Of a stretch of DNA of 64,000 nt, positions 1-64,000 are shown piece by piece. The stretch is from a candidate division FCPU426 bacterium (GTDB lineage Bacteria; Oederibacteriota; JAAXVQ01; JAUVAV01). Within the stretch, counting starts at the first letter, position 1. Each line of letters starts with the position of its first letter. The stretch is from NCBI GenBank assembly GCA_040756875.1, contig JBFLYH010000001.1, positions 1,341,367 to 1,405,366 of the forward strand, read 5' to 3'. The position numbers were made by a program, and so were the translations under genes. The notes below the pieces were generated by a model, which had not been told where the DNA came from, searched no databases, and saw only the letters and a program-made list of their open reading frames with translations.

Positions 1-241
1 GCATTTGCAAACGTTCCATGCTTAGGTCGTCAATGGCCAGAATGACGACTTCATCGTCCGCTGCCGGCCCGATCTCGCCACGTATTTGGAAACGCATGTC
101 CAGCATCCGATTTTCCACGGACTTAGCAAAGTCAAAATAGTCAAATGTAGCCATTATCAGCCCACCCAGGACAGCCAGATAAACCGCAATCCGGGTTTTG
201 CTCAGCTTTTGGAATTGGAAATGACGTCTGATACTTACCAT
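1..241 (-). CDS. CHASE2-domain sensor protein, N-terminal fragment (gene continues beyond window start)
   Basis: Minus-strand ATG at 241 preceded by GGAGGGG. Translation MVSIRRHFQFQKLSKTRIAVYLAVLGGLIMATFDYFDFAKSVENRMLDMRFQIRGEIGPAADDEVVILAIDDLSMERLQ. This shows a TM helix followed by the typical CHASE2 opening (RG..P...iviv.IDd.Sl). Not in the ORF track because it runs off the window edge. Confidence 0.5.
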   Translation of the reverse strand, partial: MVSIRRHFQFQKLSKTRIAVYLAVLGGLIMATFDYFDFAKSVENRMLDMRFQIRGEIGPAADDEVVILAIDDLSMERLQM

Positions 242-296
242 GACCCCTCCATGACTTCCCGAAGGAAATCCCCTCCCCTCAAGGGAAGGGATTTCA

Positions 297-1751
297 TCAG
301 GGGATCAAATGCAAGATCCCGTTAGCGATCGAATGGACTGTGCCAGCCATGAGTTGCCCAGCTTTTCCAGCCACATTCATGCTTCCGCGGTCAAAAGTCT
401 CCGTGGTTCCCTGCCAGACGCCTGCGCGCAGTTCGGTTTCCAGCAGCAAGGTCGCGGGCTTCCCCTGCATGCGGCGATGATGGGCAAGGGTCAATTCGCG
501 GCTGAGCGAACGCAGAACGCGCGCCCTGGCCGTAATCTCACGGGACTGAAGCCGGCCTGCCATGTCCGCGGCCGGAGTGCCGGGCCTCATTGAAAAGGGG
601 AAAACGTGCAAACGGCTGAAACCTTGTTCGCGCAAAAAGCCGCAAGTCCGTTCAAAAGCCCTGGCGGTTTCTCCGGGAAACCCCGCGATCACGTCCGCGG
701 TCAGAATTAAATCCGGCCTCGTGGCCCGCAAAGAGTCAAGCTGTTGGCCAAGGCTTTCGCCGGTATAAGCCCGGCCCATGGCCTGCAAAACGCCATTATC
801 CGCGCTTTGCAGGGCCAGGTGCAGGTGCGGACAAAGCCGGCTGCCGAGTTCGCCCCAAGTCCGGATCAGCCGGGAAGACAAGTATTGAGGTTCCAGGGAG
901 GACAGCCGCAGGCGAAAAGCGCCGGGTAAAACCGCCAGCTCAGGCAAGAGCTTCTCCAAGCCCGGCTGCCAGGAGCCGACATTCACGCCGGTCAGCACCA
1001 ACTCCTGAAATCCTTGGGCCAGGCAGGCTTGCGCCTCGGCCTTTATATCGTCCATGGGCCTGGACACAGGCTTGCCACGCGCCAAATGCACGCGGCAGTA
1101 GGTGCAGGCGCCTGCGCATCCATCCTGGATTTTCAGCCAAGCCCTGGAGCGGTTTTGGGAGCGACGCCAGCTAATAGGGCCGGGGAAAAACCCTGGTTCG
1201 CGGACATCTGTGGTCGCGGAAGACCCGCCTTGCCAGTGGAGTGACCCCCCGGACTGAAGTCCGGGGCTCCCTCCCTCCACAATACAATCCTGCAAATCCT
1301 CTCCCCGGCCAGCGGTCCCTTCGGGAGCTGAAGCCCGGGGATTCTTGCGGAGGGATTGCGCGGCAAGCTCAGCCAGCCTGTAACGGTCCGCCTGTCCCAG
1401 CACCGCAGCCACTCCGGGCAGGCTGGACAGGGTCTTGGCTTCCAGTTCAGCCAAACAGCCGCTTGCAATTATTTTCGCCCCAGGATGCACAGAATGCGTT
1501 TTTTGAATCAGCCGGCGCGAATCACGATCTGCGCGTTGGGTGACTGTGCAGGTGTGGATCAAAACCAGGTCCGGCGCATCACCTTCCGCAACCGGGATCC
1601 AACCCCGTTCAGCCAGCTGCCTGCCGAAGATATCCGCCTCCGCCTGATTGACTTTGCAGCCTACGACCTGGATGTGAAATGTTGGTTTTCGCATATTCAC
1701 TTTTTCGGCTCCGTTCGGGGCGGCCGGATGAAATATGTCCATATTATGCAC
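297..1751 (-). CDS. MiaB/MtaB-family tRNA methylthiotransferase (MTTase domain + radical SAM + TRAM)
   Basis: N-terminal MTTase motif FHIQVVGCKVNQAEADIF, radical SAM CxxxCxxC (DGCAGACTYCRV), and a C-terminal TRAM-like region. The more likely start is the internal MRKPTFHIQ (about 1694). The track's residue 1 is an alternative start codon. An unusual ~70-aa Gly/Ser-rich insertion sits between the MTTase and radical SAM domains. Confidence 0.85.
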   Translation of the reverse strand: MHNMDIFHPAAPNGAEKVNMRKPTFHIQVVGCKVNQAEADIFGRQLAERGWIPVAEGDAPDLVLIHTCTVTQRADRDSRRLIQKTHSVHPGAKIIASGCLAELEAKTLSSLPGVAAVLGQADRYRLAELAAQSLRKNPRASAPEGTAGRGEDLQDCIVEGGSPGLQSGGSLHWQGGSSATTDVREPGFFPGPISWRRSQNRSRAWLKIQDGCAGACTYCRVHLARGKPVSRPMDDIKAEAQACLAQGFQELVLTGVNVGSWQPGLEKLLPELAVLPGAFRLRLSSLEPQYLSSRLIRTWGELGSRLCPHLHLALQSADNGVLQAMGRAYTGESLGQQLDSLRATRPDLILTADVIAGFPGETARAFERTCGFLREQGFSRLHVFPFSMRPGTPAADMAGRLQSREITARARVLRSLSRELTLAHHRRMQGKPATLLLETELRAGVWQGTTETFDRGSMNVAGKAGQLMAGTVHSIANGILHLIP

Positions 1752-2088
1752 TTTTTCAAGCCTTTTTCAAATGATTTACCCTGCAGCTGCAGGTTTCCCG
1801 GATATCATCCCTCCCCAGACCTCCGGAACCTTGGAGCCGGAGCTTATTTCCACTTTCTTTACCCCCACAGCCAGCTGCGGGGTAGTGGATGAAGGGGGAT
1901 AAAACCGCGGCGCGTTCATTCTACCTATATTATTTTTACAACTCCGCTCAAGTTATATCAAAGACCGTCGATATTCACCGTATGAGGGCATGCCGGCGCG
2001 GCAACCTCATCATTTTTCGGGGTATTATTGCTGCATGGAGTGCGTCGGGTTTTCACCGGGCGACCGGAATAATCTAATAGGAGGTATG

Positions 2089-2667
2089 ATGATGAATTGG
2101 AAAGGATGGACGGCATTGAGTGTAGGCTGTTTGGTGGTAGGGCTGATGGCGGGCATATCCTCAGTTTCCTGGGCCGAAGGCGACGATTTGGCTAAAGAAA
2201 GCGAAGCCAAAGCCGAGAGCACGGCCGGGACCAAACCAACCATTGATATGATCATTAAAAACGTGGATAAAGCCTGTGAGTTGCTCGAAAAAGAAGGCAC
2301 GGAGGCTTTTCCAAAATTCCAGGGCAAGGACAGCGACTTCATTTTCGCCGGCACTTACATTTGGATTCATGACTTGGATGGCATCATGCTCATGCACCCG
2401 ATTAAAGCGGCCATGAACGGCAAACCGATCCTGAATTTCAAAGACGCCAATGGCAAGCGTTTCTTTTCCGAAATGAACGAATTGGTTAAGGAAAAAGGCG
2501 CCGGTTGGGTGGACTATATGTGGCCGAAACCGGGCGAAAAAAATCCCTCGCTTAAAATTTCTTACGTCAAATTGTGCAAAAGCAAAGATGGAAAAGACTT
2601 GGTGGCAGGGTGCGGCGTTTATAATTTAAGCGAAAGCGATATCGCTTCAATTAAATCGAAGAACTAA
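2089..2667 (+). CDS. secreted single-Cache (sCache-like) domain protein
   Basis: AGGAGG at 2079-2084 followed by three consecutive ATGs (2086/2089/2092). Signal peptide MNWKGWTALSVGCLVVGLMAGISSVSWA. Cache-like core YIWIHDLDGIMLMHPIKAAMNGKPILNFKDANGKRFF...GAGWVDYMWPKPG. No transmembrane or output domain. Confidence 0.7.
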   Translation: MMNWKGWTALSVGCLVVGLMAGISSVSWAEGDDLAKESEAKAESTAGTKPTIDMIIKNVDKACELLEKEGTEAFPKFQGKDSDFIFAGTYIWIHDLDGIMLMHPIKAAMNGKPILNFKDANGKRFFSEMNELVKEKGAGWVDYMWPKPGEKNPSLKISYVKLCKSKDGKDLVAGCGVYNLSESDIASIKSKN

Positions 2668-2724
2668 GTCGTTTATCAGCGCCTGTAAACGGTCAGGCCT
2701 AACGCCAGAAAGGCAGGTTCGCAA

Positions 2725-4641
2725 ATGACTTTGATCCAGCGGATTCTCCAAGCGAATTTAAAACAAAAACTGGCGGGTTTTTCAGGCCTGACCGTTTTTC
2801 TTTTATTATCCACCATCGTCATTTCTTTCGTTTTTTATAATCAAATCCAAGGGGCCCATCAGATAAAAAGCGACATCAACTTCTTTGCCAGCCGGTTGCT
2901 TGAAGCACGCTTGTCCGAAAAGCTTTTCCTGACGTCGTTCGCCGCGGAATACAAGCGCGATTTCGACTCCCAATCCGGCGAAGTCCACTCGATTTTGAAA
3001 CAACTTCAAAATCGCCGGTTGACCACGGACCAATCCAAAAGCCTGACCGCGGCTGGCGAGCTTTTCAACCAGTATCAGACTGCTTTCAACGAACGTGTGG
3101 CGCTCAATTCCGAGCAGGACCAGGTGCGGGCGGGCATTAAAAAACCCCAGGAATTGATCAACAAAATGGTCATCGACCTTACGGCCAAGCAAGCCCTGCT
3201 GCAAATGGATGGCCTGGACCTTTCCAAGGAAGAGTATGAATTTTCAGGAGTTTTACGCGACTGCGACAGTGTGCTGTTTCAAATCCAATTGCTCCAGCAG
3301 CAATACCTGGACACAGGGGATAAAAAGACCCTCAAACTGCTCGAACAGCAATGTAAAAACAATCTTCCGTCCTATCGCGACACCCTGAGTGCCTTGGCAT
3401 TGGGATTCCGCAGCAAAGATTTGGCTGCCAATGCCACCACTGTGAGCGGTTCTTTAAGAACCCTGGTGGACCTGCTGAAAAAGTCATTGACCTTCAGCGT
3501 GCGTGAATACCAACTGACGCAAAGCCTTGATCAACTGGGCGGTGGCATCCTCAGCGAGGTGAATGCCTTGCTCGCAGCCACCGACCGTTACATCTCCACC
3601 AAACAAGGTACCGCCCTGCTTCTTATTGTCATCACATTTATTGCCGGACTGGGGTTGTTCGGGTTGGCAGCGTTCTACGTCATCCGCTCCATAACTTTGC
3701 CGATCTATCAGATCGTCACCGGGCTGATATCCGGTTCTCAGCAGGTGTCCACGGCGGCCAAGCAGGTTTCGACTGGCAGCCAATCTCTGGCCCAAGGAAC
3801 CTCTGCCCAGGCCGCTTCCCTGCAAGAGACCAGTTCGTCGTTGGTGGAGATATCCGATATGACCAGGAAAAACGCGGAAAATGCCAAACAAACCGCTGCC
3901 CTGATGCAGGAAGCTGATCAAGTCACCCAAGAAGCCAATCAAGCCATGGCCCAACTGACCCAATCCATGAAGGAAATCACCAAAGCCAGCGAGGAAACCT
4001 CCGACATCATCAAAACCATCGACTCGATTTCCTTCCAAACTAATTTATTGGCTCTCAATGCCGCGGTGGAAGCCGCGCGCGCCGGCGAAGCCGGCGCCGG
4101 CTTCGCGGTTGTGGCCAACGAGGTTAAAAATCTGGCCATGCGCACGGCCGAGGCGACGCGCAATACAGCCACGCTCCTCGAAAATACCACGCAAAAGATC
4201 AAATATGGAGCTGATTTGGTTCACAACGCGGATTCCGCCTTCAATCACGTGGTTGAAAATTCAATCACAGTCCGGAAACTCGTGGGGGAAATCACCCAGG
4301 CTTCCGAGGAGCAATCCCAACGGATAGAACAAATAAACATCGCCGTCGGAAAAATGAACGAGGTAGTCCAGCATAATTCCGCCAACGCCGAGGAATCAGC
4401 CTCCGCGTCCGAGGAAATGCACGCGCAGTCCGAACAAATGCGCGAACATATCGACCAATTGGTGGTCATTGTCGGGCAGAATACAAATCAGACGCCGGCC
4501 CGCAAAACCACCAGCGAAAGCCTTTCCGCCGCCTTCCGGTCCACTGTCGCCGCTGTGTCGGGGGCAAAACGGAAAACAGCTGCAGGTACGCCTGTTTCAA
4601 GATCAGAATCGGCGTTTACGACCGGCACCCGTGTCAGGTAA
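2725..4641 (+). CDS. methyl-accepting chemotaxis protein (TM1 - helical periplasmic ligand domain - TM2 - signalling domain)
   Basis: Two TM segments flank a ~270-aa helical periplasmic region. MCP signalling core [44 protein letters not shown] and a Q/E-rich methylation region. Starts 57 nt after the Cache-protein gene. Confidence 0.85.
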
Positions 4642-4809
4642 CATCGGTGCAGCTTCGGCTGTGAAAGATAGCCGCCAAACATATGCGTGGCAGAAATGTC
4701 TTCCGGCATAAGCACAGGGGGGTGATCACCGATACGGCTAAGCACAGAATTAATCGTCCAACCGGCGGTTGCCGGAATAAAACTCTGCCAAATACATAAA
4801 GGGGGTTCC

Positions 4810-5991
4810 ATGAAAAATATCAGTTTAATTTTTATCGCTGCAATGATCGGTTTGGCGGGCGTCAATGTGGCCATGGCCGCCGATGCGCCTGAAAAAAAGA
4901 GCGTGCTTTCCAACATCGACATACAGGTGTACGGTTATATCAAACTGGATGCTATCTTCGACACCTCGCGCGTCTACCCCGGCAATTATGCTATTTACGT
5001 CAAACAGGAAGGGCCGTATAACGACGACAACCAGCTCAATATCACCGCCAACCAAACCCGTCTGGGATTGAACCTGTCCGGCCCGGAAGCGGCGGGCGCC
5101 AAAACCGCCGGAAAAGTGGAAATGGATTTCTACGGGCCCGGAGGCACGGAAAACAAAGGACTACTCATGATGCGCCAGGCCTATCTGGAGCTGACTTGGA
5201 CGGATTTAAACCTCGGTCTTCTGGCCGGGCAGGCTTGGGACGTTTTCGCACCCATGCTTCCGGACGCAGTAAATTATTCGGTGTGGGAAGGCACCGGCGA
5301 AGTGGGCTACCGTCACCCCCAACTGCGCCTGACCGGCAATTTTAAAGTAGGAGAAAAATCGAGCTTGAACGCCAAAGTAGCGCTGTCCCGCAACATGGGA
5401 CACACTGTGACGGTGACCAGCACGGATTCAGGCACTGATTCCGGTATGCCGCATGTACAGGGCAGCCTGACCTTCACCAGCCCGTTGTGGACTTCCGCAC
5501 CGGCGATCCTGTGCTTGTCCGGCGTTTGGGGCCGGGAGGAATACGACGTCAACACCCAGAATATTGACTTCAAAACGTACCCGGTCTGGGGCGGCGCGAT
5601 CGACGTACAGCTGCCACTAGTGGACGGAGCGACCTTGAAAGGCAGCGCCTGGAAAGGAGCCAATTTAGAAACGTATATCGGCGGCCTCACCCAGGGCATC
5701 AGCACCACTCGCGGAGAGTCCGTGCATACCAAGGGCGGCTGGGTGTGCCTGGGTCTTGGCCCTATGGCTTCGACCAAGTTCAACCTCGGTGGCACCATCG
5801 AAATGGCCCAGTGGGATCAGATTCCCAATGGCTGGAGATCGCAGAACAACGCGGTATGGGGCAATGCCATCCATAATCTGACTTCCAATATCCAGGTGGC
5901 CTTGGAAATCGCCCAAATCCGCACGCAGTATAAGAATTCCAAAGAAGGCGACGCCGCGCGCACGCAGCTGGCGTTCATTTACAACTTCTAA
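4810..5991 (+). CDS. outer-membrane beta-barrel porin-like protein
   Basis: Signal peptide ending AMAADAP. Alternating amphipathic strands rich in G/Y/W. C-terminal ...LAFIYNF with a terminal Phe typical of OMPs. GGGGG RBS before the ATG. Confidence 0.6.
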   Translation: MKNISLIFIAAMIGLAGVNVAMAADAPEKKSVLSNIDIQVYGYIKLDAIFDTSRVYPGNYAIYVKQEGPYNDDNQLNITANQTRLGLNLSGPEAAGAKTAGKVEMDFYGPGGTENKGLLMMRQAYLELTWTDLNLGLLAGQAWDVFAPMLPDAVNYSVWEGTGEVGYRHPQLRLTGNFKVGEKSSLNAKVALSRNMGHTVTVTSTDSGTDSGMPHVQGSLTFTSPLWTSAPAILCLSGVWGREEYDVNTQNIDFKTYPVWGGAIDVQLPLVDGATLKGSAWKGANLETYIGGLTQGISTTRGESVHTKGGWVCLGLGPMASTKFNLGGTIEMAQWDQIPNGWRSQNNAVWGNAIHNLTSNIQVALEIAQIRTQYKNSKEGDAARTQLAFIYNF

Positions 5992-6007
5992 CTCTTTTTA
6001 TTTCAAT

Positions 6008-6045
6008 AAAAAGCCCTTCCGGCCCCCGGTCGGAAGGGCTTTTTA
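6008..6045. terminator. bidirectional rho-independent terminator between convergent genes
   Basis: AAAAAGCCCTTCCG-gcccccggt-CGGAAGGGCTTTTT. Perfect 11-bp GC-rich stem with an A-run on one side and a T-run on the other. Lies between the porin stop (5991) and the stop of the 6064..9879 gene. Confidence 0.75.
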
Positions 6046-6063
6046 CTATATGTGAAGAGAGGG

Positions 6064-9000
6064 TTATTTTATTAATGCAATCTTTTTAAGTACCTTTTCT
6101 TCTGCACCATTGGCAGCACGAGCTTTAACCAGCAGAAAATATACCCCATTTGCCAGATTGCTCATGTTTACGCTCTCGATCTGCATCCCAGTTGAATAAT
6201 TGCGGTTGAAAGACATAACCTCTTTATTGGTAATTGTATACATCTTTACCGATACCTCAGCCGGTTGCAGGGTCATGATATGTATTTTGGCAATATGGCC
6301 CCGAATGGGATTGGGAGCGGCATAGACATAATTTTTGGAAATAATTTGACCGTCAAAGTCCGGAACCGGAGTCTTGGTCGGCGTAGGGGTAGGCTGGGAG
6401 TGGCTGGCTTTAATCTGATAGACATGGCTGTCTCCGGCCAAGGCGTACAATTCCAATTGATAGTCATTGTCGCCATCACCCGAAACCAGCGCATAAAGTT
6501 CCGCAGGCGCACTGCCCAGATCCTGGTTTGACCATTGGCTGTTTGCATACTTACATTGGCAAACATGGCCGTTGATTGCGGCGATGTAAACTTCTTGAGT
6601 CCCGTCATTGTCAGCATCACCAACCAGCAAATCCCGGCTGGTCTGATCAGCCACCTGGGTGATATTCCAGAAAAAGGTTGATGTCCATTTGCATTGGTAG
6701 ATTTTGCCATCCAAGTTAGTGCAATATACTTCATTGCTGCCATCCTGATTGCCGTCGCCAATAGCCACGGACAGCATATCATCCCCGCCAGTAGCTACTA
6801 TGGTTTTGGCCCAAGTCGAGCCATTGAATTTTAATTGGTATAGGTTTTTATCCTCGCAAGCCACATACACTTCGTTCTCTCCATCCTGATTGCCATCACC
6901 CACGGCAAGATCCATCATCTTTCCTGTCGCGTTTCCGATAATATTGCTGGACCAACCGGTGCCATTATACTGGCTTTCAATCACATCCCCGTTTTCGGTG
7001 GCAATATAGAGTTCTAAAATATCATCATTATTCCCATCGCCATACGCAAGAGCGTTAACCGCATACCCTAAATCGCCGCTGTCTTCCCGATTAACCCAAT
7101 TCGTCCCGCTAAACCCATACACATGATGGTCCAAAGTCGATCCGTAAACCTCATTTTGTCCGTCATTGTCTTTATCAAAGACAATCACATCGGTATAGTA
7201 CTCGCCGATAGGGCCGGTTGGCAATTGGGTAATTCCCCAGTCAGACGCTCCGGTACATTTATACTGCAAAAGATTCTGCAATAACCCAGCCGAATACAAT
7301 TCCCTCTGCCGGTCATTATTCCCGTCGCCCAGCGTCAACCCACGCCGAATCGAAGTTTGCGCAGTTATACCGGCTTGCCCCAAGTCAGCCACAGTCCAGT
7401 TAATCGGCGGAACAATTTCCGAAATAATCGTCAACGCATTCTGCAACTCGGATTGTGAACCGGGTATCTGCGCTTGCACATTATAATTACCAGCCGGGAG
7501 GCCTGTTAGGTCGAAACTGCAGGTTGCCAATTCCTGGCTGACAATATTAATGCTGGTCGCAGCCCGATCAGTCACACCGGATTTAACCAGTTTAATGGTA
7601 AGGGGATTTTGTAATGCCTTGCCGCGTAGTGTGAAAGTCCCTGCCCGATTGGAATAATAGTATTCCGGCGCCAAGGAGTGTACTAGGACTTGGGTAGCCG
7701 GAGTGGCGGTTGGGGTTGGAGTCTGGGTGGGCGTGACAGTCGGTGTTGGCACTTGAACCAATTGGTTCAATGAAAACCCAGATGAATTTCCGCTGCTATC
7801 CGTGGCAATGGCGCATACATATTCTCCGCCTGATAGGCCGGTTGGCACCAGGCTCCAGTTGCCCGAGACCGCAGTAGTAGTGCCGACGCTCCTTAAGCTC
7901 CCTCCATATTGACCTGCACCTCGATCGGAAATAAACACTTCAATGAAATCATTTGATCCACTAGTAGTTCCTTGTATTAAGGCCACGTCTGCCGGTGATA
8001 AAATAGCAGGGGAAGCCTTATTCTGATTAGCGCCATCACCAGCTAAAGATATACCTGCCGTGCTAAAATTGCATATAGTGTTACCAACGAATTCATTGTA
8101 ATCGCTATTTACGCCAGAAATGGAAATACCCGTCCCAGTACCTCGAATTAAATTGCCGCTATTTGAAATACTCCGCCGGCCAATAAAACCCGTCTGTGAG
8201 TTGCTGTCAATTACAATACCTGATGTAAGATTTTGCGAAGGGTAATTATAGTTCGGGAGCAACCCGAGTAAATTGTTATAAATAGTTGTGTTCATGGAAC
8301 CGGCAACTCGGATTGCCGTACCAGTTCCACAAATCACATTCCTTTTCTCAATAGACGTCCCACCTATTTCGGTATTATTTGTATTCTGCACAAAAATGGC
8401 GTAAGTAGTATTTGATACTTGACCTGTACCGCTCGCATTCGTACCAATATAATTACCCCATATTTGTGTATTGTGTGCGTTTTGACTTAAATAAATGCCA
8501 TAAGGATTTCCCGAAATAACATTTCTTAATTCAGATGAAGGTCCACCGATTAAAGTATTTACACTCCGATCATCATTGATGCCATAAGATGTATTTGGCA
8601 CCGCGGCATTGCCTGCAGCATTTAATCCAATATAATTACCTGCAATTGTATTTCCACCACCATAATATAATCCAATACCACTTTGATTTCCCGAAATAAT
8701 ATTGCCATACAAACTGCCACCGCTTATTTCAAATCCGCCAATTAAATTGTCATATCCATTATTTATATAAATCCCCCTCTGATTACCTGCGGATGCCGAG
8801 CCATCAACTGTTAATCCAATATAATTCCCACAAATGGTATTATTAGAACTTTGATAAACTTCAATTCCTGCATAACTATTATTACTAATTATATTTTTGT
8901 TATATTGTCCGGCGCTTCTGACTCCACCAACGACGCAAGCAATAGTATCGTGTATATAGAGTCCTCGCATCCCCCCAAAAGTTCCGTTTGATTCCGAAAG

Positions 9001-9879
9001 ACCTATTAAATTATTTTTTATAGTACTTCTCCCAAAACCACTGATTTCGACGCCATAATTTAAGTAGCCAGCTATTATGTTGCCATAACCATCTTGTGAA
9101 AGACCAATACAATGACCTTTGGAACTCTCATATATACGAATTCCTATCGATATATTCAGTCTCGTTGATTGATCCGCGGATAGTCCTATGATATTTCCAC
9201 ATACACTATTCCCATAGCTTGACCCTCGGACATCTACAGCCGGAAATCCTCTGATGACATTGCCTTCACCATTATTTTTATTCCCTCCAACCATATTTTG
9301 AAAAGTATTCCCTTCAATATTTATACCAACACCTGTGCCAAGCCCTGTCGCACCATCGCTAAGGAGACCAATATAATTACCCCGTATAGTATTTCTATGT
9401 GCATTGCCCGTTATATCAAGTCCTGTTCCCATCATGTTTCTTTCGGAAGCAATGTTTCCACCGATATCATTATAGGAGCCTGAAATAGATATCCCATTTT
9501 CCATAAAGGTAGAGCCAATGATCCGATTGCAATTGGACTGTACCTCTACGCCGCTATAATTAAAAATTACGCCACTAATGGTACTTCCATCACTATCAGG
9601 AATTAAAATAAATCGTCCGCCGCCAATAACCTGTGTTTTGGCACCTGAAATAAATACCCGATCTGAAATATTCAAGTCGCTAAACACAACCAATGAATTC
9701 CCGACGCTAAAATTAATAACATCAGGACCTGGGACACCATTAGCTTGGCTTACTGCCCAACGTAAGGTGCCCGGTATAAGTAAATTATCCTCAAGACTAG
9801 TAACAGTAAAAACATCAGAATGAGCCGAAATAGCAAGAAAAAGTAGTAACGATGTCAGTGGAACGAAAACACATTTCAT
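6064..9879 (-). CDS. large secreted surface protein: parallel beta-helix repeats + FG-GAP/VCBS-like beta-propeller + T9SS-type C-terminal sorting domain
   Basis: Signal peptide MKCVFVPLTSLLLFLAISAHS. About 25 right-handed beta-helix repeats (GNxIxGNYIGL...). A TPT linker (PTPTVTPTQTPTPTATP). Seven-plus FG-GAP-like blades (GDGNNDxxxEVY, VGDGNQDGENEVY, VGDADNDGTQEVY). C-terminal ~90-aa domain ending GVYFLLVKARAANGAEEKVLKKIALIK. Confidence 0.8.
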   Translation of the reverse strand: MKCVFVPLTSLLLFLAISAHSDVFTVTSLEDNLLIPGTLRWAVSQANGVPGPDVINFSVGNSLVVFSDLNISDRVFISGAKTQVIGGGRFILIPDSDGSTISGVIFNYSGVEVQSNCNRIIGSTFMENGISISGSYNDIGGNIASERNMMGTGLDITGNAHRNTIRGNYIGLLSDGATGLGTGVGINIEGNTFQNMVGGNKNNGEGNVIRGFPAVDVRGSSYGNSVCGNIIGLSADQSTRLNISIGIRIYESSKGHCIGLSQDGYGNIIAGYLNYGVEISGFGRSTIKNNLIGLSESNGTFGGMRGLYIHDTIACVVGGVRSAGQYNKNIISNNSYAGIEVYQSSNNTICGNYIGLTVDGSASAGNQRGIYINNGYDNLIGGFEISGGSLYGNIISGNQSGIGLYYGGGNTIAGNYIGLNAAGNAAVPNTSYGINDDRSVNTLIGGPSSELRNVISGNPYGIYLSQNAHNTQIWGNYIGTNASGTGQVSNTTYAIFVQNTNNTEIGGTSIEKRNVICGTGTAIRVAGSMNTTIYNNLLGLLPNYNYPSQNLTSGIVIDSNSQTGFIGRRSISNSGNLIRGTGTGISISGVNSDYNEFVGNTICNFSTAGISLAGDGANQNKASPAILSPADVALIQGTTSGSNDFIEVFISDRGAGQYGGSLRSVGTTTAVSGNWSLVPTGLSGGEYVCAIATDSSGNSSGFSLNQLVQVPTPTVTPTQTPTPTATPATQVLVHSLAPEYYYSNRAGTFTLRGKALQNPLTIKLVKSGVTDRAATSINIVSQELATCSFDLTGLPAGNYNVQAQIPGSQSELQNALTIISEIVPPINWTVADLGQAGITAQTSIRRGLTLGDGNNDRQRELYSAGLLQNLLQYKCTGASDWGITQLPTGPIGEYYTDVIVFDKDNDGQNEVYGSTLDHHVYGFSGTNWVNREDSGDLGYAVNALAYGDGNNDDILELYIATENGDVIESQYNGTGWSSNIIGNATGKMMDLAVGDGNQDGENEVYVACEDKNLYQLKFNGSTWAKTIVATGGDDMLSVAIGDGNQDGSNEVYCTNLDGKIYQCKWTSTFFWNITQVADQTSRDLLVGDADNDGTQEVYIAAINGHVCQCKYANSQWSNQDLGSAPAELYALVSGDGDNDYQLELYALAGDSHVYQIKASHSQPTPTPTKTPVPDFDGQIISKNYVYAAPNPIRGHIAKIHIMTLQPAEVSVKMYTITNKEVMSFNRNYSTGMQIESVNMSNLANGVYFLLVKARAANGAEEKVLKKIALIK

Positions 9880-9965
9880 ATTTATTTCCCCTTTTTCATT
9901 GTATCAATTGTTGTATATATATAATTGTTTAGACTGGATTAAGCCACTTTCAATGCGTTTATTCA

Positions 9966-9997
9966 TAAAAAAAGGGCGGCTCGGATGAGCCGCCCTT
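9966..9997 (-). terminator. rho-independent terminator of the minus-strand barrel/lipoprotein cluster
   Basis: + strand reads AAAAAAAGGGCGGCTC-ggat-GAGCCGCCCTT. On the minus transcript this is an 11-bp GC hairpin followed by a U7 run. Lies 20 nt downstream of the stop of 10019..11449. Confidence 0.7.
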
Positions 9998-10018
9998 GAT
10001 AATCATTAAAAAATAGTA

Positions 10019-11449
10019 CTAATACCCTAAAATTGAAGTAGAACTACTTTGGAAGTTATCGTCGTCCATCAATAATACACCATCGCCAGCAGGTGGTGTT
10101 TGGTCAAGGGAAATGCCGTCCGACGAACGCACTTCCTTGCGCACGGTCAGGTAAACGTCCATGTTCCCCGATCCCCAAGGTGTTATTTTCAACGGCACAT
10201 AAACATAGACAATAGGATTGGGGGCTGTGGAATTATCCAGCGAAATAGAGGCCGGTACAATCGGTATACCATGTGAGGCGTTCCATAATAAAAAGTAATT
10301 GTTATTCACATAAGCAGGATCCAAAATACCGATGCCGGTCGGAACATTGATGGTAACGGTATAACGGCGAAGCGTGGAATTGTAAATTGCCGAAACCACA
10401 TAAACCCGGGGTATATTTTGCGCTTCACCGGTTTGGGTCATGAATACCGCTGGTTCAGTGTCATCACTGGCTTCGGCATCGCCGTCATCATCACCATCAA
10501 AATAAAAATGATTGGAAAGCCTCGTAGCTGCGCCGCCTGTTGACCTGATGCCGTTTAACCCGCCTTTTAGCTTAAACAGGTATTTGGAACTGGGCTGGAG
10601 ATTATTGAACACCAATTGCAGGGTATCATCCGGATAGGCGGTTGAAAAAACCGATATACTCAGCGGAGTGATTGGGTTGTTGTTGGCATCCGTAAAAACC
10701 ACGTTTGAGTGAAGGGTGTTCGATCCCGTGGAAAAAGTGTTCGGGTCCATGGCAAAATCCGCCGGCACACCGCCGGTGGTGGAGAATTGGACGGTTATCG
10801 TTATATGACTGTATGTGGCGCTGATATAGCCTACATTATCCCCAAAATTGAAACTGGTGCCCGGCGGATTGGCGTTAGAGGCCCAAACGGCCGATAAGAC
10901 GTTGACCGCCTTGTTTTTGCTGGTATAAGTAAAAGCCGGGGTTCCCAAAGAAAGCGAAATATTGTAATTGTCGAATTCCTCGGACTCGGGTATGTTGTTC
11001 CCGTTTCCATCCAACTGGGCGCCAGCCACGCTGTGCACGCTGGTTCGTATTTCCACCCGATAAGCAGTGTTATCCGCCCATACCCCGCCCGTGGTAGGCG
11101 TAAAAACCACGGTCTGGGCTGAAGCGACGTAGCTTAACGTATAATTATTATAAAGAGCTTCCGTGAGGCCGTCTGCCGATAAAGTATAGACCCGAATATT
11201 ATTGGTATTCACCGTGGCCAAGTCCAAGGGAAGGTTGAACCTTACCCGGGCAGTTTCAGACACCGAGGAAGGAATTACACTGCCCGAAAGCGTCGTCGTC
11301 AGTAAAATGGATCCATTTGTATCGCCGGCTGTATTTCGTTTGATTTCCGGGCTCAAAGGCCCAGACACTTGGGCGCAGGAGCTGAGGTACACGGCCGCGC
11401 CGGCCGCCAAACCGACTAGGGCCAAAACCCCCGAGATTCTTTTCAGCAT
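10019..11449 (-). CDS. lipoprotein with N-terminal Big_5/SbsA-type Ig-like domain (paralog B)
   Basis: Signal peptide plus lipobox ...AVYLSSC. The Ig-like region (RVRFNLPLDLATVN...VFTPTTGGVWADNTAYRVEI...LDGNGN) looks like the bacterial Ig-like Big_5 pattern. About 45% identical over its length to 13350..14801. Confidence 0.65.
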   Translation of the reverse strand: MLKRISGVLALVGLAAGAAVYLSSCAQVSGPLSPEIKRNTAGDTNGSILLTTTLSGSVIPSSVSETARVRFNLPLDLATVNTNNIRVYTLSADGLTEALYNNYTLSYVASAQTVVFTPTTGGVWADNTAYRVEIRTSVHSVAGAQLDGNGNNIPESEEFDNYNISLSLGTPAFTYTSKNKAVNVLSAVWASNANPPGTSFNFGDNVGYISATYSHITITVQFSTTGGVPADFAMDPNTFSTGSNTLHSNVVFTDANNNPITPLSISVFSTAYPDDTLQLVFNNLQPSSKYLFKLKGGLNGIRSTGGAATRLSNHFYFDGDDDGDAEASDDTEPAVFMTQTGEAQNIPRVYVVSAIYNSTLRRYTVTINVPTGIGILDPAYVNNNYFLLWNASHGIPIVPASISLDNSTAPNPIVYVYVPLKITPWGSGNMDVYLTVRKEVRSSDGISLDQTPPAGDGVLLMDDDNFQSSSTSILGY

Positions 11450-11470
11450 GAGATCACGCTCCTCAGCATG

Positions 11471-13261
11471 TTAATAATACAAAGTAAAACTGGCGCAATA
11501 CCGCCAGGGCTCGTCCGCAACGCTAAATCCGGTCAGGTCGATCTGCACCTGTTCCCACGGTTTCCAGGTCAGACCATAGGAAAAATCGGTGGAGAAATTG
11601 GTCTCCGCGGATGAACGCTGTTCAGCATGCCAATCTCCGGTCAATGTGCTGAAGGTACTGCTGGTAAGATTGAAATCCTGCCGGCCGTCATCGTACGTGG
11701 TAACATAGGATGGCACCGGGCCTTCCAAAACTTCACCGGTTTCAGTATCGGAGTATTGGTGGATATTGTATTGGGCCCCCACTTGCACTGAAAAATTCTT
11801 GAGAACGTCGATTACGATCGCAAAGGGAAACTGCAGATAATAATCAACGCTCTTGGTTGTAGTCCGGCGTTTTTGATAGGCATTGTAAACCGTGGTGTAG
11901 TTCTGGGTGATATCGCCTTCATCGTGCCTTTGTATCTGCCGGGCCGTTATGGTTTCAGTGCGTTTGGAATCGCTGCCGCTGGCAATGCCATTGACGCCCG
12001 CGCCAATACGCCAGCCGGTGAATGGAAGCTGCGCGCGCAGCCTGGCTTCCGCCCAATTGAAGCCACCCTGCCCTTCATTTTTATGATCCTCAACGTACGA
12101 ATAAGAATCATTAGTAAATACCGGGATTCCGCTGTTGGTATTTAAATACTGGGAATTCTGGTTTGCCTCAGCATGATAGTCGGCGTTTTGCAGGGAGTAA
12201 GCGCTGCTTTCCACATTGATCCAGCCGGTCCAATTCACGCCCAAATAGGCGTAGTCAGCGCGCACCGTGGCATCGACGCCGAACCCGGACCTGGGAAGCG
12301 GGTAAGCACCGTAACCTTCTTCAAACCCGCTTTCCTCGTACTGGGACGAGTATGTGGAAATAATATTAGGATCGCTAGGCGAGTAATCCGCTGCATCTTC
12401 AAACTGGCTTTCAAGCTTGTTGCTGGTGTTTTCCAAATAGGGCCTGACATTGACCAACAAACCCAGACCGGGCATGAAGCCAAACGCATCCTGGGAACGG
12501 GCGGCTAAAATCAAGCTCCAATCCGAATAGCCCCAATTCCAGGAGCCCGAGGATGAAAAATCATAATTCTGCGTTGGCCTGGGATTATTGGGGTCTGAAA
12601 TGTCCACTTCCCTGTAGGTAGCCAGTTGGTCGAAGGCAAAATCCCCCATCCAGAACCAAGGATAAGGATTGTGCGTGGGATTGTTGTCGCTCCAGCTTCC
12701 CCTTACGCCGATGCCCGCATCCAGACCGCCCAATCCCAGGCCATAAGCTGCATATATTTCACCTTCACTATAATTATCCTGGGCTTCGCTGCGGCTATAT
12801 AATTCCTGGCGGGTTTCGATGATATTGTCGCCATTCACGTCAAAATAGAGCCTTTGTTCGCTTTCGCCAAAGCCGTAATGGGAAGTAGAATCATAATAAC
12901 TATAATTCTCCACAGGCGTAGAGTAGCCGTGCCAGTCCACCATAACACCCAGCCTGCCTGGGCCGATCAGGTCCGTGGTGCCACCGGCTTGCCACAGTTG
13001 ATCGTTCGGATTATAGTCGAAAATATAATCATTGCGGCTTCGCAGGTTGGAAAGCTGGCTCCAAATTGCGTTTTTACTGAAACTGGACAAATAAGCCGGG
13101 CTGTCCGTGAATAAATCGTACATGTCCTCGAACATACCGGCCGTAGCCGCATATTGAAAAGACTGGTCCTGGAAAGCGGCGGCGCCGGAAACCAGCAAAC
13201 CGCACGCCAGCCATGCCAGGAAAATCGCTCGCAGGGTTTTCACGTGCCCTCCCTCCTTCAC
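11471..13261 (-). CDS. secreted Gly/Tyr/Trp-rich putative outer-membrane beta-barrel protein of unknown function (paralog B)
   Basis: Signal peptide. Conserved N-terminal block QSFQYAATAGMFEDMYDLFTDSPAYLSSFSKNAIWSQLSNL shared with 14822..16624. Aromatic/Gly-rich alternating segments. C-terminus ends in aromatic residues (...SFTLYY). Confidence 0.6.
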   Translation of the reverse strand: MKEGGHVKTLRAIFLAWLACGLLVSGAAAFQDQSFQYAATAGMFEDMYDLFTDSPAYLSSFSKNAIWSQLSNLRSRNDYIFDYNPNDQLWQAGGTTDLIGPGRLGVMVDWHGYSTPVENYSYYDSTSHYGFGESEQRLYFDVNGDNIIETRQELYSRSEAQDNYSEGEIYAAYGLGLGGLDAGIGVRGSWSDNNPTHNPYPWFWMGDFAFDQLATYREVDISDPNNPRPTQNYDFSSSGSWNWGYSDWSLILAARSQDAFGFMPGLGLLVNVRPYLENTSNKLESQFEDAADYSPSDPNIISTYSSQYEESGFEEGYGAYPLPRSGFGVDATVRADYAYLGVNWTGWINVESSAYSLQNADYHAEANQNSQYLNTNSGIPVFTNDSYSYVEDHKNEGQGGFNWAEARLRAQLPFTGWRIGAGVNGIASGSDSKRTETITARQIQRHDEGDITQNYTTVYNAYQKRRTTTKSVDYYLQFPFAIVIDVLKNFSVQVGAQYNIHQYSDTETGEVLEGPVPSYVTTYDDGRQDFNLTSSTFSTLTGDWHAEQRSSAETNFSTDFSYGLTWKPWEQVQIDLTGFSVADEPWRYCASFTLYY

Positions 13262-13349
13262 GCCTGAATGCGGCGCGGGGTGTGTGGCAATGAATTCAGG
13301 GCATGGTCCCAGCCTGCCGGCAAAGCCGGCAGGCTGGGACCACTAATGC

Positions 13350-14801
13350 TTACTGATGGTTCTCGATCGTCACTGTCGTGGAATAAACGTCCGCAGGAGA
13401 GCCGATGACACCGTCGGCATTGGTATCCATGCCGACTCCCTCTGCAGACTGCACGCCTTTAATAACTACGCGGACAGTGTGGTCATGATTGTTGCTGGAA
13501 TCCTGCGAGAATTTCTCCGGCACCCACACATACACTTCCGGCACTGGCGGAAGGGTGTTATTCAGCTCTATAGAAACCGGCACGATCGGTTTGTCGGGTT
13601 CGTCGCCCGCAACATCCGTATCGTTCTCATCAATTAGAATGATCGTATTGTTATTCACTGTGCTTGGATTCAAGGTTCCGGTGCCAACGCCCGGGGGAAC
13701 CTGGAATTGAATGTACACTCTGCGCAGGGTCGAATTATAAAAAACACCGTTGACTGCCAAACTGGGCATGGCCGAATTGTCCACATTAGCAGTCATGATT
13801 GTAGCGGTTTTCCAATCATCCGACGCCTCGGCGCCATTGGCAAAATTTCCATCAAATAGCAATCCTTTGGTAACTGCCGCATTGGCAGCAGACGAAGTGC
13901 GGATGCCGTTATATCCACCCTTTAAAGTGATGTAATACTTACTGGCTGGTTGCAGGGCCAGTTCAATGGTCAAGGTCTGGTTTTGTGCTCCGCTCAGGGT
14001 CACATTTGCAGGAGTCAAGCGGGTCCCATTCGCGTCTGTAATGTTAATGTTGGGATTAAGGGTTGTCGCATCTTGGAAGACAGATGACTGATCAATTGCA
14101 AAGTTGGGATCTACATACCCGATGTAAGTGAAATCAAATCCAACAGTTATAGTAACATAATTATACACTGCCGCGAGCCCCCCCACATATCCACCGGGAG
14201 TTAAATAAGCCGTGACTGCTCCTGCTGTAACAGTAAGGCTAGAATAGGTTCGTATATATCCTCGAGGATCCACGTAATTTGTCGGTGGGGTTCCGAGAGT
14301 AAATAAAAGATGAGTATTGTCAAAAGTTGGATCTTCCGGAATCCCATTACCATTGCCATCCAGCTGATTGCCAGTCACACTCTGGCAGGCTGTGGTAATT
14401 ACTATATGATAACGCGAGTCATTGGTCCAAACGCCACCATTGGGAGTGATAGTAGCTTGCTGTGCTGCCGCGTTATATGTCACAGTATAGTTTAGAAGGT
14501 TTTCTGATAATCCGTCAGCACTTTGCTGATAAACCAAGATAGTGCTGGCGCTGATGGTCGACGGATTCATTGGTTTCGTGAAAGAAATTTGAGCTGTCTG
14601 TGAAACCGAAATCGGGAGTACTGGCATAGGAGGAGTAGTAACAATTTGTGGCATAGTTTTTTCCGTCGTTGTGCTATTGCTGTTAAGCACCTTCAAATCC
14701 GGATTAAGAGGCCCGGCTTGCTGGGCGCAAGAGCTGAGATACAGGGCCGCACCGGCAGCCAACCCGACTACGGCCAATCCGCTTAGTAGTTTCTTCATCA
14801 T
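13350..14801 (-). CDS. lipoprotein with N-terminal Big_5/SbsA-type Ig-like domain (paralog A)
   Basis: MMKKLLSGLAVVGLAAGAALYLSSC lipobox. Conserved core with 10019..11449 (LDGNGNGIPE, LRRYTVT/LRRVYIQF, KGGxNGIR motifs). Confidence 0.65.
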   Translation of the reverse strand: MMKKLLSGLAVVGLAAGAALYLSSCAQQAGPLNPDLKVLNSNSTTTEKTMPQIVTTPPMPVLPISVSQTAQISFTKPMNPSTISASTILVYQQSADGLSENLLNYTVTYNAAAQQATITPNGGVWTNDSRYHIVITTACQSVTGNQLDGNGNGIPEDPTFDNTHLLFTLGTPPTNYVDPRGYIRTYSSLTVTAGAVTAYLTPGGYVGGLAAVYNYVTITVGFDFTYIGYVDPNFAIDQSSVFQDATTLNPNINITDANGTRLTPANVTLSGAQNQTLTIELALQPASKYYITLKGGYNGIRTSSAANAAVTKGLLFDGNFANGAEASDDWKTATIMTANVDNSAMPSLAVNGVFYNSTLRRVYIQFQVPPGVGTGTLNPSTVNNNTIILIDENDTDVAGDEPDKPIVPVSIELNNTLPPVPEVYVWVPEKFSQDSSNNHDHTVRVVIKGVQSAEGVGMDTNADGVIGSPADVYSTTVTIENHQ

Positions 14802-14821
14802 CGGTTCGCGCTCCTTTCCGA

Positions 14822-16624
14822 TTAGTAGTACAGGTTGATGGAGAACCGGTACAGATACAGGTAGGTGAGGTAAGTCAAATAGGTGAAGTCAACTCGCACC
14901 TGTTCGTACGGCCACCAGGTTACGCCATAGCTGAACTGGTTGTCATGCGTAACGTCATAACGCGACGTCTGGCTCATCTCTGTAAAAGAGGTGTTGCCAG
15001 GACCCGTGGTTGTGACGACGTTCGCATCCGTGGTGCGGACTGTGGTCGCCAGCCGGCGGTCTTTGGTGGTGCTGTTGGTGGTGATGGATTTCATGGTGAT
15101 CTGGTGGTTGACGCCCACCTGCACGTGGAAATTCTTGAGGAACTTGAAGTTGAACGCCACGGGCAGGTCAATGGTGTTGATGACCACGTCGGAAACGCTG
15201 TCAATCTTGTAGCCCGAGGAAGTCGCTTCCGTAAAATCCGTGGTGGGATCGGCAACCGTTTCGTATTCCACGTGGCGGCGGTTGGCCGTTACGTCCACGA
15301 CTCTCGTGGTTTCGAGTTTGGATTGTTCGGAACAGAAAGAAGCGCCCAGCCCGAAGTCAAAACCATCGGTCGGGAAAACGATGCGCGCGCGGGCCAGGAT
15401 CGTGGTCCCGCTGTCACTGCCTTCCCAGGTGCTGGCGGTCTTGGAATTGACCGCATCCGTAACCAGGATGTTCTCCGTGCCGTTGAATTGCGTGGTGCGC
15501 GCTAGCATGTCCGTGGTCGAATCGTTCTTGGAGTCGCCGGTGGCGATCGGAATGCCGACCGTGCCGAATCCGAGCCAGCCGGTGAAGTTGATGCCCGGCT
15601 GAATGACCCAGTCCAGGCGGGCGTCAGCGCCTACGCCAATGCCCGTGCCCGGGAAGTAGTTGTACCCTTCTTCGATACCCACCTTTTTATAGGTGCGGGA
15701 AAAATCCGAATACAGGTTGGGGTCATTCGGGGAGTTGTCATAGCTTTCCTCGTATTTCCAGTCCAGCTTGTTCGACTTGGAAGCCATGATCCCCTTCAAA
15801 TTGGCCGTCAGGTCCATATTGGGCATGAACCCGGGCATGCGCCCGCCGAGGATCAGGGCCCAGCTGCTGGAGCCGTAATCAAGGGTACCGGTGCCTTCGG
15901 CATCGCTGCGGTATTGCAAAATCGGGTTGTTTGGATTGGTGACATCATATTGTTTGTCGGTGGCAATCCAGTCGAAGGACCCGTCGTAGTTGCCGTGGAT
16001 GGTCGCGTGGGTGCCGCTGCTGATGTAATCATCCCAGCTCGGCACATTGGAGTTCCACATGCCACGGATGGCTGCGCCCACTTCCATACCCATGAACCCG
16101 CCCAGGCCGTACGCCGCATAGATATCGCTTTGGGAATTGTTGTTGGTTTCCTCGCTGCGACCGTAGGTTTCCCGGCGAAGGTCAACGACACTGTCGCTGT
16201 CCGTATCGCGGTATTCTATATTTTCATATTCAGCCAGCCCGTTGTACGTGGTGGTCACGTTCCAGGTCCGGGTGGTTTGCGGCGCAACTGACGCCCACCA
16301 GTCGAACATGAGGCCTGCCCGGCCCATGCCCATCATGTCATTTGTGCCGCCGATCAAATACCAGTCATTGCTGGCATTGTTGACAATGCGGTCAACGCGG
16401 TCATGCAGGTTGGAGAGCTGCCCCCAAAAGGCATTTTTCTGGAAAGTAGGAAGATAAGCCGGGCTGTATTTGAACAGATCGTACATTTCCTCGAAGATAC
16501 CGACTGAGGCTGCATTCAGGAAGGATTGGTCAACTGAGGCAAGTGCTGAGGAACTGATAAAACCGGTTAGGAGTACTGCAGCGGATAGAGCTAAAAGCTT
16601 TTTCACGTAGTGTCCTCCTTTCAA
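14822..16624 (-). CDS. secreted putative outer-membrane beta-barrel protein of unknown function (paralog A)
   Basis: Signal peptide. N-terminal QSFLNAASVGIFEEMYDLFKYSPAYLPTFQKNAFWGQLSNL. Same architecture as 11471..13261. C-terminus ...YLTYLTYLYLYRFSINLYY. Confidence 0.6.
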   Translation of the reverse strand: MKGGHYVKKLLALSAAVLLTGFISSSALASVDQSFLNAASVGIFEEMYDLFKYSPAYLPTFQKNAFWGQLSNLHDRVDRIVNNASNDWYLIGGTNDMMGMGRAGLMFDWWASVAPQTTRTWNVTTTYNGLAEYENIEYRDTDSDSVVDLRRETYGRSEETNNNSQSDIYAAYGLGGFMGMEVGAAIRGMWNSNVPSWDDYISSGTHATIHGNYDGSFDWIATDKQYDVTNPNNPILQYRSDAEGTGTLDYGSSSWALILGGRMPGFMPNMDLTANLKGIMASKSNKLDWKYEESYDNSPNDPNLYSDFSRTYKKVGIEEGYNYFPGTGIGVGADARLDWVIQPGINFTGWLGFGTVGIPIATGDSKNDSTTDMLARTTQFNGTENILVTDAVNSKTASTWEGSDSGTTILARARIVFPTDGFDFGLGASFCSEQSKLETTRVVDVTANRRHVEYETVADPTTDFTEATSSGYKIDSVSDVVINTIDLPVAFNFKFLKNFHVQVGVNHQITMKSITTNSTTKDRRLATTVRTTDANVVTTTGPGNTSFTEMSQTSRYDVTHDNQFSYGVTWWPYEQVRVDFTYLTYLTYLYLYRFSINLYY

Positions 16625-16805
16625 GGCTCTATTATGATTTAAGTTGCTATTAAAAACCTTTTGGGAAGCCCCCTCCTCTCATCTTTTTCGATAGGTTGAA
16701 TGGCTGTTGAAACGCAGAGATTCCTTTTTAAGCTAATACCCGAATAATTGCAACCTTTTTTTTACAATTTTTAAAACCTCGTTCTTCGCTTTTGAAATCG
16801 TACGG

Positions 16806-16814
16806 TTGTATAAT
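16806..16814 (+). promoter_or_regulatory. candidate extended -10 element (TGTATAAT) in an AT-rich divergent intergenic region
   Basis: TTGTATAAT at 16806-16814. The track's TTG start for the 16806 ORF is the TTG of this element. The next in-frame ATG is at 16845 with AAAGG 10 nt upstream. No good -35 at the correct spacing. Confidence 0.25.
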
Positions 16815-16844
16815 AAATGCCAAGTCCGCGAAAGGCGCGAGCGC

Positions 16845-17462
16845 ATGCCCCTACTGGCATTTATTCTCGATTTAGGCCGTCAGGCAAGCCGCACCCTGGA
16901 CGCCTGGTTCAAGCCGCGCAGCTTGTTTCAGGAACTGGCTGCAACCCAGGACATGCGGCCTGCCTGGATGACCCTGGCTATTACCTCATTATTATTCTCA
17001 CTATCTACGCTTTTAGCCCGCCTGCACCATGTCCCCGTAACCGCCGAACCTCCGTTTCCCTGTTCTGATTATCGATTATGGCAGGCTTCGGCCATGCCAA
17101 TAATCCTAGCTGCGGGCTGGGGGGGTTGTGCTGTCACGGCTTGGGTTTTAAGCCGCCTCCTGCGAAGCGAAACCGGCCTGGTGCCATTGCTGGCCGTGAG
17201 CGCACCTGCGCTCTTTACGCCCCAATGGCTGACCTGGCCCCTGGAACTGGCGTGGTCCCTGGGTTTGTTTCCCTTGGACGCGCCCGGTTTTCAGGGCCTG
17301 TGGATCAGGAACTTGGCCCCGGCTTTTACCATGTTATATATGCTGGGTTTGCTGTGGGTCGCCTGGTGGCAGGCCTGCCGGCTGCTGCTGCGCGAAGCCT
17401 TTGCCCTGGCAGTCCTCTCCCTGCTCCCTGCCCTGGGGTTGTGGTCATTATTATTAAGGTAA
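16845..17462 (+). CDS. hypothetical polytopic membrane protein
   Basis: Five-plus hydrophobic segments (LAITSLLFSLSTLLARL, IILAAGWGGCAVTAWVLS, LYMLGLLWVAWWQA, LAVLSLLPALGLWSLLL). No recognisable motifs. Start chosen at the first ATG rather than the track's TTG. Confidence 0.4.
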   Translation: MPLLAFILDLGRQASRTLDAWFKPRSLFQELAATQDMRPAWMTLAITSLLFSLSTLLARLHHVPVTAEPPFPCSDYRLWQASAMPIILAAGWGGCAVTAWVLSRLLRSETGLVPLLAVSAPALFTPQWLTWPLELAWSLGLFPLDAPGFQGLWIRNLAPAFTMLYMLGLLWVAWWQACRLLLREAFALAVLSLLPALGLWSLLLR

Positions 17463-17560
17463 CGCGGTTGACATCCCAACCAAATCAGGAGTCAGGAAGA
17501 GGGTGGTAAAAGCCCGGAACGAAGAAACAATGGCAGGCTGACCTTATACTTAGCTTAACT

Positions 17561-18484
17561 TTAAAACTTCACGCTCAAGCTGATGAGGTTTTCGGTTTCG
17601 AAGTCCTCATCTTCCCAAAATTGCGGTTGCAGGGCGTAATCCAGGGACAGATCCGCCTTGCCGGCCTTGAAACGGAACCCAACGCCAAAGGACATGCCCT
17701 GCACGCTGCGGTCCTGCGAATGGGAATAGCCCAGGCGCAAGGCCAGCACCCGGCGGAACCAGTATTCCGAACCCAAATGCAGGGTCCAATTTTCATCCGG
17801 CGCGAGATAAGAAACGTCCGCCGCTGTCCGGAGTTCATGCGGGAGCTGATTGATCAACGCATAACAGACCCCGAACTGGGCGGTCAGGGGCAACGGATCT
17901 TCTTCCGACCGGAATACCACCGGCGTGCCCAAATTGCGGATCACGCCGCCCAGAGTGAGGCCCTCCTGCAAGGCATACTGCGCACCCAGATCAAACGCCA
18001 GGGCCGACGTGTCCACCGGCCCCAGGGTCAGCGCCGCGATTTTGGCATTCAGCCCCACGCTGAGCGCGGAGGAAAAGGCGCGCGCAAACGTCAGCCCGTA
18101 GACCATGTCCTTGACCGGGACCGACGGTTCTCCAGGCACGTTGTTGTCGATGGACGGCTGGCCGCGGTAGAGCGCCTGGATGCCCATGACTCCCAATCCG
18201 GACAGGGGCATGGCCGCTGTCAGCATTTCCGTGGACAATCCTTCCAGCCCGCCCACGTGCATGAACAGAATCTCGATTTTTTCCAAATCATAGAGTCCAG
18301 CCGGATTGACCTCAATGCTGCATAACTCCCCGCTGCTGGCCGCGAAGGCGTTGCCCATGCCGGCCGGGCGGGCGCTGCTGCGTTGCTGCAACACCTGGGC
18401 GCCGCTCAAACCCGGCCCGGCTGCGGCAATCGAGGCCGACCCCAACAAGACGGTGGCGGTTAGAATCAATGCGGTTTTCTTCAT
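17561..18484 (-). CDS. FadL/PorV-family outer-membrane beta-barrel protein
   Basis: Start at internal ATG 18484 with GGGAGG 10 nt upstream. Signal peptide MKKTALILTATVLLGSASIAAA. N-terminal hatch-like motif ARPAGMGNAFAA...NPAG, matching the FadL/TodX/PorV glycine-rich plus NPA signature. Ends ...LSVKF with a terminal Phe. Confidence 0.6.
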   Translation of the reverse strand: MKKTALILTATVLLGSASIAAAGPGLSGAQVLQQRSSARPAGMGNAFAASSGELCSIEVNPAGLYDLEKIEILFMHVGGLEGLSTEMLTAAMPLSGLGVMGIQALYRGQPSIDNNVPGEPSVPVKDMVYGLTFARAFSSALSVGLNAKIAALTLGPVDTSALAFDLGAQYALQEGLTLGGVIRNLGTPVVFRSEEDPLPLTAQFGVCYALINQLPHELRTAADVSYLAPDENWTLHLGSEYWFRRVLALRLGYSHSQDRSVQGMSFGVGFRFKAGKADLSLDYALQPQFWEDEDFETENLISLSVKF

Positions 18485-18524
18485 GAAGCAGAGTCCTCCC
18501 ATGGCAATGGCTGAGTGATTATAG

Positions 18525-19649
<1,125 letters not shown>

Positions 19650-19674
19650 AGCAACGATCGTTTTCCCGGCCAGA

Positions 19675-19712
19675 CCTGCCTTCCGTCCGTAGGAGCACGG
19701 GCGGAAGGCAGG
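19675..19712 (+). other. stable stem-loop (11-bp perfect stem) 25 nt downstream of fba
   Basis: CCTGCCTTCCG-tccgtaggagcacggg-CGGAAGGCAGG. No following U-tract, so it is a weak or partial terminator, or an mRNA-stabilising structure. Confidence 0.35.
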
Positions 19713-19814
19713 GCCGGGCTGAAGGCTACATACTCCCCCGCAGACAACCGAAAATATGTATGGAATGTCCGGGCAGTCCCTGATACCCCGAAGGCTCCAC
19801 AAGCGAGGCCATCC

Positions 19815-21995
19815 ATGGCGAATATTATGAAAAAATTCAACCTGCTTAAACAACAGATGCAAGCGGAGCGGGAACAACATTTCCATCCGACCAAGACCGT
19901 GATCCACGTCGGCTCCGCCACCTGTGAAAACGCAGCCGGCGCGGAGGAAGTGCGGGCGGAATTCGAAAAGCTGCTCAAAGCCTCGGGCCGCGACGACATT
20001 GTGATCCGCCAGACCGGGTGCACGGGCCGCTGCTCGCGCGAGCCGATCGTGGGCGTGTTCAAGCCCGGCCAGTTCCCCTTCAAATACGAGCAGGTCACCG
20101 TGTCCAAAGTCCAGGAGATCTTCCAGCAGCACGTGCTGGACGGCAAGCCGGTGGTGCACCTGATCCTGGACAAAAAGACCTCCAACATCTACTCCCGGGT
20201 GGTGACTTTTTCCTCCCTTTCGACCGTGGCCACCGGGCTGCCGAGCAAATGGCAGCCAATTTTCCAGCAGCGCCTGCAGGCCCTGGGCCTGCCCGCGGAC
20301 TCGATCCGCGCCTTTACCGGCGGCTGCCTGGGCCTGTATTCGGCCGGCGAAGAAGGCGAACGCGTGGGCATGCTGGTGTTCCCGGAAAAAGTGGTGTACG
20401 CCTTTTCCACCACCGAGGAACTGGACCAGATCATCCAGTCCCAGTTCGTCAAAAACCAGGTCTACAAACCCCTGCAGGTGCAGATCGACCCCCTGATCAA
20501 CCGGTTCTTCACGCTGTACGGTGACGTGGCCTTTTTCAACAAGCAAACCCGCCTGACCCTGCGCAACAGCGGCATCATTGATCCCGAAAGCCTGGCTGAC
20601 TACATCGCCAACGACGGGTTCGAGGCCCTGGCCATGGTGCTGATCAAGGGCGACCCGAATTTCGTGCTGGAGGAAGTGACGCGCTCCGGCCTGCGGGGGC
20701 GCGGAGGCGGCGGCTATCCCACGGGCCTGAAGTGGCGCGACGCCGTGCGGAGCCAGGACCCGGTCCGCTACGTGGTGTGCAACGCGGACGAAGGCGATCC
20801 CGGCGCGTACATGGACCGCAGCGCCCTGGAAGGCGACCCGTTCAGCATCATCCACGGCATGGCTTTGGGCGCCTACGCCGTGGGAGCGCACCAGGGATAC
20901 ATTTACGTGCGCGCGGAGTATCCCCTGGCCATCAAGCGCCTGGAGATCGCCCTGGAGCAGTGCCGCCAGGCGAACCTGTTGGGCAAGAACATTTTGGATT
21001 CCGGGTTCGACTTCGACCTGGAACTGCGGCTCGGCGCCGGCGCCTTCGTATGCGGCGAGGAAACGGCGCTCATGTACTCCATCGAGGGCAAACGCGGGCA
21101 GCCGCGCCTGCGGCCTCCCTACCCCACCCAATCCGGCCTGTGGGGCCATCCCACAGTCATCAACAACGTCGAGACCTGGGCCAATGTGCCGGTGATCATC
21201 CGCCACGGCGCGGACTGGTTCGCCCGCATGGGCACGCCCAACAGCAAAGGCACCAAAGTGTTCGCCCTGGCCGGCAAGATCAAGAATTCGGGCCTGGTCG
21301 AGGTGCCCATGGGCACCACCCTGGAGGAAATCATCTACGACATCGGCGGCGGCGTGTCCGAAGGCCGGACCCTCAAGGCCGTGCAGACCGGCGGGCCCTC
21401 GGGCGGCTGCATTCCCGTCTCCATGATCAAAACCCCCGTGGACTACCAATCCCTGCAGCAGGCCGGTTCCATCATGGGGTCAGGCGGTATGATCGTGCTC
21501 GACGACCAGGACTGCATGGTCGCCACGGCGAAATACTTCCTCGAGTTTACCCAGGACGAATCCTGCGGCAAGTGCGTCCCCTGTCGTGAAGGCACCCTGC
21601 GCATGCTCGAGATCCTCAAGCGGATCACCGCAGGCCAGGGCGTGATGGAAGACCTGGACAAGCTGGAGCGGCTGGGGCGGCTGATCCAGAAAACCTCGCT
21701 CTGCGGCCTGGGCCAGAACGCGCCCAACCCGGTGTTGAGCGCGCTCAAGCATTTCCGCGAGGAGTTCGAAATTCACATCCGCGAGCGGCGCTGCCCCACG
21801 CAGAAATGCTCCCAGCTGATCCATTACGAGATCCTCGCGGACAAGTGCACGGGCTGCACGCTCTGCGCCCGGCGCTGCCCCGTGACCTGCATCAGCGGCA
21901 CGGCGCGGCATCCGCATGTCATTGACCAGAACCGCTGCATCAAGTGCGGCGAATGCTACAACGTGTGCAAATTCAACGCCGTGGAAAAGAAATAA
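19815..21995 (+). CDS. [FeFe]-hydrogenase NADH-binding flavoprotein subunit (HydB/HndC-like)
   Basis: N-terminal NuoE-like thioredoxin-fold [2Fe-2S] domain. NuoF core with GGRGGGGYPTGLKW (NADH/FMN) and CGKCVPCREG. C-terminal 2x[4Fe-4S] ferredoxin (CTGCTLCARRCP...CIKCGECYNVC). This fused NuoE-NuoF-ferredoxin architecture is typical of bifurcating hydrogenase beta subunits. Confidence 0.85.
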   Translation: MANIMKKFNLLKQQMQAEREQHFHPTKTVIHVGSATCENAAGAEEVRAEFEKLLKASGRDDIVIRQTGCTGRCSREPIVGVFKPGQFPFKYEQVTVSKVQEIFQQHVLDGKPVVHLILDKKTSNIYSRVVTFSSLSTVATGLPSKWQPIFQQRLQALGLPADSIRAFTGGCLGLYSAGEEGERVGMLVFPEKVVYAFSTTEELDQIIQSQFVKNQVYKPLQVQIDPLINRFFTLYGDVAFFNKQTRLTLRNSGIIDPESLADYIANDGFEALAMVLIKGDPNFVLEEVTRSGLRGRGGGGYPTGLKWRDAVRSQDPVRYVVCNADEGDPGAYMDRSALEGDPFSIIHGMALGAYAVGAHQGYIYVRAEYPLAIKRLEIALEQCRQANLLGKNILDSGFDFDLELRLGAGAFVCGEETALMYSIEGKRGQPRLRPPYPTQSGLWGHPTVINNVETWANVPVIIRHGADWFARMGTPNSKGTKVFALAGKIKNSGLVEVPMGTTLEEIIYDIGGGVSEGRTLKAVQTGGPSGGCIPVSMIKTPVDYQSLQQAGSIMGSGGMIVLDDQDCMVATAKYFLEFTQDESCGKCVPCREGTLRMLEILKRITAGQGVMEDLDKLERLGRLIQKTSLCGLGQNAPNPVLSALKHFREEFEIHIRERRCPTQKCSQLIHYEILADKCTGCTLCARRCPVTCISGTARHPHVIDQNRCIKCGECYNVCKFNAVEKK

Positions 21996-22009
21996 TTTGT
22001 GCACATGGG

Positions 22010-22113
22010 GATCACGAAGAGCGCGAAGAAACAACAAATCATTAAATTTGTTTAGCAGTAAAATTCAGGAACCTTTTCGCGTGCTTCGGTCTTTCTTCGT
22101 GCCCTTCGTGATC
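22010..22113 (+). other. imperfect 22-bp inverted repeat (GATCACGAAGAGCGCGAAGAAA / TTTCTTCGTGCCCTTCGTGATC) enclosing a 7-bp palindrome (AACAAAT-cattaa-ATTTGTT), in the hydB-hydA spacer
   Basis: Read directly from the 142-nt hydB-hydA intergenic region. 21 of 22 positions pair, one as a G-U wobble. Potential ~100-nt mRNA stem-loop or protein operator. Confidence 0.4.
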
Positions 22114-22137
22114 AATATCTTGTGATAGGATGACGCC

Positions 22138-23892
22138 ATGAAAACCATCAATCTCGAGATCGACGGTCTGCCGGTGCAGGTTCCGGAGAACACCACCATC
22201 ATGGAGGCCGCGCAGACGATCGGCATCCATATCCCCCGGTTGTGCTACCATCCGGACCTGTCCATCGAGGGCGCCTGCCGCATCTGCATCGTAGCCGTGG
22301 ACGGCGCGCGCACTTTCCAGACCTCCTGTTCCACCCGGGTGCAGGAGGGCATGAAAATCCAGACCAATTCGCCGGAGATCAGGCAGGCCCGGCGCGACCT
22401 GGTCGAACTGATCCTGGACAACCACCCGCGCGAATGCCAGACCTGCGAGCGGGACGGCCAGTGCGAGCTGCAAAACCTGGCGTACAACCTCGGAGTCCGC
22501 GAACGCCTGTTCGAAGGCTGGCGCAAGGAATTCCCGATCGAAGACTCCAGCCACTCCGTGGTCAGGGACTCGGAGCGCTGCATCCTGTGCCGGCGCTGCG
22601 TGCGCGTCTGTTCCGAAATTCAGGGCGTGCACAACCTGAGCCAGCTGCACCGCGGCGTGCGGACCGTGGTGACCCCGGCCTTTGAATCGCCCATGTCCGA
22701 TTCAGTGTGCATCAACTGCGGCCAGTGCATCAATGTCTGCCCCACGGCCGCCTTCCTGGAAAAACGCTCCACCGAGGAAGTCTGGGCCGCCCTGGCTGAC
22801 CCCGGCAAGCACGTGGTGGCGCAGATCGCGCCCTCGATCCGCGCGGCCATCGGCGAAGGCTTCGGCCTGGCGCCGGGCACGCCGGCCACGCACCAAACTG
22901 TCACCGCCCTGCGCCGCCTGGGATTCGAGGCGGTGTTCGACACCAATTTCGGGGCGGACCTGACCGTCATCGAGGAAGCGCACGAACTGGTGCAGCGGCT
23001 CAAGCAAAACGACCGCCTGCCGCTCCTGACCTCGTGTTCCTCCGGGTGGATCAAATTTCTGGAGCATTTTTATCCCGAACTGATCCCGCACGCCTCCTCC
23101 TGCCGCTCCCCCATGACCATGCTTTCCGCGCTGCTGAAAACCTACTACGCGGAAATGAAGGGCCTGGATCCCAAGGACATTTACGTCGTGGCGGTCATGC
23201 CCTGCACGGCCAAGAAATTCGAGATCATCCGGCCCGAACACCGTCACGAAAACGGCCGGCCGTACACCGACGCGGTATTGACCACGCGGGAACTGGTCTG
23301 GATGATCAAAGCCTATGGCATCGACTTCACCAAGCTCCCGGACGGTGATTTCGACTCGCCCCTGGGCTTTTCCTCGGGCGCGGCCGACATTTTCGGCGCC
23401 ACAGGCGGCGTCATGGAAGCGGCCTTGCGCACGGCCGTGGAAACCCTGACCGGCAAGCCTCTGGCCAAGCTGGATTTCACCGAGGTGCGCGCGGTCGAGG
23501 GGCTGAAGGAAGCCACTTTGGACGTGGCGGGGATGAGCATCAACGTGGCGGTGGCCAACGGTCTAACCAACGCCAAAACCATCCTGGAAAAGGTCAAGGC
23601 CGGCGAGAAACCCTACCATTTGATCGAGATCATGGCCTGCCCGGGCGGCTGCATCGGCGGCGGCGGACAGCCATACCCGCCGGACGGCCACTACGTGCTG
23701 GACCGCGAAATTTACCGCTTGCGGACCCAAGCCCTGTACACCATCGACGCGGAAAAAACCGTGCGCAAATCGCACGACAATCCTTTTATCAAGGAACTGT
23801 ACGATAAATTCCTGGGGAGCCCGGGCAGCGAGAAGGCGCACCATCTGCTGCACACCCACTATGCTCCCCGCGAACCCCGAGGCATCAAATGA
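22138..23892 (+). CDS. hydA: [FeFe]-hydrogenase catalytic subunit, M3-type (NuoG-like N-terminus + H-cluster domain)
   Basis: N-terminal [2Fe-2S] (CYHPDLSIEGACRIC), His-ligated [4Fe-4S] (HPRECQTCERDGQCELQ), and two ferredoxin [4Fe-4S] motifs. H-cluster motifs L2 (VMPCTAKKFE) and L3 (EIMACPGGCIGGGGQP) are canonical. L1 reads TSCSSGW instead of TSCCPxW. Confidence 0.9.
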   Translation: MKTINLEIDGLPVQVPENTTIMEAAQTIGIHIPRLCYHPDLSIEGACRICIVAVDGARTFQTSCSTRVQEGMKIQTNSPEIRQARRDLVELILDNHPRECQTCERDGQCELQNLAYNLGVRERLFEGWRKEFPIEDSSHSVVRDSERCILCRRCVRVCSEIQGVHNLSQLHRGVRTVVTPAFESPMSDSVCINCGQCINVCPTAAFLEKRSTEEVWAALADPGKHVVAQIAPSIRAAIGEGFGLAPGTPATHQTVTALRRLGFEAVFDTNFGADLTVIEEAHELVQRLKQNDRLPLLTSCSSGWIKFLEHFYPELIPHASSCRSPMTMLSALLKTYYAEMKGLDPKDIYVVAVMPCTAKKFEIIRPEHRHENGRPYTDAVLTTRELVWMIKAYGIDFTKLPDGDFDSPLGFSSGAADIFGATGGVMEAALRTAVETLTGKPLAKLDFTEVRAVEGLKEATLDVAGMSINVAVANGLTNAKTILEKVKAGEKPYHLIEIMACPGGCIGGGGQPYPPDGHYVLDREIYRLRTQALYTIDAEKTVRKSHDNPFIKELYDKFLGSPGSEKAHHLLHTHYAPREPRGIK

Positions 23893-24404
23893 GCGTAGAA
23901 ACCGCTGAAACGTTGGATCCCCAAATCATCGCTTATATCGAGGCGTGCAGGAAACTTCCGCATCCCGAAAGCTACCTCATGTCCATTTTGCACCGGGTGC
24001 AGGGCCGGTACGGTTATTTATCCCAGGCGCATATGGCCGAAGTGGCCCAGCGCCTGCAGGTCCCGACTTCGGCAGTGAGCGGCGTTTCCACGTTCTATCA
24101 CTTTTTCCGCCTCCAACCCCAGGGCAAATACGCCATCTCGGTCTGTCTGGGCACGGCGTGCTTCGTGAAAGGCGCGGATAAAATCCTGGAGGCTTTTCAG
24201 TCCGAGTTGGGAATCGAATTGGGCGAGACGACCAAGGATGGGTTATTTTCGCTGGAAAACACGCGCTGCCTGGGCGTCTGCGGCCTGGCGCCCGTGGTGA
24301 CGATCAATGACAAAGTATACAGCCAGGTAACGCCCCAGCAAGTGCCGGAAATGCTGAACCGGCTTCTGGCCGCCGAAGCCAAGGAAACCGCGCCCACGGC
24401 CTGA
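23889..24404 (+). CDS. NuoE-like [2Fe-2S] thioredoxin-fold subunit (HydC/HndA-like)
   Basis: ATGA start/stop overlap with hydA. Sequence ...ISVCLGTACFVKGADKILEAF...TRCLGVCGLAPVVTIN is the NuoE/HoxE family four-Cys pattern. Confidence 0.85.
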   Translation: MSVETAETLDPQIIAYIEACRKLPHPESYLMSILHRVQGRYGYLSQAHMAEVAQRLQVPTSAVSGVSTFYHFFRLQPQGKYAISVCLGTACFVKGADKILEAFQSELGIELGETTKDGLFSLENTRCLGVCGLAPVVTINDKVYSQVTPQQVPEMLNRLLAAEAKETAPTA

Positions 24405-24497
24405 AGCAAAGTCTGCCGGACGCCGTTTTCGCCGGGGGGAGGCTGCCCCCGCCCGCCAATCCCGAAATCCCCGCCCGGTACATGCAGGCCGGCGAAC

Positions 24498-25475
24498 TCA
24501 AGGCATGATCTTGCAGCGAATCTGGTTCTTTCCATTGTGCTTGGCGGAGTACATGAGGAAATCCGCCTCCGCCAGCACTTGGTCCACGCTTTCCGGCGCC
24601 TTGGAAAAAGTCACCACCCCGAAACTGCAGGTGACCTGCCACCCGTTCTGTTGCATCATATGTGCCAGGCTGGCTTGCAACCGCTGGGAAACCGCGTAAG
24701 CCAGCGCGGCTTCGGTTTCCGGCAGCAAAACCACAAACTCGTCCCCGCCCAACCTGGCCAGCATATCGACTGTGCGGATGTTCCGTTTAATGGTTTCGGC
24801 GACCAGGCGCAGCAGTAAATCGCCGGTATTATGCCCGTAAGTGTCGTTGATGTTCTTGAAATTATCCAGGTCCAGATAGACCAGGGAAAACGACCGTTTG
24901 AACCGGGATGAGCGGTTGATTTCGCCGGTCGCCAGTTCGAAAAAAGACCGCCGGTTGGCAACGCCGGTCAGGACGTCGGTCCGGGCCAGATGCCGCTGGG
25001 TTTCCAGCGCGTTCCGCAATTCCGCCAAGGTAAAAGCGATCGCCAAAAATACCATCAGCCGCAAAAATTCGTTGATGTACGGCACCCAGCGGGCGGAAAA
25101 GTGCTTGACCAGCAGCAAATCTGCCGTAAGCCACGAAAGCGCGCTAAGCCCCGCGAAGATGAATCCAGCCCAACGTCCGACCCGCCAGGTGACAACACAG
25201 ACCGGGACCAGGTAAAACAGGGACAAGGCGAGTTCCGGGCCTGTCAGCACCCGCATCCATCCCAATAAGACGACGGCCATGAGCGCCAAAACAACGATCA
25301 GCGTTTTGGGTTCTTTGTGGAAATAATCCAGCACGGAACTCGTCCGGATTTCGGAGCTCTGCCGGAGGGGCTCCTTGGGTTTGGACTCCAGCTTGACTGC
25401 GCACTGCTTCAATAACATGGCGAACATTTCTTGCACCCCTCCTTCCCAAGGATTTGGTCCTTGGGAGCTTTCCAC
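24498..25475 (-). CDS. membrane-anchored diguanylate cyclase (GGDEF)
   Basis: Four to five N-terminal TM helices, then a GGDEF domain with intact RLGGDEFVVLL active site and DLDNFKNINDTYGHNTGD. Start position uncertain. Confidence 0.8.
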   Translation of the reverse strand: MESSQGPNPWEGGVQEMFAMLLKQCAVKLESKPKEPLRQSSEIRTSSVLDYFHKEPKTLIVVLALMAVVLLGWMRVLTGPELALSLFYLVPVCVVTWRVGRWAGFIFAGLSALSWLTADLLLVKHFSARWVPYINEFLRLMVFLAIAFTLAELRNALETQRHLARTDVLTGVANRRSFFELATGEINRSSRFKRSFSLVYLDLDNFKNINDTYGHNTGDLLLRLVAETIKRNIRTVDMLARLGGDEFVVLLPETEAALAYAVSQRLQASLAHMMQQNGWQVTCSFGVVTFSKAPESVDQVLAEADFLMYSAKHNGKNQIRCKIMP

Positions 25476-25564
25476 ATAATGATCGACCGCTTGTCAGCGG
25501 CGTTGACAGCTCTCCGTGCTCTTTCCGCGGTTTTAAAAAGAGCGCCCGTTTTTCGCGGCGGCGA

Positions 25565-26107
25565 TTACAAAACGAGGTCTCGCAGGCGGGGATTGCGTTT
25601 GTCCTTGTCCGACAGCAAAAACTCCATGCCGATATCAGGCCAGGCAATGCCGATTTCCGGATCGTCCCACAACAATCCGCCCTCGTGTTCGGGCGAATAA
25701 ATGTCCGTGGTTTTGTAATGCACTTCCGTGGCGTCCGCCATCGCGCAAAACCCGTGGGCAAAACCCGGCGGAATAAACAACATCGCTTTGTTCTCTTCGC
25801 TCAGCACCTCGCCCACCCAACGGCCGAAGGTGGGCGAACCGCGGCGTATATCCACGGCCACGTCGAAAATGGCTCCGCGCAGGGCCCGCACCAGCTTGCC
25901 CTGGCTTCTCGGCTCTCTTTGAAAATGGAGCCCCCGCAGCACGCCCTTGGCCGAGCGGCTATGGTTATCCTGCACAAAACGCAGGGCCAGGCCGTGTTCC
26001 GCAAACCTGGTTTGGTGGTACGTTTCCATGAAAAAACCCCGGGCATCTGAAAAAACCCGGGGTTCGATCCGGACCACTTCCGACAATGACAGGGGCGTGA
26101 ATTTCAC
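25565..26107 (-). CDS. rfbC: dTDP-4-dehydrorhamnose 3,5-epimerase
   Basis: RGFFMETY...GVLRGLHFQ...QGKLVRALRGAIFDVAVDIRRGSPTFGRW...FIPPGFAHGF. Full-length RmlC cupin. Isolated from other rml genes. Confidence 0.9.
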   Translation of the reverse strand: MKFTPLSLSEVVRIEPRVFSDARGFFMETYHQTRFAEHGLALRFVQDNHSRSAKGVLRGLHFQREPRSQGKLVRALRGAIFDVAVDIRRGSPTFGRWVGEVLSEENKAMLFIPPGFAHGFCAMADATEVHYKTTDIYSPEHEGGLLWDDPEIGIAWPDIGMEFLLSDKDKRNPRLRDLVL

Positions 26108-26144
26108 GTTCCAAAACCTTCCGGGTCAAGGCCGCCGGCGGACT

Positions 26145-26483
26145 TCAAGCCAGCGTGCGCTCCCAATTTTCTTCCAACGGCCGGGTAAACTGCAATCCCA
26201 GGTATATTTTTTCGCCCTTGGTCCGCGACCAGACGATCAAGCCGCGGCCTTCCCACACCTGCCGTTCTTCATCCAGCAGAAACGCCAAATCCACGGGCGT
26301 GCCGACCGGCAGTTCCTGTTCGGTCTCGATCATCGCGCCCCCGGCGGACATATTACGCACCGTGCCGAAGATGTCCTCTTCCCGGTCCGGGCTGAGATTC
26401 TGGCGGGCGATGAGGTAGCAAGGCACCCGTTCAAATTTCCGCCGCTCGATGTCCATATCCGCCTCGTGGAGCTCCCCGAGCAC
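26145..26483 (-). CDS. PilZ-domain c-di-GMP binding protein
   Basis: RxxxR motif (ERRKFERV) and D/NxSxxG motif (RNMSAGGAMI), about 112 aa. Sits near the GGDEF gene. Confidence 0.75.
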   Translation of the reverse strand: MLGELHEADMDIERRKFERVPCYLIARQNLSPDREEDIFGTVRNMSAGGAMIETEQELPVGTPVDLAFLLDEERQVWEGRGLIVWSRTKGEKIYLGLQFTRPLEENWERTLA

Positions 26484-26845
26484 GCTCGGGGCACCTTTCC
26501 TGCCATGCGTTTTGCAGCCTGGCAGGCGGCGACCAAAGGAAGTCCCCTCGCGGGCGACGTCCCCGGAGCAGGCGTTTAAATATCCCCGGTCGAAAGGCCC
26601 GTGGCCTGCGTAGGGGGGCCGGTCCTGAATCCCTGGGTAGGCATCGGAAGTTTAAGTTTGCGAAGGGGCTAAATTATAACATAAGCTCGCGGGATTTCCA
26701 CCTGATTATTGATTTGACCGCCATCCGCCCTGCCGCTACAATGTCGAAACCGTTGAACCGAAACAGTCCGAATCAACCGCAGAGGGCGCTGGCAACCTCC
26801 AATCCCTCCGCGTGCTGCGCGGCATCTCTTCCAAAAGGAGATTCT

Positions 26846-27448
26846 ATGAATATCGTCTGGCTGGCCCTGATCGCCCTGGCGGTCCTGACCGCGGTCTTCC
26901 GCGGCACCATGCCCGCGGTTTCCTCCGCCGTCTTTTCTTCCGCCAACACCGCCGTGGAACTGTCCCTGGGCCTCGTCGGCGGCATGACTTTGTTTCTGGG
27001 GCTCATGCGCGTGGCCCAGGACGCCGGCCTGGTCCAAGCCCTGGCCAAGGCTTTGCGGCCGCTGTTTCGGTGGCTTTTCCCGGAAGTGCCCCGCGACCAC
27101 CCGGCCCTGGGCGCGATCGCCATGAACCTGGGCGCCAACATGCTGGGGTTGGGCGACGCGGCCACGCCCATGGGGCTTAAAGCCATGCAGGAGCTGCAAA
27201 CGCTGAATCCGGACCCCGAGCGGGCCACAGACGCGATGTGCCTGTTCATTGCCCTCCATTCCAGCTCGTTGCAGCTGATTCCAGTCATGGTCATCAGCCT
27301 CCGGGCGGCAGCCGGTTCCAAAAATCCGGCCGAAATTATCATCCCCACCATGGTCGGCACGCTCTGCGCCGCGGCGGTGGCGGTGTTCGCCTCCAAAACC
27401 CTGGGCCGGCTGTCCAAGGCCAAACCCGGGAGGCAGACCTCATGTTAA
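26846..27448 (+). CDS. SpmA-like nucleoside-recognition (Gate) domain membrane protein
   Basis: AAGGAG RBS before ATG 26846. Sequence MNIVWLALIALAVLTAVFRG...ELSLGLVGGMTLFLGLMRVAQDAGL...MNLGANMLGLGDAATPMGLKAMQEL matches the spore-maturation-protein-A / nucleoside transporter Gate family. Confidence 0.7.
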   Translation: MNIVWLALIALAVLTAVFRGTMPAVSSAVFSSANTAVELSLGLVGGMTLFLGLMRVAQDAGLVQALAKALRPLFRWLFPEVPRDHPALGAIAMNLGANMLGLGDAATPMGLKAMQELQTLNPDPERATDAMCLFIALHSSSLQLIPVMVISLRAAAGSKNPAEIIIPTMVGTLCAAAVAVFASKTLGRLSKAKPGRQTSC

Positions 27449-27978
27449 AGGACCTGGCAGGCAGCCTTTCCAACTGGATCGTTCCTTTCCTGGTGCTGGG
27501 CATTCCGCTGTATGCCTATGCCGCTAAACGCATCAAGGTGTATGAGAGTTTCATCGAAGGCGCCAAGGAAGGTTTCTCCATCGGCGTGCGGATCATCCCC
27601 TACCTGGTGGGCATCCTGGTGGCCATCGGAATGTTCAGGGCCAGCGGCGCCATGGACTGGCTGGTTTCACTGTTAAGGCCTGCCGTGCAACTGGTGGGAT
27701 TCCCGCCGGAAGTGCTGCCCACGGCGCTGATGAAACCATTCTCAGGTTCCGGCTCCTTGGGCCTGATGTCGGACTTGTTCAAAGTCCATAGCCCGGATTC
27801 TTTTATTGGCCGCCTGGCGAGCGTCATCCAAGGCAGCACGGAAACCACCTTCTATGTGCTGGCGGTTTACGCCGGGTCCGTGGCAGTCCGGCAGACGCGC
27901 CATACTCTGGCTGCCAGCCTGCTCAGCGATCTGGCGGGACTGATTGGCGCTTTCCTGGCCTGCCTGGTGCTATTCTAG
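27442..27978 (+). CDS. SpmB-like membrane protein (pairs with SpmA-like protein)
   Basis: ATG 27442 overlaps the spmA-like stop. GGGAGG RBS. Sequence MLKDLAGSLSNWIVPFLVLGIPLYAYAAKRIKVYESFIEGAKEGF...GSTETTFYVLAVYAGSV. Confidence 0.7.
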   Translation: MLKDLAGSLSNWIVPFLVLGIPLYAYAAKRIKVYESFIEGAKEGFSIGVRIIPYLVGILVAIGMFRASGAMDWLVSLLRPAVQLVGFPPEVLPTALMKPFSGSGSLGLMSDLFKVHSPDSFIGRLASVIQGSTETTFYVLAVYAGSVAVRQTRHTLAASLLSDLAGLIGAFLACLVLF

Positions 27979-27979
27979 C

Positions 27980-28903
27980 ATGGCTCCCCTCATCCGCCCT
28001 CCCAGGCTCCTGCCCGGAGAACCGACGGCCTTGATTCTGCCGGCGTCCCCTCCCCGCGCGGGCCTGTTGGCAGCAGGCGCGCGCCGTTTGGAGCAAGCCG
28101 GTTACCGCGTCTCCCTGGGGCCGAATGCCCGGAGGCGTTGCGGCTACTTGGCGGGCACGGATGCGGAACGCCGCCGGGATCTGCAGTGGGCTTTCGGCGA
28201 ACCCGCCATCAAGGCGGTTTTTTGCGGCCGCGGTGGATACGGCGTCTCCCGCGTGCTGGAAAGCCTCCCGCCCGCGCTGCTGCGCAGGCATCCGAAAATT
28301 GTCGTGGGTTTTTCCGACATCACTTTGCTTCATCTGGCGCTACAGAAGGCAGGCTTGGTCAGTTTTTGGGGGCCCATGCCTGCAGCCTCCACGGGCTTGA
28401 CGCCATATGCCCTCCAGTGGTTGCGCAAGGCCCTGGAAGGCGGGAAGCCTTTGGGCCGCATCCAGCTCAAGGGACCGGTCATCCGTCCAGGCCGCGCGGA
28501 AGGCCGTTTAACCGGTGGAACGCTGACCTTGCTGGCCGCCAGCCTGGGCACGCCTTACGCGGTGGAGACCAGGGACCGGATTGTGTTTTTGGAGGATGTC
28601 GGCGAGGAACCGTACCGCGTGGACCGCATGCTGACCCAGTTGCTGGCCGCCGGGCGCCTGCGGGACGCGGCCGGCATTGTGCTCGGCCGCTTCGTGGACT
28701 GCAAACCCAGGAACCGTTCGTACCGTCCCAGCCAGTCGCTGGCCGAGGTATTCGCGGACCGTTTGGGGCCGCTCAAACTGCCGGTCGTCAGCGGCCTTCC
28801 CCTCGGCCATATTGCCAATCAAGTCACGTTGCCCTACGGAGTTAAAGCCAGGTTGGACGCCAACCGAGGAATTCTGGATATTGTGGAAACGGCGGTCGTT
28901 TGA
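27980..28903 (+). CDS. ldcA: LD-carboxypeptidase (muramoyl-tetrapeptide carboxypeptidase, peptidase S66)
   Basis: IKAVFCGRGGYGVSRVLESL...IVVGFSDITLLHLAL (Ser nucleophile in GFSD) ...FLEDVGEEPYRVDRML...LGHIANQVTLPYG. Starts 2 nt after the spmB-like stop. Confidence 0.8.
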   Translation: MAPLIRPPRLLPGEPTALILPASPPRAGLLAAGARRLEQAGYRVSLGPNARRRCGYLAGTDAERRRDLQWAFGEPAIKAVFCGRGGYGVSRVLESLPPALLRRHPKIVVGFSDITLLHLALQKAGLVSFWGPMPAASTGLTPYALQWLRKALEGGKPLGRIQLKGPVIRPGRAEGRLTGGTLTLLAASLGTPYAVETRDRIVFLEDVGEEPYRVDRMLTQLLAAGRLRDAAGIVLGRFVDCKPRNRSYRPSQSLAEVFADRLGPLKLPVVSGLPLGHIANQVTLPYGVKARLDANRGILDIVETAVV

Positions 28904-28922
28904 CCGCCCTTCACGCTTTTCT

Positions 28923-29126
28923 TCAGTCCTTCGCCCGAGTGTTCCAGCGGAAAGCCGCGTAAAGGGGATCATAACCGGATAGTGCGGTGATAAGCAGATA
29001 GATTGCAACCAGAATAAGCAACCCATTGAGGCCGCTGCGCGGTTCGCGCGTCATGCCGATCAAGCCGCACAAAGTGCAGACGAAAAACCGCGCGCCCTTG
29101 TCCAGGACGCCGAGGTTTTTAGTCAT
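28923..29126 (-). CDS. small two-TM membrane protein (DUF2892/YgaP-like?)
   Basis: 67 aa. GxLDKGARFFV followed by a hydrophobic hairpin. The 4-nt overlap with the downstream gene suggests a real gene. Family assignment is weak. Confidence 0.35.
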   Translation of the reverse strand: MTKNLGVLDKGARFFVCTLCGLIGMTREPRSGLNGLLILVAIYLLITALSGYDPLYAAFRWNTRAKD

Positions 29127-29716
29127 TTAATGACCGCGACCCTGAAGCGTTTGTGGAGTTTGTTGCCGCTCACCACCACGACATACACGCCTGAAGCCAC
29201 CACCTCGCCGCGGTCATTGCGGCCGTCCCAGATCGGAACCATGCCGCGCACCAGCGTCTGTTCTTTGGCCAGTTCGCGCACCAGCGTGCCGCTCTGGCTG
29301 TAGACGCGCACAGTCACCTCGCCGTGCAGCGTGGTGAGGTTTTGAACTTCCAGCGTCTGCCCTTCCATGGGATTGAAGGAATTATGGTTCACTGAAACCC
29401 TCAGGTTGAAGGCCTCGGTGGCGGTCGGCGTTACGGTCGAGGTCGGCGAGATGGTGAACGTCGGCGTGATGGTCGGCGAATGGGTGACGGTCAGCGTAAT
29501 GGTGGGGGTGGGTGTGATCGTAAAGGTCGATGTGAACGTCGGCGTGATGGTATAGGTGGGGGTGATGGTAAAAGTGGAAGTAATAGTATAGGTCTCGGTG
29601 ATCGTGGGCGTGGCCGTAAACGTTGGCGTGTCCGTCGGAGTGTCGGTCGGTGTGGCTGCCAGCGCCACAGCAGGCACAGCCCACGCCATTGTCAGGATCA
29701 TGAACCAACGCAACAT
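29123..29716 (-). CDS. small secreted Thr/Pro-repeat protein with FlgD-Ig-like C-terminal sorting-type domain
   Basis: Signal peptide MLRWFMILTMAWAVPAVALA. (TPTxT)n low-complexity linker. C-terminal ~95 aa with VRVYSQSGTLVRELA...WDGRNDRGEVVASGVYVVVV, the FlgD_ig / T9SS-CTD-like pattern. Confidence 0.65.
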   Translation of the reverse strand: MLRWFMILTMAWAVPAVALAATPTDTPTDTPTFTATPTITETYTITSTFTITPTYTITPTFTSTFTITPTPTITLTVTHSPTITPTFTISPTSTVTPTATEAFNLRVSVNHNSFNPMEGQTLEVQNLTTLHGEVTVRVYSQSGTLVRELAKEQTLVRGMVPIWDGRNDRGEVVASGVYVVVVSGNKLHKRFRVAVIK

Positions 29717-29858
29717 GCCATCACCTCAGAACGAGAATGCAGCCAGTATAGCGGGTCACGCTGTTAAAATCAATGCCGAAGTCTGCCGCCCTTCCCGCCC
29801 CGCGCATTCCAGCCGGCAGCTTCGGAGCGGAAATGTTCAGCGGGCGGCAAGGGCGGCT

Positions 29859-30848
29859 TTACGGATTGGGCGCAAGCGTGAAAGCGTAGGTTTCGACCTC
29901 TTCCAGGCCCCAGGCTTCCCCGGCCTTGGCCAGGGAGTAATGCTTTTCGATCCGCATGGTTCCACTCTGAGGCCTGCCCGGTTTTTCCAGGAAGCGGACC
30001 TTCCCGGTAATCAGGAATCTCCCGCCTTTAAACTGCACGTCTTGCAGGGTTTTCAATCCCACCATGCTCCCCAGCGCGTTCAGGTCATCGCCGCTGAACT
30101 CCAGACGGTTCTCCAATTTCAGTTCCGCGGCTCCGCGGCGCGAGGCAAGGAGCGTGAAGCGGGTCGCCACGGGTTGTTCCCATTCCGAGGCGGCCGGTTT
30201 TTCCGCTCCGGAGACCGCCCAACTCTCGCCTGAAGCAACCGGATGCCCGGGCAGAACGGCGACCAATACCGGCGGAATCTTCAGGCTGCGGATGATGCGT
30301 TCCCCCAGCACGCGGTTGGTCAGCAGCAACTTCACCAGTTCCTGGTTGAACGCTCCGTCCTGCCCGGCGTCCGACGCTTCCCGGCCCAGGGACGTGATGG
30401 CCATGTGCGCCAGCGGCTTGCGGATCAACTGCTCATAGCGGTCCCATCCCTCGGGCCCCAGGTAGGCCTCCAGGGACTGGGTCTCGCCGTACCAGAACAA
30501 CTCACCGGCTTCCCGCCCCAATTCCGCCCGGAATTTCCCCTGCGGGTCGTGGCTGCGCAACCGCAGAAGCGTGAATTCGAGCTGGAATTGTCCGGGTTGC
30601 GGGCCGGGCACGGCGGCGAGCATGAAAGAGGCGCGGATATCCAGGCGCGATGTCTCGCGGGAGAATACCCGGTCGTGATGGGTTTTTTCAAGCTTCCTTT
30701 CCAGAGTGCATTCGGCCTCGACGCGGTAACGGCCGCCGTCGGCAAACCGATAGGCCAGTGTGTTGGGCTGGGGCGAAGAGGCAGGACCGCAGGCCGTCGC
30801 CAATAGCATCCAGGCCAACACCGATGCCGTCCCAGAGATTGCGCGCAT
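29859..30848 (-). CDS. hypothetical lipoprotein
   Basis: Signal peptide plus lipobox LLATAC. No recognised motifs. Confidence 0.5.
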   Translation of the reverse strand: MRAISGTASVLAWMLLATACGPASSPQPNTLAYRFADGGRYRVEAECTLERKLEKTHHDRVFSRETSRLDIRASFMLAAVPGPQPGQFQLEFTLLRLRSHDPQGKFRAELGREAGELFWYGETQSLEAYLGPEGWDRYEQLIRKPLAHMAITSLGREASDAGQDGAFNQELVKLLLTNRVLGERIIRSLKIPPVLVAVLPGHPVASGESWAVSGAEKPAASEWEQPVATRFTLLASRRGAAELKLENRLEFSGDDLNALGSMVGLKTLQDVQFKGGRFLITGKVRFLEKPGRPQSGTMRIEKHYSLAKAGEAWGLEEVETYAFTLAPNP

Positions 30849-30938
30849 GGACTTTCACCTTCGGAAACCGGGTTGAAAATATTTTCCGGTATAACACATT
30901 GATTCGAACGGGTCAAGCGATGGAGTTAAAGAGGCGGG

Positions 30939-31307
30939 TCAGGCACCCAGGATTGCGCGGATTTCGCGTTCAAATTCCTGGGGTTCAAACGGTTTGGTGA
31001 GGTAGGCGTCGGCGCCGGCTTCCCAGCCTTTTTGCACTTCCCGGGGATCGGCCATGACTGTCAGCATGACCACGGGGATATCGCGGGTGGCCGGGCTTTG
31101 CTTCAAACGGCCGCAGACTTCGAAGCCGTCCAAGCCCGGCATCATGACATCCAGGAGGATCAGGTCGGGCCGGATGCGCGCGAGCACGTCGAACAGTTCC
31201 TGCCCGCTTTTCGCCGGAATAACGGTGTAGCGTTGGGCGCTCAGAATAATGTCGATCAGACCACGAATGTCCTTCTCGTCGTCCACAACCACAATCGTTT
31301 TATTCAT
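30939..31307 (-). CDS. single-domain response regulator (CheY-like receiver)
   Basis: IVVVDDE...DLILLDVMMPGLDGFEVC...VVMLTV...YLTKPFE. Phospho-accepting Asp and conserved Lys present. No output domain. Confidence 0.85.
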   Translation of the reverse strand: MNKTIVVVDDEKDIRGLIDIILSAQRYTVIPAKSGQELFDVLARIRPDLILLDVMMPGLDGFEVCGRLKQSPATRDIPVVMLTVMADPREVQKGWEAGADAYLTKPFEPQEFEREIRAILGA

Positions 31308-31418
31308 ATAGACCTCTCCCGGCCAGGCTCCGCCGCCTCTGACTTTATCTTCGGTACTTACCGAAATGGGCTTAAGGCGTCAAACCCGAAAATACACCTA
31401 GCCGGAAAAGGCCATTTT

Positions 31419-31577
31419 CTATTGTTTTTCGAAACTATCCTTGCCGGCGCCGCAATCCGGGCAGACCCAATCCGCAGGCAGGGCTTCAAAAGGCGTGCCT
31501 GGCGCAACCCCGTTCTCAGGATCGCCTTTGGCCGGATCATATACGTACCCGCACACCGTACACACGTATTTATCCAT
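31419..31577 (-). CDS. rubredoxin (52 aa; absent from the ORF track)
   Basis: Hand translation: [52 protein letters not shown]. Two CxxCG knuckles with canonical spacing. AAGGAG RBS 6 nt upstream. TAG stop at 31419-31421. Confidence 0.85.
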
Positions 31578-31592
31578 GACGTTCTCCTTTAT

Positions 31593-32432
31593 TTATTTGA
31601 AATTGATCATGGGGACGGAGTTTTCGCCTAACATGGTTTCCGGCAGTTTACCGTCCCATTTTTTTATCCACTCGACCGCCACAATGTCCTTGGTGAGTTG
31701 CATCCGGATCAGCCGCTGCTTCTCCGCCTCGGCTTCGGCCTCAAGGATCGTACGCTGTTTGTACTGTTCGGCCTGGCGTTTCTGATATTCCGCGGTTTTG
31801 ATTTTTTGCTCCTCGATCTGTTTCTGCTCCACGACCCGGTTGAATTCCGCAGAAAAAGTAATGTCCGTCAGATTCACGTCCTCCAGGACAATATCGTATA
31901 ACAGGAGCTTTTTGCCAAGCGTTTCGGTGATGACCGCCTTGAGTTTGGGTCTTTCCACAATTATGTTTTCCACCGGGAAAAGTGCGGTGCCGGCTTTTAC
32001 CGCCTCCTGAATCGACGGTTCGATCACTTTGCGTTCAAAATCCATACCCACTTCCTGGAAAAGCTTGGCGACTTTTTGGTTGTCCAGGTGGTAATTCACG
32101 ACGGTCCGGACGTTCACGGACTGCAAATCTTTCGAGGCGCCGTCGCTGGCGCGTTCGAGTTTCTGGGTTTTGACATCGAACTTGACTACGACCTCAATTC
32201 CTGGAATCCGAAAATTCAACCCTTCCTGCATGACGCGTTCCTGCACGCCTGTAAAGCGGGAGAAAACTACTCCGCGCTCGCCGGCGCCGATAATGACAAT
32301 AGGATTGAGAAACAGTAGGACCAGCACCAACGCCCCAAGGCCGAGCAACCGGCTGGCCCGTTTCCATGATTCCGCGCCTGCATTCCGTTTCATTTCATAT
32401 TCATCCATTTTCTGACTCCTCTCCTGGCGCAC
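31593..32432 (-). CDS. SPFH/band-7 (prohibitin/HflC-like) membrane protein
   Basis: N-terminal TM. PHB domain (GERGVVFSRFTGVQERVMQEGLNFRIPGIEVVVKFDVKTQ...). C-terminal coiled coil rich in E/K/Q. Sits 15 nt upstream of the rubredoxin ORF. Confidence 0.8.
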   Translation of the reverse strand: MRQERSQKMDEYEMKRNAGAESWKRASRLLGLGALVLVLLFLNPIVIIGAGERGVVFSRFTGVQERVMQEGLNFRIPGIEVVVKFDVKTQKLERASDGASKDLQSVNVRTVVNYHLDNQKVAKLFQEVGMDFERKVIEPSIQEAVKAGTALFPVENIIVERPKLKAVITETLGKKLLLYDIVLEDVNLTDITFSAEFNRVVEQKQIEEQKIKTAEYQKRQAEQYKQRTILEAEAEAEKQRLIRMQLTKDIVAVEWIKKWDGKLPETMLGENSVPMINFK

Positions 32433-32502
32433 AGCCTGGTGATGGGGGTTAGTATAAGGAAATGAGAGGGTATGTCAACCGCAATCGGGCGGGAGCCAGG
32501 GT

Positions 32503-35229
32503 TTATTTAGGGGCTTGCGGCTGGATCGGCTCCGCCACGGACAGGAGATACGCCTGGGGGTGGAAGTATATTTTCGCCGCCCGCTTCATGGCCGGAAAGG
32601 TCACGGCCCGGATGGCTTCGGCGTGCCGGCGGCGGTAATCGTCGCCCAGGCTGTGGTATTCGATTTCACGGTTCAGATAAGCCAGGCCGGCGTTGGTTTC
32701 CAGTCCCAGCGCCAGTTCGCCCACCAGCTGCTCGCGCGCGTCGTCCAGCATCTGTTCGCTGACCAGCCCGGACTGGATTTTCTTCATTTCGGCCAGGGAC
32801 AAGGCCACTGCCTGGTCCACCTTGGACGGGTCAGTCTGAAGAAACAGGCACCAGGGGCGCACGCCGCGCGAAAGCTTGAACATCGAGTAGATGCCGTAGG
32901 TCAACCCGGCGCGGTCGCGGACTTCCCGCATCAACTGGCTGGAGAGCCCCGCCCCGCCGAGCACCTGATTGGCCACGAAAGCCGGATAATAATCGGCGTC
33001 GAGCCTGCGGAGGCCTTCGTGCCCCAGCACCACCATGCTTTCCTGTTTCCCCGGCAGCTCCTGCCGGTGGGTTTTAATTTCTTTGACTTTAGGCATGGGA
33101 GTTGGATCCACCGGCTTCCACTCGGCCTGGCCCTGTTCCCACGCGCTGAACAGCCGCTCCACCCATTGGCGCACCTGTTCGGGATCCAGGTCCCCGGCCA
33201 GGGAAATGATCGTGCCCTGGGGCCGGATTTGTCCCTTGTGATACTCTTCCAAATCCCTGCGGCTGACGCGTTCCAGCCCGGGCTCCGCAGTAATCAGGCT
33301 GCGGGTCATGGGATGGCCCGGCCCGTAGGCCAGTTCGGAAAATCCCTGCCAGGCCTGGGATTCCGCGTTGTCTTTGGCCACCGCGCTGCCGGTCAGCAGC
33401 TGCTTTTTAACCCGATCCAATTCCTCCTGGGGAAAGGTGGGCGTCAGCAGGCATTCGGCCAGCTGTCCGAGCAAAAGCTCCATGTCTTCTTTCAACGCTT
33501 CGCCGCTGAACGTGAGTTCTTCCAGCCGCACGGCAAAAGACAAGTGGGCGCCTTTAAATTCCAGGGCCGTGGCCAGTTCCCGGGCGGTATGGCGGGCGGT
33601 GCCGCGGTCCAGCAGTTGGGCATGGGCAAAAGCCAGGCCGGGCTTGTCCTCCGGTTCCTGGAGCAACCCGCCCCGGATCAGGCCGGATAAAACGAACATG
33701 GGATTCGCGGGATTGCGTTCGACCAGCAAGGTCAGCCCGTTGGCGAGCTGGTAACGCTGGCAGGCGCTTTTGGCCTGGGTTTTGCCGCCGTCTCCGGCGG
33801 AAGCCGGCGGTGCGGCTTGCGGCCAGGCGGCTTCCGCCTGGTCGCGGTCAGAAAGCGGGCGCCAGGAAAGATTTTCCTGCGGCGCCGGCGCCAGCGGCCC
33901 GGCGGGTTCGCCCGGCACGGGCTCGAAGAATCCTACGGTCATCCGCTCCGGCTGGAGGTAGTTCCGGGCCGCAGCCTGAATCTGCTCTCGGGTCACCTCA
34001 GCCACTTTTTGCGGATACTGGTCCAGCAAACGCCAGTCTCCGGCTACGGTCTGATAGAATCCCATCAGCATGGCCTGGTCGGTCAGGCTGTCCTTGGCGT
34101 ATACCAACTCGGCGCGGGTTTGGTTGACGGAACGCTGGAATTCCTCCGGCTCGAGCAGCTGGTTCTTCACGCGTTCAAACTCGTCGAGCAGGGCTTTTTC
34201 CACGGTCTGCGGCGCGACACCCCGCTGGCAGACCGCGACGAAGGTCCAATAACCCGGATCGATCATTTCCAGCGGACCGCCGCCGACCGAAACCGCTAAC
34301 CCGCTCTCCACCAGCGCGCGGTACAAGCGCGATGCCTTGCCCTTGGTCAGCGCGTCGTTCAGCACGGTCAGCGGAAAATGATCCGGATGGCCGGCCGGCG
34401 GGATGACGATGTTCATGCGCACGATGGCGGCCGGGCCGTGATCCGACAGCGACACCCGGCGCTCGCCGCGCTGCGTTTCCACCGGCGCAGAAAGCCCCGC
34501 AGAAATCGGTTTGGAGCGCAAAGCGCCGAAATTGCGCTGCACCAGATACCGCAGGCGATGGGGATCAAAGTCGCCCACCACCACCAAGGTAGCGTTGGCC
34601 GGCTGGTAATACGCTTGATAGAACTGCTTGAGCTGTTTGCAGGTCAGGGCGGCGACCTCGTTTCGCCAGCCGATGACCGGGCGGCGGTAGGGATGATTCA
34701 GCCAAGTCTGCGCATTGACGAGATCCCGCAACCGCACGTCCGGATGGTTTTGGTAGCCGTCCAACTCGGACAGGATGACCGTACGCTCCTGTTCGAACTC
34801 CTTGGGGTTGAGCAGGGCGTTGACCATGCGGTCGGACTCGATCTTCAGGGCCAGTTCCAGGTATTCGGCCGGCACGGTTTCGAAGTAAGCCGTGTAATCC
34901 TGGCTGGTGAAGGCGTTTTGCTCGCCGCCGGTCCGGCCGATGAGCCGGGCGATTTCGCCCTTTCCGTATTGCTTGGTGCCCTTGAAGAGCATGTGCTCCA
35001 GGAAATGCGCAAGCCCGGACTGGCCGGCCGGTTCCTGCCGGCTGCCCACCCGGTACCAGATGTACACCGAAACGACTGGCGCATGATGCAGGGGTTTGGC
35101 GACGACGCGCAGGCCGTTCGCCAGTTGATAGTCTTGCACCGTTTCCGTCATGGTCACCTCGTTTTTTCCCAGCGCAGCGCCGCACAGCAACATCGCCGCC
35201 AGCGCGCCCATCGTCCGTTGCCATTTCAT
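32503..35229 (-). CDS. M16-family (pitrilysin/insulinase) zinc metallopeptidase, tandem double-M16 fusion (908 aa)
   Basis: Signal peptide. Inverted zinc motif HFLEHMLFKGT with downstream Glu. A second M16-like unit follows in the C-terminal half. Confidence 0.8.
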   Translation of the reverse strand: MKWQRTMGALAAMLLCGAALGKNEVTMTETVQDYQLANGLRVVAKPLHHAPVVSVYIWYRVGSRQEPAGQSGLAHFLEHMLFKGTKQYGKGEIARLIGRTGGEQNAFTSQDYTAYFETVPAEYLELALKIESDRMVNALLNPKEFEQERTVILSELDGYQNHPDVRLRDLVNAQTWLNHPYRRPVIGWRNEVAALTCKQLKQFYQAYYQPANATLVVVGDFDPHRLRYLVQRNFGALRSKPISAGLSAPVETQRGERRVSLSDHGPAAIVRMNIVIPPAGHPDHFPLTVLNDALTKGKASRLYRALVESGLAVSVGGGPLEMIDPGYWTFVAVCQRGVAPQTVEKALLDEFERVKNQLLEPEEFQRSVNQTRAELVYAKDSLTDQAMLMGFYQTVAGDWRLLDQYPQKVAEVTREQIQAAARNYLQPERMTVGFFEPVPGEPAGPLAPAPQENLSWRPLSDRDQAEAAWPQAAPPASAGDGGKTQAKSACQRYQLANGLTLLVERNPANPMFVLSGLIRGGLLQEPEDKPGLAFAHAQLLDRGTARHTARELATALEFKGAHLSFAVRLEELTFSGEALKEDMELLLGQLAECLLTPTFPQEELDRVKKQLLTGSAVAKDNAESQAWQGFSELAYGPGHPMTRSLITAEPGLERVSRRDLEEYHKGQIRPQGTIISLAGDLDPEQVRQWVERLFSAWEQGQAEWKPVDPTPMPKVKEIKTHRQELPGKQESMVVLGHEGLRRLDADYYPAFVANQVLGGAGLSSQLMREVRDRAGLTYGIYSMFKLSRGVRPWCLFLQTDPSKVDQAVALSLAEMKKIQSGLVSEQMLDDAREQLVGELALGLETNAGLAYLNREIEYHSLGDDYRRRHAEAIRAVTFPAMKRAAKIYFHPQAYLLSVAEPIQPQAPK

Positions 35230-36572
35230 CGGCGCGGCCCCGCCTCCAGCCAGGATAGCTGGCCCGCGTCCGGGGCCACATCCGCCGGCGCCGCCTCGTC
35301 GTCGAAAAGCCGGATGCGGCCGTAGACCCCGTCATAGCCGGGAACGGCCGACACGGCGCCCCGGCGCATGCGCATCAGGGCTTCGGCCACCCGGCCGCCC
35401 GCCCATTCAGCCACCTGGTTTTCCGGGGCAAAAAGCAGAATCTCCAGTTCACTCCCCCCCTGTTCGACCAGCTGGTCCCAAACCCGCTGCACGCCTTTGG
35501 AGGCCGGCTTCTTGCCCAGGGCCTCGGCGACGATCTCGTCCAAGGGGATCAAATGCACGCTGGGTACGGCTTCCGGCGGCACGAAGCCCGCCGGACGGTC
35601 GGCCAGCTGCTCCACCCGCGAAGCCACGCCGCCGGTGAACGGTTTGCCGCACACCGGGCAGCGGCCACCCCATTCGCGGTACTCCGCGGGCGAAGCCGAC
35701 CGGCGGCAGGCGCTGTGCCCGGGCCAGTGGTATTTGCCTTCCTCGGGAAAGAACTCGACGGTGAAGCGGAACCGTTCGCGGTCCTTGCGGCGCAGGATGT
35801 CGCCCAGGTCCGTCCACGTCAGGGGCCCGCGGAAGACGTTGCACTCCCGGCCCAGGCGGCTCGGCGAATGGGCGTCGGAATTGGAGATCAGCGCCACGCG
35901 GTCGAGCTGGGACAGCCGCCAATTCATTTCCGGATCCGAAGAAAGGCCGGTCTCCGCCGCCGCCAAAAAGCCGGTTTCGTCTTCGAAGCACTCCTCCAGC
36001 GAATCGAATCCCGATTGCTCTCCCAGGACCGAAAACCAGGGCGTCCAGATGTGCGCCGGAATCACCAGGGTCTCCGGATCGATGCCCCTCAGCAGTTCGC
36101 ACAAGTGACGCGCCGAAAAGCCGAATATCGGCCGGCCGTCCGAGGCCACGTTGCCACGGCTGGCCAGCGCGCGGTTAATCTCGCGGGCCGTTTCCAGAGA
36201 GCGCGCCAAAAACAGCATGTGCACCCGCCGGGTTTTTCCGGCCTGCTTGTAGATGTGCGAAGTCTCCGCGGAAAGCACGAACCGGACATCCGGCCCCGCG
36301 CCGCGCAGCCGGTAAAAGCCGCTCTCATCGGGTTCCAGCTGTTCGGTCAGTTGCCGGAAATATTCGGGATGGGTGAAATCCCCCGTGGCCAGAAGCTGCA
36401 AGCCCTTGCGCCGGCCCCAATAGTGGAGCGAGGCGACCTCCATCTGGCTGGACGTGGCCCGGGAGAACTTAGAATGCAGGTGCAGGTCCGCGAACACCAG
36501 CGGCCGCGGTTGGGGGCTGAGGTCAGCCACCCGTCCGACCGCAGGTCCTGACGACGGGGGATTCACTGCCAC
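35226..36572 (-). CDS. PHP-domain protein, endonuclease Q-like
   Basis: N-terminal PHP metal-binding signature FADLHLHSKFSRATS...GDFTHPEY. C-terminal zinc ribbon GGRCPVCGKPFTGG. Overall architecture resembles EndoQ/TIGR00375. ATGA overlap with the M16 peptidase gene. Confidence 0.5.
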   Translation of the reverse strand: MAVNPPSSGPAVGRVADLSPQPRPLVFADLHLHSKFSRATSSQMEVASLHYWGRRKGLQLLATGDFTHPEYFRQLTEQLEPDESGFYRLRGAGPDVRFVLSAETSHIYKQAGKTRRVHMLFLARSLETAREINRALASRGNVASDGRPIFGFSARHLCELLRGIDPETLVIPAHIWTPWFSVLGEQSGFDSLEECFEDETGFLAAAETGLSSDPEMNWRLSQLDRVALISNSDAHSPSRLGRECNVFRGPLTWTDLGDILRRKDRERFRFTVEFFPEEGKYHWPGHSACRRSASPAEYREWGGRCPVCGKPFTGGVASRVEQLADRPAGFVPPEAVPSVHLIPLDEIVAEALGKKPASKGVQRVWDQLVEQGGSELEILLFAPENQVAEWAGGRVAEALMRMRRGAVSAVPGYDGVYGRIRLFDDEAAPADVAPDAGQLSWLEAGPRR

Positions 36573-37120
36573 CGGGCTTCAAAACTGCAAACGCGCGCAC
36601 CTTGCCGGCGGCACTGCAGCACTTTGGCTTCGACGTTCTTGGCGCCCGAGGCCTCCACCACGCCCTGGATCCAACCAAGAACCGACAGGCAATGTTCGTG
36701 CATCGGGGTGTCGAAAGCGCTCAGGGTGATATGCACGCATCCTTTGCCCTTGACCTCGGTCTGAAGCTGGCCGGAATCGTAATAGCGGTTCCAGACCTGG
36801 GCGGCGCGCTGAATGATGAACTCGGGCGACCCAAATTTGAAAAAGATTTTGTAGATGCCGCGGACAGCCTCGCCGGCCGACCGGCGCCCCATTTCCACCA
36901 GCAAGGCGCCGTCGCCCTGGCCTTTCACCTGGTCAATGGCACGGCTGAATTCCACCAGATACTGCAGGGGATACCACTGGCTGGCAAACGCGCCGTTCTC
37001 AAGCAGTTCCACCATCTCAGCGGACAGCAGCGCACGGACGCGCGTCTGCTGTTCGGGGGTGCACTGGTCGCGGAGGAAATTCAAGCGGGCGATCAGCGCG
37101 CTACCTTTCACTCTGGCCAT
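36563..37120 (-). CDS. small cytoplasmic protein, unknown family (paralog 1 of tandem pair; possibly DUF2378/V4R-like)
   Basis: 185 aa. Conserved with the neighbouring paralog: KG(S/T)AL, TPEQ(Q/K), SPEFIIQR(A/G)A(Q/K)VWN(R/Q)Y, EHCLSVLGW, C(R)R(Q/K)GA.(V/F)C...ARW. Confidence 0.5.
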   Translation of the reverse strand: MARVKGSALIARLNFLRDQCTPEQQTRVRALLSAEMVELLENGAFASQWYPLQYLVEFSRAIDQVKGQGDGALLVEMGRRSAGEAVRGIYKIFFKFGSPEFIIQRAAQVWNRYYDSGQLQTEVKGKGCVHITLSAFDTPMHEHCLSVLGWIQGVVEASGAKNVEAKVLQCRRQGARVCSFEARWQ

Positions 37121-37130
37121 GGCAGCTCCT

Positions 37131-37688
37131 TTAATCCCAACGGGCAGTGATTTCGCAGAACGGGGCGCCCTTGCGCCGGCATTTGCTCATCTCCGTACGC
37201 ACGTTTTTTCCACCTGATAATTCCAGCGTACGGTGCACCCACCCGAGCACGGAGAGGCAGTGTTCCTCGGTGGGCGATTCCACTTCGGTCAGCGTAATCC
37301 GCGCCTCTCCGGGGGCGACTTTCGCCACATTAAGCTGGCCGTTGACGAAATACTGGTTCCAGACCTTGGCCCCGCGCTGGATGATAAACTCCGGCGAACC
37401 CACTTTGTAGAAAAGCTTGTAGACGCCCTTGAGGCCCTGATCCGCCGAATAATACCCTAACTTGGGGATCAGGGACAGATCGCCCGTGCCGAGGACCTTG
37501 TCCAAAGCGCGGTTGATTTCAATATAATATTCGAAAGGATACCAGGTTCCGAGAAAGATGCCCTGGCGGACTTCCTTCTGGAATTCCGGGCTCAGCAGCG
37601 CGACGATTTTTTCCTTCTGCTCGGGCGTGGCCTTTTCCTCCAGATACTTGATGCGGGGCATCAAGGCCGTACCCTTGACTTTGGCCAT
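37131..37688 (-). CDS. small cytoplasmic protein, unknown family (paralog 2 of tandem pair)
   Basis: Start at internal ATG 37688 with AGGAG RBS (MAKVKGTALMPRIKYL...). About 45% identical to 36563..37120. Confidence 0.5.
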   Translation of the reverse strand: MAKVKGTALMPRIKYLEEKATPEQKEKIVALLSPEFQKEVRQGIFLGTWYPFEYYIEINRALDKVLGTGDLSLIPKLGYYSADQGLKGVYKLFYKVGSPEFIIQRGAKVWNQYFVNGQLNVAKVAPGEARITLTEVESPTEEHCLSVLGWVHRTLELSGGKNVRTEMSKCRRKGAPFCEITARWD

Positions 37689-37701
37689 GTACCGACTCCT
37701 T

Positions 37702-38145
37702 TCAACTGCGTTCCCCGCCGCGCCGGAAGGTGTCCGGAACCGGGGAGTAGATTTCGCGATACCAGATCGTAATGCCGCGGCCAATGGCGAAAAAGCCCGT
37801 GGCTGCGTATGACAGCACGACTATTATACTGGAGAGCCGCGCGGTTTGCAAAGCCGCCGGCTGGGTGGCGGAGCGGAAAAAATACTCCCGCAGGGCGGGC
37901 ATCAGCCACCAGGACCAGACCAGTATCCAGGTCCAGCCGCCGTCCAAAAACCAGTAAAAGCGCTGTATCGTGCGCGCCGGAGGCATGCGGTCCGTCCCCA
38001 GCAGCCACACGCGCAGACCCGGCCGGGCTTCGAGCCAGGCGATAAAATCCCTCCGCAGAACCAGCAGCGCCATGACCGTCAGGCCCAGCCACAAGGCCAG
38101 GCAGGCCGCATAATAAAGCAACGTGCCGAACGGCAGAGTGTTCAA
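37702..38145 (-). CDS. hypothetical membrane protein
   Basis: The track's long form (to 38271) would overlap the radical SAM gene by 115 nt. An in-frame TTG at 38145 lies 4 nt after a GAGGAGG, directly after the radical SAM stop. Trp-rich TM segments (YWFLDGGWTWILVWSWWLMPAL). Confidence 0.35.
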   Translation of the reverse strand: MNTLPFGTLLYYAACLALWLGLTVMALLVLRRDFIAWLEARPGLRVWLLGTDRMPPARTIQRFYWFLDGGWTWILVWSWWLMPALREYFFRSATQPAALQTARLSSIIVVLSYAATGFFAIGRGITIWYREIYSPVPDTFRRGGERS

Positions 38146-38156
38146 ACCGCCTCCTC

Positions 38157-39161
38157 CTAAAAAACGCCCGGAATCCGGCGGCTGCAGCGCGGACAGGCGT
38201 TCCCTTTCACCGCCATGCTGAGCGTATCGTAACCCCGGCGGTCCACCAGGGTCTCGCCGCACTGGGGGCAATACACCGAATCGTCTCTGGGGCCCAAATT
38301 GCCCAGGTAGACCCAGGTCAACTTGGTCTTGGCCAGTTCAGCCGCCTGTTCCAGCAACAAGGGCGGCGTAGGCGGCGCTTCCCATTGATACTGGGGATAG
38401 TAGCGCGTCAAATGCAGCGGTATCTCCGGGGACACCGAAGCCACCCAGGCCGCCAACTCGGCGATTTGGCCCAGGTCGTCGTTGCCGCCGGTCACGACCA
38501 GGTGCGTGATTTCCACGTGCGACCGGGCGGCGGCCATCCGGATCGTGGCCTGCACCGGCGCCAGGCTGGCGCCGCACATCCGCTCATAAAAATCCTCGCG
38601 GATGGATTTCAGATCGATGTTCCAGGCATCGACCAAAGGCAGCAATTCCGCGCACGGTTCCGGAGAAATGTAGCCGTTGGTCACCAGGACATTGAGCAAC
38701 CCCGCGGCGCGCACCGCCTGCGCGCAATCCCTGACGTACTCGAAGTTGATCAGCGGCTCGTTGTATGTATAGGCCACGCCGCAGGCCTCCTGCGCCAACG
38801 CCTCCCGCGCCACGGCGTCGGGCGCCATTTCAGTCCCGAAATTCCGTTGTTGGGAAATGGTCCAGTTCTGGCAAAACGAGCAGCGCAGGTTGCAGCCGTA
38901 GGATCCCACGGAGAGGATCGCAGCCCCGGGCTTAAAATGATACAACGGTTTCTTCTCGACGGGATCCAGCGCCAGGGAGGAAATGCGGCCGTAGGCTTCG
39001 GCCACCAGGCCGTGTTCCCGGGCGCGGCGGACGCCGCAGCGGCCTGTTTGGCCGCGGGCGATCAGGCAGCAGTGGGGGCAGAGTCCACAGCGCACTGAGC
39101 CGTTTTCCGGCTGCCAATGAGCCGCAGCGACCGGTCCCTGCGCTTTCCCGTCCGCAGGCAT
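38157..39161 (-). CDS. radical SAM enzyme, PFL-activase superfamily, AmmeMemoRadiSam (AmrS)-like
   Basis: N-terminal Cys cluster CGLCPHCC...C followed by CNLRCSFCQNW (CxxxCxxC). C-terminal Zn-ribbon-like CPQCGE...CPRCS. No adjacent AMMECR1 or Memo genes. Confidence 0.75.
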   Translation of the reverse strand: MPADGKAQGPVAAAHWQPENGSVRCGLCPHCCLIARGQTGRCGVRRAREHGLVAEAYGRISSLALDPVEKKPLYHFKPGAAILSVGSYGCNLRCSFCQNWTISQQRNFGTEMAPDAVAREALAQEACGVAYTYNEPLINFEYVRDCAQAVRAAGLLNVLVTNGYISPEPCAELLPLVDAWNIDLKSIREDFYERMCGASLAPVQATIRMAAARSHVEITHLVVTGGNDDLGQIAELAAWVASVSPEIPLHLTRYYPQYQWEAPPTPPLLLEQAAELAKTKLTWVYLGNLGPRDDSVYCPQCGETLVDRRGYDTLSMAVKGNACPRCSRRIPGVF

Positions 39162-39164
39162 GGG

Positions 39165-39638
39165 TTATTTCTTTTTAGCTTCTGTCTGGGAAGCTACGAT
39201 GTGCTTGACTTCCTCCAGAAACGCGTTGATATCCTTGAATTGGCGGTACACGGAGGCGAAGCGGACGTAGGCCACTTCATCGAGATCGGCGAGCTTGCGC
39301 ATCACCAGTTCCCCGATTTCGGTGCTGGAGATCTCCTTCTCCATGCGGTTTTGGATGACTTTTTCGATTTCATCCACCGACTGCTCGATGGTTTCGGTAG
39401 CCACGGGCCGCTTTTCGCAGGCTTTGCGCATGCCGGCCACGATTTTGAAGCGGTCGAACGGCTCCCGGCGGTTGTCTTTTTTCACCACCACGGGGAGGGT
39501 GTCCTCGACCTGTTCATAGGTGGTGAACCGTTTCCCGCACTGCAGGCATTCGCGGCGCCGGCGGATGGCCAGTCCGTTTTTGCTGGTTCGGGAATCCACC
39601 ACTTTGTCTTCCTGATAGCTGCAGAACGGGCATTTCAT
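39165..39638 (-). CDS. nrdR: transcriptional repressor NrdR
   Basis: [42 protein letters not shown] (Zn ribbon) plus an ATP-cone. Full-length match to NrdR. Confidence 0.9.
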
Positions 39639-41911
39639 CGGGAGGCACCCCTCTCTAGTCGTTCCAGCTTGCGCCGAAGTTCCTCGGCCCGCGGATAGTT
39701 CGGAGCCTGCTCTAGAATATACCGGTATTCCTTCGCCGCTTCAAGCCCCATTCCCTGCTGTTCCCTGATCAAGGCCTTATTGAGCCGCGCTTCGAGATAA
39801 TGCGGTTTGAGCTTCAGGGCTTCGTCAAAAGCCGTGACCGCGCCTTCCAGCTCGCTCCGGCGGGCCCGCACAATGCCAAGGTTGCTCCAGGTGCTCGCCT
39901 GGGTGTTGATGTCGCCCCGCCAATTGCGGAGCGTGGCGCCGGTAAAGTATTCGTAGGCCGCTTCCTGCTGGTTCCGCACCAGGGCCAGGTATCCTTTGTA
40001 GGAAAAGGGTATGGCGAAATCCGGAAACAACTCGATCAAGCGGTCCACCACGCGCTCGGCCTCGTCCCAGCGCTTCTGGGAAAGGTACACCGACGCCAGG
40101 TCCAGCGCAAAATAAACGTTGTACGGGTCCAGTTCCGCGGCCTGGCGGCAGGCGGTCTCGGCTTCAGACAGCTTGGACGGATCGATGAAATCCCCCCAAT
40201 ATTTGTAAACGCGTCCGACGTTGTTGTAATCGTAGCCGTTCAGCGGATTCATGGCAATGGTATGCTGATGGACTTCCACTGCGCGTTTGAGCAGCGGCAC
40301 TTTATCCTGGGCGCGTTTGGCCGCTTCCTCCAGGGCAATGCCGTACTTCACCCAATAGATTTCGCGCTGCGGAGCCAGGGACACGGCTTTGGCCATCTCG
40401 GCCACGGACGGTTCCGGATAACCCCGGGCCAGAAAAACCATGCCCCGCTTGAAATAGACGTCGCTGCTCCAGGCCCTCACGCCGAGCAAACCGAAAACCA
40501 AAAACAGGGCGCAGGCGCCCAGAAACAGCATCCAGCGCGGACCCGGGACCTCGGCCAGCGTAAAGCGTTCCTGAGGCCGTTTCCATTCCGGCGCCGCTTC
40601 GTCTGCGTTCCCCAGGGCCGGTCCCAGGGCCAGGAGGAACCAAAAGAGCGACCCATAGGCGACCACGGTGAAGCTGAACTGGTTCTGCACCAGGAATCCG
40701 ACCTGCGCCAAGCCCACGGCCAGGGTCCAGTGCCGGCGTTCAGGTTCCAGCCGAAAAAGATTTTTTCCCAACACTGTGAAATAGACGACCAAGAGCCATA
40801 CCCAGGCGCCCAAGCCCAGCAGGCCGGTGGTGGCGCCGATTTGCAGGAAAAAATTGTGGGCTTTCTCTGGCGTGCCGTTCCACTCCAGCCGCCAGTATTC
40901 GGCCAGCCGGTATTTGGGGAACGTGATCTGGAAGGTGTCCAGGCCGCTGCCCAACAGGGGTTTGTCGCGGATCATCTGCAGCGCGCTGCGCCAGATGTAC
41001 AAGCGGGGCGTCATTTGCGCGTGTTTGAGGTCGAGGGTCGCCAGCGTGCGGTCCAACGTTACAGCCAGGTTGCTGCGCACGTTGGGCAACGCCAGGCTCA
41101 GCCCCCCCAGGGCCACCAACAGGATCAGCCAGCGCTTGTTGCGCTGCCACAGGCTGCCCGGCCGCGCGGCGTCCCAGATCAGATAAACTCCCAGCAGAAC
41201 TCCTTCGGCCACCAGGGCATAGACCGCGCCCCGGCTTTTGGTGAACATCATGGCCAGCAGCATGACAAACACTGCCAGGATCATCGCCAACTTGATCGAG
41301 GGCCGTTCCGAGAGTAGGAACCAGATGAACGCCAGGGGCAAGGTCATCAACAGATAGGCCGCCAGGAAATTGGGATTGCCGAGCGTGCCGAACAGGCGGG
41401 TGACCGAATATGTGGCCGGGTTCCATTGGATGAAATCGATCCCGAAATTTTGGGCCACGCCGTAGCCGCCGGCCAGCAGGCCGGCCACGACGATGACAGC
41501 CAGGTATTTGCGGATCTCGGAGAAGCGGCGCAGCAGGCGGAGCGCCAGGAGCCACAGGAGCAGGTAATTAAAAATGGTTAATATGCCCTCGAAATCCTCG
41601 TAAACCCCGAAAATGCTGGTCAGCCGGTTGTTCGTCACCAGCGTAGAGAGCAACGACGACAGGCCTACCAGGGCCAGCGGCAGCCACAATTTCGAGGCAG
41701 GCAGACGCCACTCGCCGAGCAGCAGGATCTCGCCCGCCCAGCCCAGCAAGGCCAGCAGGGTGAACAGACGCATGACTGTTAATTTGTTGAGTTCGAATAC
41801 ATCGTGGGCAAAGGTGAAAAAAACCAGGGGAACCAGCAACAGCAAGGCCATGACCGCCAAGTGCTGGCTTTGGCGCAACCATTGCCCCCATTCCTCACGG
41901 GTCATTGTCAA
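39635..41911 (-). CDS. O-antigen ligase/polymerase-like (Wzy_C-type) polytopic membrane protein with C-terminal TPR repeats
   Basis: Ten-plus TM helices with a large periplasmic loop. C-terminal ~300 aa of TPR-like repeats (AxxYxxxG periodicity). ATGA overlap with nrdR. Confidence 0.65.
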
Positions 41912-41980
41912 CCAAGCTCCTTGTCGTGGGTAAAGGATGCATTCCTTCCCGGCCGCTGCGGCCGGAAAGAAAGTACTCTA

Positions 41981-43186
41981 TCAAATTCCATGTCCGACGG
42001 ATATATTTTTCATGCGCGGCGGCCGGAACGGCGGCGGCGGCTGTTTGCGCCAGCCGCCGATCCACTCAATGGCTGCCACGATCCGCTCGGCCGCGCGGCC
42101 GTCCCCAAACGGGCAGGCGGTCGTCCGGCGCCTGGACGCCAAGGGCCGCCGCAACTCCGCGGCCGCGGCCTTGACGATGGCTTCCCGGTCCAGGGGCAGC
42201 AGCCGGGCCCCGGCCTGCAGGGCTTCGGGGCGTTCGGTCACGCGCCGCACCACGAGGGCCGGCACGCCAAAAACCGGCGCCTCCTCCTGAATGCCTCCGG
42301 AATCGGTCAGGACCAGCCTGGCCTGGGCCAGCAGGCGGATGAAATCCGCGTACGGCTGGGGCGGAACCAGTTTCAAATTGGCCGGCGGCCGCCGCAGCAC
42401 GGCGCGGACGGTCCGGCGCACGTTGGGATTGCGGTGGACCGGAAACACGAATTCCTGCCGGGGATGCAGGCGGGCCAGTTCCAGGACAGCCCGGCAAATT
42501 TCAGCCAACGGCCGGCCGAAGTTTTCGCGGCGGTGCGCGGTCACGACTACCAATTCGCGGGCCGCCCATCTTTCCCGTCCCTGGACCGAATGCAGGGCAT
42601 CCACCACCGGATTTCCGGTAACGAACACGCGGCTGGACGGCACCCCCTCGGAGGCCAGGTTTTTCGCCGCCCACGGCGTGGCGGCAAAATGCCAGGTCGC
42701 CAGCAACGAAACCATGCGGCGGTTGGCTTCCTCGGGAAAGGGATTGTCCATCCGGTAGGTGCGCAAACCGGCTTCCACGTGGCCTACGGCCACGCCTTGG
42801 TAAAAAGCGGCCAGCGCGCCGGCCAGGGTCGAACTGGTGTCACCCTGCACGAGCACCAGGTCCGGCTTGGTTGCAGCCAGCGCCCGTCCGCAGCCGGCCA
42901 AAGCCGCGGCGGTCAGCGTTGGAAGCGATTGCTCGGCGCGCATGAGATCAAGGTCGATTTGCGGACGGATGCCCATCAACCGCAGCACCTGGTCCAGCAT
43001 CTCGCGGTGCTGGGCGGTCACCGCCACCACGGTGTCGAAGCGCCGCGGATCAGCCTGCAGGCGCCGGATGACCGGAGCCAGTTTGATGGCTTCAGGCCGG
43101 GTGCCGAAGATGGAAAGCACTTTAAACCGTTTGCGTTTCACTTCCCCGCCTTGTGTTGTTTGCGGACGCTGGCTGTGTACCTTCAT
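41981..43186 (-). CDS. wecB: UDP-N-acetylglucosamine 2-epimerase (non-hydrolysing)
   Basis: KVLSIFGTRPEAIKLAPV...VAVTAQHREMLDQVL...DLVLVQGDTSSTLAGALAAFYQGVAVGHVEAGLRT...PFPEEANRR. The true start is probably internal near KRKRFKVLSI. Confidence 0.85.
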   Translation of the reverse strand: MKVHSQRPQTTQGGEVKRKRFKVLSIFGTRPEAIKLAPVIRRLQADPRRFDTVVAVTAQHREMLDQVLRLMGIRPQIDLDLMRAEQSLPTLTAAALAGCGRALAATKPDLVLVQGDTSSTLAGALAAFYQGVAVGHVEAGLRTYRMDNPFPEEANRRMVSLLATWHFAATPWAAKNLASEGVPSSRVFVTGNPVVDALHSVQGRERWAARELVVVTAHRRENFGRPLAEICRAVLELARLHPRQEFVFPVHRNPNVRRTVRAVLRRPPANLKLVPPQPYADFIRLLAQARLVLTDSGGIQEEAPVFGVPALVVRRVTERPEALQAGARLLPLDREAIVKAAAAELRRPLASRRRTTACPFGDGRAAERIVAAIEWIGGWRKQPPPPFRPPRMKNISVGHGI

Positions 43187-43195
43187 CCCCTGCGC

Positions 43196-44206
43196 CTACG
43201 CCCACCAAATGATCAGCAGGCCGGCCAAGCCGAGCAGCAGGGAGAACGTAAAAATTAATGCCACCGCCGCGCCGGGCGAAAAATCCTGGGCGAGCAGATA
43301 GTGGTGCCCGTGCCGGTTGTCGGCCTTGGAAACCGGCAGGCCCCGTCGCCAGCGCCGGATGGTGACCTGGGTGGCGTCAGCCAGGGGCCAGGCCAGGGCC
43401 AGGGCCACGAACCACGGCGCAGCCGGAGACAGTCCCGGCCGCAGCAGCAGCAAAGCGGCTATGCCGAGCCCCAGGCCCAGGAGGGCGGAGCCGGCTTCGC
43501 CCAGGAAGATTTTCGCGGGATGCCGGTTGAAGCGCCAGAAACCCAGGGCAGCTCCGGCAACGGCAGCGGCCAGCACTCCGGCCAAGACGTACTGATAAAC
43601 CGCGGCCAGGTCCGTGGCGCGCGTCGCCAGGCGCCAGGCGCCCAGACACAACCAGATTCCGCCCAGAAAAGCCTGGCTGCTCGCCAGTCCGTCCAGCCCG
43701 TCGATGAAATTGAAGGCATTGGTGACGACCAGGAGCCAAAACCAGGCGAGCAGGAACCCCAGCCACGGCCATATTGCCATGATGCCGAACGGCCACACCC
43801 AGCAGGTTTGCAGATGGAACCCGGCGGCCAGCACCAGGGCGGTCGATAGCAATTGCGCCAGGAGTTTCACTTTGGGCGGGAGCGGACGCCGGTCATCCCA
43901 TAATCCGGCCAGTGTCATCACGACGGCTGCAGCCAGCAGCCACCACAGGCCCCGGCCCAGCCAGGCTTGGCGGTAGGCGGCTAAAGCCCGGCCCACGGGC
44001 GTCCACACCGTGGCGACTGTCACGCCGAGCGCCAGCCCCGCGGCCACGGCCGCCCCGCCCCACAAGGGCGTCAGACGGCGGTGGCGTTTGCGCTGGCGGT
44101 CAGGCCGGTCCAGCACCTGTAGGCGCTCAGCCAAACGGCGCGCTGGCGGGGTAAGCAAAAAAGTCACTGCCGCGGCAGCAGCCAGAGCCACCAAACTGGT
44201 CAGCAT
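43196..44206 (-). CDS. glycosyltransferase family 4 (MraY/WecA-like) undecaprenyl-phosphate sugar-1-phosphate transferase
   Basis: Polytopic. Motif NAFNFIDGLDGLASS and the downstream conserved basic-loop pattern of WecA/WbpL. Confidence 0.8.
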   Translation of the reverse strand: MLTSLVALAAAAAVTFLLTPPARRLAERLQVLDRPDRQRKRHRRLTPLWGGAAVAAGLALGVTVATVWTPVGRALAAYRQAWLGRGLWWLLAAAVVMTLAGLWDDRRPLPPKVKLLAQLLSTALVLAAGFHLQTCWVWPFGIMAIWPWLGFLLAWFWLLVVTNAFNFIDGLDGLASSQAFLGGIWLCLGAWRLATRATDLAAVYQYVLAGVLAAAVAGAALGFWRFNRHPAKIFLGEAGSALLGLGLGIAALLLLRPGLSPAAPWFVALALAWPLADATQVTIRRWRRGLPVSKADNRHGHHYLLAQDFSPGAAVALIFTFSLLLGLAGLLIIWWA

Positions 44207-44246
44207 GTCGCTCCCGGGGAGGCCTCCACGAACCGGCCTGTTTGGT

Positions 44247-44693
44247 TCAGACTGCGGACTTCTCGAAACGGACCAGCTCGATTCCCGCTTCCTTCAGCAT
44301 AGCCAGCGACAACTCGTCGGGATAATTTCCCTCGTACTTGATTACGCGGATGCCTGCGTTGATGAGCATCTTGGAACAGATGACGCAGGGCTGGGTGGTG
44401 CAGTAGAGCGTTGCCCCCTCGATGGAAATCCCGTGCACAGCGGCCTGGATGATGGCATTTTGCTCTCCGTGCAGGCCGCGGCAGATTTCATGCCGTTCGC
44501 CGGAGGGAATGTTGAGCTGCGTCCGCAGGCATCCGGTTTCCGTGCAATGCCGCAAACCCCGGGGCGGGCCGTTGTAACCCGTGGCAATGATGCGCTTGTC
44601 CTTCACCAAAACCGCCCCCACGGCGCGGCGCAGGCAGGTGGCCCGCTTGGCCACCAGGTGGGCGATTTGCATGAAATAATCGTCCCAGGACAT
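44247..44693 (-). CDS. dCMP deaminase (ComEB-like, CDA-fold zinc enzyme)
   Basis: HGEQNAI (HxE) and [16 protein letters not shown] (PCxxC) zinc ligands. Start set at [17 protein letters not shown]. The longer track ORF would overlap glyA. Confidence 0.75.
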
Positions 44694-44728
44694 GCGCGGT
44701 TCAGCCGCGTGTCCGGCGGGGTTGTGCG

Positions 44729-45979
44729 TCATGCCGCCGCTCCCACGGGAAACCGCCGGCACAACTCGCGGACTTCCTCCCGGATCTTGGCGGGCTCGGT
44801 CGTGCCGCGCAAGGTGCGGGTGATCAGGTCGGCGACCTGGGCCATTTCAGGTTCCCGCAGGCCCTGAGTGGTCAACGCCGGCGCGCCCAGGCGCAAGCCC
44901 GAGGTCACGCGGGGTCCGCGGGGGTCGTTGGGGATGCCGTTCTTGTTCGCGATGATCCCGGCCTCTTCCAGGCGGGCCGCGGCCTCGGCGCCGGTCAGGT
45001 GCTCACGTCGCAGGTCGATGAGCACCAGATGGTTGTCGGTGCCACCGGTGAGCAATTCGAACTCTTGGGCCAGCAGCGCGGCGGCCAGGGCCTTGGCGTT
45101 GGCCACCACCTGGCGGGCATAGTCCCGGAACGCGGGCTGCATGGCTTCATGGAAACAGACGGCCTTGGCTGCAATGACATGCACCAGCGGACCGCCCTGG
45201 ATGCCGGGAAAGATCGCCGCGTCCACGGCCTTGGCATGAACATCCCGGCAGAGGATGAACCCGCCCCGGGGGCCGCGCAGAGTCTTGTGCGTGGTGGAGG
45301 TGATGATATCGGCGTACGGCACAGGGCTGGGATGGGCGCCACCGGCCACCAAGCCGGCGATGTGGGCGATGTCCACCATGAGAAAAGCTCCCACGCTGTC
45401 GCAGATCGCCCGGAAGGCGGCGAAATCGATTTGGCGCGGATACGCCGAGGCGCCGGCGATGATCAGGCGCGGCCTGAGGGTCTTGGCCTGGTCCGCCAAA
45501 TAGTCGTAATCGATCAGGTGCGTGGCGGCGTGGACCTTGTAGGAATATGCCTGAAACAGCTTGCCCGAAAAATTAAAGGCCGCGCCGTGGGTCAGATGCC
45601 CGCCGTCGGCCAGGTCCATGCCCAAAATGCGGTCGCCGGGCTTGAGCAGCGCCAGGTAGGCAGCCATGTTGGCCGTGCTGCCGGAATGCGGCTGAACGTT
45701 GGCGTGTTCGGCCCCGAACAGATTCCGGGCGCGGTCAATAGCCAACTGCTCCACCGCGTCCGAAGGCCCGCACCCCTGGTAGTACCGGGCTTGCGGGTAA
45801 CCCTCGGCGTATTTGTTGGTGAAGACGCTGCCTTGGGCCTCCAATACCGCGGGCGTGCAAAAATTCTCCGAAGCGATCATCTGCAGCTTGCTGGTTTCGC
45901 GCTCGATCTCCGCGGCCAGGGCCGCCGCCACTTCGGGATCCGATTGGGCCAGGGGATGCACGGACTGCTCCTTTGTCAC
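44729..45979 (-). CDS. glyA: serine hydroxymethyltransferase
   Basis: IASENF...[14 protein letters not shown]...[15 protein letters not shown] (PLP-Lys motif). Full length. Confidence 0.9.
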
Positions 45980-46443
45980 GCCGGTTCCTTGACCGAGCGC
46001 AGGTATTTTTTCTCCACGTCGGAAATTTTGTCCAGACGGCGCTGGTGCCGTTCCCCGGCGAACCGGGCGTGCAGCCAGGCGCGGATCATGTCCATGCTCA
46101 TTTCCTTGCCGAAAACCCGGCCGGGCAGCACCAGGATGTTCGCGTTGTTGTGTTCTCGGGCATACTGCGCCGAATAAGTGTTATAGGCCAGAGCGGCGCG
46201 AATACCCGGCACCTTGTTGGCGGTGATGCTCATGCCGATGCCCGTTCCGCAGATGAGGATCCCCAGAGTGTCCGCGTCCCGCGCCACCTGCTCCGCCACC
46301 TTGAGTCCGATGTCGGGATAATCGCAGGATTCCTCGGTCGAGGTCCCGAAATCCTCCACGGCCTGGCCGGCGGCGGTCAACTCCCTGATCAACCGCTGCT
46401 TGAGCTCGTAGCCGGCATGGTCGCTGCCGATAATCAATTTCAT
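45976..46443 (-). CDS. rpiB: ribose-5-phosphate isomerase B
   Basis: [15 protein letters not shown]...[25 protein letters not shown]. Canonical RpiB/LacAB. 4-nt overlap with glyA. Confidence 0.9.
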
Positions 46444-46943
46444 TGCTTGCCCTCCCTTTCCCCGGGTTCGCCGGGCATGTCGATTTTTTCCAATATGGCC
46501 GGGCGGGCTTCGCCCAGCAAAACGCGAAGCTGGGCCGCCACGCGCCGATAAACCGCCAATGGCTGTCCAATCGGGTCCGGAATGTCGGGGCCGGCCTGGC
46601 CGCGCGCCAACTCCCCGAGCGTCACTACTTTGGCAGCCTGGGATGGAAACCGGTGTTTAAGCCAGAGGGAGTGTTCACGCGTCATGGCCACCACCAACGC
46701 CGACTCCTCAAGCAATTCGGCCGTCACGCGCCGCGACCGGTGTTGCGCCAAATCCGCGCCCAGTTCCCCGGCTGCGGCGACGGCCTCCGGTGTGGCCGGG
46801 AACCCCTCGGGAGCGATCGTGCCGGCCGAAGACACCGCCACATGGGGATGGGACTCCAGCAAGCCCCGCAGCAATCCTTCGGCCATGGGACTGCGGCAGG
46901 AATTGCCGCTGCAGACTACGAGAATCCGCTTCAAAGCCGCCAC
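46440..46943 (-). CDS. low-molecular-weight protein-tyrosine phosphatase (or ArsC-like)
   Basis: P-loop VVCSGNSCRSPMAEG (CX5R) and a downstream DP motif. Confidence 0.8.
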   Translation of the reverse strand: MAALKRILVVCSGNSCRSPMAEGLLRGLLESHPHVAVSSAGTIAPEGFPATPEAVAAAGELGADLAQHRSRRVTAELLEESALVVAMTREHSLWLKHRFPSQAAKVVTLGELARGQAGPDIPDPIGQPLAVYRRVAAQLRVLLGEARPAILEKIDMPGEPGEREGKQ

Positions 46944-46946
46944 GCC

Positions 46947-48467
46947 TCACAACTTGAGGGATTTTACGCGGAAGACCGACACCTTGTCCCGTTTGCCCTT
47001 GACCGCCAGCGGCGTCAGCCGTTCGGCGACGACCTTGGCGTTCACCTGCAGGTAGGTTTCCTCGGAAATTAAAATGCTGCCGCCTTCGGCCACGGATTCC
47101 AAACGGGCCGCCAAATTCACCGAATCGCCGATGACCGTATAATCCATCTTCTGCGACGAACCCATGTTGCCCGAAACCACGTCGCCGGTGTTGATGCCGA
47201 TCCCGATGGTCACGGTCTTTTCCCCGGCCGCCCGGCGGCGCTGGTTCATTTCGTCCACGGCGATCTGAATTTCCAGGGCGCTGCGCACGGCCCGCAAGGC
47301 ATCATCTTCCTTGGCCAGCGGAATGCCGTACACGGCCATGACGCAATCGCCGACGAATTTGTCCAGCATGCCGCCGTTGCGAAGGATGATCTCGGTCTGC
47401 ACCGAGAGGTAACTGTTGATGATGGAAACGACCTCTTCAGGCTGCATGGTTTCGGACATGGCGGTAAAGCCGCGGATATCGGAAAACAGGATGGTGGCCC
47501 GCTTGCGGGCTCCGCCCAAAGCCATGCTGCCCGGATTTTTCAGGACCTCCTCCATCACCTGGCTCGACACATACGTGGAGAACGCGCCCTTGATCAGTTC
47601 CTTCTCACGCAGCGAACTGGCCATTTCGTTGAAGGCCGCGGTCAGCTCGCCCAGTTCATCCTTGCGGTTTACGCGCAGTTTCTGGTTGAGGTCTCCGGAG
47701 GCAATGGCCAGCACGCCGCCCACCAGGCGTTTGATGGGTTGCGTCAGGTATTGAGCCATCACAATGGCGCCGATCGCGCCCAGCAACAGCACCACGGCCG
47801 TGGCGATCAGCAGCTTGGCCGCCGCCTGTTTGACCGTCATGGCCACCAGCGATTCGGACATCGCCAGGTGCACCACGCCGATTTTTTTCCGGCCTTCGGT
47901 CAAGTCCGGCCGCGCCACGAATACCGGCACCGCGATGTCGATCCGGTGGTCTTTTTCGCCTATGGTGTAGGGCTGGACCTGGATCATTTCCCCCGAATAT
48001 TTCGTGATCTCCTTGGACGGAGGGTCGTATTTCTCTCCAGTTTTTTGGATATCGTTGTGGGCCACGATCTTGTCGTCGATGTCCACCATGGTGATCTCCA
48101 CCACGCCGGCGTTTCCGGTGATGTTGCCTGGCATACCCTGTTCTTCGCCGGTGATGTCGTCCCACAAAGACTGCAGCACGTTTCCCCAGGTAATGGAGGT
48201 CAGGGAATTCGAACCGGCTGCCGGCATGGTCTCATGGATGAGCGTGGCGCAGACCAAATCGTTCAGCACCGCCTCCCCGGCGGACGAGGCCAGGCTGCGG
48301 GCGATGGTCACACCGCGCTTGACCACCTCGGCCCGCAGGGAACGTTCCTGTTGGCGGTACGTCAGCCAGGTGGTCAGGGCCATGACCGACCCGATGGTCA
48401 GGATCATCAGGAAAGTGATCTGCACCATCAGGGGAATGCGGCCTTTGGCCTTCACGACTGGGCCCAT
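46947..48467 (-). CDS. class III adenylate/guanylate cyclase with periplasmic sensor domain and HAMP
   Basis: TM1 - about 170-aa periplasmic domain - TM2 - HAMP (ASGDLNQKLRVNRKDELGELTAAFNEM). CYCc core ATILFSDIRGFTAMSE...FVGDCVMAVYG...GINTGDVVSGNMGS. Confidence 0.8.
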   Translation of the reverse strand: MGPVVKAKGRIPLMVQITFLMILTIGSVMALTTWLTYRQQERSLRAEVVKRGVTIARSLASSAGEAVLNDLVCATLIHETMPAAGSNSLTSITWGNVLQSLWDDITGEEQGMPGNITGNAGVVEITMVDIDDKIVAHNDIQKTGEKYDPPSKEITKYSGEMIQVQPYTIGEKDHRIDIAVPVFVARPDLTEGRKKIGVVHLAMSESLVAMTVKQAAAKLLIATAVVLLLGAIGAIVMAQYLTQPIKRLVGGVLAIASGDLNQKLRVNRKDELGELTAAFNEMASSLREKELIKGAFSTYVSSQVMEEVLKNPGSMALGGARKRATILFSDIRGFTAMSETMQPEEVVSIINSYLSVQTEIILRNGGMLDKFVGDCVMAVYGIPLAKEDDALRAVRSALEIQIAVDEMNQRRRAAGEKTVTIGIGINTGDVVSGNMGSSQKMDYTVIGDSVNLAARLESVAEGGSILISEETYLQVNAKVVAERLTPLAVKGKRDKVSVFRVKSLKL

Positions 48468-48468
48468 G

Positions 48469-49752
48469 TCACTGAATTCCTTTCTTCAAAGCCACGGTCT
48501 CGATAAAAACGTCCACGATCTCCGGATCAAACTGCGTTCCGGACCCCTTCTTCAGTTCATCGATGGCCTGGGAACGGGTCATGGCCGAACGGTGTTTCTG
48601 CGCCGACGTCATGGCGTCGAAAGCGTCCGCCACGGCCAGAATGCGGGCTCCGAGCGGAATGTCCTTGCCCTTCAAACCGGCGGGATATCCCGCCCCGTCA
48701 TAGCGTTCATGGTGGTGCAAAACGAGCTTCACCGTTCCACGCAATGCCTGGATCTGGTTCAGGATTTCCGCGCCGACCATGGGATGTTCCTTGAGCTTCT
48801 TATACTCCTGTTCGGAAAGCTTGCCGGTGCTGTGCAGGATCGAATCCGGCACTGCGATGTGCCCCAGGTTCTGAACCTGCGCCGCCAGGCGGATGTTCTC
48901 CACTTCCTCAACAGCTAGTCCGATGACCTGGGCCACGCTGGCGGCGTACTCCGCGACCCGCTGATCGTGCCCGCCGGCGAATTTGTCGCGCGATTCCAGG
49001 GTTTTAGCCATGGCGCGCAACATGCCGATATAAAGCTCCTTGAGGTGCTCGGTCATCTCGTTGAACGCGTTGGCTACCAGGGTCAATTCATTCTGGCCCT
49101 TGAGATTGATTTTATAATTTAAGTTCCCCTCGCCAATGGCCTTGATGCCGTGCAACAGGTCGTTCAGGGGCCGCATGGTCATGTTGATCAACAGCACCGA
49201 GACGAACACGCCGATCAGCAGCAATCCGGCTGCGATGGACATGGACTCGCGGAACGTCTGATTGACGAAACGGTCAATGGCCCGCTGCGACATTCCCACG
49301 TGCACCGCGCCGATGCGGACGCCGTTGCGCAAATTGATGGGAATGGCTATATCTATGATCGGCTCTTTTTTATCGTCCTGGTAGGGCTGGATCAGTATTT
49401 CTTCATTGGTCAAAGGCCGTAGGCCCGGCGGTTCCACGTAGGACTTGCCCACGTCCTCGATGCGACTGTGGGCGAGGATCTGCATCCGGTCGTTGAGGGT
49501 GAGCGCGTACAATACGCCGTCGTTCTTCATGGTGCTGGTGACGAACGTGGCCAGGGCCAGCTGGTCATTGCCGATGAGCGAATCCGTGCTGACTGTGGCC
49601 AGATTTCTGGCTATCGTGGCGCCGCGGCGGGTCATCTCCCGCAGCAGAACATCACGCTCTTGGCGGATAAAAAAAAAGGTGGAGCCCAGGACCGTCACGG
49701 TCACCAGGGCGATCGTGATGAGAATAAACTGCAGTTTGATGCTGATCCGCAT
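48469..49752 (-). CDS. HD-GYP c-di-GMP phosphodiesterase with periplasmic sensor domain and HAMP
   Basis: Same TM1-sensor-TM2-HAMP layout as the cyclase. HD-GYP core GGHDQRVAEY...HHERYDGAGYP...ADAFDAMTS. Its stop is 1 nt from the cyclase start. Confidence 0.8.
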   Translation of the reverse strand: MRISIKLQFILITIALVTVTVLGSTFFFIRQERDVLLREMTRRGATIARNLATVSTDSLIGNDQLALATFVTSTMKNDGVLYALTLNDRMQILAHSRIEDVGKSYVEPPGLRPLTNEEILIQPYQDDKKEPIIDIAIPINLRNGVRIGAVHVGMSQRAIDRFVNQTFRESMSIAAGLLLIGVFVSVLLINMTMRPLNDLLHGIKAIGEGNLNYKINLKGQNELTLVANAFNEMTEHLKELYIGMLRAMAKTLESRDKFAGGHDQRVAEYAASVAQVIGLAVEEVENIRLAAQVQNLGHIAVPDSILHSTGKLSEQEYKKLKEHPMVGAEILNQIQALRGTVKLVLHHHERYDGAGYPAGLKGKDIPLGARILAVADAFDAMTSAQKHRSAMTRSQAIDELKKGSGTQFDPEIVDVFIETVALKKGIQ

Positions 49753-49880
49753 CCAAACCTCCGCCGGGTCACAGGCGGATGACTCAGATCCACATGCCCC
49801 GCGCAGTGAAAACGCCTGTAAACTAAAACCATTTCGTGGCGAAAAATGTCGTGGCGGTCAGTTTAGCAACTTAAATAAGT

Positions 49881-49950
49881 CATTGTCAAGAAAAAACCAG
49901 TCCGTTTCCACTTGACAAAAAATGAAAAAATCCTTTAAAATCTTGACAAA
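49881..49950 (+). promoter_or_regulatory. candidate sigma70-type promoter with inverted-repeat operator, upstream of the TolB-like gene
   Basis: TTGACA (about 49912) - 18 nt - TAAAAT (about 49936). Inverted repeat TTGTCAAG (49883-90) / CTTGACAA (49911-18), repeated again as CTTGACAA at 49942-49. AT-rich divergent intergenic region. Confidence 0.3.
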
Positions 49951-50029
49951 ATCACCAAGGAGGCAGAACGGACGCGAAGGTGTTGGAAACCAAATCCACT
50001 AAAATTTCCGGAGCTATTTGGCTAAATAT

Positions 50030-51661
50030 ATGACAATATTTCTTTCCATGCGACGCTCATCCAGCCTTCTTCCCCTTCTGATCCTATCGATTATTTTCAG
50101 CGGCGGGTGCAAAAAATCCCCCTCTCAGCCTGCCGTTTCACCGGCGCCAACCGCCCTGCCCTACTCGGATCAAATTCTGTATACCTCCGGCGGCCAGTTG
50201 TACCTGACTTCCCTGGACGGAGAGCAAACAAAAAAACTAAGCGCTGCCGGCCGCAATATCTGGTTTCCTTCCGTATCGCCGGATTATACGCGGTTGGCCT
50301 TTTGGGCCGCTTCAAACGGGTTCCACGAACTGTGGGCCTATGACATCGCCGGGGATTCGCTCCGGCAACTCACCTTTTTCAACCAAAAGCTCGCCCAGGC
50401 GCATCTGCAGAATTTCAATTTGCACAACGCGCCCGCCTGGGAGCCTGACGGCAGGCGCATCGTCTTTTCGCAGGCGGACAAACTCTGGAGCGTCGACGCG
50501 GAGGGATTCAACCTGGAAACCGTCCTGTCCGACGGCGTTTTTTACGCCCCGTCCCTGTCGCCGGATGGAAAACTGTTGGCTTACGTTTCAGAACGCGACC
50601 AGGCGCGCAATCTTTTTATTCGCCGGCTGGGCACGAACGAAGAATGGCCGGTGACCGCTTTTCCCTACACCCACTCGGCAGGAAGCCCGAGTTGGTCTCC
50701 GGACGGATCGTTGCTCGCATTTGCCCTGGTGGCAGGCGAACAGGTTGATATCTGGGTGGTGCGCCCGGACGGAGAACAGTTGCGGCGCCTGACCCAGGAT
50801 GGATACAGCAATTCACCCGTCTGGTCGCCGGATGGCCAGCGTCTGGCTTTCGCCTCCGGAAGGCAGGATCCGTATCACTGGGAAATTTGGGTCATGAACC
50901 GCGACGGCGGCGGCCAGTTTGCCGTAACCCGCAATGGAGGCTCGTCGCCGGTTTGGATCCGAATGTCCAAGCAAGCGGCTTCCCCGGCGCCCATAGTGGT
51001 TGCCACACGGGTTCAATCCGCCACCCCGGCGATTTCGCCGAAACCTACGGCTGCTCCGACTTATAAACCCACGGCCCAGCCTACAGCCAAGCCTACAGCT
51101 AAGCCTACTGCCAAACCCACTGCCAAACCTACGCCTCAACCGACTCCCCGGCCCACCGCCAAACCCACGCCCCGGCCCGCTGTGAAATCCGTCACCACGC
51201 CGGCACCTGCAGCCACCGCAACCGGCGGCGAGGAGGAGGCGGAGTACGAGGAGTATGAAGAATATGCCGACGAGGATCAGGCGGTATTGCCCGAAGCGGA
51301 TCTGGGCGCGGCCGTGGAAGGCAACCGCATTGTTTTCACGCCGAAAATCGAGTTCTACTTCGCCAAAGACATGATCAAACCGGGTTCGCTGCCCACCTTA
51401 AAACAACTGGCCGAAGAATTGGACGCTTATCCGGATGCTTCGCTGGTTGTCAAAGGATACATGCGCGGACCGGGGTTCCTTAAAAAAATCCTGCCCATTC
51501 TAAAGACGCTCTCCCGGGCCAGGGCCAACAGTGTCTTGCGCCACTTGATCGTGAATGAAAAAATCCGCCAGATCAACGTAACCGCACTGGGCGAGACCGA
51601 TCCCGTGCCTGACGTTGCGCGCAACCAGGAAAAACCCGTTCTCATCGTCGAAGTAAAGTAA
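50030..51661 (+). CDS. TolB-like beta-propeller lipoprotein fused via a (PTAK)n linker to an OmpA/Pal-like C-terminal domain
   Basis: ATG 50030 (track start 50018 is TTG). Lipobox LSIIFSGGC. Five-plus TolB/WD40-like blades with P(S/A)(W/V)SPDG motifs. Low-complexity PTAKPTAKPTAKPTAKPTPQPTPRPTAKPTPRP. C-terminal ~150 aa with OmpA-like pattern (FTPKIEFYFAKD...LKQLAEELDAYPDASLVVKGY...RANSVLRHL). Confidence 0.7.
   Translation: MTIFLSMRRSSSLLPLLILSIIFSGGCKKSPSQPAVSPAPTALPYSDQILYTSGGQLYLTSLDGEQTKKLSAAGRNIWFPSVSPDYTRLAFWAASNGFHELWAYDIAGDSLRQLTFFNQKLAQAHLQNFNLHNAPAWEPDGRRIVFSQADKLWSVDAEGFNLETVLSDGVFYAPSLSPDGKLLAYVSERDQARNLFIRRLGTNEEWPVTAFPYTHSAGSPSWSPDGSLLAFALVAGEQVDIWVVRPDGEQLRRLTQDGYSNSPVWSPDGQRLAFASGRQDPYHWEIWVMNRDGGGQFAVTRNGGSSPVWIRMSKQAASPAPIVVATRVQSATPAISPKPTAAPTYKPTAQPTAKPTAKPTAKPTAKPTPQPTPRPTAKPTPRPAVKSVTTPAPAATATGGEEEAEYEEYEEYADEDQAVLPEADLGAAVEGNRIVFTPKIEFYFAKDMIKPGSLPTLKQLAEELDAYPDASLVVKGYMRGPGFLKKILPILKTLSRARANSVLRHLIVNEKIRQINVTALGETDPVPDVARNQEKPVLIVEVK
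51040..51180 (+). repeat. in-frame 12-nt tandem repeats encoding (PTAK)n / PT(P/A)xP linker
   Basis: cctacagccaag / cctacagctaag / cctactgccaaa / cccactgccaaa ... read directly. Coding, inside the TolB-like gene. Confidence 0.6.
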
Positions 51662-51803
51662 TCAGGATCGAAATAAAGCCGGCGGGAAACCCCTGAAAAA
51701 CAGTTCATCCCCAAATCCAGTCCGGGCGTTTCTTTCCCCCGGATCACTTCTTCTGCCATCTTCGTCTGATTTCGAATCCCGTTCGGGCGTTCGGGGGGCG
51801 TGG

Positions 51804-53768
51804 TTACCAGTTGGTGGGCATGGCCTTGCGCGCCTTGTCCTTGTCCGCGCATTCGGCTTTCAAGGCCTGCAAGGTGGGGAAAAGCTTTTCCGCGGATGCA
51901 ACCGTGGTGGCATAGTCTTCGCTGCGCAGCAGCAACTTGATCTTGCCGAGCTCCTGCTTCAGTTCCGCCACTTGCTTGGGAAAATAGCGTTCTCCGTTCA
52001 GCGTATCAATGTCCAGCATCAACTTGACGGCCCGGCCATAAGCGCCGCGGGCGCGCTTGCGCAACCGTTGAACACGCGCGTCCAACGGAGCGGTCAGGGT
52101 AGCCTTTTCGGGGGCAGGCGTCACGGCCGGGACCGGCGCAGAATCCCGGGATTTTTCCGGCGCGGGCGCCGGCGGCGCTTTGACTTCTTCGGCTTCGGCT
52201 TTTTCCCTCCGGACGGCGCGGACCGCCAAACGCTCGGCTTCACGGCTAACCGCCTGGGAAATCGCCTGCACACGTTCGCTTTCCCCCACTGAAAGGTTTT
52301 CCTCGGCTAAGGCCAGTTGTTTCTGCAACGCCGAAAGTTCTTCGTCGAAATATTCCCGCACTCGCCGGTTTTTCCTGGCTGCCGAGAAGGCCGCCCGGGC
52401 GCGCTGCAAACTCGAACCGGCCTCGCGCAAGGCTGCACGCCGGGCCACCAGCGCAGCCTCCCGTTCCTTGCGTTCCTGCTGTTGCTTTTGTTGTTCGGAC
52501 AACACCTCGAGTTTCTTCTGCACGGACTGGAGCAACAGGGAGGCCTGGCTGTGGCGGGGGTCCAAGGTCTGCGCCTTGCGGTATTCCGAAGCGGCACTAA
52601 GCAGGTTACCCTCCTTTTCGAATTCCAACCCCTGGTCGATATGAATGCGGATTTCAGCCTGGCGTTTGAGGGTCTCATTCAGCGCCGTGATTTTTTGGCG
52701 CAGGGTTTGGTCATCCGGAACCATTTCCGCGGCTTCTTCCCACGCCTGCAACGCCGCCTGGGCGTCGCCTTCGCGGCGGTAGTCCTCGCCCTCCTCGATC
52801 AAGCGGTCGGCCAGCGCGCGGGCGTCATCCTCGGCGCTTTGGGAAGCTCCAAACGTGAATTGCAGGTTCAACAGATGCGTGACTCCGGCCTCGCTGAATC
52901 CCCCCAGAGGAATGACGAGGGCGTATTCCACGCCCACGGACCACGCGGTTTGGGGCAGACGCAGGGTAAACCCTGCCGTGGCTTCGGAAAGCTCGCGGTC
53001 GCCCAGAGCCAGTCCCAAGCGGCTCGCGAAAATGCCGCGAACCCACCAGGCCTCCCCGCCCAGGGCCAGGCGATAGTGTCCGGACTGCGTCAGGGCTTCG
53101 AAGCCGGCCAGATAATTTTCCTGCCTCCAGCCCGCACCGGCCCGCAACTGGAACGGGACGCGCGACTCGGCGCCGGACAACGAAAGGTTGGGCTGGTTCA
53201 CGTTCGCCAACGACAAACCAGCGGTGATTTCGTCCGTCAGATACATCAGCCCGCCCACGTCCACACCCACGGCCAGGGCCGACGTCCCGCCGTCGAAGTA
53301 GGGGTTCGCGGCAGTTGCAGCGGAATCCAGATAGCGCTGCTGCAGCAGTTTTAAAGCGATGCCGGCCATATAGCTTCCGGTTTCATCGAGCGCCAGGCCA
53401 TATCCCAGGGCCCAAAGGTTTTCCTGATACATATCTTGTAAAGAGCGTTGAAACCACGAGGCGCCGATCGAACCGTAATCTTCCAGGGGTTGGATATACG
53501 ATATCCTGCCCTCCGACAACACTCCGTCATTGAGTCCGGCCAGCAGACGCCCATAGCTGAGACCTGCCATCGGCGTCGGAATCTGCGCCATTCCCGCGGG
53601 GTTGGAAAAAAGCGCATCCGTGTCGTCAGCCAGGGCGCAGAACGCGCCAGCCATGCCCGCCGAACGGGCGCCGGGTTTTTCCAGCTCAAACCCCGCCTGC
53701 ACGAGGCGCGGCCCGCAAAAAGCGGCCGTTCCGAACAGCAACAATGCCCAACCCCAGGAGGTTTTCAT
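51804..53768 (-). CDS. FadL/PorV-family beta-barrel fused to a C-terminal TPR + long coiled-coil + Pro-rich region (654 aa)
   Basis: Signal peptide. ARSAGMAGAFCALADDTDALFSNPAGMA, the same Gly-rich plus NPA hatch signature as 17561..18484. About 330 aa of amphipathic beta-strands. Then TPR-like helices, an E/K/R/Q-rich coiled coil, APPAPAPEKSRDSAPVPAVTPAPEKA, and a ~100-aa tail. ATGA overlap with 53765..54676. Confidence 0.6.
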   Translation of the reverse strand: MKTSWGWALLLFGTAAFCGPRLVQAGFELEKPGARSAGMAGAFCALADDTDALFSNPAGMAQIPTPMAGLSYGRLLAGLNDGVLSEGRISYIQPLEDYGSIGASWFQRSLQDMYQENLWALGYGLALDETGSYMAGIALKLLQQRYLDSAATAANPYFDGGTSALAVGVDVGGLMYLTDEITAGLSLANVNQPNLSLSGAESRVPFQLRAGAGWRQENYLAGFEALTQSGHYRLALGGEAWWVRGIFASRLGLALGDRELSEATAGFTLRLPQTAWSVGVEYALVIPLGGFSEAGVTHLLNLQFTFGASQSAEDDARALADRLIEEGEDYRREGDAQAALQAWEEAAEMVPDDQTLRQKITALNETLKRQAEIRIHIDQGLEFEKEGNLLSAASEYRKAQTLDPRHSQASLLLQSVQKKLEVLSEQQKQQQERKEREAALVARRAALREAGSSLQRARAAFSAARKNRRVREYFDEELSALQKQLALAEENLSVGESERVQAISQAVSREAERLAVRAVRREKAEAEEVKAPPAPAPEKSRDSAPVPAVTPAPEKATLTAPLDARVQRLRKRARGAYGRAVKLMLDIDTLNGERYFPKQVAELKQELGKIKLLLRSEDYATTVASAEKLFPTLQALKAECADKDKARKAMPTNW

Positions 53769-54676
53769 CGCGCCAGCACCACTGCGGCCCGGTAGGTTCG
53801 ATTCCCGGCCTGAATGACCAAGACATATATTCCGGCCGGCAAAGCTTTGCCCGCATCATCCCGGCCGTCCCAGCGCACGGTATAGTCCGGGATTTGGCCG
53901 CGCACCGTGCCTTCCGCGACACGCCTGCCGTTGAGCGAATAGACTTTGGCGTGTATCTCTCCCGCCGAAAGCTCGGATTGGAATACCGCCGCCAGTTCCC
54001 GGTTCAGGCTTCCATCCGGAGTGAATGTGCGCGTTAGCCATCTGACATTTCCCAACAAACCGGAAAAAGCAACCGTCGGCGGCGAGACATACGGAACCCG
54101 GGTGGGACTGATGCTGGGCGTCGGCGAAATGGTGGGGGTGCGTGTAATCGTGAAAGTCGGCGTAACGGTGGCGGAAGGTGAAAAAGTCGGCGTGCGGCTG
54201 GGTGTGGGGCTGATGGTGCCGGTCGGGCTTTCCGTGGCCGTCTCGCTGATCGTGGGTGTAGCGGTCCGGGTGGCGCTCTCGGTGGGAGTAGTCGTGATGG
54301 AAAGCGTAGGGGAAATCGTCGGGGTTGGAGACTCGGTCGCAGTGTCCGTGGACGTCGGCGATTCGGTCAAAGTCGGGCTCAAGGTGGGAGTGGCTGAAAG
54401 AGTGGCTGTCCCGGTGATCGTAAACGTGCCTGTCGGCGTGGGAGAATCGGTCAGCGTCGGCGTGACAGTCGCGGTGGGTGTATCCGTCGGCGTGGAAGTC
54501 AGCGTGACAGTCTCGGTCGGGGTCGGCGAGTCCGTGGGTGTGTCAGTAAAAGTCGGCGTGTCCACGGCCGCCGCATACAAATTCGAAGCCGAAAAAACCG
54601 CCAAAGCACACGCGACCATCACACTCAGCACACACCCTAATCGCAACATAGCCCCTCGCGTGAAGTGTTTTCGCAA
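53765..54676 (-). CDS. secreted Thr/Pro/Ser-rich repeat protein with FlgD-Ig-like C-terminal sorting-type domain
   Basis: Signal peptide. About 180 aa of (TPT/SPT/TES)n low complexity. C-terminal VYSLNGRRVAEGTV...WDGRDDAGKALPAGIYVLVIQAGNRTYRAAVVLAR. Confidence 0.65.
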   Translation of the reverse strand: MRKHFTRGAMLRLGCVLSVMVACALAVFSASNLYAAAVDTPTFTDTPTDSPTPTETVTLTSTPTDTPTATVTPTLTDSPTPTGTFTITGTATLSATPTLSPTLTESPTSTDTATESPTPTISPTLSITTTPTESATRTATPTISETATESPTGTISPTPSRTPTFSPSATVTPTFTITRTPTISPTPSISPTRVPYVSPPTVAFSGLLGNVRWLTRTFTPDGSLNRELAAVFQSELSAGEIHAKVYSLNGRRVAEGTVRGQIPDYTVRWDGRDDAGKALPAGIYVLVIQAGNRTYRAAVVLAR

Positions 54677-54746
54677 GTATTGATCTTACGAATTAACCTC
54701 TTGGATTTCAATGTTTTTTTAGACCGGACGCCAAGGGGAACCTTGC

Positions 54747-55988
54747 TTACTTCACCAGCGCAACCTTTTTCTTTTCGCTTCGGACAATGCCACCCTGCTG
54801 GTTGGAAATCCTGATCGTCAGCAGATAAATCCCGGGCGCGGCTTCCGGCGCATTCCAGACGCAGGTCAGCATCTGTCCACTGCCGCCATCCCGGGACTCC
54901 AGGATGTGCGCCACCCTTTCCCCGCACATATTGTAAATATCCACTGCCACTTGAACCTGCCCCTCGGCCGGATAGGCGATCACCACCCGGTTACGGGCCG
55001 GATTGGGATAGACGGTCGTTTCACTCAAACGCAGAAGCGGGGAGGGCGTGGCGGTCATCGTCGCCGTCACGGTGGGAGTCCCCGTATCCGCAGGGGTCGG
55101 CGTCACGGTGAATGAAGGCGTGACCGTGGGCGTCGGTGATAGGGTCGGAGTGTCGGTCCAGGTGCCGGTGGCAGTGAGCGTCGGCGTCATCGTCAGCGTC
55201 GGCGAAGCTGTCGCGGTAAATGTCACGGTCAGGGTCGGGGTCGCGGTCGGCGTGGCAGTGGAAGTTTCAGTAGCCGTAGAAGTCGGCGTAACGGTCTGGG
55301 TTGGAGTCGAAGTCAGGGTGACGGTCGGGGTGAGGGTCGGCGTGGGCGTGGGAGGCGGCATGCGCACCGTGACGTAATCCACGACAAAGTAGGTGCTGCC
55401 AAAACCCTCGGCCGTCAGTTGCACGCGGAAAGTGTGCCCCGGGCCGATCCACCCCATGATCGAGGCATAATTAAGGATGAATGTCCCGGTTGTGCTTGTG
55501 CTGGAGACAAGGTCCCGATACTGCCAGGCCCCGTTGATTTCCTGGATGCCAACCTTCCATGTCATGGATGGCGAGAGCGAGGTCACGCGGATCTCAATGT
55601 GCGTGAAAACACTGGTGTTTGGAGAAAGGAGCGGAGAAAGCACCTTGCCCCAGGTGCTGTCCGCTGTCCGCGTCACGGCCGCTTGCGAAACCAGGCAGGA
55701 GTAGGAAATATGCGCATTGAACAGCGGATCGTCGCTTTCATCCTGCCAGCCTGCAGGCTGTGCACCCGGCGGTCCTGCATCAAAGTCGTCCCGCCAGTAT
55801 TCATAAGTCGGCGTATTGGTCGGAGTGGGCGTGCTGGTGGAGGTGCAGGTGTGAGTTGATGTCGCCGTCAGGGTAGGTGTGTCTGTCGGGGAGGCGGCCC
55901 AAAGCCCCTCTCCTTGGGCCAACAAAACCAGCCACAGGCCGGCCGGTATCATAAGGGTGTGCTGCATTACCCTTTTCATGGGCATCAA
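54747..55988 (-). CDS. secreted protein: signal peptide, TPT linker, one copy of an uncharacterised ~145-aa domain, TPT linker, T9SS-type CTD
   Basis: CTD: VYPNPARNRVVIAY...GERVAHIL...PGIYLLTIRISNQQGGIVRSEKKKVALVK. Domain core: YWRDDFDAGPPGAQPAGWQDESDDPLFNAHISYS...AAVTRTADSTWGKVLSPLL...WKVGIQEINGAW...GWIGPGHTFRVQLTAEG. Confidence 0.7.
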   Translation of the reverse strand: MMPMKRVMQHTLMIPAGLWLVLLAQGEGLWAASPTDTPTLTATSTHTCTSTSTPTPTNTPTYEYWRDDFDAGPPGAQPAGWQDESDDPLFNAHISYSCLVSQAAVTRTADSTWGKVLSPLLSPNTSVFTHIEIRVTSLSPSMTWKVGIQEINGAWQYRDLVSSTSTTGTFILNYASIMGWIGPGHTFRVQLTAEGFGSTYFVVDYVTVRMPPPTPTPTLTPTVTLTSTPTQTVTPTSTATETSTATPTATPTLTVTFTATASPTLTMTPTLTATGTWTDTPTLSPTPTVTPSFTVTPTPADTGTPTVTATMTATPSPLLRLSETTVYPNPARNRVVIAYPAEGQVQVAVDIYNMCGERVAHILESRDGGSGQMLTCVWNAPEAAPGIYLLTIRISNQQGGIVRSEKKKVALVK

Positions 55989-56172
55989 CAGCCAGTTGCA
56001 ACGAATACCGTTAACTTTTCAGACTATGCTTGACTCCTTTCTTTTCAAAGAAAAACCACGTCTGATTCCCGGCCTTCTCATCATTCTAATTATATCACTG
56101 TTTCGAACGGATCGTTCCCGGAAAAAGGCTTGTTTTACAAGGCGTTCTTCAGGCATGGCATCTACCAGGCTT

Positions 56173-59100
56173 TTATCGGATAATAGCGACCTTTTTAGTT
56201 TCAGAAAAAACGATTCTTCCGTTCGCGTCAAGTATCCTGATCCGAGCTAAATACACCCCTGGCGCCTGGTCCGAACAATTCCAGAGCAGGGTCATGGTCT
56301 GCCCCCGGCCAGCCTGTTGATTCTCGATCAAATGCGCCACGCGCTCTCCTGCCAACTGGTAAATATCAATGGTGACCGTATAATTGCCGCTGCGGGTATA
56401 AGCGAAGGTCGTCCGGTTACGGGCCGGGTTGGGATAGACCATGACCCGGCCTGCCTCCAGCCAGGGCGTAGGCGAAGGCGTGGCTGTGTTCAGCGTGCCG
56501 GCACCGATCGCGTTGTCAGGCGTGGGGCTGATGGTGAAGGTCGGAGTGGGCGTGGGCGGCAAGGCATAGATTCTCACTGAATCAGCCAGTAAATAACTGC
56601 CCGGGCTTCCTTCCAGCGTCAGTTGGATAAAAAAACTCTGGCTGCCGCTGCGACCCATGACCGTGGGAATGTCGAACACAAAACTTCCGGTCTGGGAGGT
56701 CAACGGCATGAGCGTCCAGAAGGACCACGCCCCGCCGTTTTCCTGGATGCCCGCGTTCCACACTGCGCCGGGCGAGAGGCCGAGCACCCGGAGTTCCAGC
56801 CGGTTATACTGGGAAACATTGCACGTTAAAGCCGGAGAAAGCACCTTGCCCCAGGTGTCGTCCGCCGTGCGGGTAAGCGCGGCGCAGGACGGCGAGGCAG
56901 AGTAGGCCAGATGACAATCAAAGGCCGGGTTCTCGCTTTCATCGCTCCACCCCGGCGGTTGCACCCAAAACGTCCCGTTGAAGTCCTCCAGCCAGAAGGT
57001 GTCGGCCGGCGTCGGACTCGGGGTCGGCCGGTTGCCGTTCACCACGCTGACGTTTTCGACCAGCACCCAGGAGTTGTCCAACGAAAACTGGCTTTCCACA
57101 CCGCCGACCGCCACGGTGAAATACTGGAGCCCACTTTGCAGGGAGAGCGGCAGGTAGTGGCGTAGATTGAATTTGAAAGCCCCCTTCACCGGGGAATCAT
57201 AGTGCATGCGGACCGAATACCCGCTGGGAGTGTTGCTTAAAAAGGCGTACCATTTTCCATAGAGGTCTTTGATATCGATGCGCAGGTCAGCCTCCTGGTC
57301 CATGTCAACGCTGAACGGGTAAATTTTTTCGATCGAGCCGTACCCGTAAGGCTCAGCCCCGCGATACAGGTCATAGATCCTGACCCCATTCTCCAGCGGC
57401 GCAAACTGGGCGCGATTATAAACCGGCGTCCACTGGGCGGTGACGCCCGGCAGCTGGGTGTTGAGCATGATCTGCTCGCCCCCCGCAGCCGGAGGCACCA
57501 CGGTCCAGGGGTCGGACGGCCGGGGCACTGGTCCCGGGTTTTTCAGGTTGCTGCCTGTGTAAGCAGTGGCGTTCACCTCGGCCCCGGACCGCAGCAGTCC
57601 GGCCGCCGTGAACAGCCCCATCAAATGCGGCGTCCCGTCTTGTTCGGTGTCGTTGAGCAGCCACACCAGCCCGCCCGCGAGGTCGGTCTGGTAGATGCTG
57701 TCCCAGACATGGGTGAAATAGTCGCTCACTTCCGCCGCCGGCGGGCTGAGGTTGAAATCCATCCCAAACTCTTCAAACAGTATGGGTTTAACCTGGCCTA
57801 ATGATTGCATCAGGGTTCTGGCTTGCATGGCCGCGCCGATATAAGCGTCCCTGCGGTCGTAATAGTGAATGGTCACCACATCCACAGGCGCCAGATCCAG
57901 GCTGCGCAGGCTGTCCGGCCAGGCCGTAGCCGCTATCACCAAATGATTGGGATCCAGGCTCTGCATATACCCCGCCAGATCCTGGTGCCAATCCAAGGCG
58001 TACGGATGAGCTGTCAAATCACCGTTAACCAGCGCCACATAGACATCCAACTCGTTGGTGACGCCCCACCCTAAAATGCGGTCGTCGTCCCGGAACCGCT
58101 CCAGAATGAGGCGCACATGGTTCTTTTGGTCCGTTCGGGTCGCGGGAGAATAATTCCGCGTATAGGGGAAAAACGTGAATTCCACTTTCAACCCCGCTTT
58201 GTCCGCAAAGTACAGGAATTGTTCCATGCGGGCCAACATCTCGGGCTTGACCGCGGCCCCGCCGAATTCATCATAATGGATGAACGTGCGGATGGTGTTG
58301 AATCCCAGGCCGGTCGCGCGGCTCAGCTCGGTTTCGATCATGGCTTGATCCCATTCCACCCACATCTTTTGCCAGCCGTGCGCCGAGGGATAGTAATTGG
58401 CCCCTTTGATTTTAACGATCGTTCCCTGCAACTCCAATTGTTCGGGGTCCGCGCCGCTGACCCGGACGAAATCACCGGCCGCCGCCTGGCGGCGGTTCCC
58501 GAATACCCGCACACTCTCCACCGTGATTTGTTCGCCCGCCGCCCCTTCCACGGTAATTTGCACCACGATATCCTTTTCGCCGGACCAGCCGATGATCTGG
58601 GCGTAATCAAACTCGAAAACCCCGTCCGTGGTCTGACTGGCGCATAAATCCCAGTAATTTGAAGTCCCATTTTCCAAAATGCCCACTTTCCACGAAACCG
58701 CGGAAGAAAAGCTGCTGACATTGATCTCCAGGCGGTTATAGGCGTTGACATCACAGCGAATGGGCGAGGACAACACCTTGCCCCAGACATCCTCCGCAGT
58801 GCGCACGATTGCAGCCGACGAAACGCCGCTGTAGTTTATCTCGGCGTTGAAAGTCGCATCATCCGTTTCATCGAACCAATTGGAGGGCTGGAGGCCTGCG
58901 GTGCCGGTAAAATCCTCATGCCATATGTCCGCCGTCAGGGCGCTGGGCGTGGGGGTACGGGTCGGCGTTGAAGTCGGCCCGTCGGGCGTGAAGCTTGGGG
59001 TGGGCGTGGGGCTGGCCGTCGGAGTGGGTGGAGCCGAACGCACGCTCACATAATCCGCCACCAGATACTTCCCCACACCTCCCTCCACGGTCAATTGAAC

Positions 59101-59673
59101 GTAAAAATCCTTCGTGCCGCTCCATCCCATGGCTGAAGCATAGGGATATATGAAAGTTCCGATCTGGCTCTGGCTCGCGCACAGGCTTTGGTACGTCCAG
59201 GAACCCCCATATTCCTGTATACCGATCTTCCAGGTGGTGGTCGGTGAAAGCCCGGCGATCTTGACTTCTACATAACCAAACTGGCTGGTATCGCAATGCA
59301 AAAGCGGCGAAAAAACCTTGCCCCAGACATCTTCGGCGGTCCTGGTTACCGCGGCCAGGGACGGTTGAAAGGAATAAGCTATTTCTGCATTGTAGGTATT
59401 GACATCCGTTTCGTCCTGCCATCCGGCCGGTTGTAGTCCGGGTGTACCTCCGTTAAAATCATCCCGCCAGAATTCAATCACCGGTGTGGCGGTCGGGGAG
59501 GGCGTGAGGGTAAACGTTACGGTTGCGGTGGGAGAAGGTGTCTGGGTATCCGTATCTGTCGGAGTAAACGTAGGGGAGGCTGCCATGACGGTGTTGAAAA
59601 TGCAAAAAAACATCACTATGTTAAAAGTAATGATTCCTGCCCACGTTCTCTGCTTCCCAGGCATGACAGCCAT
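56173..59673 (-). CDS. 1166-aa secreted protein: three copies of the uncharacterised ~145-aa domain, a central clan GH-A (GH5-like) TIM-barrel glycoside hydrolase, and a T9SS-type CTD
   Basis: Domain copies begin FWRDDFNGGTPGLQPAGWQDETD, IWHEDFTGTAGLQPSNWFDETD and FWLEDFNGTFWVQPPGWSDESE. GH-A region: GFNTIRTF...GWGVTNELD (acid/base NE)...VVTIHYYD...ILFEEFG (nucleophile E). CTD: VYPNPARNRTTFAY...GVYLARIRILDANGRIVFSETKKVAIIR. Confidence 0.75.
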   Translation of the reverse strand: MAVMPGKQRTWAGIITFNIVMFFCIFNTVMAASPTFTPTDTDTQTPSPTATVTFTLTPSPTATPVIEFWRDDFNGGTPGLQPAGWQDETDVNTYNAEIAYSFQPSLAAVTRTAEDVWGKVFSPLLHCDTSQFGYVEVKIAGLSPTTTWKIGIQEYGGSWTYQSLCASQSQIGTFIYPYASAMGWSGTKDFYVQLTVEGGVGKYLVADYVSVRSAPPTPTASPTPTPSFTPDGPTSTPTRTPTPSALTADIWHEDFTGTAGLQPSNWFDETDDATFNAEINYSGVSSAAIVRTAEDVWGKVLSSPIRCDVNAYNRLEINVSSFSSAVSWKVGILENGTSNYWDLCASQTTDGVFEFDYAQIIGWSGEKDIVVQITVEGAAGEQITVESVRVFGNRRQAAAGDFVRVSGADPEQLELQGTIVKIKGANYYPSAHGWQKMWVEWDQAMIETELSRATGLGFNTIRTFIHYDEFGGAAVKPEMLARMEQFLYFADKAGLKVEFTFFPYTRNYSPATRTDQKNHVRLILERFRDDDRILGWGVTNELDVYVALVNGDLTAHPYALDWHQDLAGYMQSLDPNHLVIAATAWPDSLRSLDLAPVDVVTIHYYDRRDAYIGAAMQARTLMQSLGQVKPILFEEFGMDFNLSPPAAEVSDYFTHVWDSIYQTDLAGGLVWLLNDTEQDGTPHLMGLFTAAGLLRSGAEVNATAYTGSNLKNPGPVPRPSDPWTVVPPAAGGEQIMLNTQLPGVTAQWTPVYNRAQFAPLENGVRIYDLYRGAEPYGYGSIEKIYPFSVDMDQEADLRIDIKDLYGKWYAFLSNTPSGYSVRMHYDSPVKGAFKFNLRHYLPLSLQSGLQYFTVAVGGVESQFSLDNSWVLVENVSVVNGNRPTPSPTPADTFWLEDFNGTFWVQPPGWSDESENPAFDCHLAYSASPSCAALTRTADDTWGKVLSPALTCNVSQYNRLELRVLGLSPGAVWNAGIQENGGAWSFWTLMPLTSQTGSFVFDIPTVMGRSGSQSFFIQLTLEGSPGSYLLADSVRIYALPPTPTPTFTISPTPDNAIGAGTLNTATPSPTPWLEAGRVMVYPNPARNRTTFAYTRSGNYTVTIDIYQLAGERVAHLIENQQAGRGQTMTLLWNCSDQAPGVYLARIRILDANGRIVFSETKKVAIIR

Positions 59674-59793
59674 AAACCCCCCAGAAGTCTGACGACTCTG
59701 GCTAACCCCTGCTTATATTGTATCCTTAAAAATCCCTATAAACACTATCTATATTTAGACTAGCTCATTTAGCTAATATTTCCGTTTTTCCAA

Positions 59794-59832
59794 ATAAAAA
59801 GGGGGGCAGAGGTTATCCCTCCGCCCCCCCCT
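59794..59832 (-). terminator. rho-independent terminator downstream of 59850..62333
   Basis: + strand AAAAAGGGGGGCAGAGG-ttat-CCCTCCGCCCCCCCC. On the minus transcript this is a 10/11-bp GC hairpin followed by UUUUUAUUUGG. Confidence 0.65.
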
Positions 59833-59849
59833 AAAGGCACAAACATAGT

Positions 59850-62333
59850 TTATTTGATAATAGCGACTTTTTTCTTCTCTTTCATAAGCACCTGTCCGCC
59901 TGCATCCGTGATTACAATCCGGCATAAATATACGCCCGGCGCCACGTTCACCGCATCCCAGGCAGTCCTCAACGTCTGGCCGGTTCCGCCGTTTACCGTT
60001 TCCGTGACCGAAGCCACCCGTTCACCCGCCAGCGTAAAGATATCGATGGTTACTTTCCCCGCGCCGGGCACGGTGTAGGCAAAAAACACTTTGCCTTTGG
60101 CCGGGTTGGGATAGGGCAAGACCTGGTTGGCAGCCACGAAAGGCGTGGCCGTCGGGGTGGCGGTCGGCGTGGGGGTATTCATTGCCAGTTGCGCGGTTGG
60201 CTCAGGCGTGGGGGTCAAGGTCAGGGTTGGAACGGGTGTGGAGGTTGCCGAAAAAGTTGGAGTCGCGGGTATGTAGATGGCGCCTAGTACGGTCTCTTCG
60301 CCGCCCACACGCACCCAATCCACTTCCACGGCCTTGCCCGGCGCACCCTCCACGGTCAGCTGGACGCGGAAGGCGTGCGTACCACTCCATCCTGTTGCGG
60401 TTGCGTAATTATACTTGTATGTTCCGGTTCCGGTCTGACTTCCGCTGAGGTTGTAGTAGGTCCAACTGCCCTCAGCCTCCTGGATGCCGACTTTCCAGCT
60501 GGCGTCGACGCTCACCGAAGCCACGGCTACCTCCACATAGCTATATACCGAAACATTGCAGTTGATGACCGGCGAAAGCACTTTGCCCCATTCACCCTCG
60601 GCGGTGCGCGTTACCGCGGCCAGTGAGCTGACCGCGGAGTAAGCGATTTCGGCGTTGAAATTGGCGTCATCCGTTTCGTCCATCCAGTTCGCGGGTTGTT
60701 GCCCCTGGGTGCCCGCAAAATTCTCGAAATACGCATTGCTCGGTGTCGGAGTGGGAGTGGGCGTTATGGTCGGCGTGGGGGTGGGCGAGGGCATGCCTTC
60801 ACGGTGAATCCGCACCTGGTCAAACGTGACAACGCAATTGCCGCCCTCGGAAATCAGTTCCACCCCCAGGTTTTTCACCCCGCTCCAGCCGGAGGCGGTC
60901 GGGATGTCGAAGGAATAGGTGCCCGGCGCCGCCAGCGAACCGCTGCAGACATGCTCCTCCCACCCGCCGGCCTGGCTGAACACCGCGATCTTGGCCGTGC
61001 CGCCCGAAATGGCCGAGATCGTCACCTCCAGAGTGCTGTACAGGTTCAAATTCACATCCGCAGAATAGGACAGCACTTTGCCCCACTCCTGGCCGGAGAC
61101 CGTGGTCACTTCGGCCAGGCTGTCTGTGGCCGCGTAGGCGATCTGGGCGTTCATGCCGCCGTCGTCCGATTCATCGTACCATCCTGCCGGCTGCGCCCCC
61201 TGCGAGCCGCCGGAGAAGTGCTGGTTCCAGAACAGGGGGTTGTTTTCCCACCAGTCGATCCGGTCGCCCCCGAACGTGGGCGCGACGACATCGGCATCGC
61301 CATCCCCGTCCACGTCAGCGGTTATCACATCAATCACGCCCCCGTAATTGTCATCGATGACATGGGCGGTGATATTTTCGGAGCCGTCGTTCTCCCACCA
61401 GACGATGTCACAGGAATCCTTGGCGCAGCCGACCACATCCAGGTCCCCGTCATTGTCCATGTCGGCCGCCAGGACGGATTGCGCTCCGTCGAAGCCGGTG
61501 GCGATGACATGTTTGGTAAAACTCATCGACAGGTTGTTCTCATACCACGCAACCGTATCCTGCCCTTCGGAAGCCGCCAAAATGTCCACGTCGTTGTCCT
61601 GGTCCAAATCCACAGCCACCACATCCGTAGGATCGATAAAATTCGAGTCGACTACCCTCTCGGTATATTTATCGAGAGAAGGGTCGTATTCAAGGACCAA
61701 AATGTCCTCGACATCAACTGCGCCTGCAATGACATCAATATCCCCGTCATTGTCCATATCACCGGCGTCGATGAAATAAGTATACTTCGGATTGACGAAG
61801 ACGTTTTTTTCAACAAAGCCGCCGGAGCCGTTGTTGATCCATTTGATAATATCGCCCTGGTATATCTTGCTGCAGAGCACGTCCAGATCATTGTCCAGGT
61901 CCAAATCCTTGACCCTTATCTTTTTGATCCAGGCAAATTCCGGGTATGGCTCCGAGGTCATGTTGTGGTGGGTGAAATTCTCCGAGCCGTCGTTCTCCAG
62001 CCACATGGAACGGCTGCCGCCGACGGCAATATCCACATCCCCGTCCCCGTCCAAATCGCCGGCACTGACCGTATCATCATACTTGATATTTGTCCCGGCC
62101 GTATGCCTGATAAAATTGCCGACACCGTCATTTTCCCACCAATAAACCGTTTGCTCCACAATGCCAATAATGTCCATATCGCCGTCAGTATCCAAATCCG
62201 CAGCGCAAATTTCCAAAGGTCCATCGACGCTATCCTCGACTTCGCGTTTTTGAAAGTCACTGCTCCAAGCCAAGGATTGCAGTAAAAGCAAGGCCGCACC
62301 CAACATGCCGTACCGGACGATTGAATTGCGCAT
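59850..62333 (-). CDS. 827-aa secreted protein: FG-GAP/VCBS-like beta-propeller, two copies of the uncharacterised ~145-aa domain, T9SS-type CTD
   Basis: Signal peptide. Six-plus blades with DxDxDGDxDI(V/A) motifs (DLDTDGDMDIIG, DLDGDGDVDIAVG, DMDNDGDIDVIAG...). Domain copies begin FWNQHFSGGSQGAQPAGWYDESDD and AYFENFAGTQGQQPANWMDETDD. CTD: PYPNPAKGKVFFAY...GVYLCRIVITDAGGQVLMKEKKKVAIIK. Confidence 0.75.
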   Translation of the reverse strand: MRNSIVRYGMLGAALLLLQSLAWSSDFQKREVEDSVDGPLEICAADLDTDGDMDIIGIVEQTVYWWENDGVGNFIRHTAGTNIKYDDTVSAGDLDGDGDVDIAVGGSRSMWLENDGSENFTHHNMTSEPYPEFAWIKKIRVKDLDLDNDLDVLCSKIYQGDIIKWINNGSGGFVEKNVFVNPKYTYFIDAGDMDNDGDIDVIAGAVDVEDILVLEYDPSLDKYTERVVDSNFIDPTDVVAVDLDQDNDVDILAASEGQDTVAWYENNLSMSFTKHVIATGFDGAQSVLAADMDNDGDLDVVGCAKDSCDIVWWENDGSENITAHVIDDNYGGVIDVITADVDGDGDADVVAPTFGGDRIDWWENNPLFWNQHFSGGSQGAQPAGWYDESDDGGMNAQIAYAATDSLAEVTTVSGQEWGKVLSYSADVNLNLYSTLEVTISAISGGTAKIAVFSQAGGWEEHVCSGSLAAPGTYSFDIPTASGWSGVKNLGVELISEGGNCVVTFDQVRIHREGMPSPTPTPTITPTPTPTPSNAYFENFAGTQGQQPANWMDETDDANFNAEIAYSAVSSLAAVTRTAEGEWGKVLSPVINCNVSVYSYVEVAVASVSVDASWKVGIQEAEGSWTYYNLSGSQTGTGTYKYNYATATGWSGTHAFRVQLTVEGAPGKAVEVDWVRVGGEETVLGAIYIPATPTFSATSTPVPTLTLTPTPEPTAQLAMNTPTPTATPTATPFVAANQVLPYPNPAKGKVFFAYTVPGAGKVTIDIFTLAGERVASVTETVNGGTGQTLRTAWDAVNVAPGVYLCRIVITDAGGQVLMKEKKKVAIIK

Positions 62334-62475
62334 GCCACACCTCCGAGTTAATCAGGCAAATCCCCCAAGTCTTTATACCTTGGGGTTGAATATGGGGTAG
62401 ACGCAAATGTCTCACATTTTATTACATTTATTTTTGCTTATTATATACATGGTTTCTATTTGGCGTATAAATAAT

Positions 62476-62512
62476 TGAAAAAGGGGCGGGCTGCCACTGG
62501 CCACCCGCCCCC
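62476..62512 (-). terminator. rho-independent terminator downstream of 62546..64000
   Basis: + strand AAAAAGGGGCGGG-ctgccactggcca-CCCGCCCC. On the minus transcript this is a perfect 8-bp GC stem followed by U5. Confidence 0.7.
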
Positions 62513-62545
62513 GTGCGAAAGAACGCCCACAGCTGCGTTCTGTGC

Positions 62546-64000
62546 CTACTTGATCAGCGCCACTTTCTTGGTCTGGTTGAGGACGATCTTCCCTTCCCCG
62601 TCTGTTACCACGACCCGCACCAGGTAAATCCCCGGAGCCACACCGGCGGCCTTCCAGCTGGTGGTCAGCGTCTGGCCCGTGCCCTGCTTGTGTTCCACAA
62701 TGCTCGCCACCCTTTCGCCGGTCAGGCGGAAGATGTCGATTTGGACTTTCACCGGCCCGTTAACCGTGTAGGCGAAATTCACCTGCCCGCGCGCTGGATT
62801 GGGATAGGCCGCCACGGTTTGCGCCTTGACAAAGGGCGTGGAAGTGGAAACCGGCGTCGGCGTGCCCGTGGCTGCGGATATAATCGTTTCCGGCGTGCTG
62901 GTCTTGGTGGCCGTGGGAGTCGGGGTCGGCGTCGAGGTAAGGGTGGAAGTCGGCGGAATGTAGATAATGGCAGCCTGGGCTTCCTGCTGCATGAGTTGGT
63001 CGCCCACGGCCTGCGCTTCAGCCTGAGTTTCAAAGTTCATGCTGGCAGTTATCTTTTCATCCATCCGTTCCACTGACGCGGCGCTTACCCACCAATCCGG
63101 CACCACGATAATGGGAACATAGCTGATTCCTCCCAATCCCTGGTTGTCCACACTGATGATATTGACCTCCCAGTTCTTGTTGCCGGCGGTGAAGGCGGCA
63201 CTGGCCGGTTCTCCGGCAGGACCGGTGATGCGCGTGACTTCTTTCACTCCGCCGAAAGTGCCGGAACCGGTTATCACGCGGTAACGCAGGGTGATACTCG
63301 GCTGCGGTGTAAGTTGATAGAGCGAAGTCGCCAAGATATTCTGGGTATGCGTAGTGTGCATGAAGTAAGACAATTCCGGCCAGGCCCTAACCCTTTGCGG
63401 AGTTTTCGGTGTCGGCGTGGGCGTCGGCGTGATCGTCGTTTCCGAAGTTGAGGTATACGTCTCGGTCGGCGTATGGGTATAGGTGTAGGTTTCCGTCGGC
63501 GTCTCGGTGAGTGTCGGAGTCAGCGTCGGGGTATAGGTCGGCGTATCCGTTGCCGTGTCGGTCCACGTTTCGGTCGGGGTCTCGGTCGGCGTGTCCGTGG
63601 GCGTGTCGGTCGGGGTCTCGGTATACGTGTACGTCGGTGTCTCAGTTGGGGTGTCGGTCGGGGTGTCAGTTGGCGTCTCGGTCCACGTTTCAGTCGGAGT
63701 CTCGGTCGGTGTATCCGTGGGCATGTCAGTCGGGGTCTCGGTATACGTGTACGTCGGTGTCTCAGTTGGGGTGTCGGTCGGGGTGTCGGTTGGCGTCTCT
63801 GTCCACGTTTCGGTCGGTGTCTCGGTCGGTGTATCCGTGGGCGTGTCAGTCGGGGTCTCGGTATACGTGTACGTCGGTGTCTCAGTTGGGGTGTCGGTCG
63901 GGGTGTCAGTTGGCGTCTCGGTCCACGTTTCAGTCGGAGTCTCGGTCGGTGTATCCGTGGGCGTGTCAGTCGGGGTCTCGGTATACGTGTACGTCGGTGT
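62546..64000 (-). CDS. secreted repeat protein with T9SS-type CTD, 5' end outside the window (frame stays open through the 120-bp tandem repeats to position 64000)
   Basis: CTD: [38 protein letters not shown]...[29 protein letters not shown] central ~150-aa globular region ([10 protein letters not shown]...[16 protein letters not shown]). N-terminal (TPTDTPTE)n. The track's start at 63724 is just the only ATG in an otherwise open repeat frame. Confidence 0.65.
63555..64000. repeat. near-perfect 120-bp tandem repeat (at least 3.7 copies, continues past window end), coding for a 40-aa [40 protein letters not shown] unit
   Basis: Lines at 63601, 63721, 63841 and 63961 are in register with 0-3 mismatches per copy. 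Period 120 nt = 40 codons, so frame is preserved. Confidence 0.8.

Follow-up and report, generated by a model that had tools for sequence, protein, structure and literature searches.

The c-di-GMP and cAMP systems have so far been linked mainly via transcription factors and separate enzymes. Several HD-GYP variants in which the catalytic His-Asp dyad is substituted do not hydrolyze c-di-GMP: PA2572 (YN for HD), HnoD (SE) and ECA3548 (HT) are inactive and regulate via protein-protein interaction (PMC3411652, PMC3774798, bioRxiv 10.1101/2021.11.05.467447). DvhD of Desulfovibrio vulgaris (PDB 9RBZ/9RC0/9RC2), with SQ at this position, is hydrolytically inactive too and acts as a receptor or switch; that catalytically dead HD-GYPs can be receptors has been demonstrated only recently, in this protein (2026; PMC13090378). 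At the time of the family review, no HD-GYP with an extracytoplasmic sensor had been characterized (bioRxiv 10.1101/2021.11.05.467447). In PmxA (MXAN_2061) of Myxococcus xanthus, which has a Cache-TM-HAMP-HD-GYP layout, a non-canonical Rxx(K/R) motif respecifies the nucleotide (bioRxiv 10.1101/600031). There is also a precedent for one sensor plus HAMP joined either to HD-GYP or to an adenylate/guanylate cyclase output, in the MASE10-HAMP proteins of Galperin and Chou (bioRxiv 10.1101/2021.11.05.467447).

Here we analyze a pair of genes in a stretch of 64,000 nucleotides (the window) from a candidate division FCPU426 bacterium. A reading made from the sequence alone had proposed that a cyclase and an HD-GYP phosphodiesterase with related sensors are encoded next to each other, and the ORF list places two minus-strand ORFs exactly at the coordinates it gave:

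48469..49752, minus strand: upstream gene, 427-aa membrane protein (TM1, sCache_3_2 sensor, TM2, HAMP, degenerate HD-GYP or 'QN-GYP')
46947..48467, minus strand: downstream gene, 506-aa predicted membrane adenylate cyclase (TM1, sCache_3_2-like sensor, TM2, HAMP, class III cyclase)
48468..48468, minus strand: 1-nt intergenic spacer (TGA C ATG)
49860..49889, minus strand: match to a sigma-70-like promoter ahead of the pair, TTGACA-18-TAAACT with an extended TG, from a consensus scan only

Like DvhD, the upstream protein combines a periplasmic Cache-type domain with a C-terminal HD-GYP domain whose dyad is substituted. However, DvhD has dCache and PAS domains instead of sCache and HAMP, has lost the HH motif that is kept here, and shares an operon with a BTLCP protease and adhesins, whereas the genes around our protein encode a cyclase, an LMW phosphatase, RpiB and a PD40 lipoprotein. 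PmxA shares the layout, but its HD dyad is intact, its motif is RxxQ and it actively hydrolyzes cGAMP, whereas our protein has QN and QxHR at these positions; no cyclase pairing is reported for it. PA2572, HnoD and ECA3548 are cytoplasmic, REC- or PilZ-linked, and come without an extracytoplasmic sensor or a cyclase partner, while MASE10 is a 6-TM integral-membrane sensor and not a periplasmic Cache domain, for which neither operonic pairing nor HD degeneracy was described. The locus defines a clade in which loss of the catalytic His accompanies strict linkage to an adenylate cyclase with a paralogous sensor.

Two membrane receptors in one operon

The two genes are indeed separated by the single nucleotide that had been claimed (TGA-C-ATG), and a Shine-Dalgarno-like AAGGA stretch lies within the 3' end of the upstream gene. 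A sequence scan of the minus strand found no terminator-like site at their junction or ahead of the following gene. The pair is a tight operon, and the translational coupling proposed earlier is probable. The upstream protein is 100% identical to an NCBI MAG protein of a candidate division FCPU426 bacterium (P0121) and matches sCache_3_2 (45.9 bits), HAMP (46.6) and HD_5 (149.3) in Pfam; the downstream one is identical to P0001 and matches HAMP (60.7 bits) and Guanylate_cyc (106.4 bits).

Both proteins have two hydrophobic segments around a periplasmic domain, followed by HAMP. This layout had been described correctly, but not the common size of about 170 aa given to the periplasmic domains: the upstream sensor has about 139 aa and that of the cyclase, enlarged by a 36-aa insertion, about 178 aa.

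49249..49665, minus strand: upstream protein, periplasmic sensor of the single-Cache/PDC type (aa 30-168; AlphaFold model, pLDDT 88)
49039..49194, minus strand: HAMP of the upstream protein (aa 187-238; Pfam HAMP E=4e-12)
47823..48356, minus strand: cyclase, periplasmic sensor domain (aa 38-215), a paralogue of its upstream counterpart by sensor-only BLASTP
48114..48224, minus strand: 36-aa insertion in the cyclase sensor (aa 82-118), in 13/13 aligned family members

The upstream sensor can be assigned to sCache_3_2/PDC, since it passes the Pfam PF17203 cutoff (45.9 bits versus 28.4) and its model, with topology a1-a2-b1-b2-loop-b3-b4-b5-aC, has the PDC fold and finds the sensor domains of WalK/YycG, CitA and DcuS as best Foldseek matches (E 2e-8 to 1e-5). 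The model of the cyclase sensor (pLDDT 84.5) shows the same fold with an additional helix and a disordered loop, DcuS 3BY8 being its best Foldseek match; its sCache_3_2 score (20.8 bits) is below cutoff, and PF17203 matches are present in orthologues. The paralogy of the two sensors that had been asserted holds well. Their N-terminal halves align with E=4e-27, and the periplasmic parts without TM and HAMP still align by BLASTP (E=7.7e-16, 29% identity) and by Smith-Waterman (z=22.9, 1000 shuffles), therefore the likeness is not a generic TM/HAMP similarity. The motifs quoted in the sequence-only reading are present. Across both families 33 sensor positions are conserved and identical, several of them polar and located in the beta2-beta3 loop and in beta3/beta4. 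H95, Y105, E117, Q122, Y124 and D134 are among them and fall where PDC domains have their ligand pocket, which speaks in favor of related ligands for the two sensors.

The output of the downstream protein is a cyclase domain, with a Guanylate_cyc (PF00211) score far above the cutoff of 21.9 bits:

46971..47501, minus strand: class III cyclase catalytic domain (aa 323-499; D330, K370, D374, T444, N451, R455)

All six of these catalytic residues are present. They are invariant across 13 relatives, down to 39% identity (alignment A1), and kept in the orthologues of four paired loci (L082, L083, L085 and L095). D330 and D374 are the two metal-binding Asp and N451 and R455 the transition-state Asn and Arg, in alignment with CyaB and Cya2; K370 and T444 form the adenine-specifying Lys/Thr pair, as in CyaB 3R5G, and not the guanine-type Glu/Cys-Gly. 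The protein is thus predicted to be a catalytically intact cyclase that makes cAMP: a cyclase, as put forward earlier, is supported, but of the two products then considered, cAMP or cGMP, the latter is not the predicted one. The Lys/Thr pair presumably places the enzyme in class IIIb. Its best solved relatives are Cya2 (2W01/6FHT) and Pseudomonas aeruginosa CyaB (3R5G), with E values from 2e-41 (CyaB) to 4e-49. In common with CyaB it has the Lys/Thr substrate pair as well as the motifs DKFVGD and DYT.IG.VNLA.RLE, while Synechocystis Cya2 (2W01) has a Glu at the Lys position and is a guanylate cyclase (Glu/Gly). The membrane domain of CyaB is MASE2, unlike the Cache-HAMP input found here, and neither CyaB nor Cya2 is known to have such an input or a paralogous HD-GYP partner.

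An HD-GYP-type domain without the His-Asp dyad

Both outputs named in the sequence-only reading are found by Pfam (Guanylate_cyc, 106 bits; HD_5/HD, 149 bits), but the 'HD-GYP' domain comes without its HD dyad.

48517..49014, minus strand: HD-GYP-type domain (aa 247-412), HD dyad missing, from sequence matches to solved HD-GYPs
48868..48873, minus strand: Gln294-Asn295 at the catalytic His-Asp position (PmGH H221/D222), from an ungapped alignment
48589..48600, minus strand: QKHR at the position of the guanine-recognizing RxY[K/R] motif (PmGH R314..K317), from alignment to solved HD-GYPs
48682..48717, minus strand: retained HHHERYDGAGYP motif (aa 346-357; H276/H277/E and GYP), which by alignment matches HHExxDGxGYP

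The domain matches V-cGAP3 (5Z7C, E=4e-34), PmGH (4MCW, E=4e-32), PA4781 and DvhD (9RBZ, E about 5e-23), and its AAQVQNLGH segment aligns ungapped with AAPMHDIGK and with three further solved HD-GYPs. The K225 position is His, and that of the third-metal ligand E185 is Phe, as in the binuclear subfamily. Dyad loss, the residues at K225 and E185 and the QKHR state, at a motif known for guanine recognition (bioRxiv 10.1101/2021.11.05.467447, bioRxiv 10.1101/600031), are common to every orthologue examined in the lineage of the window (lineage 1); among the 33 clusters listed, the dyad position is QN and rarely QS. In PmGH, either H221A or D222A essentially abolishes activity (PMC4159591), so the claim that this protein lowers c-di-GMP is unsupported, and its residues make it most likely not a c-di-GMP phosphodiesterase, contrary to what had been proposed. 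An annotation as such from a domain match alone would give the predicted signaling logic the wrong sign.

This bears directly on the model in which both enzymes are active and a single periplasmic cue raises cAMP and lowers c-di-GMP simultaneously. The paralogous sensors with their 33 common positions and the tight operon fit that model, and so do GGDEF and PilZ genes in the window, which show that the organism uses c-di-GMP:

24498..25475: GGDEF gene, within 25 kb of the pair
26145..26483: PilZ gene, within 25 kb of the pair
30939..31307: receiver gene, within 25 kb of the pair
1990..4641: sCache_2 protein and MCP, 42-47 kb away
1..241: CHASE2-like fragment, 42-47 kb away

All of them had been placed within 25 kb, which is true of the first three but not of the sCache_2/MCP genes and the CHASE2-like fragment; all of these other signaling genes are unlinked to the pair. 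Against a single cue acting on two enzymes stand the HD to QN, K225 to His and RxY[K/R] to QKHR changes together with the loss of activity of the PmGH mutants (PMC4159591), sensors that are only 29% identical, one of them with a 36-aa insertion, and the paired sensors of two other lineages (see below), which are weakly or not similar by BLAST. We consider it improbable.

Of the seven ligands of the binuclear site, five (H189, H250, H276, H277, D305) are strictly kept across the deep divergence of the three lineages, as is the GYP Tyr, and D222, lost in lineage 1, is retained in lineages 2 and 3. The domain is also the best-conserved part of the protein, a sign of selection: within lineage 1 it is 69-78% identical and the sensor 60-72%, and across lineages the values are 48-50% and 28-31%. 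A remnant of the metal site may survive, as may some hydrolysis, because the HH motif is kept here but lost in the pure receptors DvhD and HnoD. One could go further and imagine a hydrolase with a remodeled metal site acting on another substrate (3'3'-cGAMP, another cyclic dinucleotide or the cAMP of its neighbor), which would make the operon a make-and-break pair under two related sensors. The retained ligands would suit such an enzyme, and coordinated changes at the substrate contacts K225, R314 and Y316 resemble respecification more than decay. Indeed, one change in the RxxK motif switches PmxA, of the same architecture, to cGAMP (bioRxiv 10.1101/600031), and an Asn is able to fill a metal-ligand position in Bd1817. 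However, all tested HD-GYPs with a substituted dyad are inactive, the loss of H221 alone abolishes PmGH activity (PMC4159591), lineage 1 has also lost the bridging Asp, and cAMP hydrolysis is known for no HD-GYP, which leaves this a rather unlikely option.

Binding of c-di-GMP cannot be confidently predicted either, since the DvhD contacts K582, R650, Y652 and E668 correspond here to H, Q, H and G/S, with M646 and the GYP Tyr kept.

Pairing with the cyclase in three lineages

The pairing is kept in related genomes, where it is found in three lineages. An HD-GYP gene followed by a cyclase gene occurs at seven distinct lineage-1 loci (the window, L002, L003, L082, L083, L085 and L099), and the gene order is the same in lineage 2 (L086-L089, H221I, the ID variant) and in lineage 3 (L094 and L095, H221K, the KD variant). 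Spacers between the two genes range from -1 (a 1-nt overlap) to 21 nt, despite differing other flanking genes: L082 (TGA A GTG) and L085 (TAA C GTG) likewise have 1 nt and L083 has 14 nt, the genes of lineage 2 are about 20 nt apart, and those of lineage 3 overlap or leave 2 nt between them. By neighbor-joining, the QN, ID and KD lineages form one clade (71/100 bootstraps; QN plus ID, 94/100). Canonical-HD relatives of the same architecture (L090, L092, L093, L096) have a cyclase neighbor in 0/4 cases. Loss of H221 correlates with cyclase pairing in three deep lineages, a correlation that probably traces back to a single ancestral event and has only four canonical comparators. In lineages 2 and 3, BLAST finds the two sensors of an operon to be weakly similar or not similar, so sensor sameness is not a conserved trait of the module.

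Could adjacency be merely inherited, the two proteins being independent receptors left side by side by an old tandem duplication and a domain swap, with no functional coupling? The whole lineage-1 neighborhood is syntenic (PorV-like, PD40, the pair, LMW phosphatase, RpiB, SHMT and more), and there adjacency could be passive. Also, some cyclases of the family are unpaired: within 6 kb of L004-L007 and L013 (41-43% identical) there is no HD-GYP gene, which means that the cyclase does not depend on the partner in all lineages. Yet the pair is kept in lineages 2 and 3 with differing other neighbors, spacers of -1 to 2 nt recur among distant members, and none of the four canonical-HD relatives is paired. 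Passive synteny is therefore very unlikely in our opinion.

A putative cyclase-partner module and its neighbors

The explanation toward which we lean, by a modest measure, is a conserved two-gene module made of a sensor-regulated adenylate cyclase and a non-catalytic, HD-GYP-derived regulatory or nucleotide-binding partner. The operon would encode two paralogous inner-membrane receptors, each with TM1, an sCache_3_2/PDC sensor, TM2 and HAMP. A ligand binding to the Cache domain of the cyclase would be relayed via HAMP and alter cAMP synthesis. The upstream protein, devoid of the His-Asp dyad, of the adjacent Lys and of the Arg/Tyr of the guanine motif but with its other His/Asp ligands and the GYP loop kept, would be a non-catalytic regulatory or nucleotide-binding module, as are DvhD, PA2572 and HnoD; it would be produced in fixed proportion with the cyclase and act together with it. 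What the partner binds and does is conjectural, as is any contact or regulation between it and the cyclase. If the two proteins do cooperate, they would join the c-di-GMP and cAMP systems directly at the molecular level.

GGDEF and class III cyclase domains have a common fold. By analogy with the RpfG-GGDEF interaction, the GYP loop might contact the catalytic domain of the cyclase. More generally, and here we are speculating, H221-substituted HD-GYPs could be dedicated non-catalytic partners of Cache-HAMP cyclases that set cyclase output through binding of a cyclic (di)nucleotide or through this contact. Were this doubtful but attractive idea true, the pair would hard-wire c-di-GMP-type signaling to cAMP signaling at the membrane, as a converter that integrates two periplasmic inputs and is conserved in three or more deep lineages of uncultivated bacteria.

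The gene on the other side of the operon suggests yet another direction for the signal:

50018..51661, plus strand: lipoprotein (TolB-like PD40 propeller plus OmpA-like domain), divergent from the pair (Pfam PD40 94.8 bits, weak OmpA)

In an inside-out receptor of the LapD/DvhD kind, a nucleotide bound inside would act through HAMP and the Cache domain on a periplasmic partner, such as this lipoprotein. DvhD is a precedent, with its periplasmic Cache, TM and inactive c-di-GMP-binding HD-GYP (PMC13090378). Among the matches of the sensor model are a LapD orthologue, through its periplasmic output domain (4U64, E=1.5e-3), and WalK, whose extracellular domain binds partner proteins; the PD40 gene is divergent in lineages 1 and 2 (E about 1e-48), with back-to-back promoter-like sites. 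However, a BTLCP protease or adhesin gene is absent, the c-di-GMP contacts of DvhD are not conserved, the PD40 neighbor is missing in lineage 3 (L095), and the invariant neighbor, the cyclase, is left unexplained. We give this inside-out signaling very little credence. Independently of the direction of signaling, the lipoprotein, which NCBIfam describes as a TolB propeller and YiaD/OmpA-like, has homologues divergent beside the pair in L002, L003, L082-L089 and L099 (lineages 1 and 2), and is a possible functional associate of the pair.

The gene pair and its sensors

The sequence-only reading had proposed that one extracellular cue raises cAMP/cGMP and lowers c-di-GMP through two proteins with paralogous sensors, encoded by adjoining minus-strand ORFs 1 nt apart. 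Both ORFs, which belong to a MAG of candidate division FCPU426, were found as given, and the gap is indeed 1 nt, the junction reading ...CAG TGA C ATG GGC, with an AAGGA stretch 9-15 nt 5' of the cyclase ATG:

48469..49752, minus: upstream gene, HD-GYP-derived protein of 427 aa
46947..48467, minus: downstream gene, cyclase of 506 aa

Pfam recognizes sCache_3_2 (45.9 bits), HAMP and HD_5/HD in the upstream protein, and HAMP and Guanylate_cyc (106 bits) in the cyclase, where sCache_3_2 falls below threshold. Two membrane segments flank a periplasmic domain in each protein, as anticipated, but by hydropathy this domain spans about 139 aa (upstream) and about 178 aa (cyclase) instead of the common length of about 170 aa.

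The N-terminal halves of the two proteins align with E=4e-27. The likeness is not limited to membrane segments and HAMP, because in a pairwise check the periplasmic parts alone also align significantly (E=7.7e-16, 29% identity, z=22.9 over 1000 shuffles), so that the sensors are paralogous. They differ in length by a 36-aa insertion in the cyclase, modelled by AlphaFold as an extra helix and a disordered loop. The models (pLDDT 88 and 84.5) give both sensors a PDC/single-Cache fold. Since a sequence search of the PDB with the sensor returned only CitA, at E=0.6, a fold search was needed, and it placed the extracellular domains of WalK/YycG, CitA and DcuS as the nearest solved folds. A single sensor module with either HD-GYP or cyclase output has a known precedent in MASE10-HAMP (bioRxiv 10.1101/2021.11.05.467447).

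That one cue acts on both sensors is a candidate explanation: 33 conserved sensor positions have the same residue in one family as in the other, among them polar ones of the beta2-beta3 loop, beta3 and beta4. However, in two of the three lineages of related operons (2 and 3), both sensors of one operon can hardly be aligned. The sequence facts on the pair are solid, and its functional coupling is putative.

The HD-GYP-derived domain and the cyclase

The upstream protein was compared, in ungapped alignments, with four solved HD-GYP domains: PmGH (4MCW), a phosphodiesterase that gives the reference numbering, V-cGAP3 (5Z7C), PA4781 (4R8Z) and DvhD (9RBZ). Such alignment-based mapping was used instead of regular-expression scoring of HD states, which is unreliable for distant proteins. 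The window sequence LAAQVQNLGHIAVPD aligns opposite LAAPMHDIGKVGIPD of the solved domains, and the PmGH positions read as follows in the upstream protein:

H221/D222 (HD dyad): Gln294-Asn295
K225: His
E185: Phe
R314-x-Y-K317: Q-K-H-R
H189, H250, H276/H277, GYP Tyr and D305: all retained

The "HD" of the motif GGHDQRV is ruled out as the catalytic dyad: its His aligns with PmGH H189, and the Asp stands next to it by chance.

In PmGH, changing H221 or D222 to Ala essentially abolishes activity (PMC4159591), and K225, R314 and K317 have roles in the metal centre and in guanine recognition (PMC4159591; bioRxiv 10.1101/2021.11.05.467447). Inactive HD-GYP regulators are already known: DvhD, with SQ as its dyad (PMC13090378), PA2572, with YN (PMC3411652, PMC3774798), and HnoD (SE) and ECA3548 (HT) (bioRxiv 10.1101/2021.11.05.467447). 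Because the dyad is substituted and HD-GYPs of this kind are inactive when tested, the lowering of c-di-GMP by the upstream protein is unsupported by sequence.

Across the HD-GYP family as a whole, 127 of the 150 best representatives at 50% identity carry canonical HD. Among close homologues (58-100% identical), each of the 33 clusters listed has QKHR and QN, the latter in rare cases replaced by QS. Within the protein, conservation is highest in the degenerate domain, with 69-78% identity within the window's lineage (lineage 1) and 48-50% across lineages, compared to 60-72% and 28-31% for the sensor. Judging from these identities, it is under purifying selection and not decaying.

The cyclase has the six canonical class III residues: D330 and D374 (metal), K370 and T444 (substrate), N451 and R455 (transition state), invariant across 13 relatives down to 39% identity. 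The possibility that its core lacked catalytic residues is thus set aside. Among solved catalytic domains it comes closest to those of Cya2 and P. aeruginosa CyaB; it shares the Lys/Thr pair with CyaB, whereas the guanylate cyclase Cya2 has Glu in place of the Lys. With the six residues present and this pair as in CyaB, cAMP is the predicted product.

The best-supported reading is a two-gene module of an adenylate cyclase and a non-catalytic, HD-GYP-derived regulatory partner whose binding and role we infer. The downstream protein would be a ligand-regulated adenylate cyclase, with the signal passing from Cache through HAMP to the cyclase domain, and the upstream protein a putative regulatory partner made at a fixed ratio to it. 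The two probably need not form an obligate heterodimer: with all six residues kept, the lineage-1 cyclase can build both sites of a homodimer on its own.

Unlike DvhD and HnoD, the upstream protein strictly retains the five binuclear-site ligands and the GYP loop. This is consistent with a possible residual metal site, or with a hydrolase respecified for cGAMP or perhaps even cAMP; in PmxA, where the same Cache-TM-HAMP-HD-GYP architecture was already known, specificity was switched by one RxxK change (bioRxiv 10.1101/600031).

Distribution and origin of the pairing

The sequence-only reading had asked whether the pairing is conserved in related genomes, and it is: an HD-GYP gene precedes a cyclase gene in lineages 1 (QN), 2 (ID) and 3 (KD). 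Scanning GTDB with the cyclase alignment gave generic HAMP-cyclases for the most part and the pair in only 2 of 80 loci, and context was therefore taken from exact-protein look-ups; a DNA-pattern scan of a metagenome collection for the QN motif gave a single locus, one further example and not a census. Look-ups and scans together yielded seven distinct lineage-1 loci (the window itself, or L001, and L002, L003, L082, L083, L085 and L099). Their spacers, where read, are 1, 1, 1 and 14 nt, with Shine-Dalgarno-like purine runs, and synteny is kept (PorV-like barrel/TPR, divergent PD40 lipoprotein, pair, LMW phosphatase, RpiB, SHMT, dCMP deaminase and more); L082 lacks the phosphatase, and none was detected in L002. 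The lineage-2 HD-GYP is 36% identical and is followed by two cyclases and a HATPase_c_2 protein, the divergent PD40 protein again being present. In lineage 3 (33% identical) the cyclase comes directly after the HD-GYP, either 2 nt away or overlapping it at TAATG, and the remaining neighbours are unrelated.

Loss of H221, loss of K225 and Y316H are common to all three substituted lineages, which group together by neighbour joining as one clade (71/100 bootstraps; 94/100 for QN+ID). Loss of the catalytic His and gain of the cyclase partner therefore probably took place only once, the module being kept since. Four relatives of the same architecture with a canonical dyad (P0158, P0182, P0184 and P0242, the closest at 38%) carry the canonical site string YHHDKHHHYDRYR, and no cyclase lies near them. 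Several family cyclases have no paired HD-GYP (L004-L007, L013). We found no description of an HD-GYP/adenylate cyclase operon of this pairing in the literature searched, nor of a clade of HD-GYPs with an extracytoplasmic sensor that has lost the catalytic His and is strictly operon-linked to an adenylate cyclase with a paralogous sensor.

Other arrangements occur among the relatives. In lineage 2 (L086:7294-10522, L089:6925-10188) the two tandem HAMP-cyclases 3' of the HD-GYP gene have complementary catalytic defects: the first has lost the first metal Asp (D330V) and keeps N451 and R455, the second keeps both Asp but carries N451I and R455Q. Two cyclases that work only as a heterodimer with a single active site, as mammalian C1/C2 do, would show such a pattern; the gene after them encodes an RsbW-like HATPase_c_2 protein. 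In two Rokubacteria loci (L008:6638-7300, L009:9739-10398) a stand-alone 220-aa HD-GYP, with an intact HD dyad, Tyr at K225 and Glu at D305, lies about 2.4 kb downstream of a Cache-HAMP cyclase without the sensor insertion, on the opposite strand. A gene for a Phosphonate-bd type periplasmic binding protein (L096:955-1875) precedes P0242, which suggests a binding-protein-dependent input for that branch. TPR or PorV-like/TPR proteins directly adjoin sensor-family relatives of either kind, cyclase or canonical HD-GYP, with the rest of each neighbourhood unrelated (L013:4084-5895, L092:1043-3004, L090:7512-8387, L093:4033-4884, L095:7868-9112).

Surroundings of the pair and the rest of the window

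The pair is flanked by a divergent gene and by further minus-strand genes:

50018-51661, plus: lipoprotein with lipobox LSGGC, TolB-like PD40 propeller, Pro/Thr-rich linker and OmpA-like domain
44729-46943, minus, after the cyclase: LMW phosphotyrosine/arsenate-reductase-type phosphatase, RpiB and serine hydroxymethyltransferase

In the 265-bp spacer between pair and lipoprotein, two sigma-70-like promoter matches lie back to back (11/12 and 10/12, 49860-49941), and throughout lineages 1 and 2 this place is taken by homologues of the lipoprotein. This conserved, divergently placed TolB-like/OmpA-like neighbour gives some support to an inside-out reading of the upstream protein, as in LapD or DvhD, and the modelled Cache fold, which is similar to sensor domains that bind proteins (WalK, a LapD orthologue), would agree with it. 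Against it, the lipoprotein is missing in lineage 3 and a BTLCP protease is absent. Membership of a LapD/DvhD system proper is rejected: protease and adhesin are both absent, and the c-di-GMP contacts of DvhD are not conserved.

The genes after the cyclase are joined to it by a 3-nt gap and 4-nt overlaps, with no terminator-like site seen between; their order resembles that of the ywlE-rpiB-glyA cluster of B. subtilis. Of the signalling genes said to lie within 25 kb of the pair, the first three do and the last two are 42-47 kb away:

24498..25475: GGDEF
26145..26483: PilZ
30939..31307: receiver domain
1990..4641: sCache_2 protein and MCP
1..241, minus: CHASE2-like N-terminal fragment

There is no evidence linking any of them to the pair, from which they are separated by 15-47 kb in other transcription units.

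A type IX secretion-related cluster occupies 51804-64000 (minus):

51804..53768, minus: PorV/PorQ-family barrel fused to TPR repeats
54747..55988, 56173..59673 and 59850..62333, minus: at least three proteins that combine long TPTD/PT repeats with a T9SS type A C-terminal sorting domain
62546..64000, minus: ORF with PT repeats

G+C drops to 0.386 at 8001-10000, versus 0.55-0.65 elsewhere, inside an ORF (6064-9879, minus) for a 1271-aa protein with FG-GAP and NosD-like repeats and a T9SS sorting tail. A two-gene module encoding a Big_5-domain lipoprotein (476/483 aa) and a 596/600-aa protein without Pfam match is tandemly duplicated at 10019-13261 and 13350-16624 (minus). Finally, 36563-37120 and 37131-37784 (minus) encode two adjoining small proteins that resemble each other at the N-terminus (MARVKGSA..., ...MAKVKGTA...) and match nothing in Pfam.

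Follow-up and report, generated by a model that had tools for sequence, protein, structure and literature searches.

The terminal 51.8-64 kb of a 64,000-nucleotide stretch of DNA from an uncultured candidate division FCPU426 bacterium (the whole stretch is hereafter the window) is best read as the margin of an expandable gene array that is specific to the lineage and encodes Sec-exported proteins bearing C-terminal domains (CTDs) and carried by a T9SS-type route to the cell surface, a reading to which we assign a probability of roughly 0.6. Its products would share one build, in which a signal peptide, Pro/Thr-rich (PT) linkers and passenger modules are followed by a C-terminal Ig-like type-A CTD. 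As passengers they would carry a GH5-like glycosidase core, a region of FG-GAP repeats and a new beta-sandwich of CBM-like type. Next to the array lies a conserved envelope trio: C (PT stalk and FlgD_ig CTD), B (barrel and TPR/coiled coil) and A (TolB/OmpA-like lipoprotein). The reading combines observed domain identities, folds, gene order and locus variability with predicted outer-membrane export, CTD-barrel recognition and carbohydrate binding.

Cargo proteins and their C-terminal domains

The cargo genes, two further CTD-bearing genes and the associated terminators are listed below.

D, 54747..55988, minus strand: signal peptide, PT linker, new beta-sandwich (55359-55805), PT linker, type-A CTD (54750-55031)
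E, 56173..59673, minus strand: signal peptide, new domain twice (59035-59478, 58498-58932), candidate GH5-like (clan GH-A) TIM-barrel core (~57511-58494), intervening region, third new domain (56563-57003), CTD (56176-56460)
F, 59850..62333, minus strand: signal peptide, FG-GAP repeats (~61254-62216), new domain twice (60801-61235, 60300-60737), PT linker, CTD (59853-60137)
G, 62546..64000, running off the window, minus strand: PT/TE-rich 40-aa tandem repeats (63528-64000), ~150-aa domain, PT linker, type-A CTD (62549-62830)
H, 6064..9879, minus strand: beta-helix (NosD-like), FG-GAP repeats, type-A CTD (6067-6342); NosD and FG-GAP_3 Pfam matches
I, 29123..29716, minus strand: signal peptide, PT stalk, FlgD_ig-type C-terminal domain (29126-29410)
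59798..59832, minus strand: intrinsic terminator 3' of F, with a 15-bp stem including 10 GC pairs, then a T run
~62478..62512, minus strand: intrinsic terminator 3' of G, read by eye, GGGGCGGG...CCCGCCCC, then TTTTT

In D through H the type-A CTD lies at the extreme C-terminus in every case and ends in the motif KKVAL(I/V)(K/R). Scores on TIGR04183 (cut-off 23 bits) were 30.1 for D, 25.8 for E, 29.2 for F and 32.1 for G; on PF18962 (cut-off 27 bits) D (29.3), E (28.1), G (30.2) and H (30.2) passed and F (25.1) fell below. Each of the five proteins exceeds at least one of these curated cut-offs, H being called by Pfam alone because TIGR04183 gave no match to it at E<=0.01. C and I match FlgD_ig (PF13860, cut-off 27 bits) with 27.4 and 31.5 bits, respectively. 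The initial annotation had proposed two related kinds of CTD, to be classified by TIGR04183 and PF13860. Curated profiles bear this out, with H entering through PF18962, and alignment of the type-A and FlgD_ig profiles by hhalign (probability 95%, E 3.5e-8, 64 columns) identifies the two kinds as homologous. The count of at least eight such products has to be lowered: both kinds are present, but when the CTDs of the window were made into an HMM and all window ORFs of at least 70 aa were searched with it, exactly five type-A and two FlgD_ig domains were recovered, seven in total.

By inspection, every cargo protein begins with a Sec signal peptide, in which a charged and then hydrophobic N-terminus precedes a small-x-small (AxA-like) site, for example ...GLWA/AS in D and ...TVMA/AS in E. 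The window matches, at 100% identity, an NCBI MAG of candidate division FCPU426 annotated by PGAP, in which D (NCBI MEW6516367.1) and E already bear the name "T9SS type A sorting domain-containing protein"; the public names of D, E, J and I are in keeping with the present calls. I carries no globular passenger and matches the C-terminal region of PorZ (E 5.7e-7). A flagellar hook-capping (FlgD) identity for C and I was rejected, since PF13860 is their only match and the remainder consists of signal peptide and PT-rich linker with no N-terminal FlgD domain. The repeat of G is a 120-bp tandem of at least 3.9 copies with 93% matches; the Logan contig ends within this gene. Taken together, the array probably encodes exported modular surface proteins, putatively sugar-binding or sugar-cutting.

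Each cargo gene had also been credited with a strong terminator of its own. This holds for F and G, and for these two genes only, because D and E lack a strong terminator and C runs into B. A hairpin scan near the end of G returned only a weaker hairpin (62544-62528), and the one at 62478-62512 was absent from its output.

A new beta-sandwich and a candidate glycosidase core

The beta-sandwich of D, E and F is a new finding, as is the candidate GH5-like core of E. The domain spans ~148 aa and occurs in six copies, one in D, three in E and two in F, within a family of 337 cluster representatives. Among the best 150 family representatives that bear it, a CTD accompanies it in 44 and is exactly C-terminal in 39. 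Its conserved motifs are QPxxWxDE(S/T)D, WGKVxSP, GWSG and EG. No match was found in Pfam even at E<=10, in NCBIfam, or among PDB sequences at E<=10. The fold is CBM4/22-like and fits the CBM4/9/22 type, whereas no existing CBM family model matches the sequence; identity to CBM4, CBM22 and CBM29 modules is 8-14%, and the motifs are its own. By analogy with these modules, the beta-sandwich may bind carbohydrate.

The core of E matches endo-mannanases of the GH5/GH-A group and a DUF5060-domain structure (phmmer E values of 3e-7 to 2e-6), the best hits being 9gmj (E 3.4e-7) and the mannanase 7bob (E 1.8e-6). Both catalytic motifs appear to be kept. The NE of E (E541, candidate acid/base) aligns with the NE of the PDB chain, where the variant chain 9gpc has NQ, and its EEFG (E635, candidate nucleophile) aligns with the EFG of the PDB chain. 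Unlike those enzymes, the core is matched by none of the Pfam glycosidase models. On these alignments E probably carries a GH5-like glycosidase core with putative hydrolase activity. The FG-GAP region of F (FG-GAP_3, 104 bits) probably folds as a propeller.

T9SS substrates include sugar hydrolases as one of their major classes (PMC11205867), and in Cytophaga hutchinsonii it is the T9SS that secretes the cellulases (PMC12860637). The combination of glycosidase, CBM-like modules and CTD seen here is the build reported for such substrates (PMC11205867, PMC12860637).

The envelope trio and the PorV-like barrels

Beside the array lie three conserved genes, and a fourth of interest is located further away.

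A, 50018..51661, plus strand: probable lipoprotein with TolB-like PD40 beta-propeller, PT linker and OmpA-like C-terminal domain
B, 51804..53768, minus strand: signal peptide, 14-strand PorV/FadL-class barrel (~52851-53696), ~340-aa TPR/coiled coil (~51822-52841)
C, 53765..54676, minus strand: signal peptide, PT-rich segment of ~160 aa (residues 35-195), FlgD_ig-type C-terminal domain (53768-54052)
J, 17561..18484, minus strand: stand-alone PorV/PorQ-family barrel, adjoining fba and hydrogenase genes

The stop of C overlaps the start of B by 4 nt, and each of the four genomes examined has a C-like gene with this 4-nt overlap. B belongs to the conserved core and is translationally coupled to C. 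The gene had been counted within the cargo island, from which it must be removed, as it lies outside the variable cargo set. C was missed or truncated by two gene callers (Logan, JGI). A is transcribed divergently from B and is its conserved neighbour in relatives, a PD40 protein taking its position in relative L010. It matches PD40 (94.8 bits), TolB TIGR02800 (E 8e-41) and, weakly, OmpA; in the PDB it finds TolB (E 1e-19) and the OprF C-terminal domain (E 2e-4).

The barrel of B is closest in fold to PorV, with OmpG and FadL nearly as good as matches, and scores 57.8 bits (E 1.3e-15) on the PorV/PorQ model NF033709, below its cut-off of 90. The protein ends with an invariant KAMPTNW. Its 340-aa TPR/coiled-coil extension, for which the 345-residue PorV chain of 6h3i has no room, is presumably periplasmic. 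J scores 136.1 bits on NF033709, matches PorV in the PDB (6h3i_F, E 8.5e-5) and is already named "PorV/PorQ family protein" (NCBI MEW6516331.1). It has the 14-strand FadL-type barrel with N-terminal hatch that is a feature of this family. The two FadL-superfamily barrels of the initial annotation are thereby upheld, as is its hydrogenase-bearing, high-GC setting: [FeFe] hydrogenase genes occupy 19815-24404 and the window GC is 0.577.

The synteny of J is kept in relative L008. Outside the lineage, the nearest relatives of J are Elusimicrobia proteins, and the Treponema Pfam family UPF0164 is found in many of its homologues, most of these from within the lineage; matches to FadL (Toluene_X) occur too. 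Barrels of the FadL/UPF0164 kind differ from those described here, which are associated with CTD genes and fused to periplasmic modules, with no lipid-uptake gene context seen. PorV-likeness is nevertheless weak evidence for a T9SS, because the kin of J are Elusimicrobia and UPF0164 proteins and the barrels of relatives are fused to periplasmic modules.

Comparison with related loci

The C-B-A trio and the backbone are conserved in distant relatives, and the number of cargo genes at the locus varies: two distant relatives have none, the window has four or more, and one closer relative has ~12 CTD-ending genes. The notion of an island thus stands, the backbone being kept and the cargo variable. 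In one related MAG, the cargo array itself contains PorV-like genes, and there is a second pair in which a CTD protein is followed by a PorV-like barrel; the 954-aa partner of this pair scores 28 bits on the type-B model CHU_C (cut-off 27). Elsewhere among relatives, the fusion partners of PorV-like barrels are OmpA or a phosphonate-binding-like domain. The L008 fusion places a FlgD_ig domain between barrel and OmpA domain, which suggests a periplasmic location for it. One B homologue has a precomputed PorP_SprF Pfam match (PF11751).

Flavobacterium johnsoniae encodes pairs of substrate and cognate-shuttle genes (PMC12618676), which the C-B overlap kept in four genomes parallels. With its type-B CTD proteins and PorP/SprF-like shuttles (PMC12618676), the locus shares the pairing of a CTD protein with a dedicated barrel, both in C-B and in the second pair of the relative. 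Only this adjacency is shared, however: C is FlgD_ig-like and has no globular passenger, and B falls below the TIGR03519 cut-off. An identity of C-B as a PorP/SprF shuttle with type-B CTD was rejected on scores of 19.5 bits for B on TIGR03519 (cut-off 90.55) and 18.6 bits for C on CHU_C (cut-off 27); C is also below both type-A models (TIGR04183, PF18962).

A proposed route to the surface

The closest known system is the type-A T9SS of Bacteroidota with PorV (Porphyromonas gingivalis, F. johnsoniae; PDB 6h3i), which likewise joins Sec signal, modular passenger and Ig-like CTD (TIGR04183/PF18962) and has a 14-strand PorV/PorQ barrel in the same genome, as J here. In contrast, the host here is FCPU426, CTD scores are modest (25-32 bits), and genes for a translocon, motor or sortase were not seen. 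No T9SS core family was matched among window ORFs scanned with Pfam/NCBIfam or covered by precomputed Pfam on the Logan contig (a few small ORFs excluded), in agreement with the initial annotation; none of SprA/Sov, PorK/L/M/N, the PorU catalytic domain, PorT, PorW or the PorZ body was detected in the 64-kb window or in ~140 kb of related loci. The sorting pathway is one that we infer. According to reviews, T9SS genes occur solely in the FCB superphylum (PMC11285876), a grouping in which NCBI taxonomy does not place FCPU426. The suggestion of a T9SS-like pathway outside Bacteroidota is therefore half sustained: curated CTDs, PorV/FadL-class barrels and the non-FCB label are in place, but T9SS machinery was not found in the window or the ~140 kb.

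In the preferred reading, cargo would first cross the inner membrane through Sec. Its CTD would then be recognised and the protein moved to the surface by a T9SS-type route with core genes elsewhere in the genome, the receptors or shuttles for the CTD being PorV-like barrels, namely J and, in the case of its partner C, B. At the cell surface, cargo would bind and cut polysaccharide. Against this route stand the lack of core genes in the inspected loci, the position of FCPU426 outside FCB, the Elusimicrobia and UPF0164 kin of J, the fused barrels of relatives and the below-cut-off PorV score of B. The most ordinary version, in which FCPU426 is an unrecognised FCB relative with a canonical T9SS elsewhere and the locus is one more substrate cluster, has somewhat less than even odds, and these overlap with, rather than add to, those of the main reading, of which it is a special case and not a competitor. 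The T9SS names given by PGAP and the suspected presence of T9SS in several less-studied FCB phyla (PMC11285876) speak for it, but it leaves the B-type barrel fusion and the new domain unexplained.

It is unlikely that the CTDs are ordinary Ig-like modules without a sorting role, the barrels FadL/UPF0164 uptake channels or anchors, and the proteins periplasmic or released via type II secretion or vesicles. The UPF0164 and Toluene_X matches and Elusimicrobia kin of J, its place amid housekeeping genes (fba, hydrogenase) with conserved synteny and away from cargo, and the FlgD_ig domain inside the L008 barrel-OmpA fusion would fit such an account. However, more than 20 proteins from several genomes have the domain strictly at the C-terminus, with a basic end that is conserved, the scores lie above the curated type-A cut-offs, the cargo array of a relative includes PorV-like genes, and C and I, consisting of PT stalk and domain only, would make little sense in the periplasm. 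Less probable again is a CTD-dependent, non-classical pathway lacking PorKLMN and SprA, in which the many PorV/PorP-like barrels, a number of them extended by a periplasmic module (TPR, OmpA or binding-protein-like), themselves act as receptors or anchors around a C-B-A core. It draws on the coupling of C and B in four genomes with A always adjacent, the second CTD-barrel pair, the PF11751 match, a host outside the named FCB phyla and the lack of any core T9SS gene in the inspected loci. Yet these loci amount to only ~5% of any one genome, too little to conclude that the core genes are missing; a 14-strand FadL-type barrel is not known to be able to pass folded proteins of 400-2000 aa; and the type-A CTDs closely resemble those of Bacteroidota, which use SprA.

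A T9SS-type route thus remains the preferred reading. That FCPU426-type bacteria dispense with PorKLMN and SprA, and sort Ig-like CTDs by PorV/PorP-like barrels on periplasmic scaffolds with the C-B pair (and A) as core, is a long shot. If true, such barrel-only sorting would be a CTD-dependent means of surface display, minimal or ancestral in kind, that operates outside the FCB superphylum.

Putative sorting-tag C-terminal domains

Six genes (B to G) stand in a row on the minus strand at 51804-64000, with G truncated by the window edge, and A diverges from this row on the plus strand. Three further genes of the window, H, I and J, belong to the same discussion.

A, 50018-51661 (+), probable TolB/OmpA-like lipoprotein
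B, 51804-53768 (-), PorV-class barrel with TPR/coiled coil
C, 53765-54676 (-), PT stalk with FlgD_ig
D, 54747-55988 (-), cargo gene ending in a type-A C-terminal domain (CTD)
E, 56173-59673 (-), cargo gene ending in a type-A CTD
F, 59850-62333 (-), cargo gene ending in a type-A CTD
G, 62546-64000 (-), cargo gene ending in a type-A CTD
H, 6064-9879 (-), beta-helix, FG-GAP and CTD
I, 29123-29716 (-), PT stalk with FlgD_ig
J, 17561-18484 (-), PorV/PorQ barrel

D, E, F and G share a common layout of a signal-peptide-like hydrophobic N-terminus, Pro/Thr-rich linkers, passenger modules and a C-terminal domain of ~95 aa. All four lie above the TIGR04183 cut-off of 23 bits (D 30.1, E 25.8, F 29.2, G 32.1). 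With PF18962 (cut-off 27 bits), D, E and G score 29.3, 28.1 and 30.2, and F falls below the cut-off at 25.1. The same type-A tail ends H (PF18962, 30.2 bits), and C and I have a FlgD_ig-type domain as their tail (27.4 and 31.5 bits; cut-off 27). Both tail types close with a hydrophobic-basic terminus, e.g. KKVALIK or VVLAR, and profile-profile comparison finds them homologous (probability 95%, E 3.5e-8). The CTD-tailed proteins and the kinship of their two tail kinds, which the initial annotation had reported, are real; its count of at least eight such products comes down to seven, five type-A and two FlgD_ig-type, when an HMM of these tails is run against all ORFs of the window.

Most of the labelling is already in public annotation. 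B, F, H and I, as well as J from an inner start, have 100%-identical counterparts in an NCBI MAG that carries the label candidate division FCPU426 bacterium (locus tags AB1439_; 1.6-Mb contig; matching proteins include MEW6516365.1 and MEW6516331.1). D, whose start codon is TTG, and E share 90%-identity clusters with proteins that this MAG annotates from later starts. In the PGAP annotation, D and E are each a ‘T9SS type A sorting domain-containing protein’, J is a ‘PorV/PorQ family protein’, I is a ‘FlgD immunoglobulin-like domain containing protein’, and B and H are ‘hypothetical’. In NCBI taxonomy, FCPU426 is one of the unplaced candidate phyla and lies outside FCB. The closest relative recovered, MAG binchicken_co22_256, comes from a co-assembly targeting GTDB phylum JAAXVQ01, so that the phylum label is approximate.

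A new CBM-like module and other passengers

A CBM-like beta-sandwich of ~148 aa occurs in six copies across D, E and F (pairwise 32-56% identical), with the motifs QPxxWxDE(S/T)D, WGKVxSP, GWSG and EG. It has no Pfam match even at E<=10 and none in NCBIfam or by PDB sequence, and this previously undescribed domain family is an addition of the present analysis. In a full HMMER search of 1.84 billion cluster representatives, 337 proteins contain the module at E<=1e-3, and the copy number per protein reaches 11; the single relative returned by a word-indexed homologue search thus reflects search sensitivity, not rarity. A Pfam scan of 42 of these proteins detects Por_Secre_tail in 16, and in others Kelch, FG-GAP, LVIVD or DUF5122 propellers, Laminin_G_3, GxGYxYP and PKD. 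The CTD of this lineage is carried by 44 of the best 150 module proteins and is exactly C-terminal in 39.

Residues 394-721 of E can be aligned to mannanases of the GH5 type and to a DUF5060-domain protein (E-values 3.4e-7 to 1.8e-6). The NE motif of E lies opposite NE of the PDB chain (NQ in the deposited variant), and its EEFG opposite EFG. This putative GH5-like core is likewise added here. The N-terminal part of F is an FG-GAP repeat region (104 bits). Two regions of ~150 aa, at 57000-57510 (residues ~722-890 of E) and 62900-63370 (G), match neither a known family nor the new-domain HMM and are probably further modules. C and I carry no globular passenger: their signal peptide is followed by 90-160 aa of PT-rich stalk and the FlgD_ig-type tail. 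Instead of carrying a passenger, they may form a ‘stalk’ or coat on the surface. At 63528-64000, G contains at least 3.9 tandem copies, 93% identical, of a 120-bp (40-aa) unit of the type [16 protein letters not shown]. An independent Logan assembly breaks inside G.

Next to H, the segment 10019-16624 (-) encodes two paralogous pairs, each of a Big_5 Ig-like lipoprotein (476 and 483 aa, LSSC lipobox) and a protein of ~600 aa. The latter proteins, which end in LYY, have no Pfam or NCBIfam match and are probably outer-membrane barrels. Since its GC is 0.39-0.52 versus about 0.6 elsewhere, this segment together with H may have been acquired.

A conserved trio and a variable cargo array

In binchicken_co22_256, the gene order F-E-D-C-B is kept at 53-79% amino-acid identity and lies at the end of a ~48 kb island, where about a dozen CTD-ending genes follow one strand, most with the new domain. 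The island also holds two stand-alone PorV-like genes and a second pair, in which the gene of a PorV-like barrel comes after that of a CTD protein; this barrel is fused to a phosphonate-binding-like domain. An NtrC-type, sigma-54-dependent response regulator and an ECF sigma factor lie directly upstream of a PorV-like gene (island 33531-35643; L005 17209-19321) and may regulate the array.

Two more distant relatives, with B 46% and 41% identical, keep the backbone intact in the order helicase, PatA_N protein, C-B-A, sensor proteins, LMWPc, rpiB and glyA. Each of these two relatives has a 4-nt overlap between the C-like gene and B, and there are no cargo genes between the PatA_N block and C. 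As the backbone persists without cargo in these relatives and the cargo is expanded in the closer one, D-G form a variable array adjoining a conserved C-B-A trio. This trio with its fused PorV-class barrel and the variable cargo locus are additions of the present analysis. The term ‘island’ is fair for D-G, but B is part of the conserved core, not cargo. Horizontal transfer of the array was considered and rejected: its GC of 0.58 matches that of the window (0.577), and its domain copies are 32-56% identical, which local duplication fits better.

Transcription and gene calling

Strong hairpin terminators follow F and G, as had been proposed for every cargo gene; none follows E or D, and C and B are translationally coupled. 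The heptamer AGTCTAA lies in sense orientation within ~100 nt upstream of five CTD cargo genes, namely H, E and three of the relative:

window 9929-9935 (-), AGTCTAA
window 59755-59761 (-), AGTCTAA
relative's island (merged L003/L005/L002 coordinates) 15955, AGTCTAA
relative's island (same coordinates) 20130, AGTCTAA
relative's island (same coordinates) 48400, AGTCTAA

These are its only occurrences on both strands of the window and the 55.5-kb relative island. The count in the window is at chance level (2 found, 1.98 expected), and what is striking is where they lie; in other loci the heptamer is not confined to cargo genes. It is a possible promoter element.

The automatic gene calls of Logan and JGI lack or shorten the PT-rich C and have antisense ORFs instead (window 53765-54676, L007 8956-9612, L009 8906-9691). 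High-GC PT or coiled-coil regions also yield long spurious antisense ORFs, e.g. 52317-53354 (+) and 60696-62285 (+).

PorV-class barrels

J scores 136 bits with the PorV/PorQ family model (cut-off 90), in agreement with its initial annotation as a FadL-superfamily/PorV-type barrel, and weakly matches the solved F. johnsoniae PorV structure. Outside the lineage its nearest relatives are Elusimicrobia proteins, and many of its homologues carry UPF0164, a Treponema family. One related locus encodes a fusion of PorV-like barrel, FlgD_ig and OmpA (L008 7708-9627; 94 bits on PorV_fam), which suggests that some FlgD_ig/Ig domains are periplasmic. Another encodes a PorV-like barrel fused at its C-terminus to a phosphonate-binding-like periplasmic domain (L005 13896-15911). 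Such fusions suggest that PorV-like barrels are used lineage-wide as anchors for periplasmic modules. Given the Elusimicrobia kin, the UPF0164 homologues and the barrel-FlgD_ig-OmpA fusion, PorV-likeness alone is weak evidence for a T9SS.

The neighbours of J (18594-24404) are fba and a HydABC-type set of NuoF-like, [FeFe] hydrogenase large subunit and NuoE-like genes, a neighbourhood kept in GCA_021108215.1 (L008 1-4437). A was considered as a PorE-like protein (propeller and OmpA) and rejected: it has no PorE match, and TolB and OmpA are all that its sequence suggests. A weak PorE match came from a relative's barrel-OmpA fusion, via its OmpA part.

Proposed mechanism and significance

The best-supported reading is that of Sec-exported, T9SS-tagged surface proteins acting on polysaccharide. 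The cargo proteins would be exported by Sec and delivered by their sorting tag to the cell surface, where the CBM-like modules and the putative glycosidase would act on polysaccharide, with the PorV-class barrels as tag receptors or shuttles. C and B resemble the paired genes for type-B CTD substrate and cognate shuttle in F. johnsoniae (PMC12618676). Beyond the observed domain identities, folds, gene order and locus variability, we infer outer-membrane transport and recognition of tag by barrel. No T9SS core gene is found in the window, as noted initially, or in ~140 kb of related loci, which cover only a small part of any single genome; the sorting pathway first proposed is reasonable but unproven.

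Nothing was found in the literature on secretion in FCPU426 or JAAXVQ01, and reviews describe T9SS genes as absent outside the FCB superphylum (PMC11285876, PMC11205867). A rarely sampled candidate phylum bears clear type-A CTD substrates and PorV-class barrels. Either the range of the T9SS is wider than stated, or tag and shuttle can exist without the machine. The new-module family (337 representatives, up to 11 copies per protein) and the putative, divergent GH5-like enzyme of E are candidates for studies of polysaccharide degradation in an anaerobic rare-biosphere lineage.

Follow-up and report, generated by a model that had tools for sequence, protein, structure and literature searches.

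Three adjacent genes on the minus strand of the stretch of DNA considered here (64,000 nt from a candidate division FCPU426 bacterium, hereafter the window) carry between them six copies of a domain of about 150 residues which, so far as sequence comparison can tell, is a family unclassified in Pfam, NCBIfam and the sequences of the PDB. I consider it rather probable that this is a family of non-catalytic beta-jelly-roll modules, similar in fold type to CBM4, CBM22 and CBM29, that bind glycans and are carried by secreted surface proteins, where both the glycan binding and the surface display are inferred.

The minus-strand open reading frames at 54747..55988 (413 aa), 56173..59673 (1166 aa) and 59850..62333 (827 aa) were borne out, and I will refer to their products as A, B and C. 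Alignment and a profile hidden Markov model (HMM) place one copy of the domain in A, three in B and two in C, as originally predicted, each copy 147–153 aa long and all on the minus strand. The copy in A (A1) lies at 55353-55811 (residues 60-212). Those in B are B1 (59026-59484; residues 64-216), which is missing from the 79%-identical B orthologue of L002, B2 (58492-58938; residues 246-394) and B3 (56551-57009; residues 889-1041). Protein C contains C1 (60792-61238; residues 366-514), the most divergent of the six, and C2 (60288-60740; residues 532-682). Identity to A1 in the alignment of the six copies ranges from 32 to 57%, and 23 columns are invariant. Since C1 and A1, the two copies furthest apart, still align at a BLASTP E-value of 1e-25 (34% identity over 146 aa), the copies are, on sequence grounds, homologous, their likeness not being due to chance. 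The HMM built from the six copies found no seventh when run against all six-frame ORFs of the window.

Two details of the original prediction need to be narrowed. A nucleotide block encoding WGKVLS was said to recur in all six copies; the block for WGK was found as an exact 9-mer (CTTGCCCCA on the plus strand) at four sites in genes A and B (55644, 56845, 58777 and 59317; chance expectation 0.96) but in neither copy of gene C. There is one unrelated match to CTTGCCCCA, at 7374. Likewise, the Thr/Pro linkers said always to flank the domain are frequent but not universal: read from the translations, they border 10 of the 12 domain edges, the exceptions being the junction of B2 with the GH5-like region, which it abuts without a linker, and that between the propeller of C and C1, which follows directly after it.

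These two neighbors correspond to the partners that had been claimed for the domain, a GH5-like hydrolase (here a distant one) and FG-GAP propellers. The three copies in B are arranged around a putative glycoside hydrolase region (57574..58491, minus strand; approximately residues 395-700) that is best called GH5-like, of the clan GH-A type. Phmmer searches of the PDB gave E-values of 2.9e-7 and 6.8e-6, with matches to GH5 mannanases extending to 6e-3, and the NE and EEFG motifs of B align with NE and EFG of the GH5 mannanase 9gmj. B itself has no match to PF00150 at E ≤ 1; P0061, an FCPU426 homologue 42% identical to B, with one domain copy and the same hydrolase domain, matches it at E = 9.2e-5 (22.5 bits, below the cut-off of 23.5) and is named by NCBI a cellulase-family glycosylhydrolase. 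An AF2 model of B residues 392-890, based on a three-sequence alignment, has low confidence (pLDDT 48), with moderate confidence confined to roughly model residues 50-245 and the last 225 or so residues unresolved; Foldseek matched it to GH5 (mannosidases), GH158, GH157 and GH164 with E-values of 1e-10 to 1e-8. B and P0061 are cases in which the domain lies inside a protein resembling a carbohydrate-active enzyme, while A, C and most relatives carry either propellers or no other domain. The propeller of C (61239..62246, minus strand; approximately residues 30-365) is of the FG-GAP type, matching PF13517 (FG-GAP_3) at E = 5.2e-30 in six stretches, and A has no functional domain besides the repeat and its sorting domain.

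That sorting domain, the T9SS type-A C-terminal domain represented by TIGR04183 (cut-off 23 bits) and PF18962 (cut-off 27 bits), marks A, B and C alike as putative type-A cargo. It lies, on the minus strand, at 54750..55025 in A (30.1 and 29.3 bits, respectively), at 56176..56451 in B (25.8 and 28.1 bits) and at 59853..60128 in C (29.2 bits and 25.1 bits, the latter under its cut-off). N-terminal signal peptides are apparent by eye in all three proteins. Downstream of the cargo genes is a gene (51804..53768, minus strand) for a PorV/PorQ-like outer-membrane protein (NF033709 PorV_fam, E = 1.3e-15, 57.8 bits where the cut-off is 90) with a long C-terminal extension of TPR and coiled coil, and the synteny of this gene is conserved in FCPU426 MAGs (L002, L010). 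It is the one candidate component of a T9SS machinery seen here, the ORFs scanned in the window having yielded no PorU, Sov or PorK-N. The locus is a secretion-cargo island adjoining cell-envelope genes and not a sugar-utilisation locus, which counts against a glycan-binding role.

What kind of module these proteins carry is indicated by its predicted structure. The isolated 151-residue segment of C2 folds confidently by itself in AF2 (pLDDT 92.4, pTM 0.88) as a contiguous module with a discrete, all-beta fold of 11 strands and one short helix, in agreement with the independent beta-sandwich that had been anticipated. The predicted two-sheet sandwich superposes on known members of the galactose-binding-domain-like beta-jelly-roll fold, and Foldseek found its best matches in CBM22, CBM86 and CBM4 (E about 5e-5 to 1e-4). 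The description of the domain as a carbohydrate-binding-like beta-sandwich module stands in its structural half, by the match to CBMs, but carbohydrate binding itself is argued from the CBM-like fold and the genomic context.

The motif string originally given for the domain proved essentially correct when conservation was assessed across 205 domain copies drawn from the family at large. By the numbering of C2, the best-kept positions are W19 (100%), G52 (94%), F8 (93%) and G106 (92%), followed by D21 (89%), G120 (88%) and D141 (85%). The loop motifs QPxGWxDE[S/T]D, WGKVLSP and GWSG are strongly conserved. The conserved acidic residues are D21 and D141, the glutamates at 70, 88 and 131, and position 6; the two aspartates and position 6 may form a structural metal site.

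The family is larger than it may seem. A word-indexed search with the six-copy profile gave 3 proteins, suggestive of a near-unique domain, but an exhaustive profile search gave 340 cluster representatives carrying it. These are at present nameless or labelled "hypothetical" or "T9SS sorting domain-containing", and the clusters of 20 relatives, when looked up, had no telling names either. Contigs were scanned with one narrow peptide pattern, which therefore recovers close relatives only and leaves the taxonomy of distant members outside its scope; the close relatives so found all lie in FCPU426-type or unnamed MAGs. To that extent the claim that the domain is lineage-specific holds, but the wider family includes proteins with SLH domains, F5/8 type C domains and other C-termini, encoded in sugar-utilisation loci of evidently different bacteria. 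In the FCPU426-type architecture the domain, commonly repeated many times over, has beta-propellers (or a GH5-like domain) on one side and a type IX secretion C-terminal domain (CTD) on the other; a CTD of the type in the window terminates 46 of 152 relatives. Further partner domains in the family are extracellular, with a link to glycans in many cases (F5/8 type C, Laminin_G_3, GxGYxYP, 3-keto-disaccharide hydrolase and SLH). In several distant members, those bearing SLH, the match to the profile is limited to roughly its C-terminal two thirds.

I looked up the gene neighborhoods of 11 distant members, a small sample for which only raw counts are given and in which the contig of P0079 is too short to judge and the phage-like locus of P0044 is set apart. 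At six of nine informative loci the domain gene adjoins genes for glycoside hydrolases or phosphorylases, GH38, GH130 and GH99 in particular (not seven of ten, because P0088 and P0086 have similar neighborhoods, may be related, and were counted once), and sugar transporters or regulators are also present at most of these. The neighbors are GH38, GH29 and an ABC transporter for P0076; two GH130 and a ROK kinase for P0048; four LacI regulators and a gene matching both GH99 and GH71 models for P0014; two GH99, GH130 and an SSF transporter for P0027; GH130, a sugar ABC transporter and LacI for P0038; GH2, GH38 and an ABC transporter for P0086; and the same with GH28 for P0088. From these neighborhoods and the mannanase-like affinities of the GH5-like domain comes the tentative suggestion that the bound glycan contains mannose. 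Because the loci rich in glycoside hydrolases belong to distant members, several of which match some two thirds of the profile, the ligand of the copies in the window may differ.

A, B and C are probably exported by a type IX-like system by way of the C-terminal sorting domain. Stalks rich in Thr and Pro would then hold them at the cell surface, where the module would most likely bind polysaccharide, with multiple copies raising avidity. The three copies in B would hold the GH5-like hydrolase on its substrate, and the module in A, C and the propeller-bearing relatives would act as a lectin-type adhesin. A more ambitious version, possible though doubtful, has the domain as a new CBM family for mannose-containing glycans (beta-mannan, Man-beta-1,4-GlcNAc / N-glycan cores, or alpha-mannan), serving as the signature adhesion module of the FCPU426 type IX-like-exported surface proteome and recruited independently by unrelated bacteria into their mannan or N-glycan utilisation loci, as well as into one or more phage-like elements.

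The domain might instead recognize no carbohydrate, serving to bind protein, as in MAM- or ephrin-receptor-like adhesion, or as a spacer or scaffold that projects propellers and enzyme from the outer membrane. I regard this as unlikely, but it has to be taken seriously, since the usual partners in FCPU426 are beta-propellers (FG-GAP, LVIVD, NHL, SBBP, Kelch) without a recognized enzyme, giant relatives contain up to 10-11 copies per protein, as do adhesins and S-layer-like proteins, and the P0044 locus is phage-like and without sugar genes, a setting in which such folds serve as receptor-binding parts. Against it stand the CBMs at the top of the structural matches, loop motifs conserved far beyond the needs of a spacer, the linkage to a GH5-like domain, and the sugar-utilisation neighborhoods described above.

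It is less probable still that the domain belongs to a CBM family already defined (perhaps one added to CAZy recently, or an extremely divergent branch of CBM11, CBM4 or CBM22) and missed by the libraries searched, which were Pfam, NCBIfam and PDB sequences, not CAZy or dbCAN models. The fold is common to CBM4, CBM22, CBM11, CBM16 and CBM29, and the family pattern of N-terminal W-x-[DE]-x-F and C-terminal D-x-V-[RK]-[IV] resembles that of CBM4/9-type modules. The searches speak otherwise, and agree with the earlier statement that no named family covers the repeat. The six copies match zero Pfam families at E ≤ 10, and 45 diverse members (the six and 39 relatives) gave no consistent family, the best single matches (E = 0.014-1.5) being to unrelated models, and no match at E ≤ 10 to CBM_4_9, CBM_11 or other Pfam CBM models. 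NCBIfam searches of whole proteins showed nothing across the domain at E ≤ 1, and two family profiles had 0 matches at E ≤ 10 among 177,635 sequences of the PDB, a set that covers most CBMs of known structure. Aligned by structure, the domain is just 7-15% identical to its nearest CBMs (TM about 0.5-0.6). The related Goldbacteria are reported to have 24 dbCAN CBM11 hits in one genome (PMC7031533), and identity with that "CBM11" was rejected on the lack of a CBM_11 match in the 45 members, a result that concerns the Pfam model, not dbCAN's own. A small catalytic jelly-roll (a lectin-fold glycanase or lyase) using the conserved acidic residues is very hard to credit, given that the top structural neighbors are non-catalytic, that at 150 residues the domain would be undersized among jelly rolls of the GH16 or PL type, and that tandem arrays of up to 10-11 copies per protein are typical of binding modules, not catalysts.

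Should glycan binding be true, the family would be a new CBM family and would help to annotate the "dark" surface proteins of metagenomes. It would also offer a first functional lead on how uncultured FCPU426 attach to and degrade polysaccharides, and could be developed as a candidate probe or tag for the affinity capture of mannose-type glycans. New CBM-like families in this fold turn up regularly, and the finding overturns no concept.

Among known systems, the MAM and ephrin-receptor ligand-binding domains are eukaryotic and protein-binding, score below the CBMs, and have no sequence similarity that was found. The F5/8 type C (discoidin) domain (PF00754 / PF22633) is of the same fold superfamily and co-occurs with the domain in the same distant-member proteins (P0076, P0079, P0086, P0047). 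A divergent F5/8 type C identity was nevertheless rejected, because the PF00754 matches seen in four homologues occupy separate regions of the protein and no copy of the domain matches that model. Closer in kind are the CBMs of galactose-binding-domain-like fold, CBM4 (1gui, 4bj0), CBM22 (4xuo, 4xup, 1h6x), CBM29 (1gwk), CBM86 (6sgf), CBM11 (1v0a) and the xanthanase module 6fhn, which share with the domain a length of about 150 aa, an extracellular location, and a modular use, singly or repeated, in which linkers connect them to a glycoside-hydrolase-like domain. The domain differs from them in having no sequence-profile relationship, in its own motifs (WKVGIQE as well as the three loop motifs), and in its usual companions, which are beta-propellers and sorting domains of the T9SS more than enzymes. 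Finally, 8xmz, a porphyran-binding CBM, comes like the window's copies from a protein with a T9SS C-terminal target domain; it is of a different lineage, 8% identical and without a match at the sequence level, and its ligand is a defined algal polysaccharide.

The domain occurs six times in three consecutive genes of the minus strand, whose open reading frames are exactly those first listed: the cargo genes A (54747..55988, 413 aa), B (56173..59673, 1166 aa) and C (59850..62333, 827 aa). By motif search and alignment, the copies are segments of 147-153 aa, all on the same strand: A1 at 55353-55811, B1 at 59026-59484, B2 at 58492-58938, B3 at 56551-57009, C1 at 60792-61238 and C2 at 60288-60740. 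When the six are aligned, identity to A1 ranges from 32 to 57% and 23 columns are invariant, and even the least similar pair of copies gives a BLASTP E-value of 1e-25. An HMM built from the six and run against all frames of the window retrieves the same six copies, with no seventh. Two details of the original prediction held in part. The antisense block encoding WGK (CTTGCCCCA), said to recur in every copy, appears as an exact 9-mer at 55644, 56845, 58777 and 59317 (chance expectation 0.96) but is absent from both copies in gene C. Thr/Pro linkers, said always to flank the domain, border 10 of its 12 edges in the translations, but B2 lies directly on the hydrolase-like region and C1 directly on the propeller.

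No family named in Pfam, NCBIfam or PDB accounts for the domain. Neither the six copies nor 45 diverse members of the wider family have a Pfam-A match at E ≤ 10, NCBIfam offers none over the domain, and the 177,635 sequences of PDB give none at E ≤ 10 with profiles made from 6 or from 45 sequences. Relatives are called nothing more specific than "hypothetical protein" or "T9SS type A sorting domain-containing protein", apart from a mis-transferred "FlgD". The domain is real and well delimited, and the sequence family it forms is missing from all three of these collections.

Its predicted structure is more familiar. Folded alone by AF2 from a 9-sequence alignment, C2 yields a confident model (pLDDT 92.4, pTM 0.88) of eleven strands and one short helix, in line with the beta-sandwich proposed for it. 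The structural matches, with their scores, are a module of a multimodular xanthanase (6fhn, 13.6), a porphyran-binding carbohydrate-binding module (CBM) from a protein with a type IX secretion (T9SS) C-terminal domain (8xmz, 13.0), CBM4-2 (12.8), CBM29 (12.4), CBM86 (12.4), CBM22 (11.9) and a hyaluronan-binding module (11.8). Because of this model and these matches, the domain is predicted to be an autonomous beta-jelly-roll of the galactose-binding-domain-like or CBM type, one without a close structural family.

The proteins that carry the domain appear to be secreted. The N-termini of A, B and C resemble signal peptides, as judged by eye on the translations, and all three end in a T9SS type-A sorting domain (TIGR04183; 30.1, 25.8 and 29.2 bits, cut-off 23), as does the flanking gene at 62546..63724. 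The N-terminal part of C consists of six FG-GAP_3 stretches (E = 5.2e-30), in keeping with the reported association with FG-GAP propellers. The other flanking gene (53765-54676, minus strand, 303 aa), located between A and the PorV-like gene, is nearly all a Thr/Pro/Ser-rich region of ~200 residues and a FlgD-Ig-like form of the sorting domain; it has counterparts in the related loci L002 (61%) and L010 (52%), the latter also with one copy of the domain. The reading frame of the fifth cargo gene (62546-64000, minus strand) is open up to the end of the window, so that the ATG listed at 63724 does not mark where the gene truly starts. The N-terminal part of its product contains a tandem Thr/Pro-rich unit of ~22 residues (one form is ETPTYTYT), and ~150 residues in its middle (about 110-250) have relatives in L008, L009 and L010 under no family name. 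A further T9SS-type cargo gene, at 6064-9879 on the minus strand (1271 aa), combines a NosD-like beta-helix, FG-GAP_3 and a sorting domain, and lacks the domain. The G+C content of 8001-10000 is 0.386, versus about 0.58 in the window, and that segment could be foreign or repeat-rich.

Immediately downstream of the cargo genes (51804-53768, minus strand) lies a gene for an outer-membrane protein with a PorV/PorQ-like beta-barrel (residues about 31-283; 57.8 bits, under the cut-off of 90), fused to a C-terminal extension of ~370 residues rich in TPRs and coiled coil. This gene keeps its neighbors, a PD40/TolB-like gene at 50018-51661 and T9SS-type cargo, in FCPU426 MAGs (L002, L010). If FCPU426 falls outside the Bacteroidota/FCB group, as is assumed, a type IX-like system there would merit attention. 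Elsewhere in the window, four genes in a row (10019-16624, minus strand; 476, 596, 483 and 600 aa), in which proteins with Big_5 Ig-like domains alternate with proteins lacking a family match, look like a duplicated two-gene cassette. A NuoF-like flavoprotein adjoins the large subunit of an [FeFe]-hydrogenase (19815-23892, plus strand), which indicates that the organism is anaerobic and probably fermentative.

The GH5-like hydrolase said to accompany the domain probably corresponds to the middle of B, where Pfam gives no match at E ≤ 1. The region matches GH5 beta-mannanases in PDB (9gmj, E = 2.9e-7; 7bob, 6.8e-6; 1rh9 and 3pz9 more weakly), and NE and EEFG in B line up with NE and EFG of 9gmj, motifs that presumably hold the catalytic residues. 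NCBI's name for P0061, an FCPU426 homologue 42% identical to B, is "cellulase family glycosylhydrolase", and this protein scores 22.5 bits against PF00150 (cut-off 23.5). A low-confidence AF2 model of the region (pLDDT 48) still has GH5 mannosidases and mannanases as its top matches (E about 1e-10). Sequence and model thus point to a putative hydrolase, distantly GH5-like and of clan GH-A type. Between this barrel and B3, ~190 residues (about 700-885 of B; 56551-57573, minus strand) match no family and are modeled with AF2 confidence below 35 (3-sequence alignment), yet are kept in P0061 and in the orthologues at L002, L003 and L007.

The original prediction held the domain to be specific to this lineage, and the claim must be limited to its close subfamily, because the wider family reaches much further. 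Among species-representative genomes, close relatives come solely from MAGs whose label is either candidate division FCPU426 or "uncultured bacterium". A word-indexed search gave only 3 relatives; an exhaustive profile search gave 340 cluster representatives at E ≤ 1e-3 (97 at E ≤ 1e-30). Proteins hold from 1 to 10-11 copies, the longest being 4789 aa, and 46 of 152 retrieved relatives end in the type of sorting domain found in the window. Partners in the 42 proteins scanned include Por_Secre_tail (14), F5/8 type C (4, matching outside the domain copies), SLH (2), beta-propellers (Kelch, DUF5122, FG-GAP, LVIVD, NHL), Laminin_G_3, GxGYxYP, 3-keto-disaccharide hydrolase, fn3 and PKD. Other FCPU426-type loci have the domain in runs of consecutive cargo genes, usually in the order propeller, one or more domains, sorting domain. 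L002 is syntenic with the window (orthologues 79% identical for B, 72% for A, 76% for the PorV-like protein and 79% for the PD40 protein), and its B orthologue (2689-5703) lacks B1, implying recent gain or loss of a module. This absence, together with the wide variation in copy number among neighboring cargo genes in L003, L006 and L007, points to modules that are actively gained, lost and shuffled.

The fold, the attachment of the domain to a GH5-like region in both B and P0061, and the neighborhoods of distant members make glycan binding, as originally proposed, somewhat the likelier function. The neighborhoods were picked blind to gene content, leaving out P0079 (contig too short), and what follows are raw counts, not enrichments over a control frequency: GH38, GH29 and an ABC transporter beside P0076 (5 copies plus SLH); two GH130 and a ROK kinase beside P0048 (3 copies); a gene matching GH99 and GH71 models and four LacI regulators beside P0014 (10-11 copies); two GH99, GH130, an SSF transporter and AraC regulators beside P0027 (6 copies); GH130, a sugar ABC transporter and LacI beside P0038 (6 copies); GH2, GH38 and an ABC transporter beside P0086 (5 copies); and GH28, GH2, GH38 and an ABC transporter beside P0088 (5 copies). 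No GH gene was found at the loci of P0044, P0116 and P0056. At the first of these, L019 (JGI 3300036869), the protein (1539 aa) carries the domain twice at full length. Its gene stands amid about 25 short same-strand ORFs, mostly unannotated, the annotated ones including a sigma-70-like protein, a radical SAM protein and a C92 peptidase-like gene; the locus resembles a phage or prophage, and the domain there may be part of a receptor-binding protein.

Against glycan binding, the same fold also serves protein recognition, partners in FCPU426 are mostly propellers rather than enzymes, and SLH-bearing distant members align to no more than about two thirds of the profile. Moreover, the locus in the window is a secretion-cargo island adjoining envelope-biosynthesis genes (Wzy_C-TPR protein, UDP-GlcNAc 2-epimerase, GT4-family transferase), not a sugar-utilization locus. 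GH38, GH130 and GH99 are families active on mannose-containing glycans. Because they recur, and because the nearest relatives of the GH5-like domain of B are enzymes active on beta-mannan, a mannose glycan is suggested as the ligand, though that identification is tentative and rather doubtful.

Glycan binding remains the preferred reading. What is new here is the family rather than the kind of domain: the fold is a familiar one, and the functional class is most likely well known too, that of CBM or lectin modules. The domain may well found a CBM family of its own, and it marks the surface proteome of FCPU426. The acidic residues conserved over the wider family (in C2 numbering, position 6, 91% D/E; D21, 89%; D141, 85%) may be counterparts of the structural Ca2+ sites of CBM4/6/22-type modules, which lie at comparable places.
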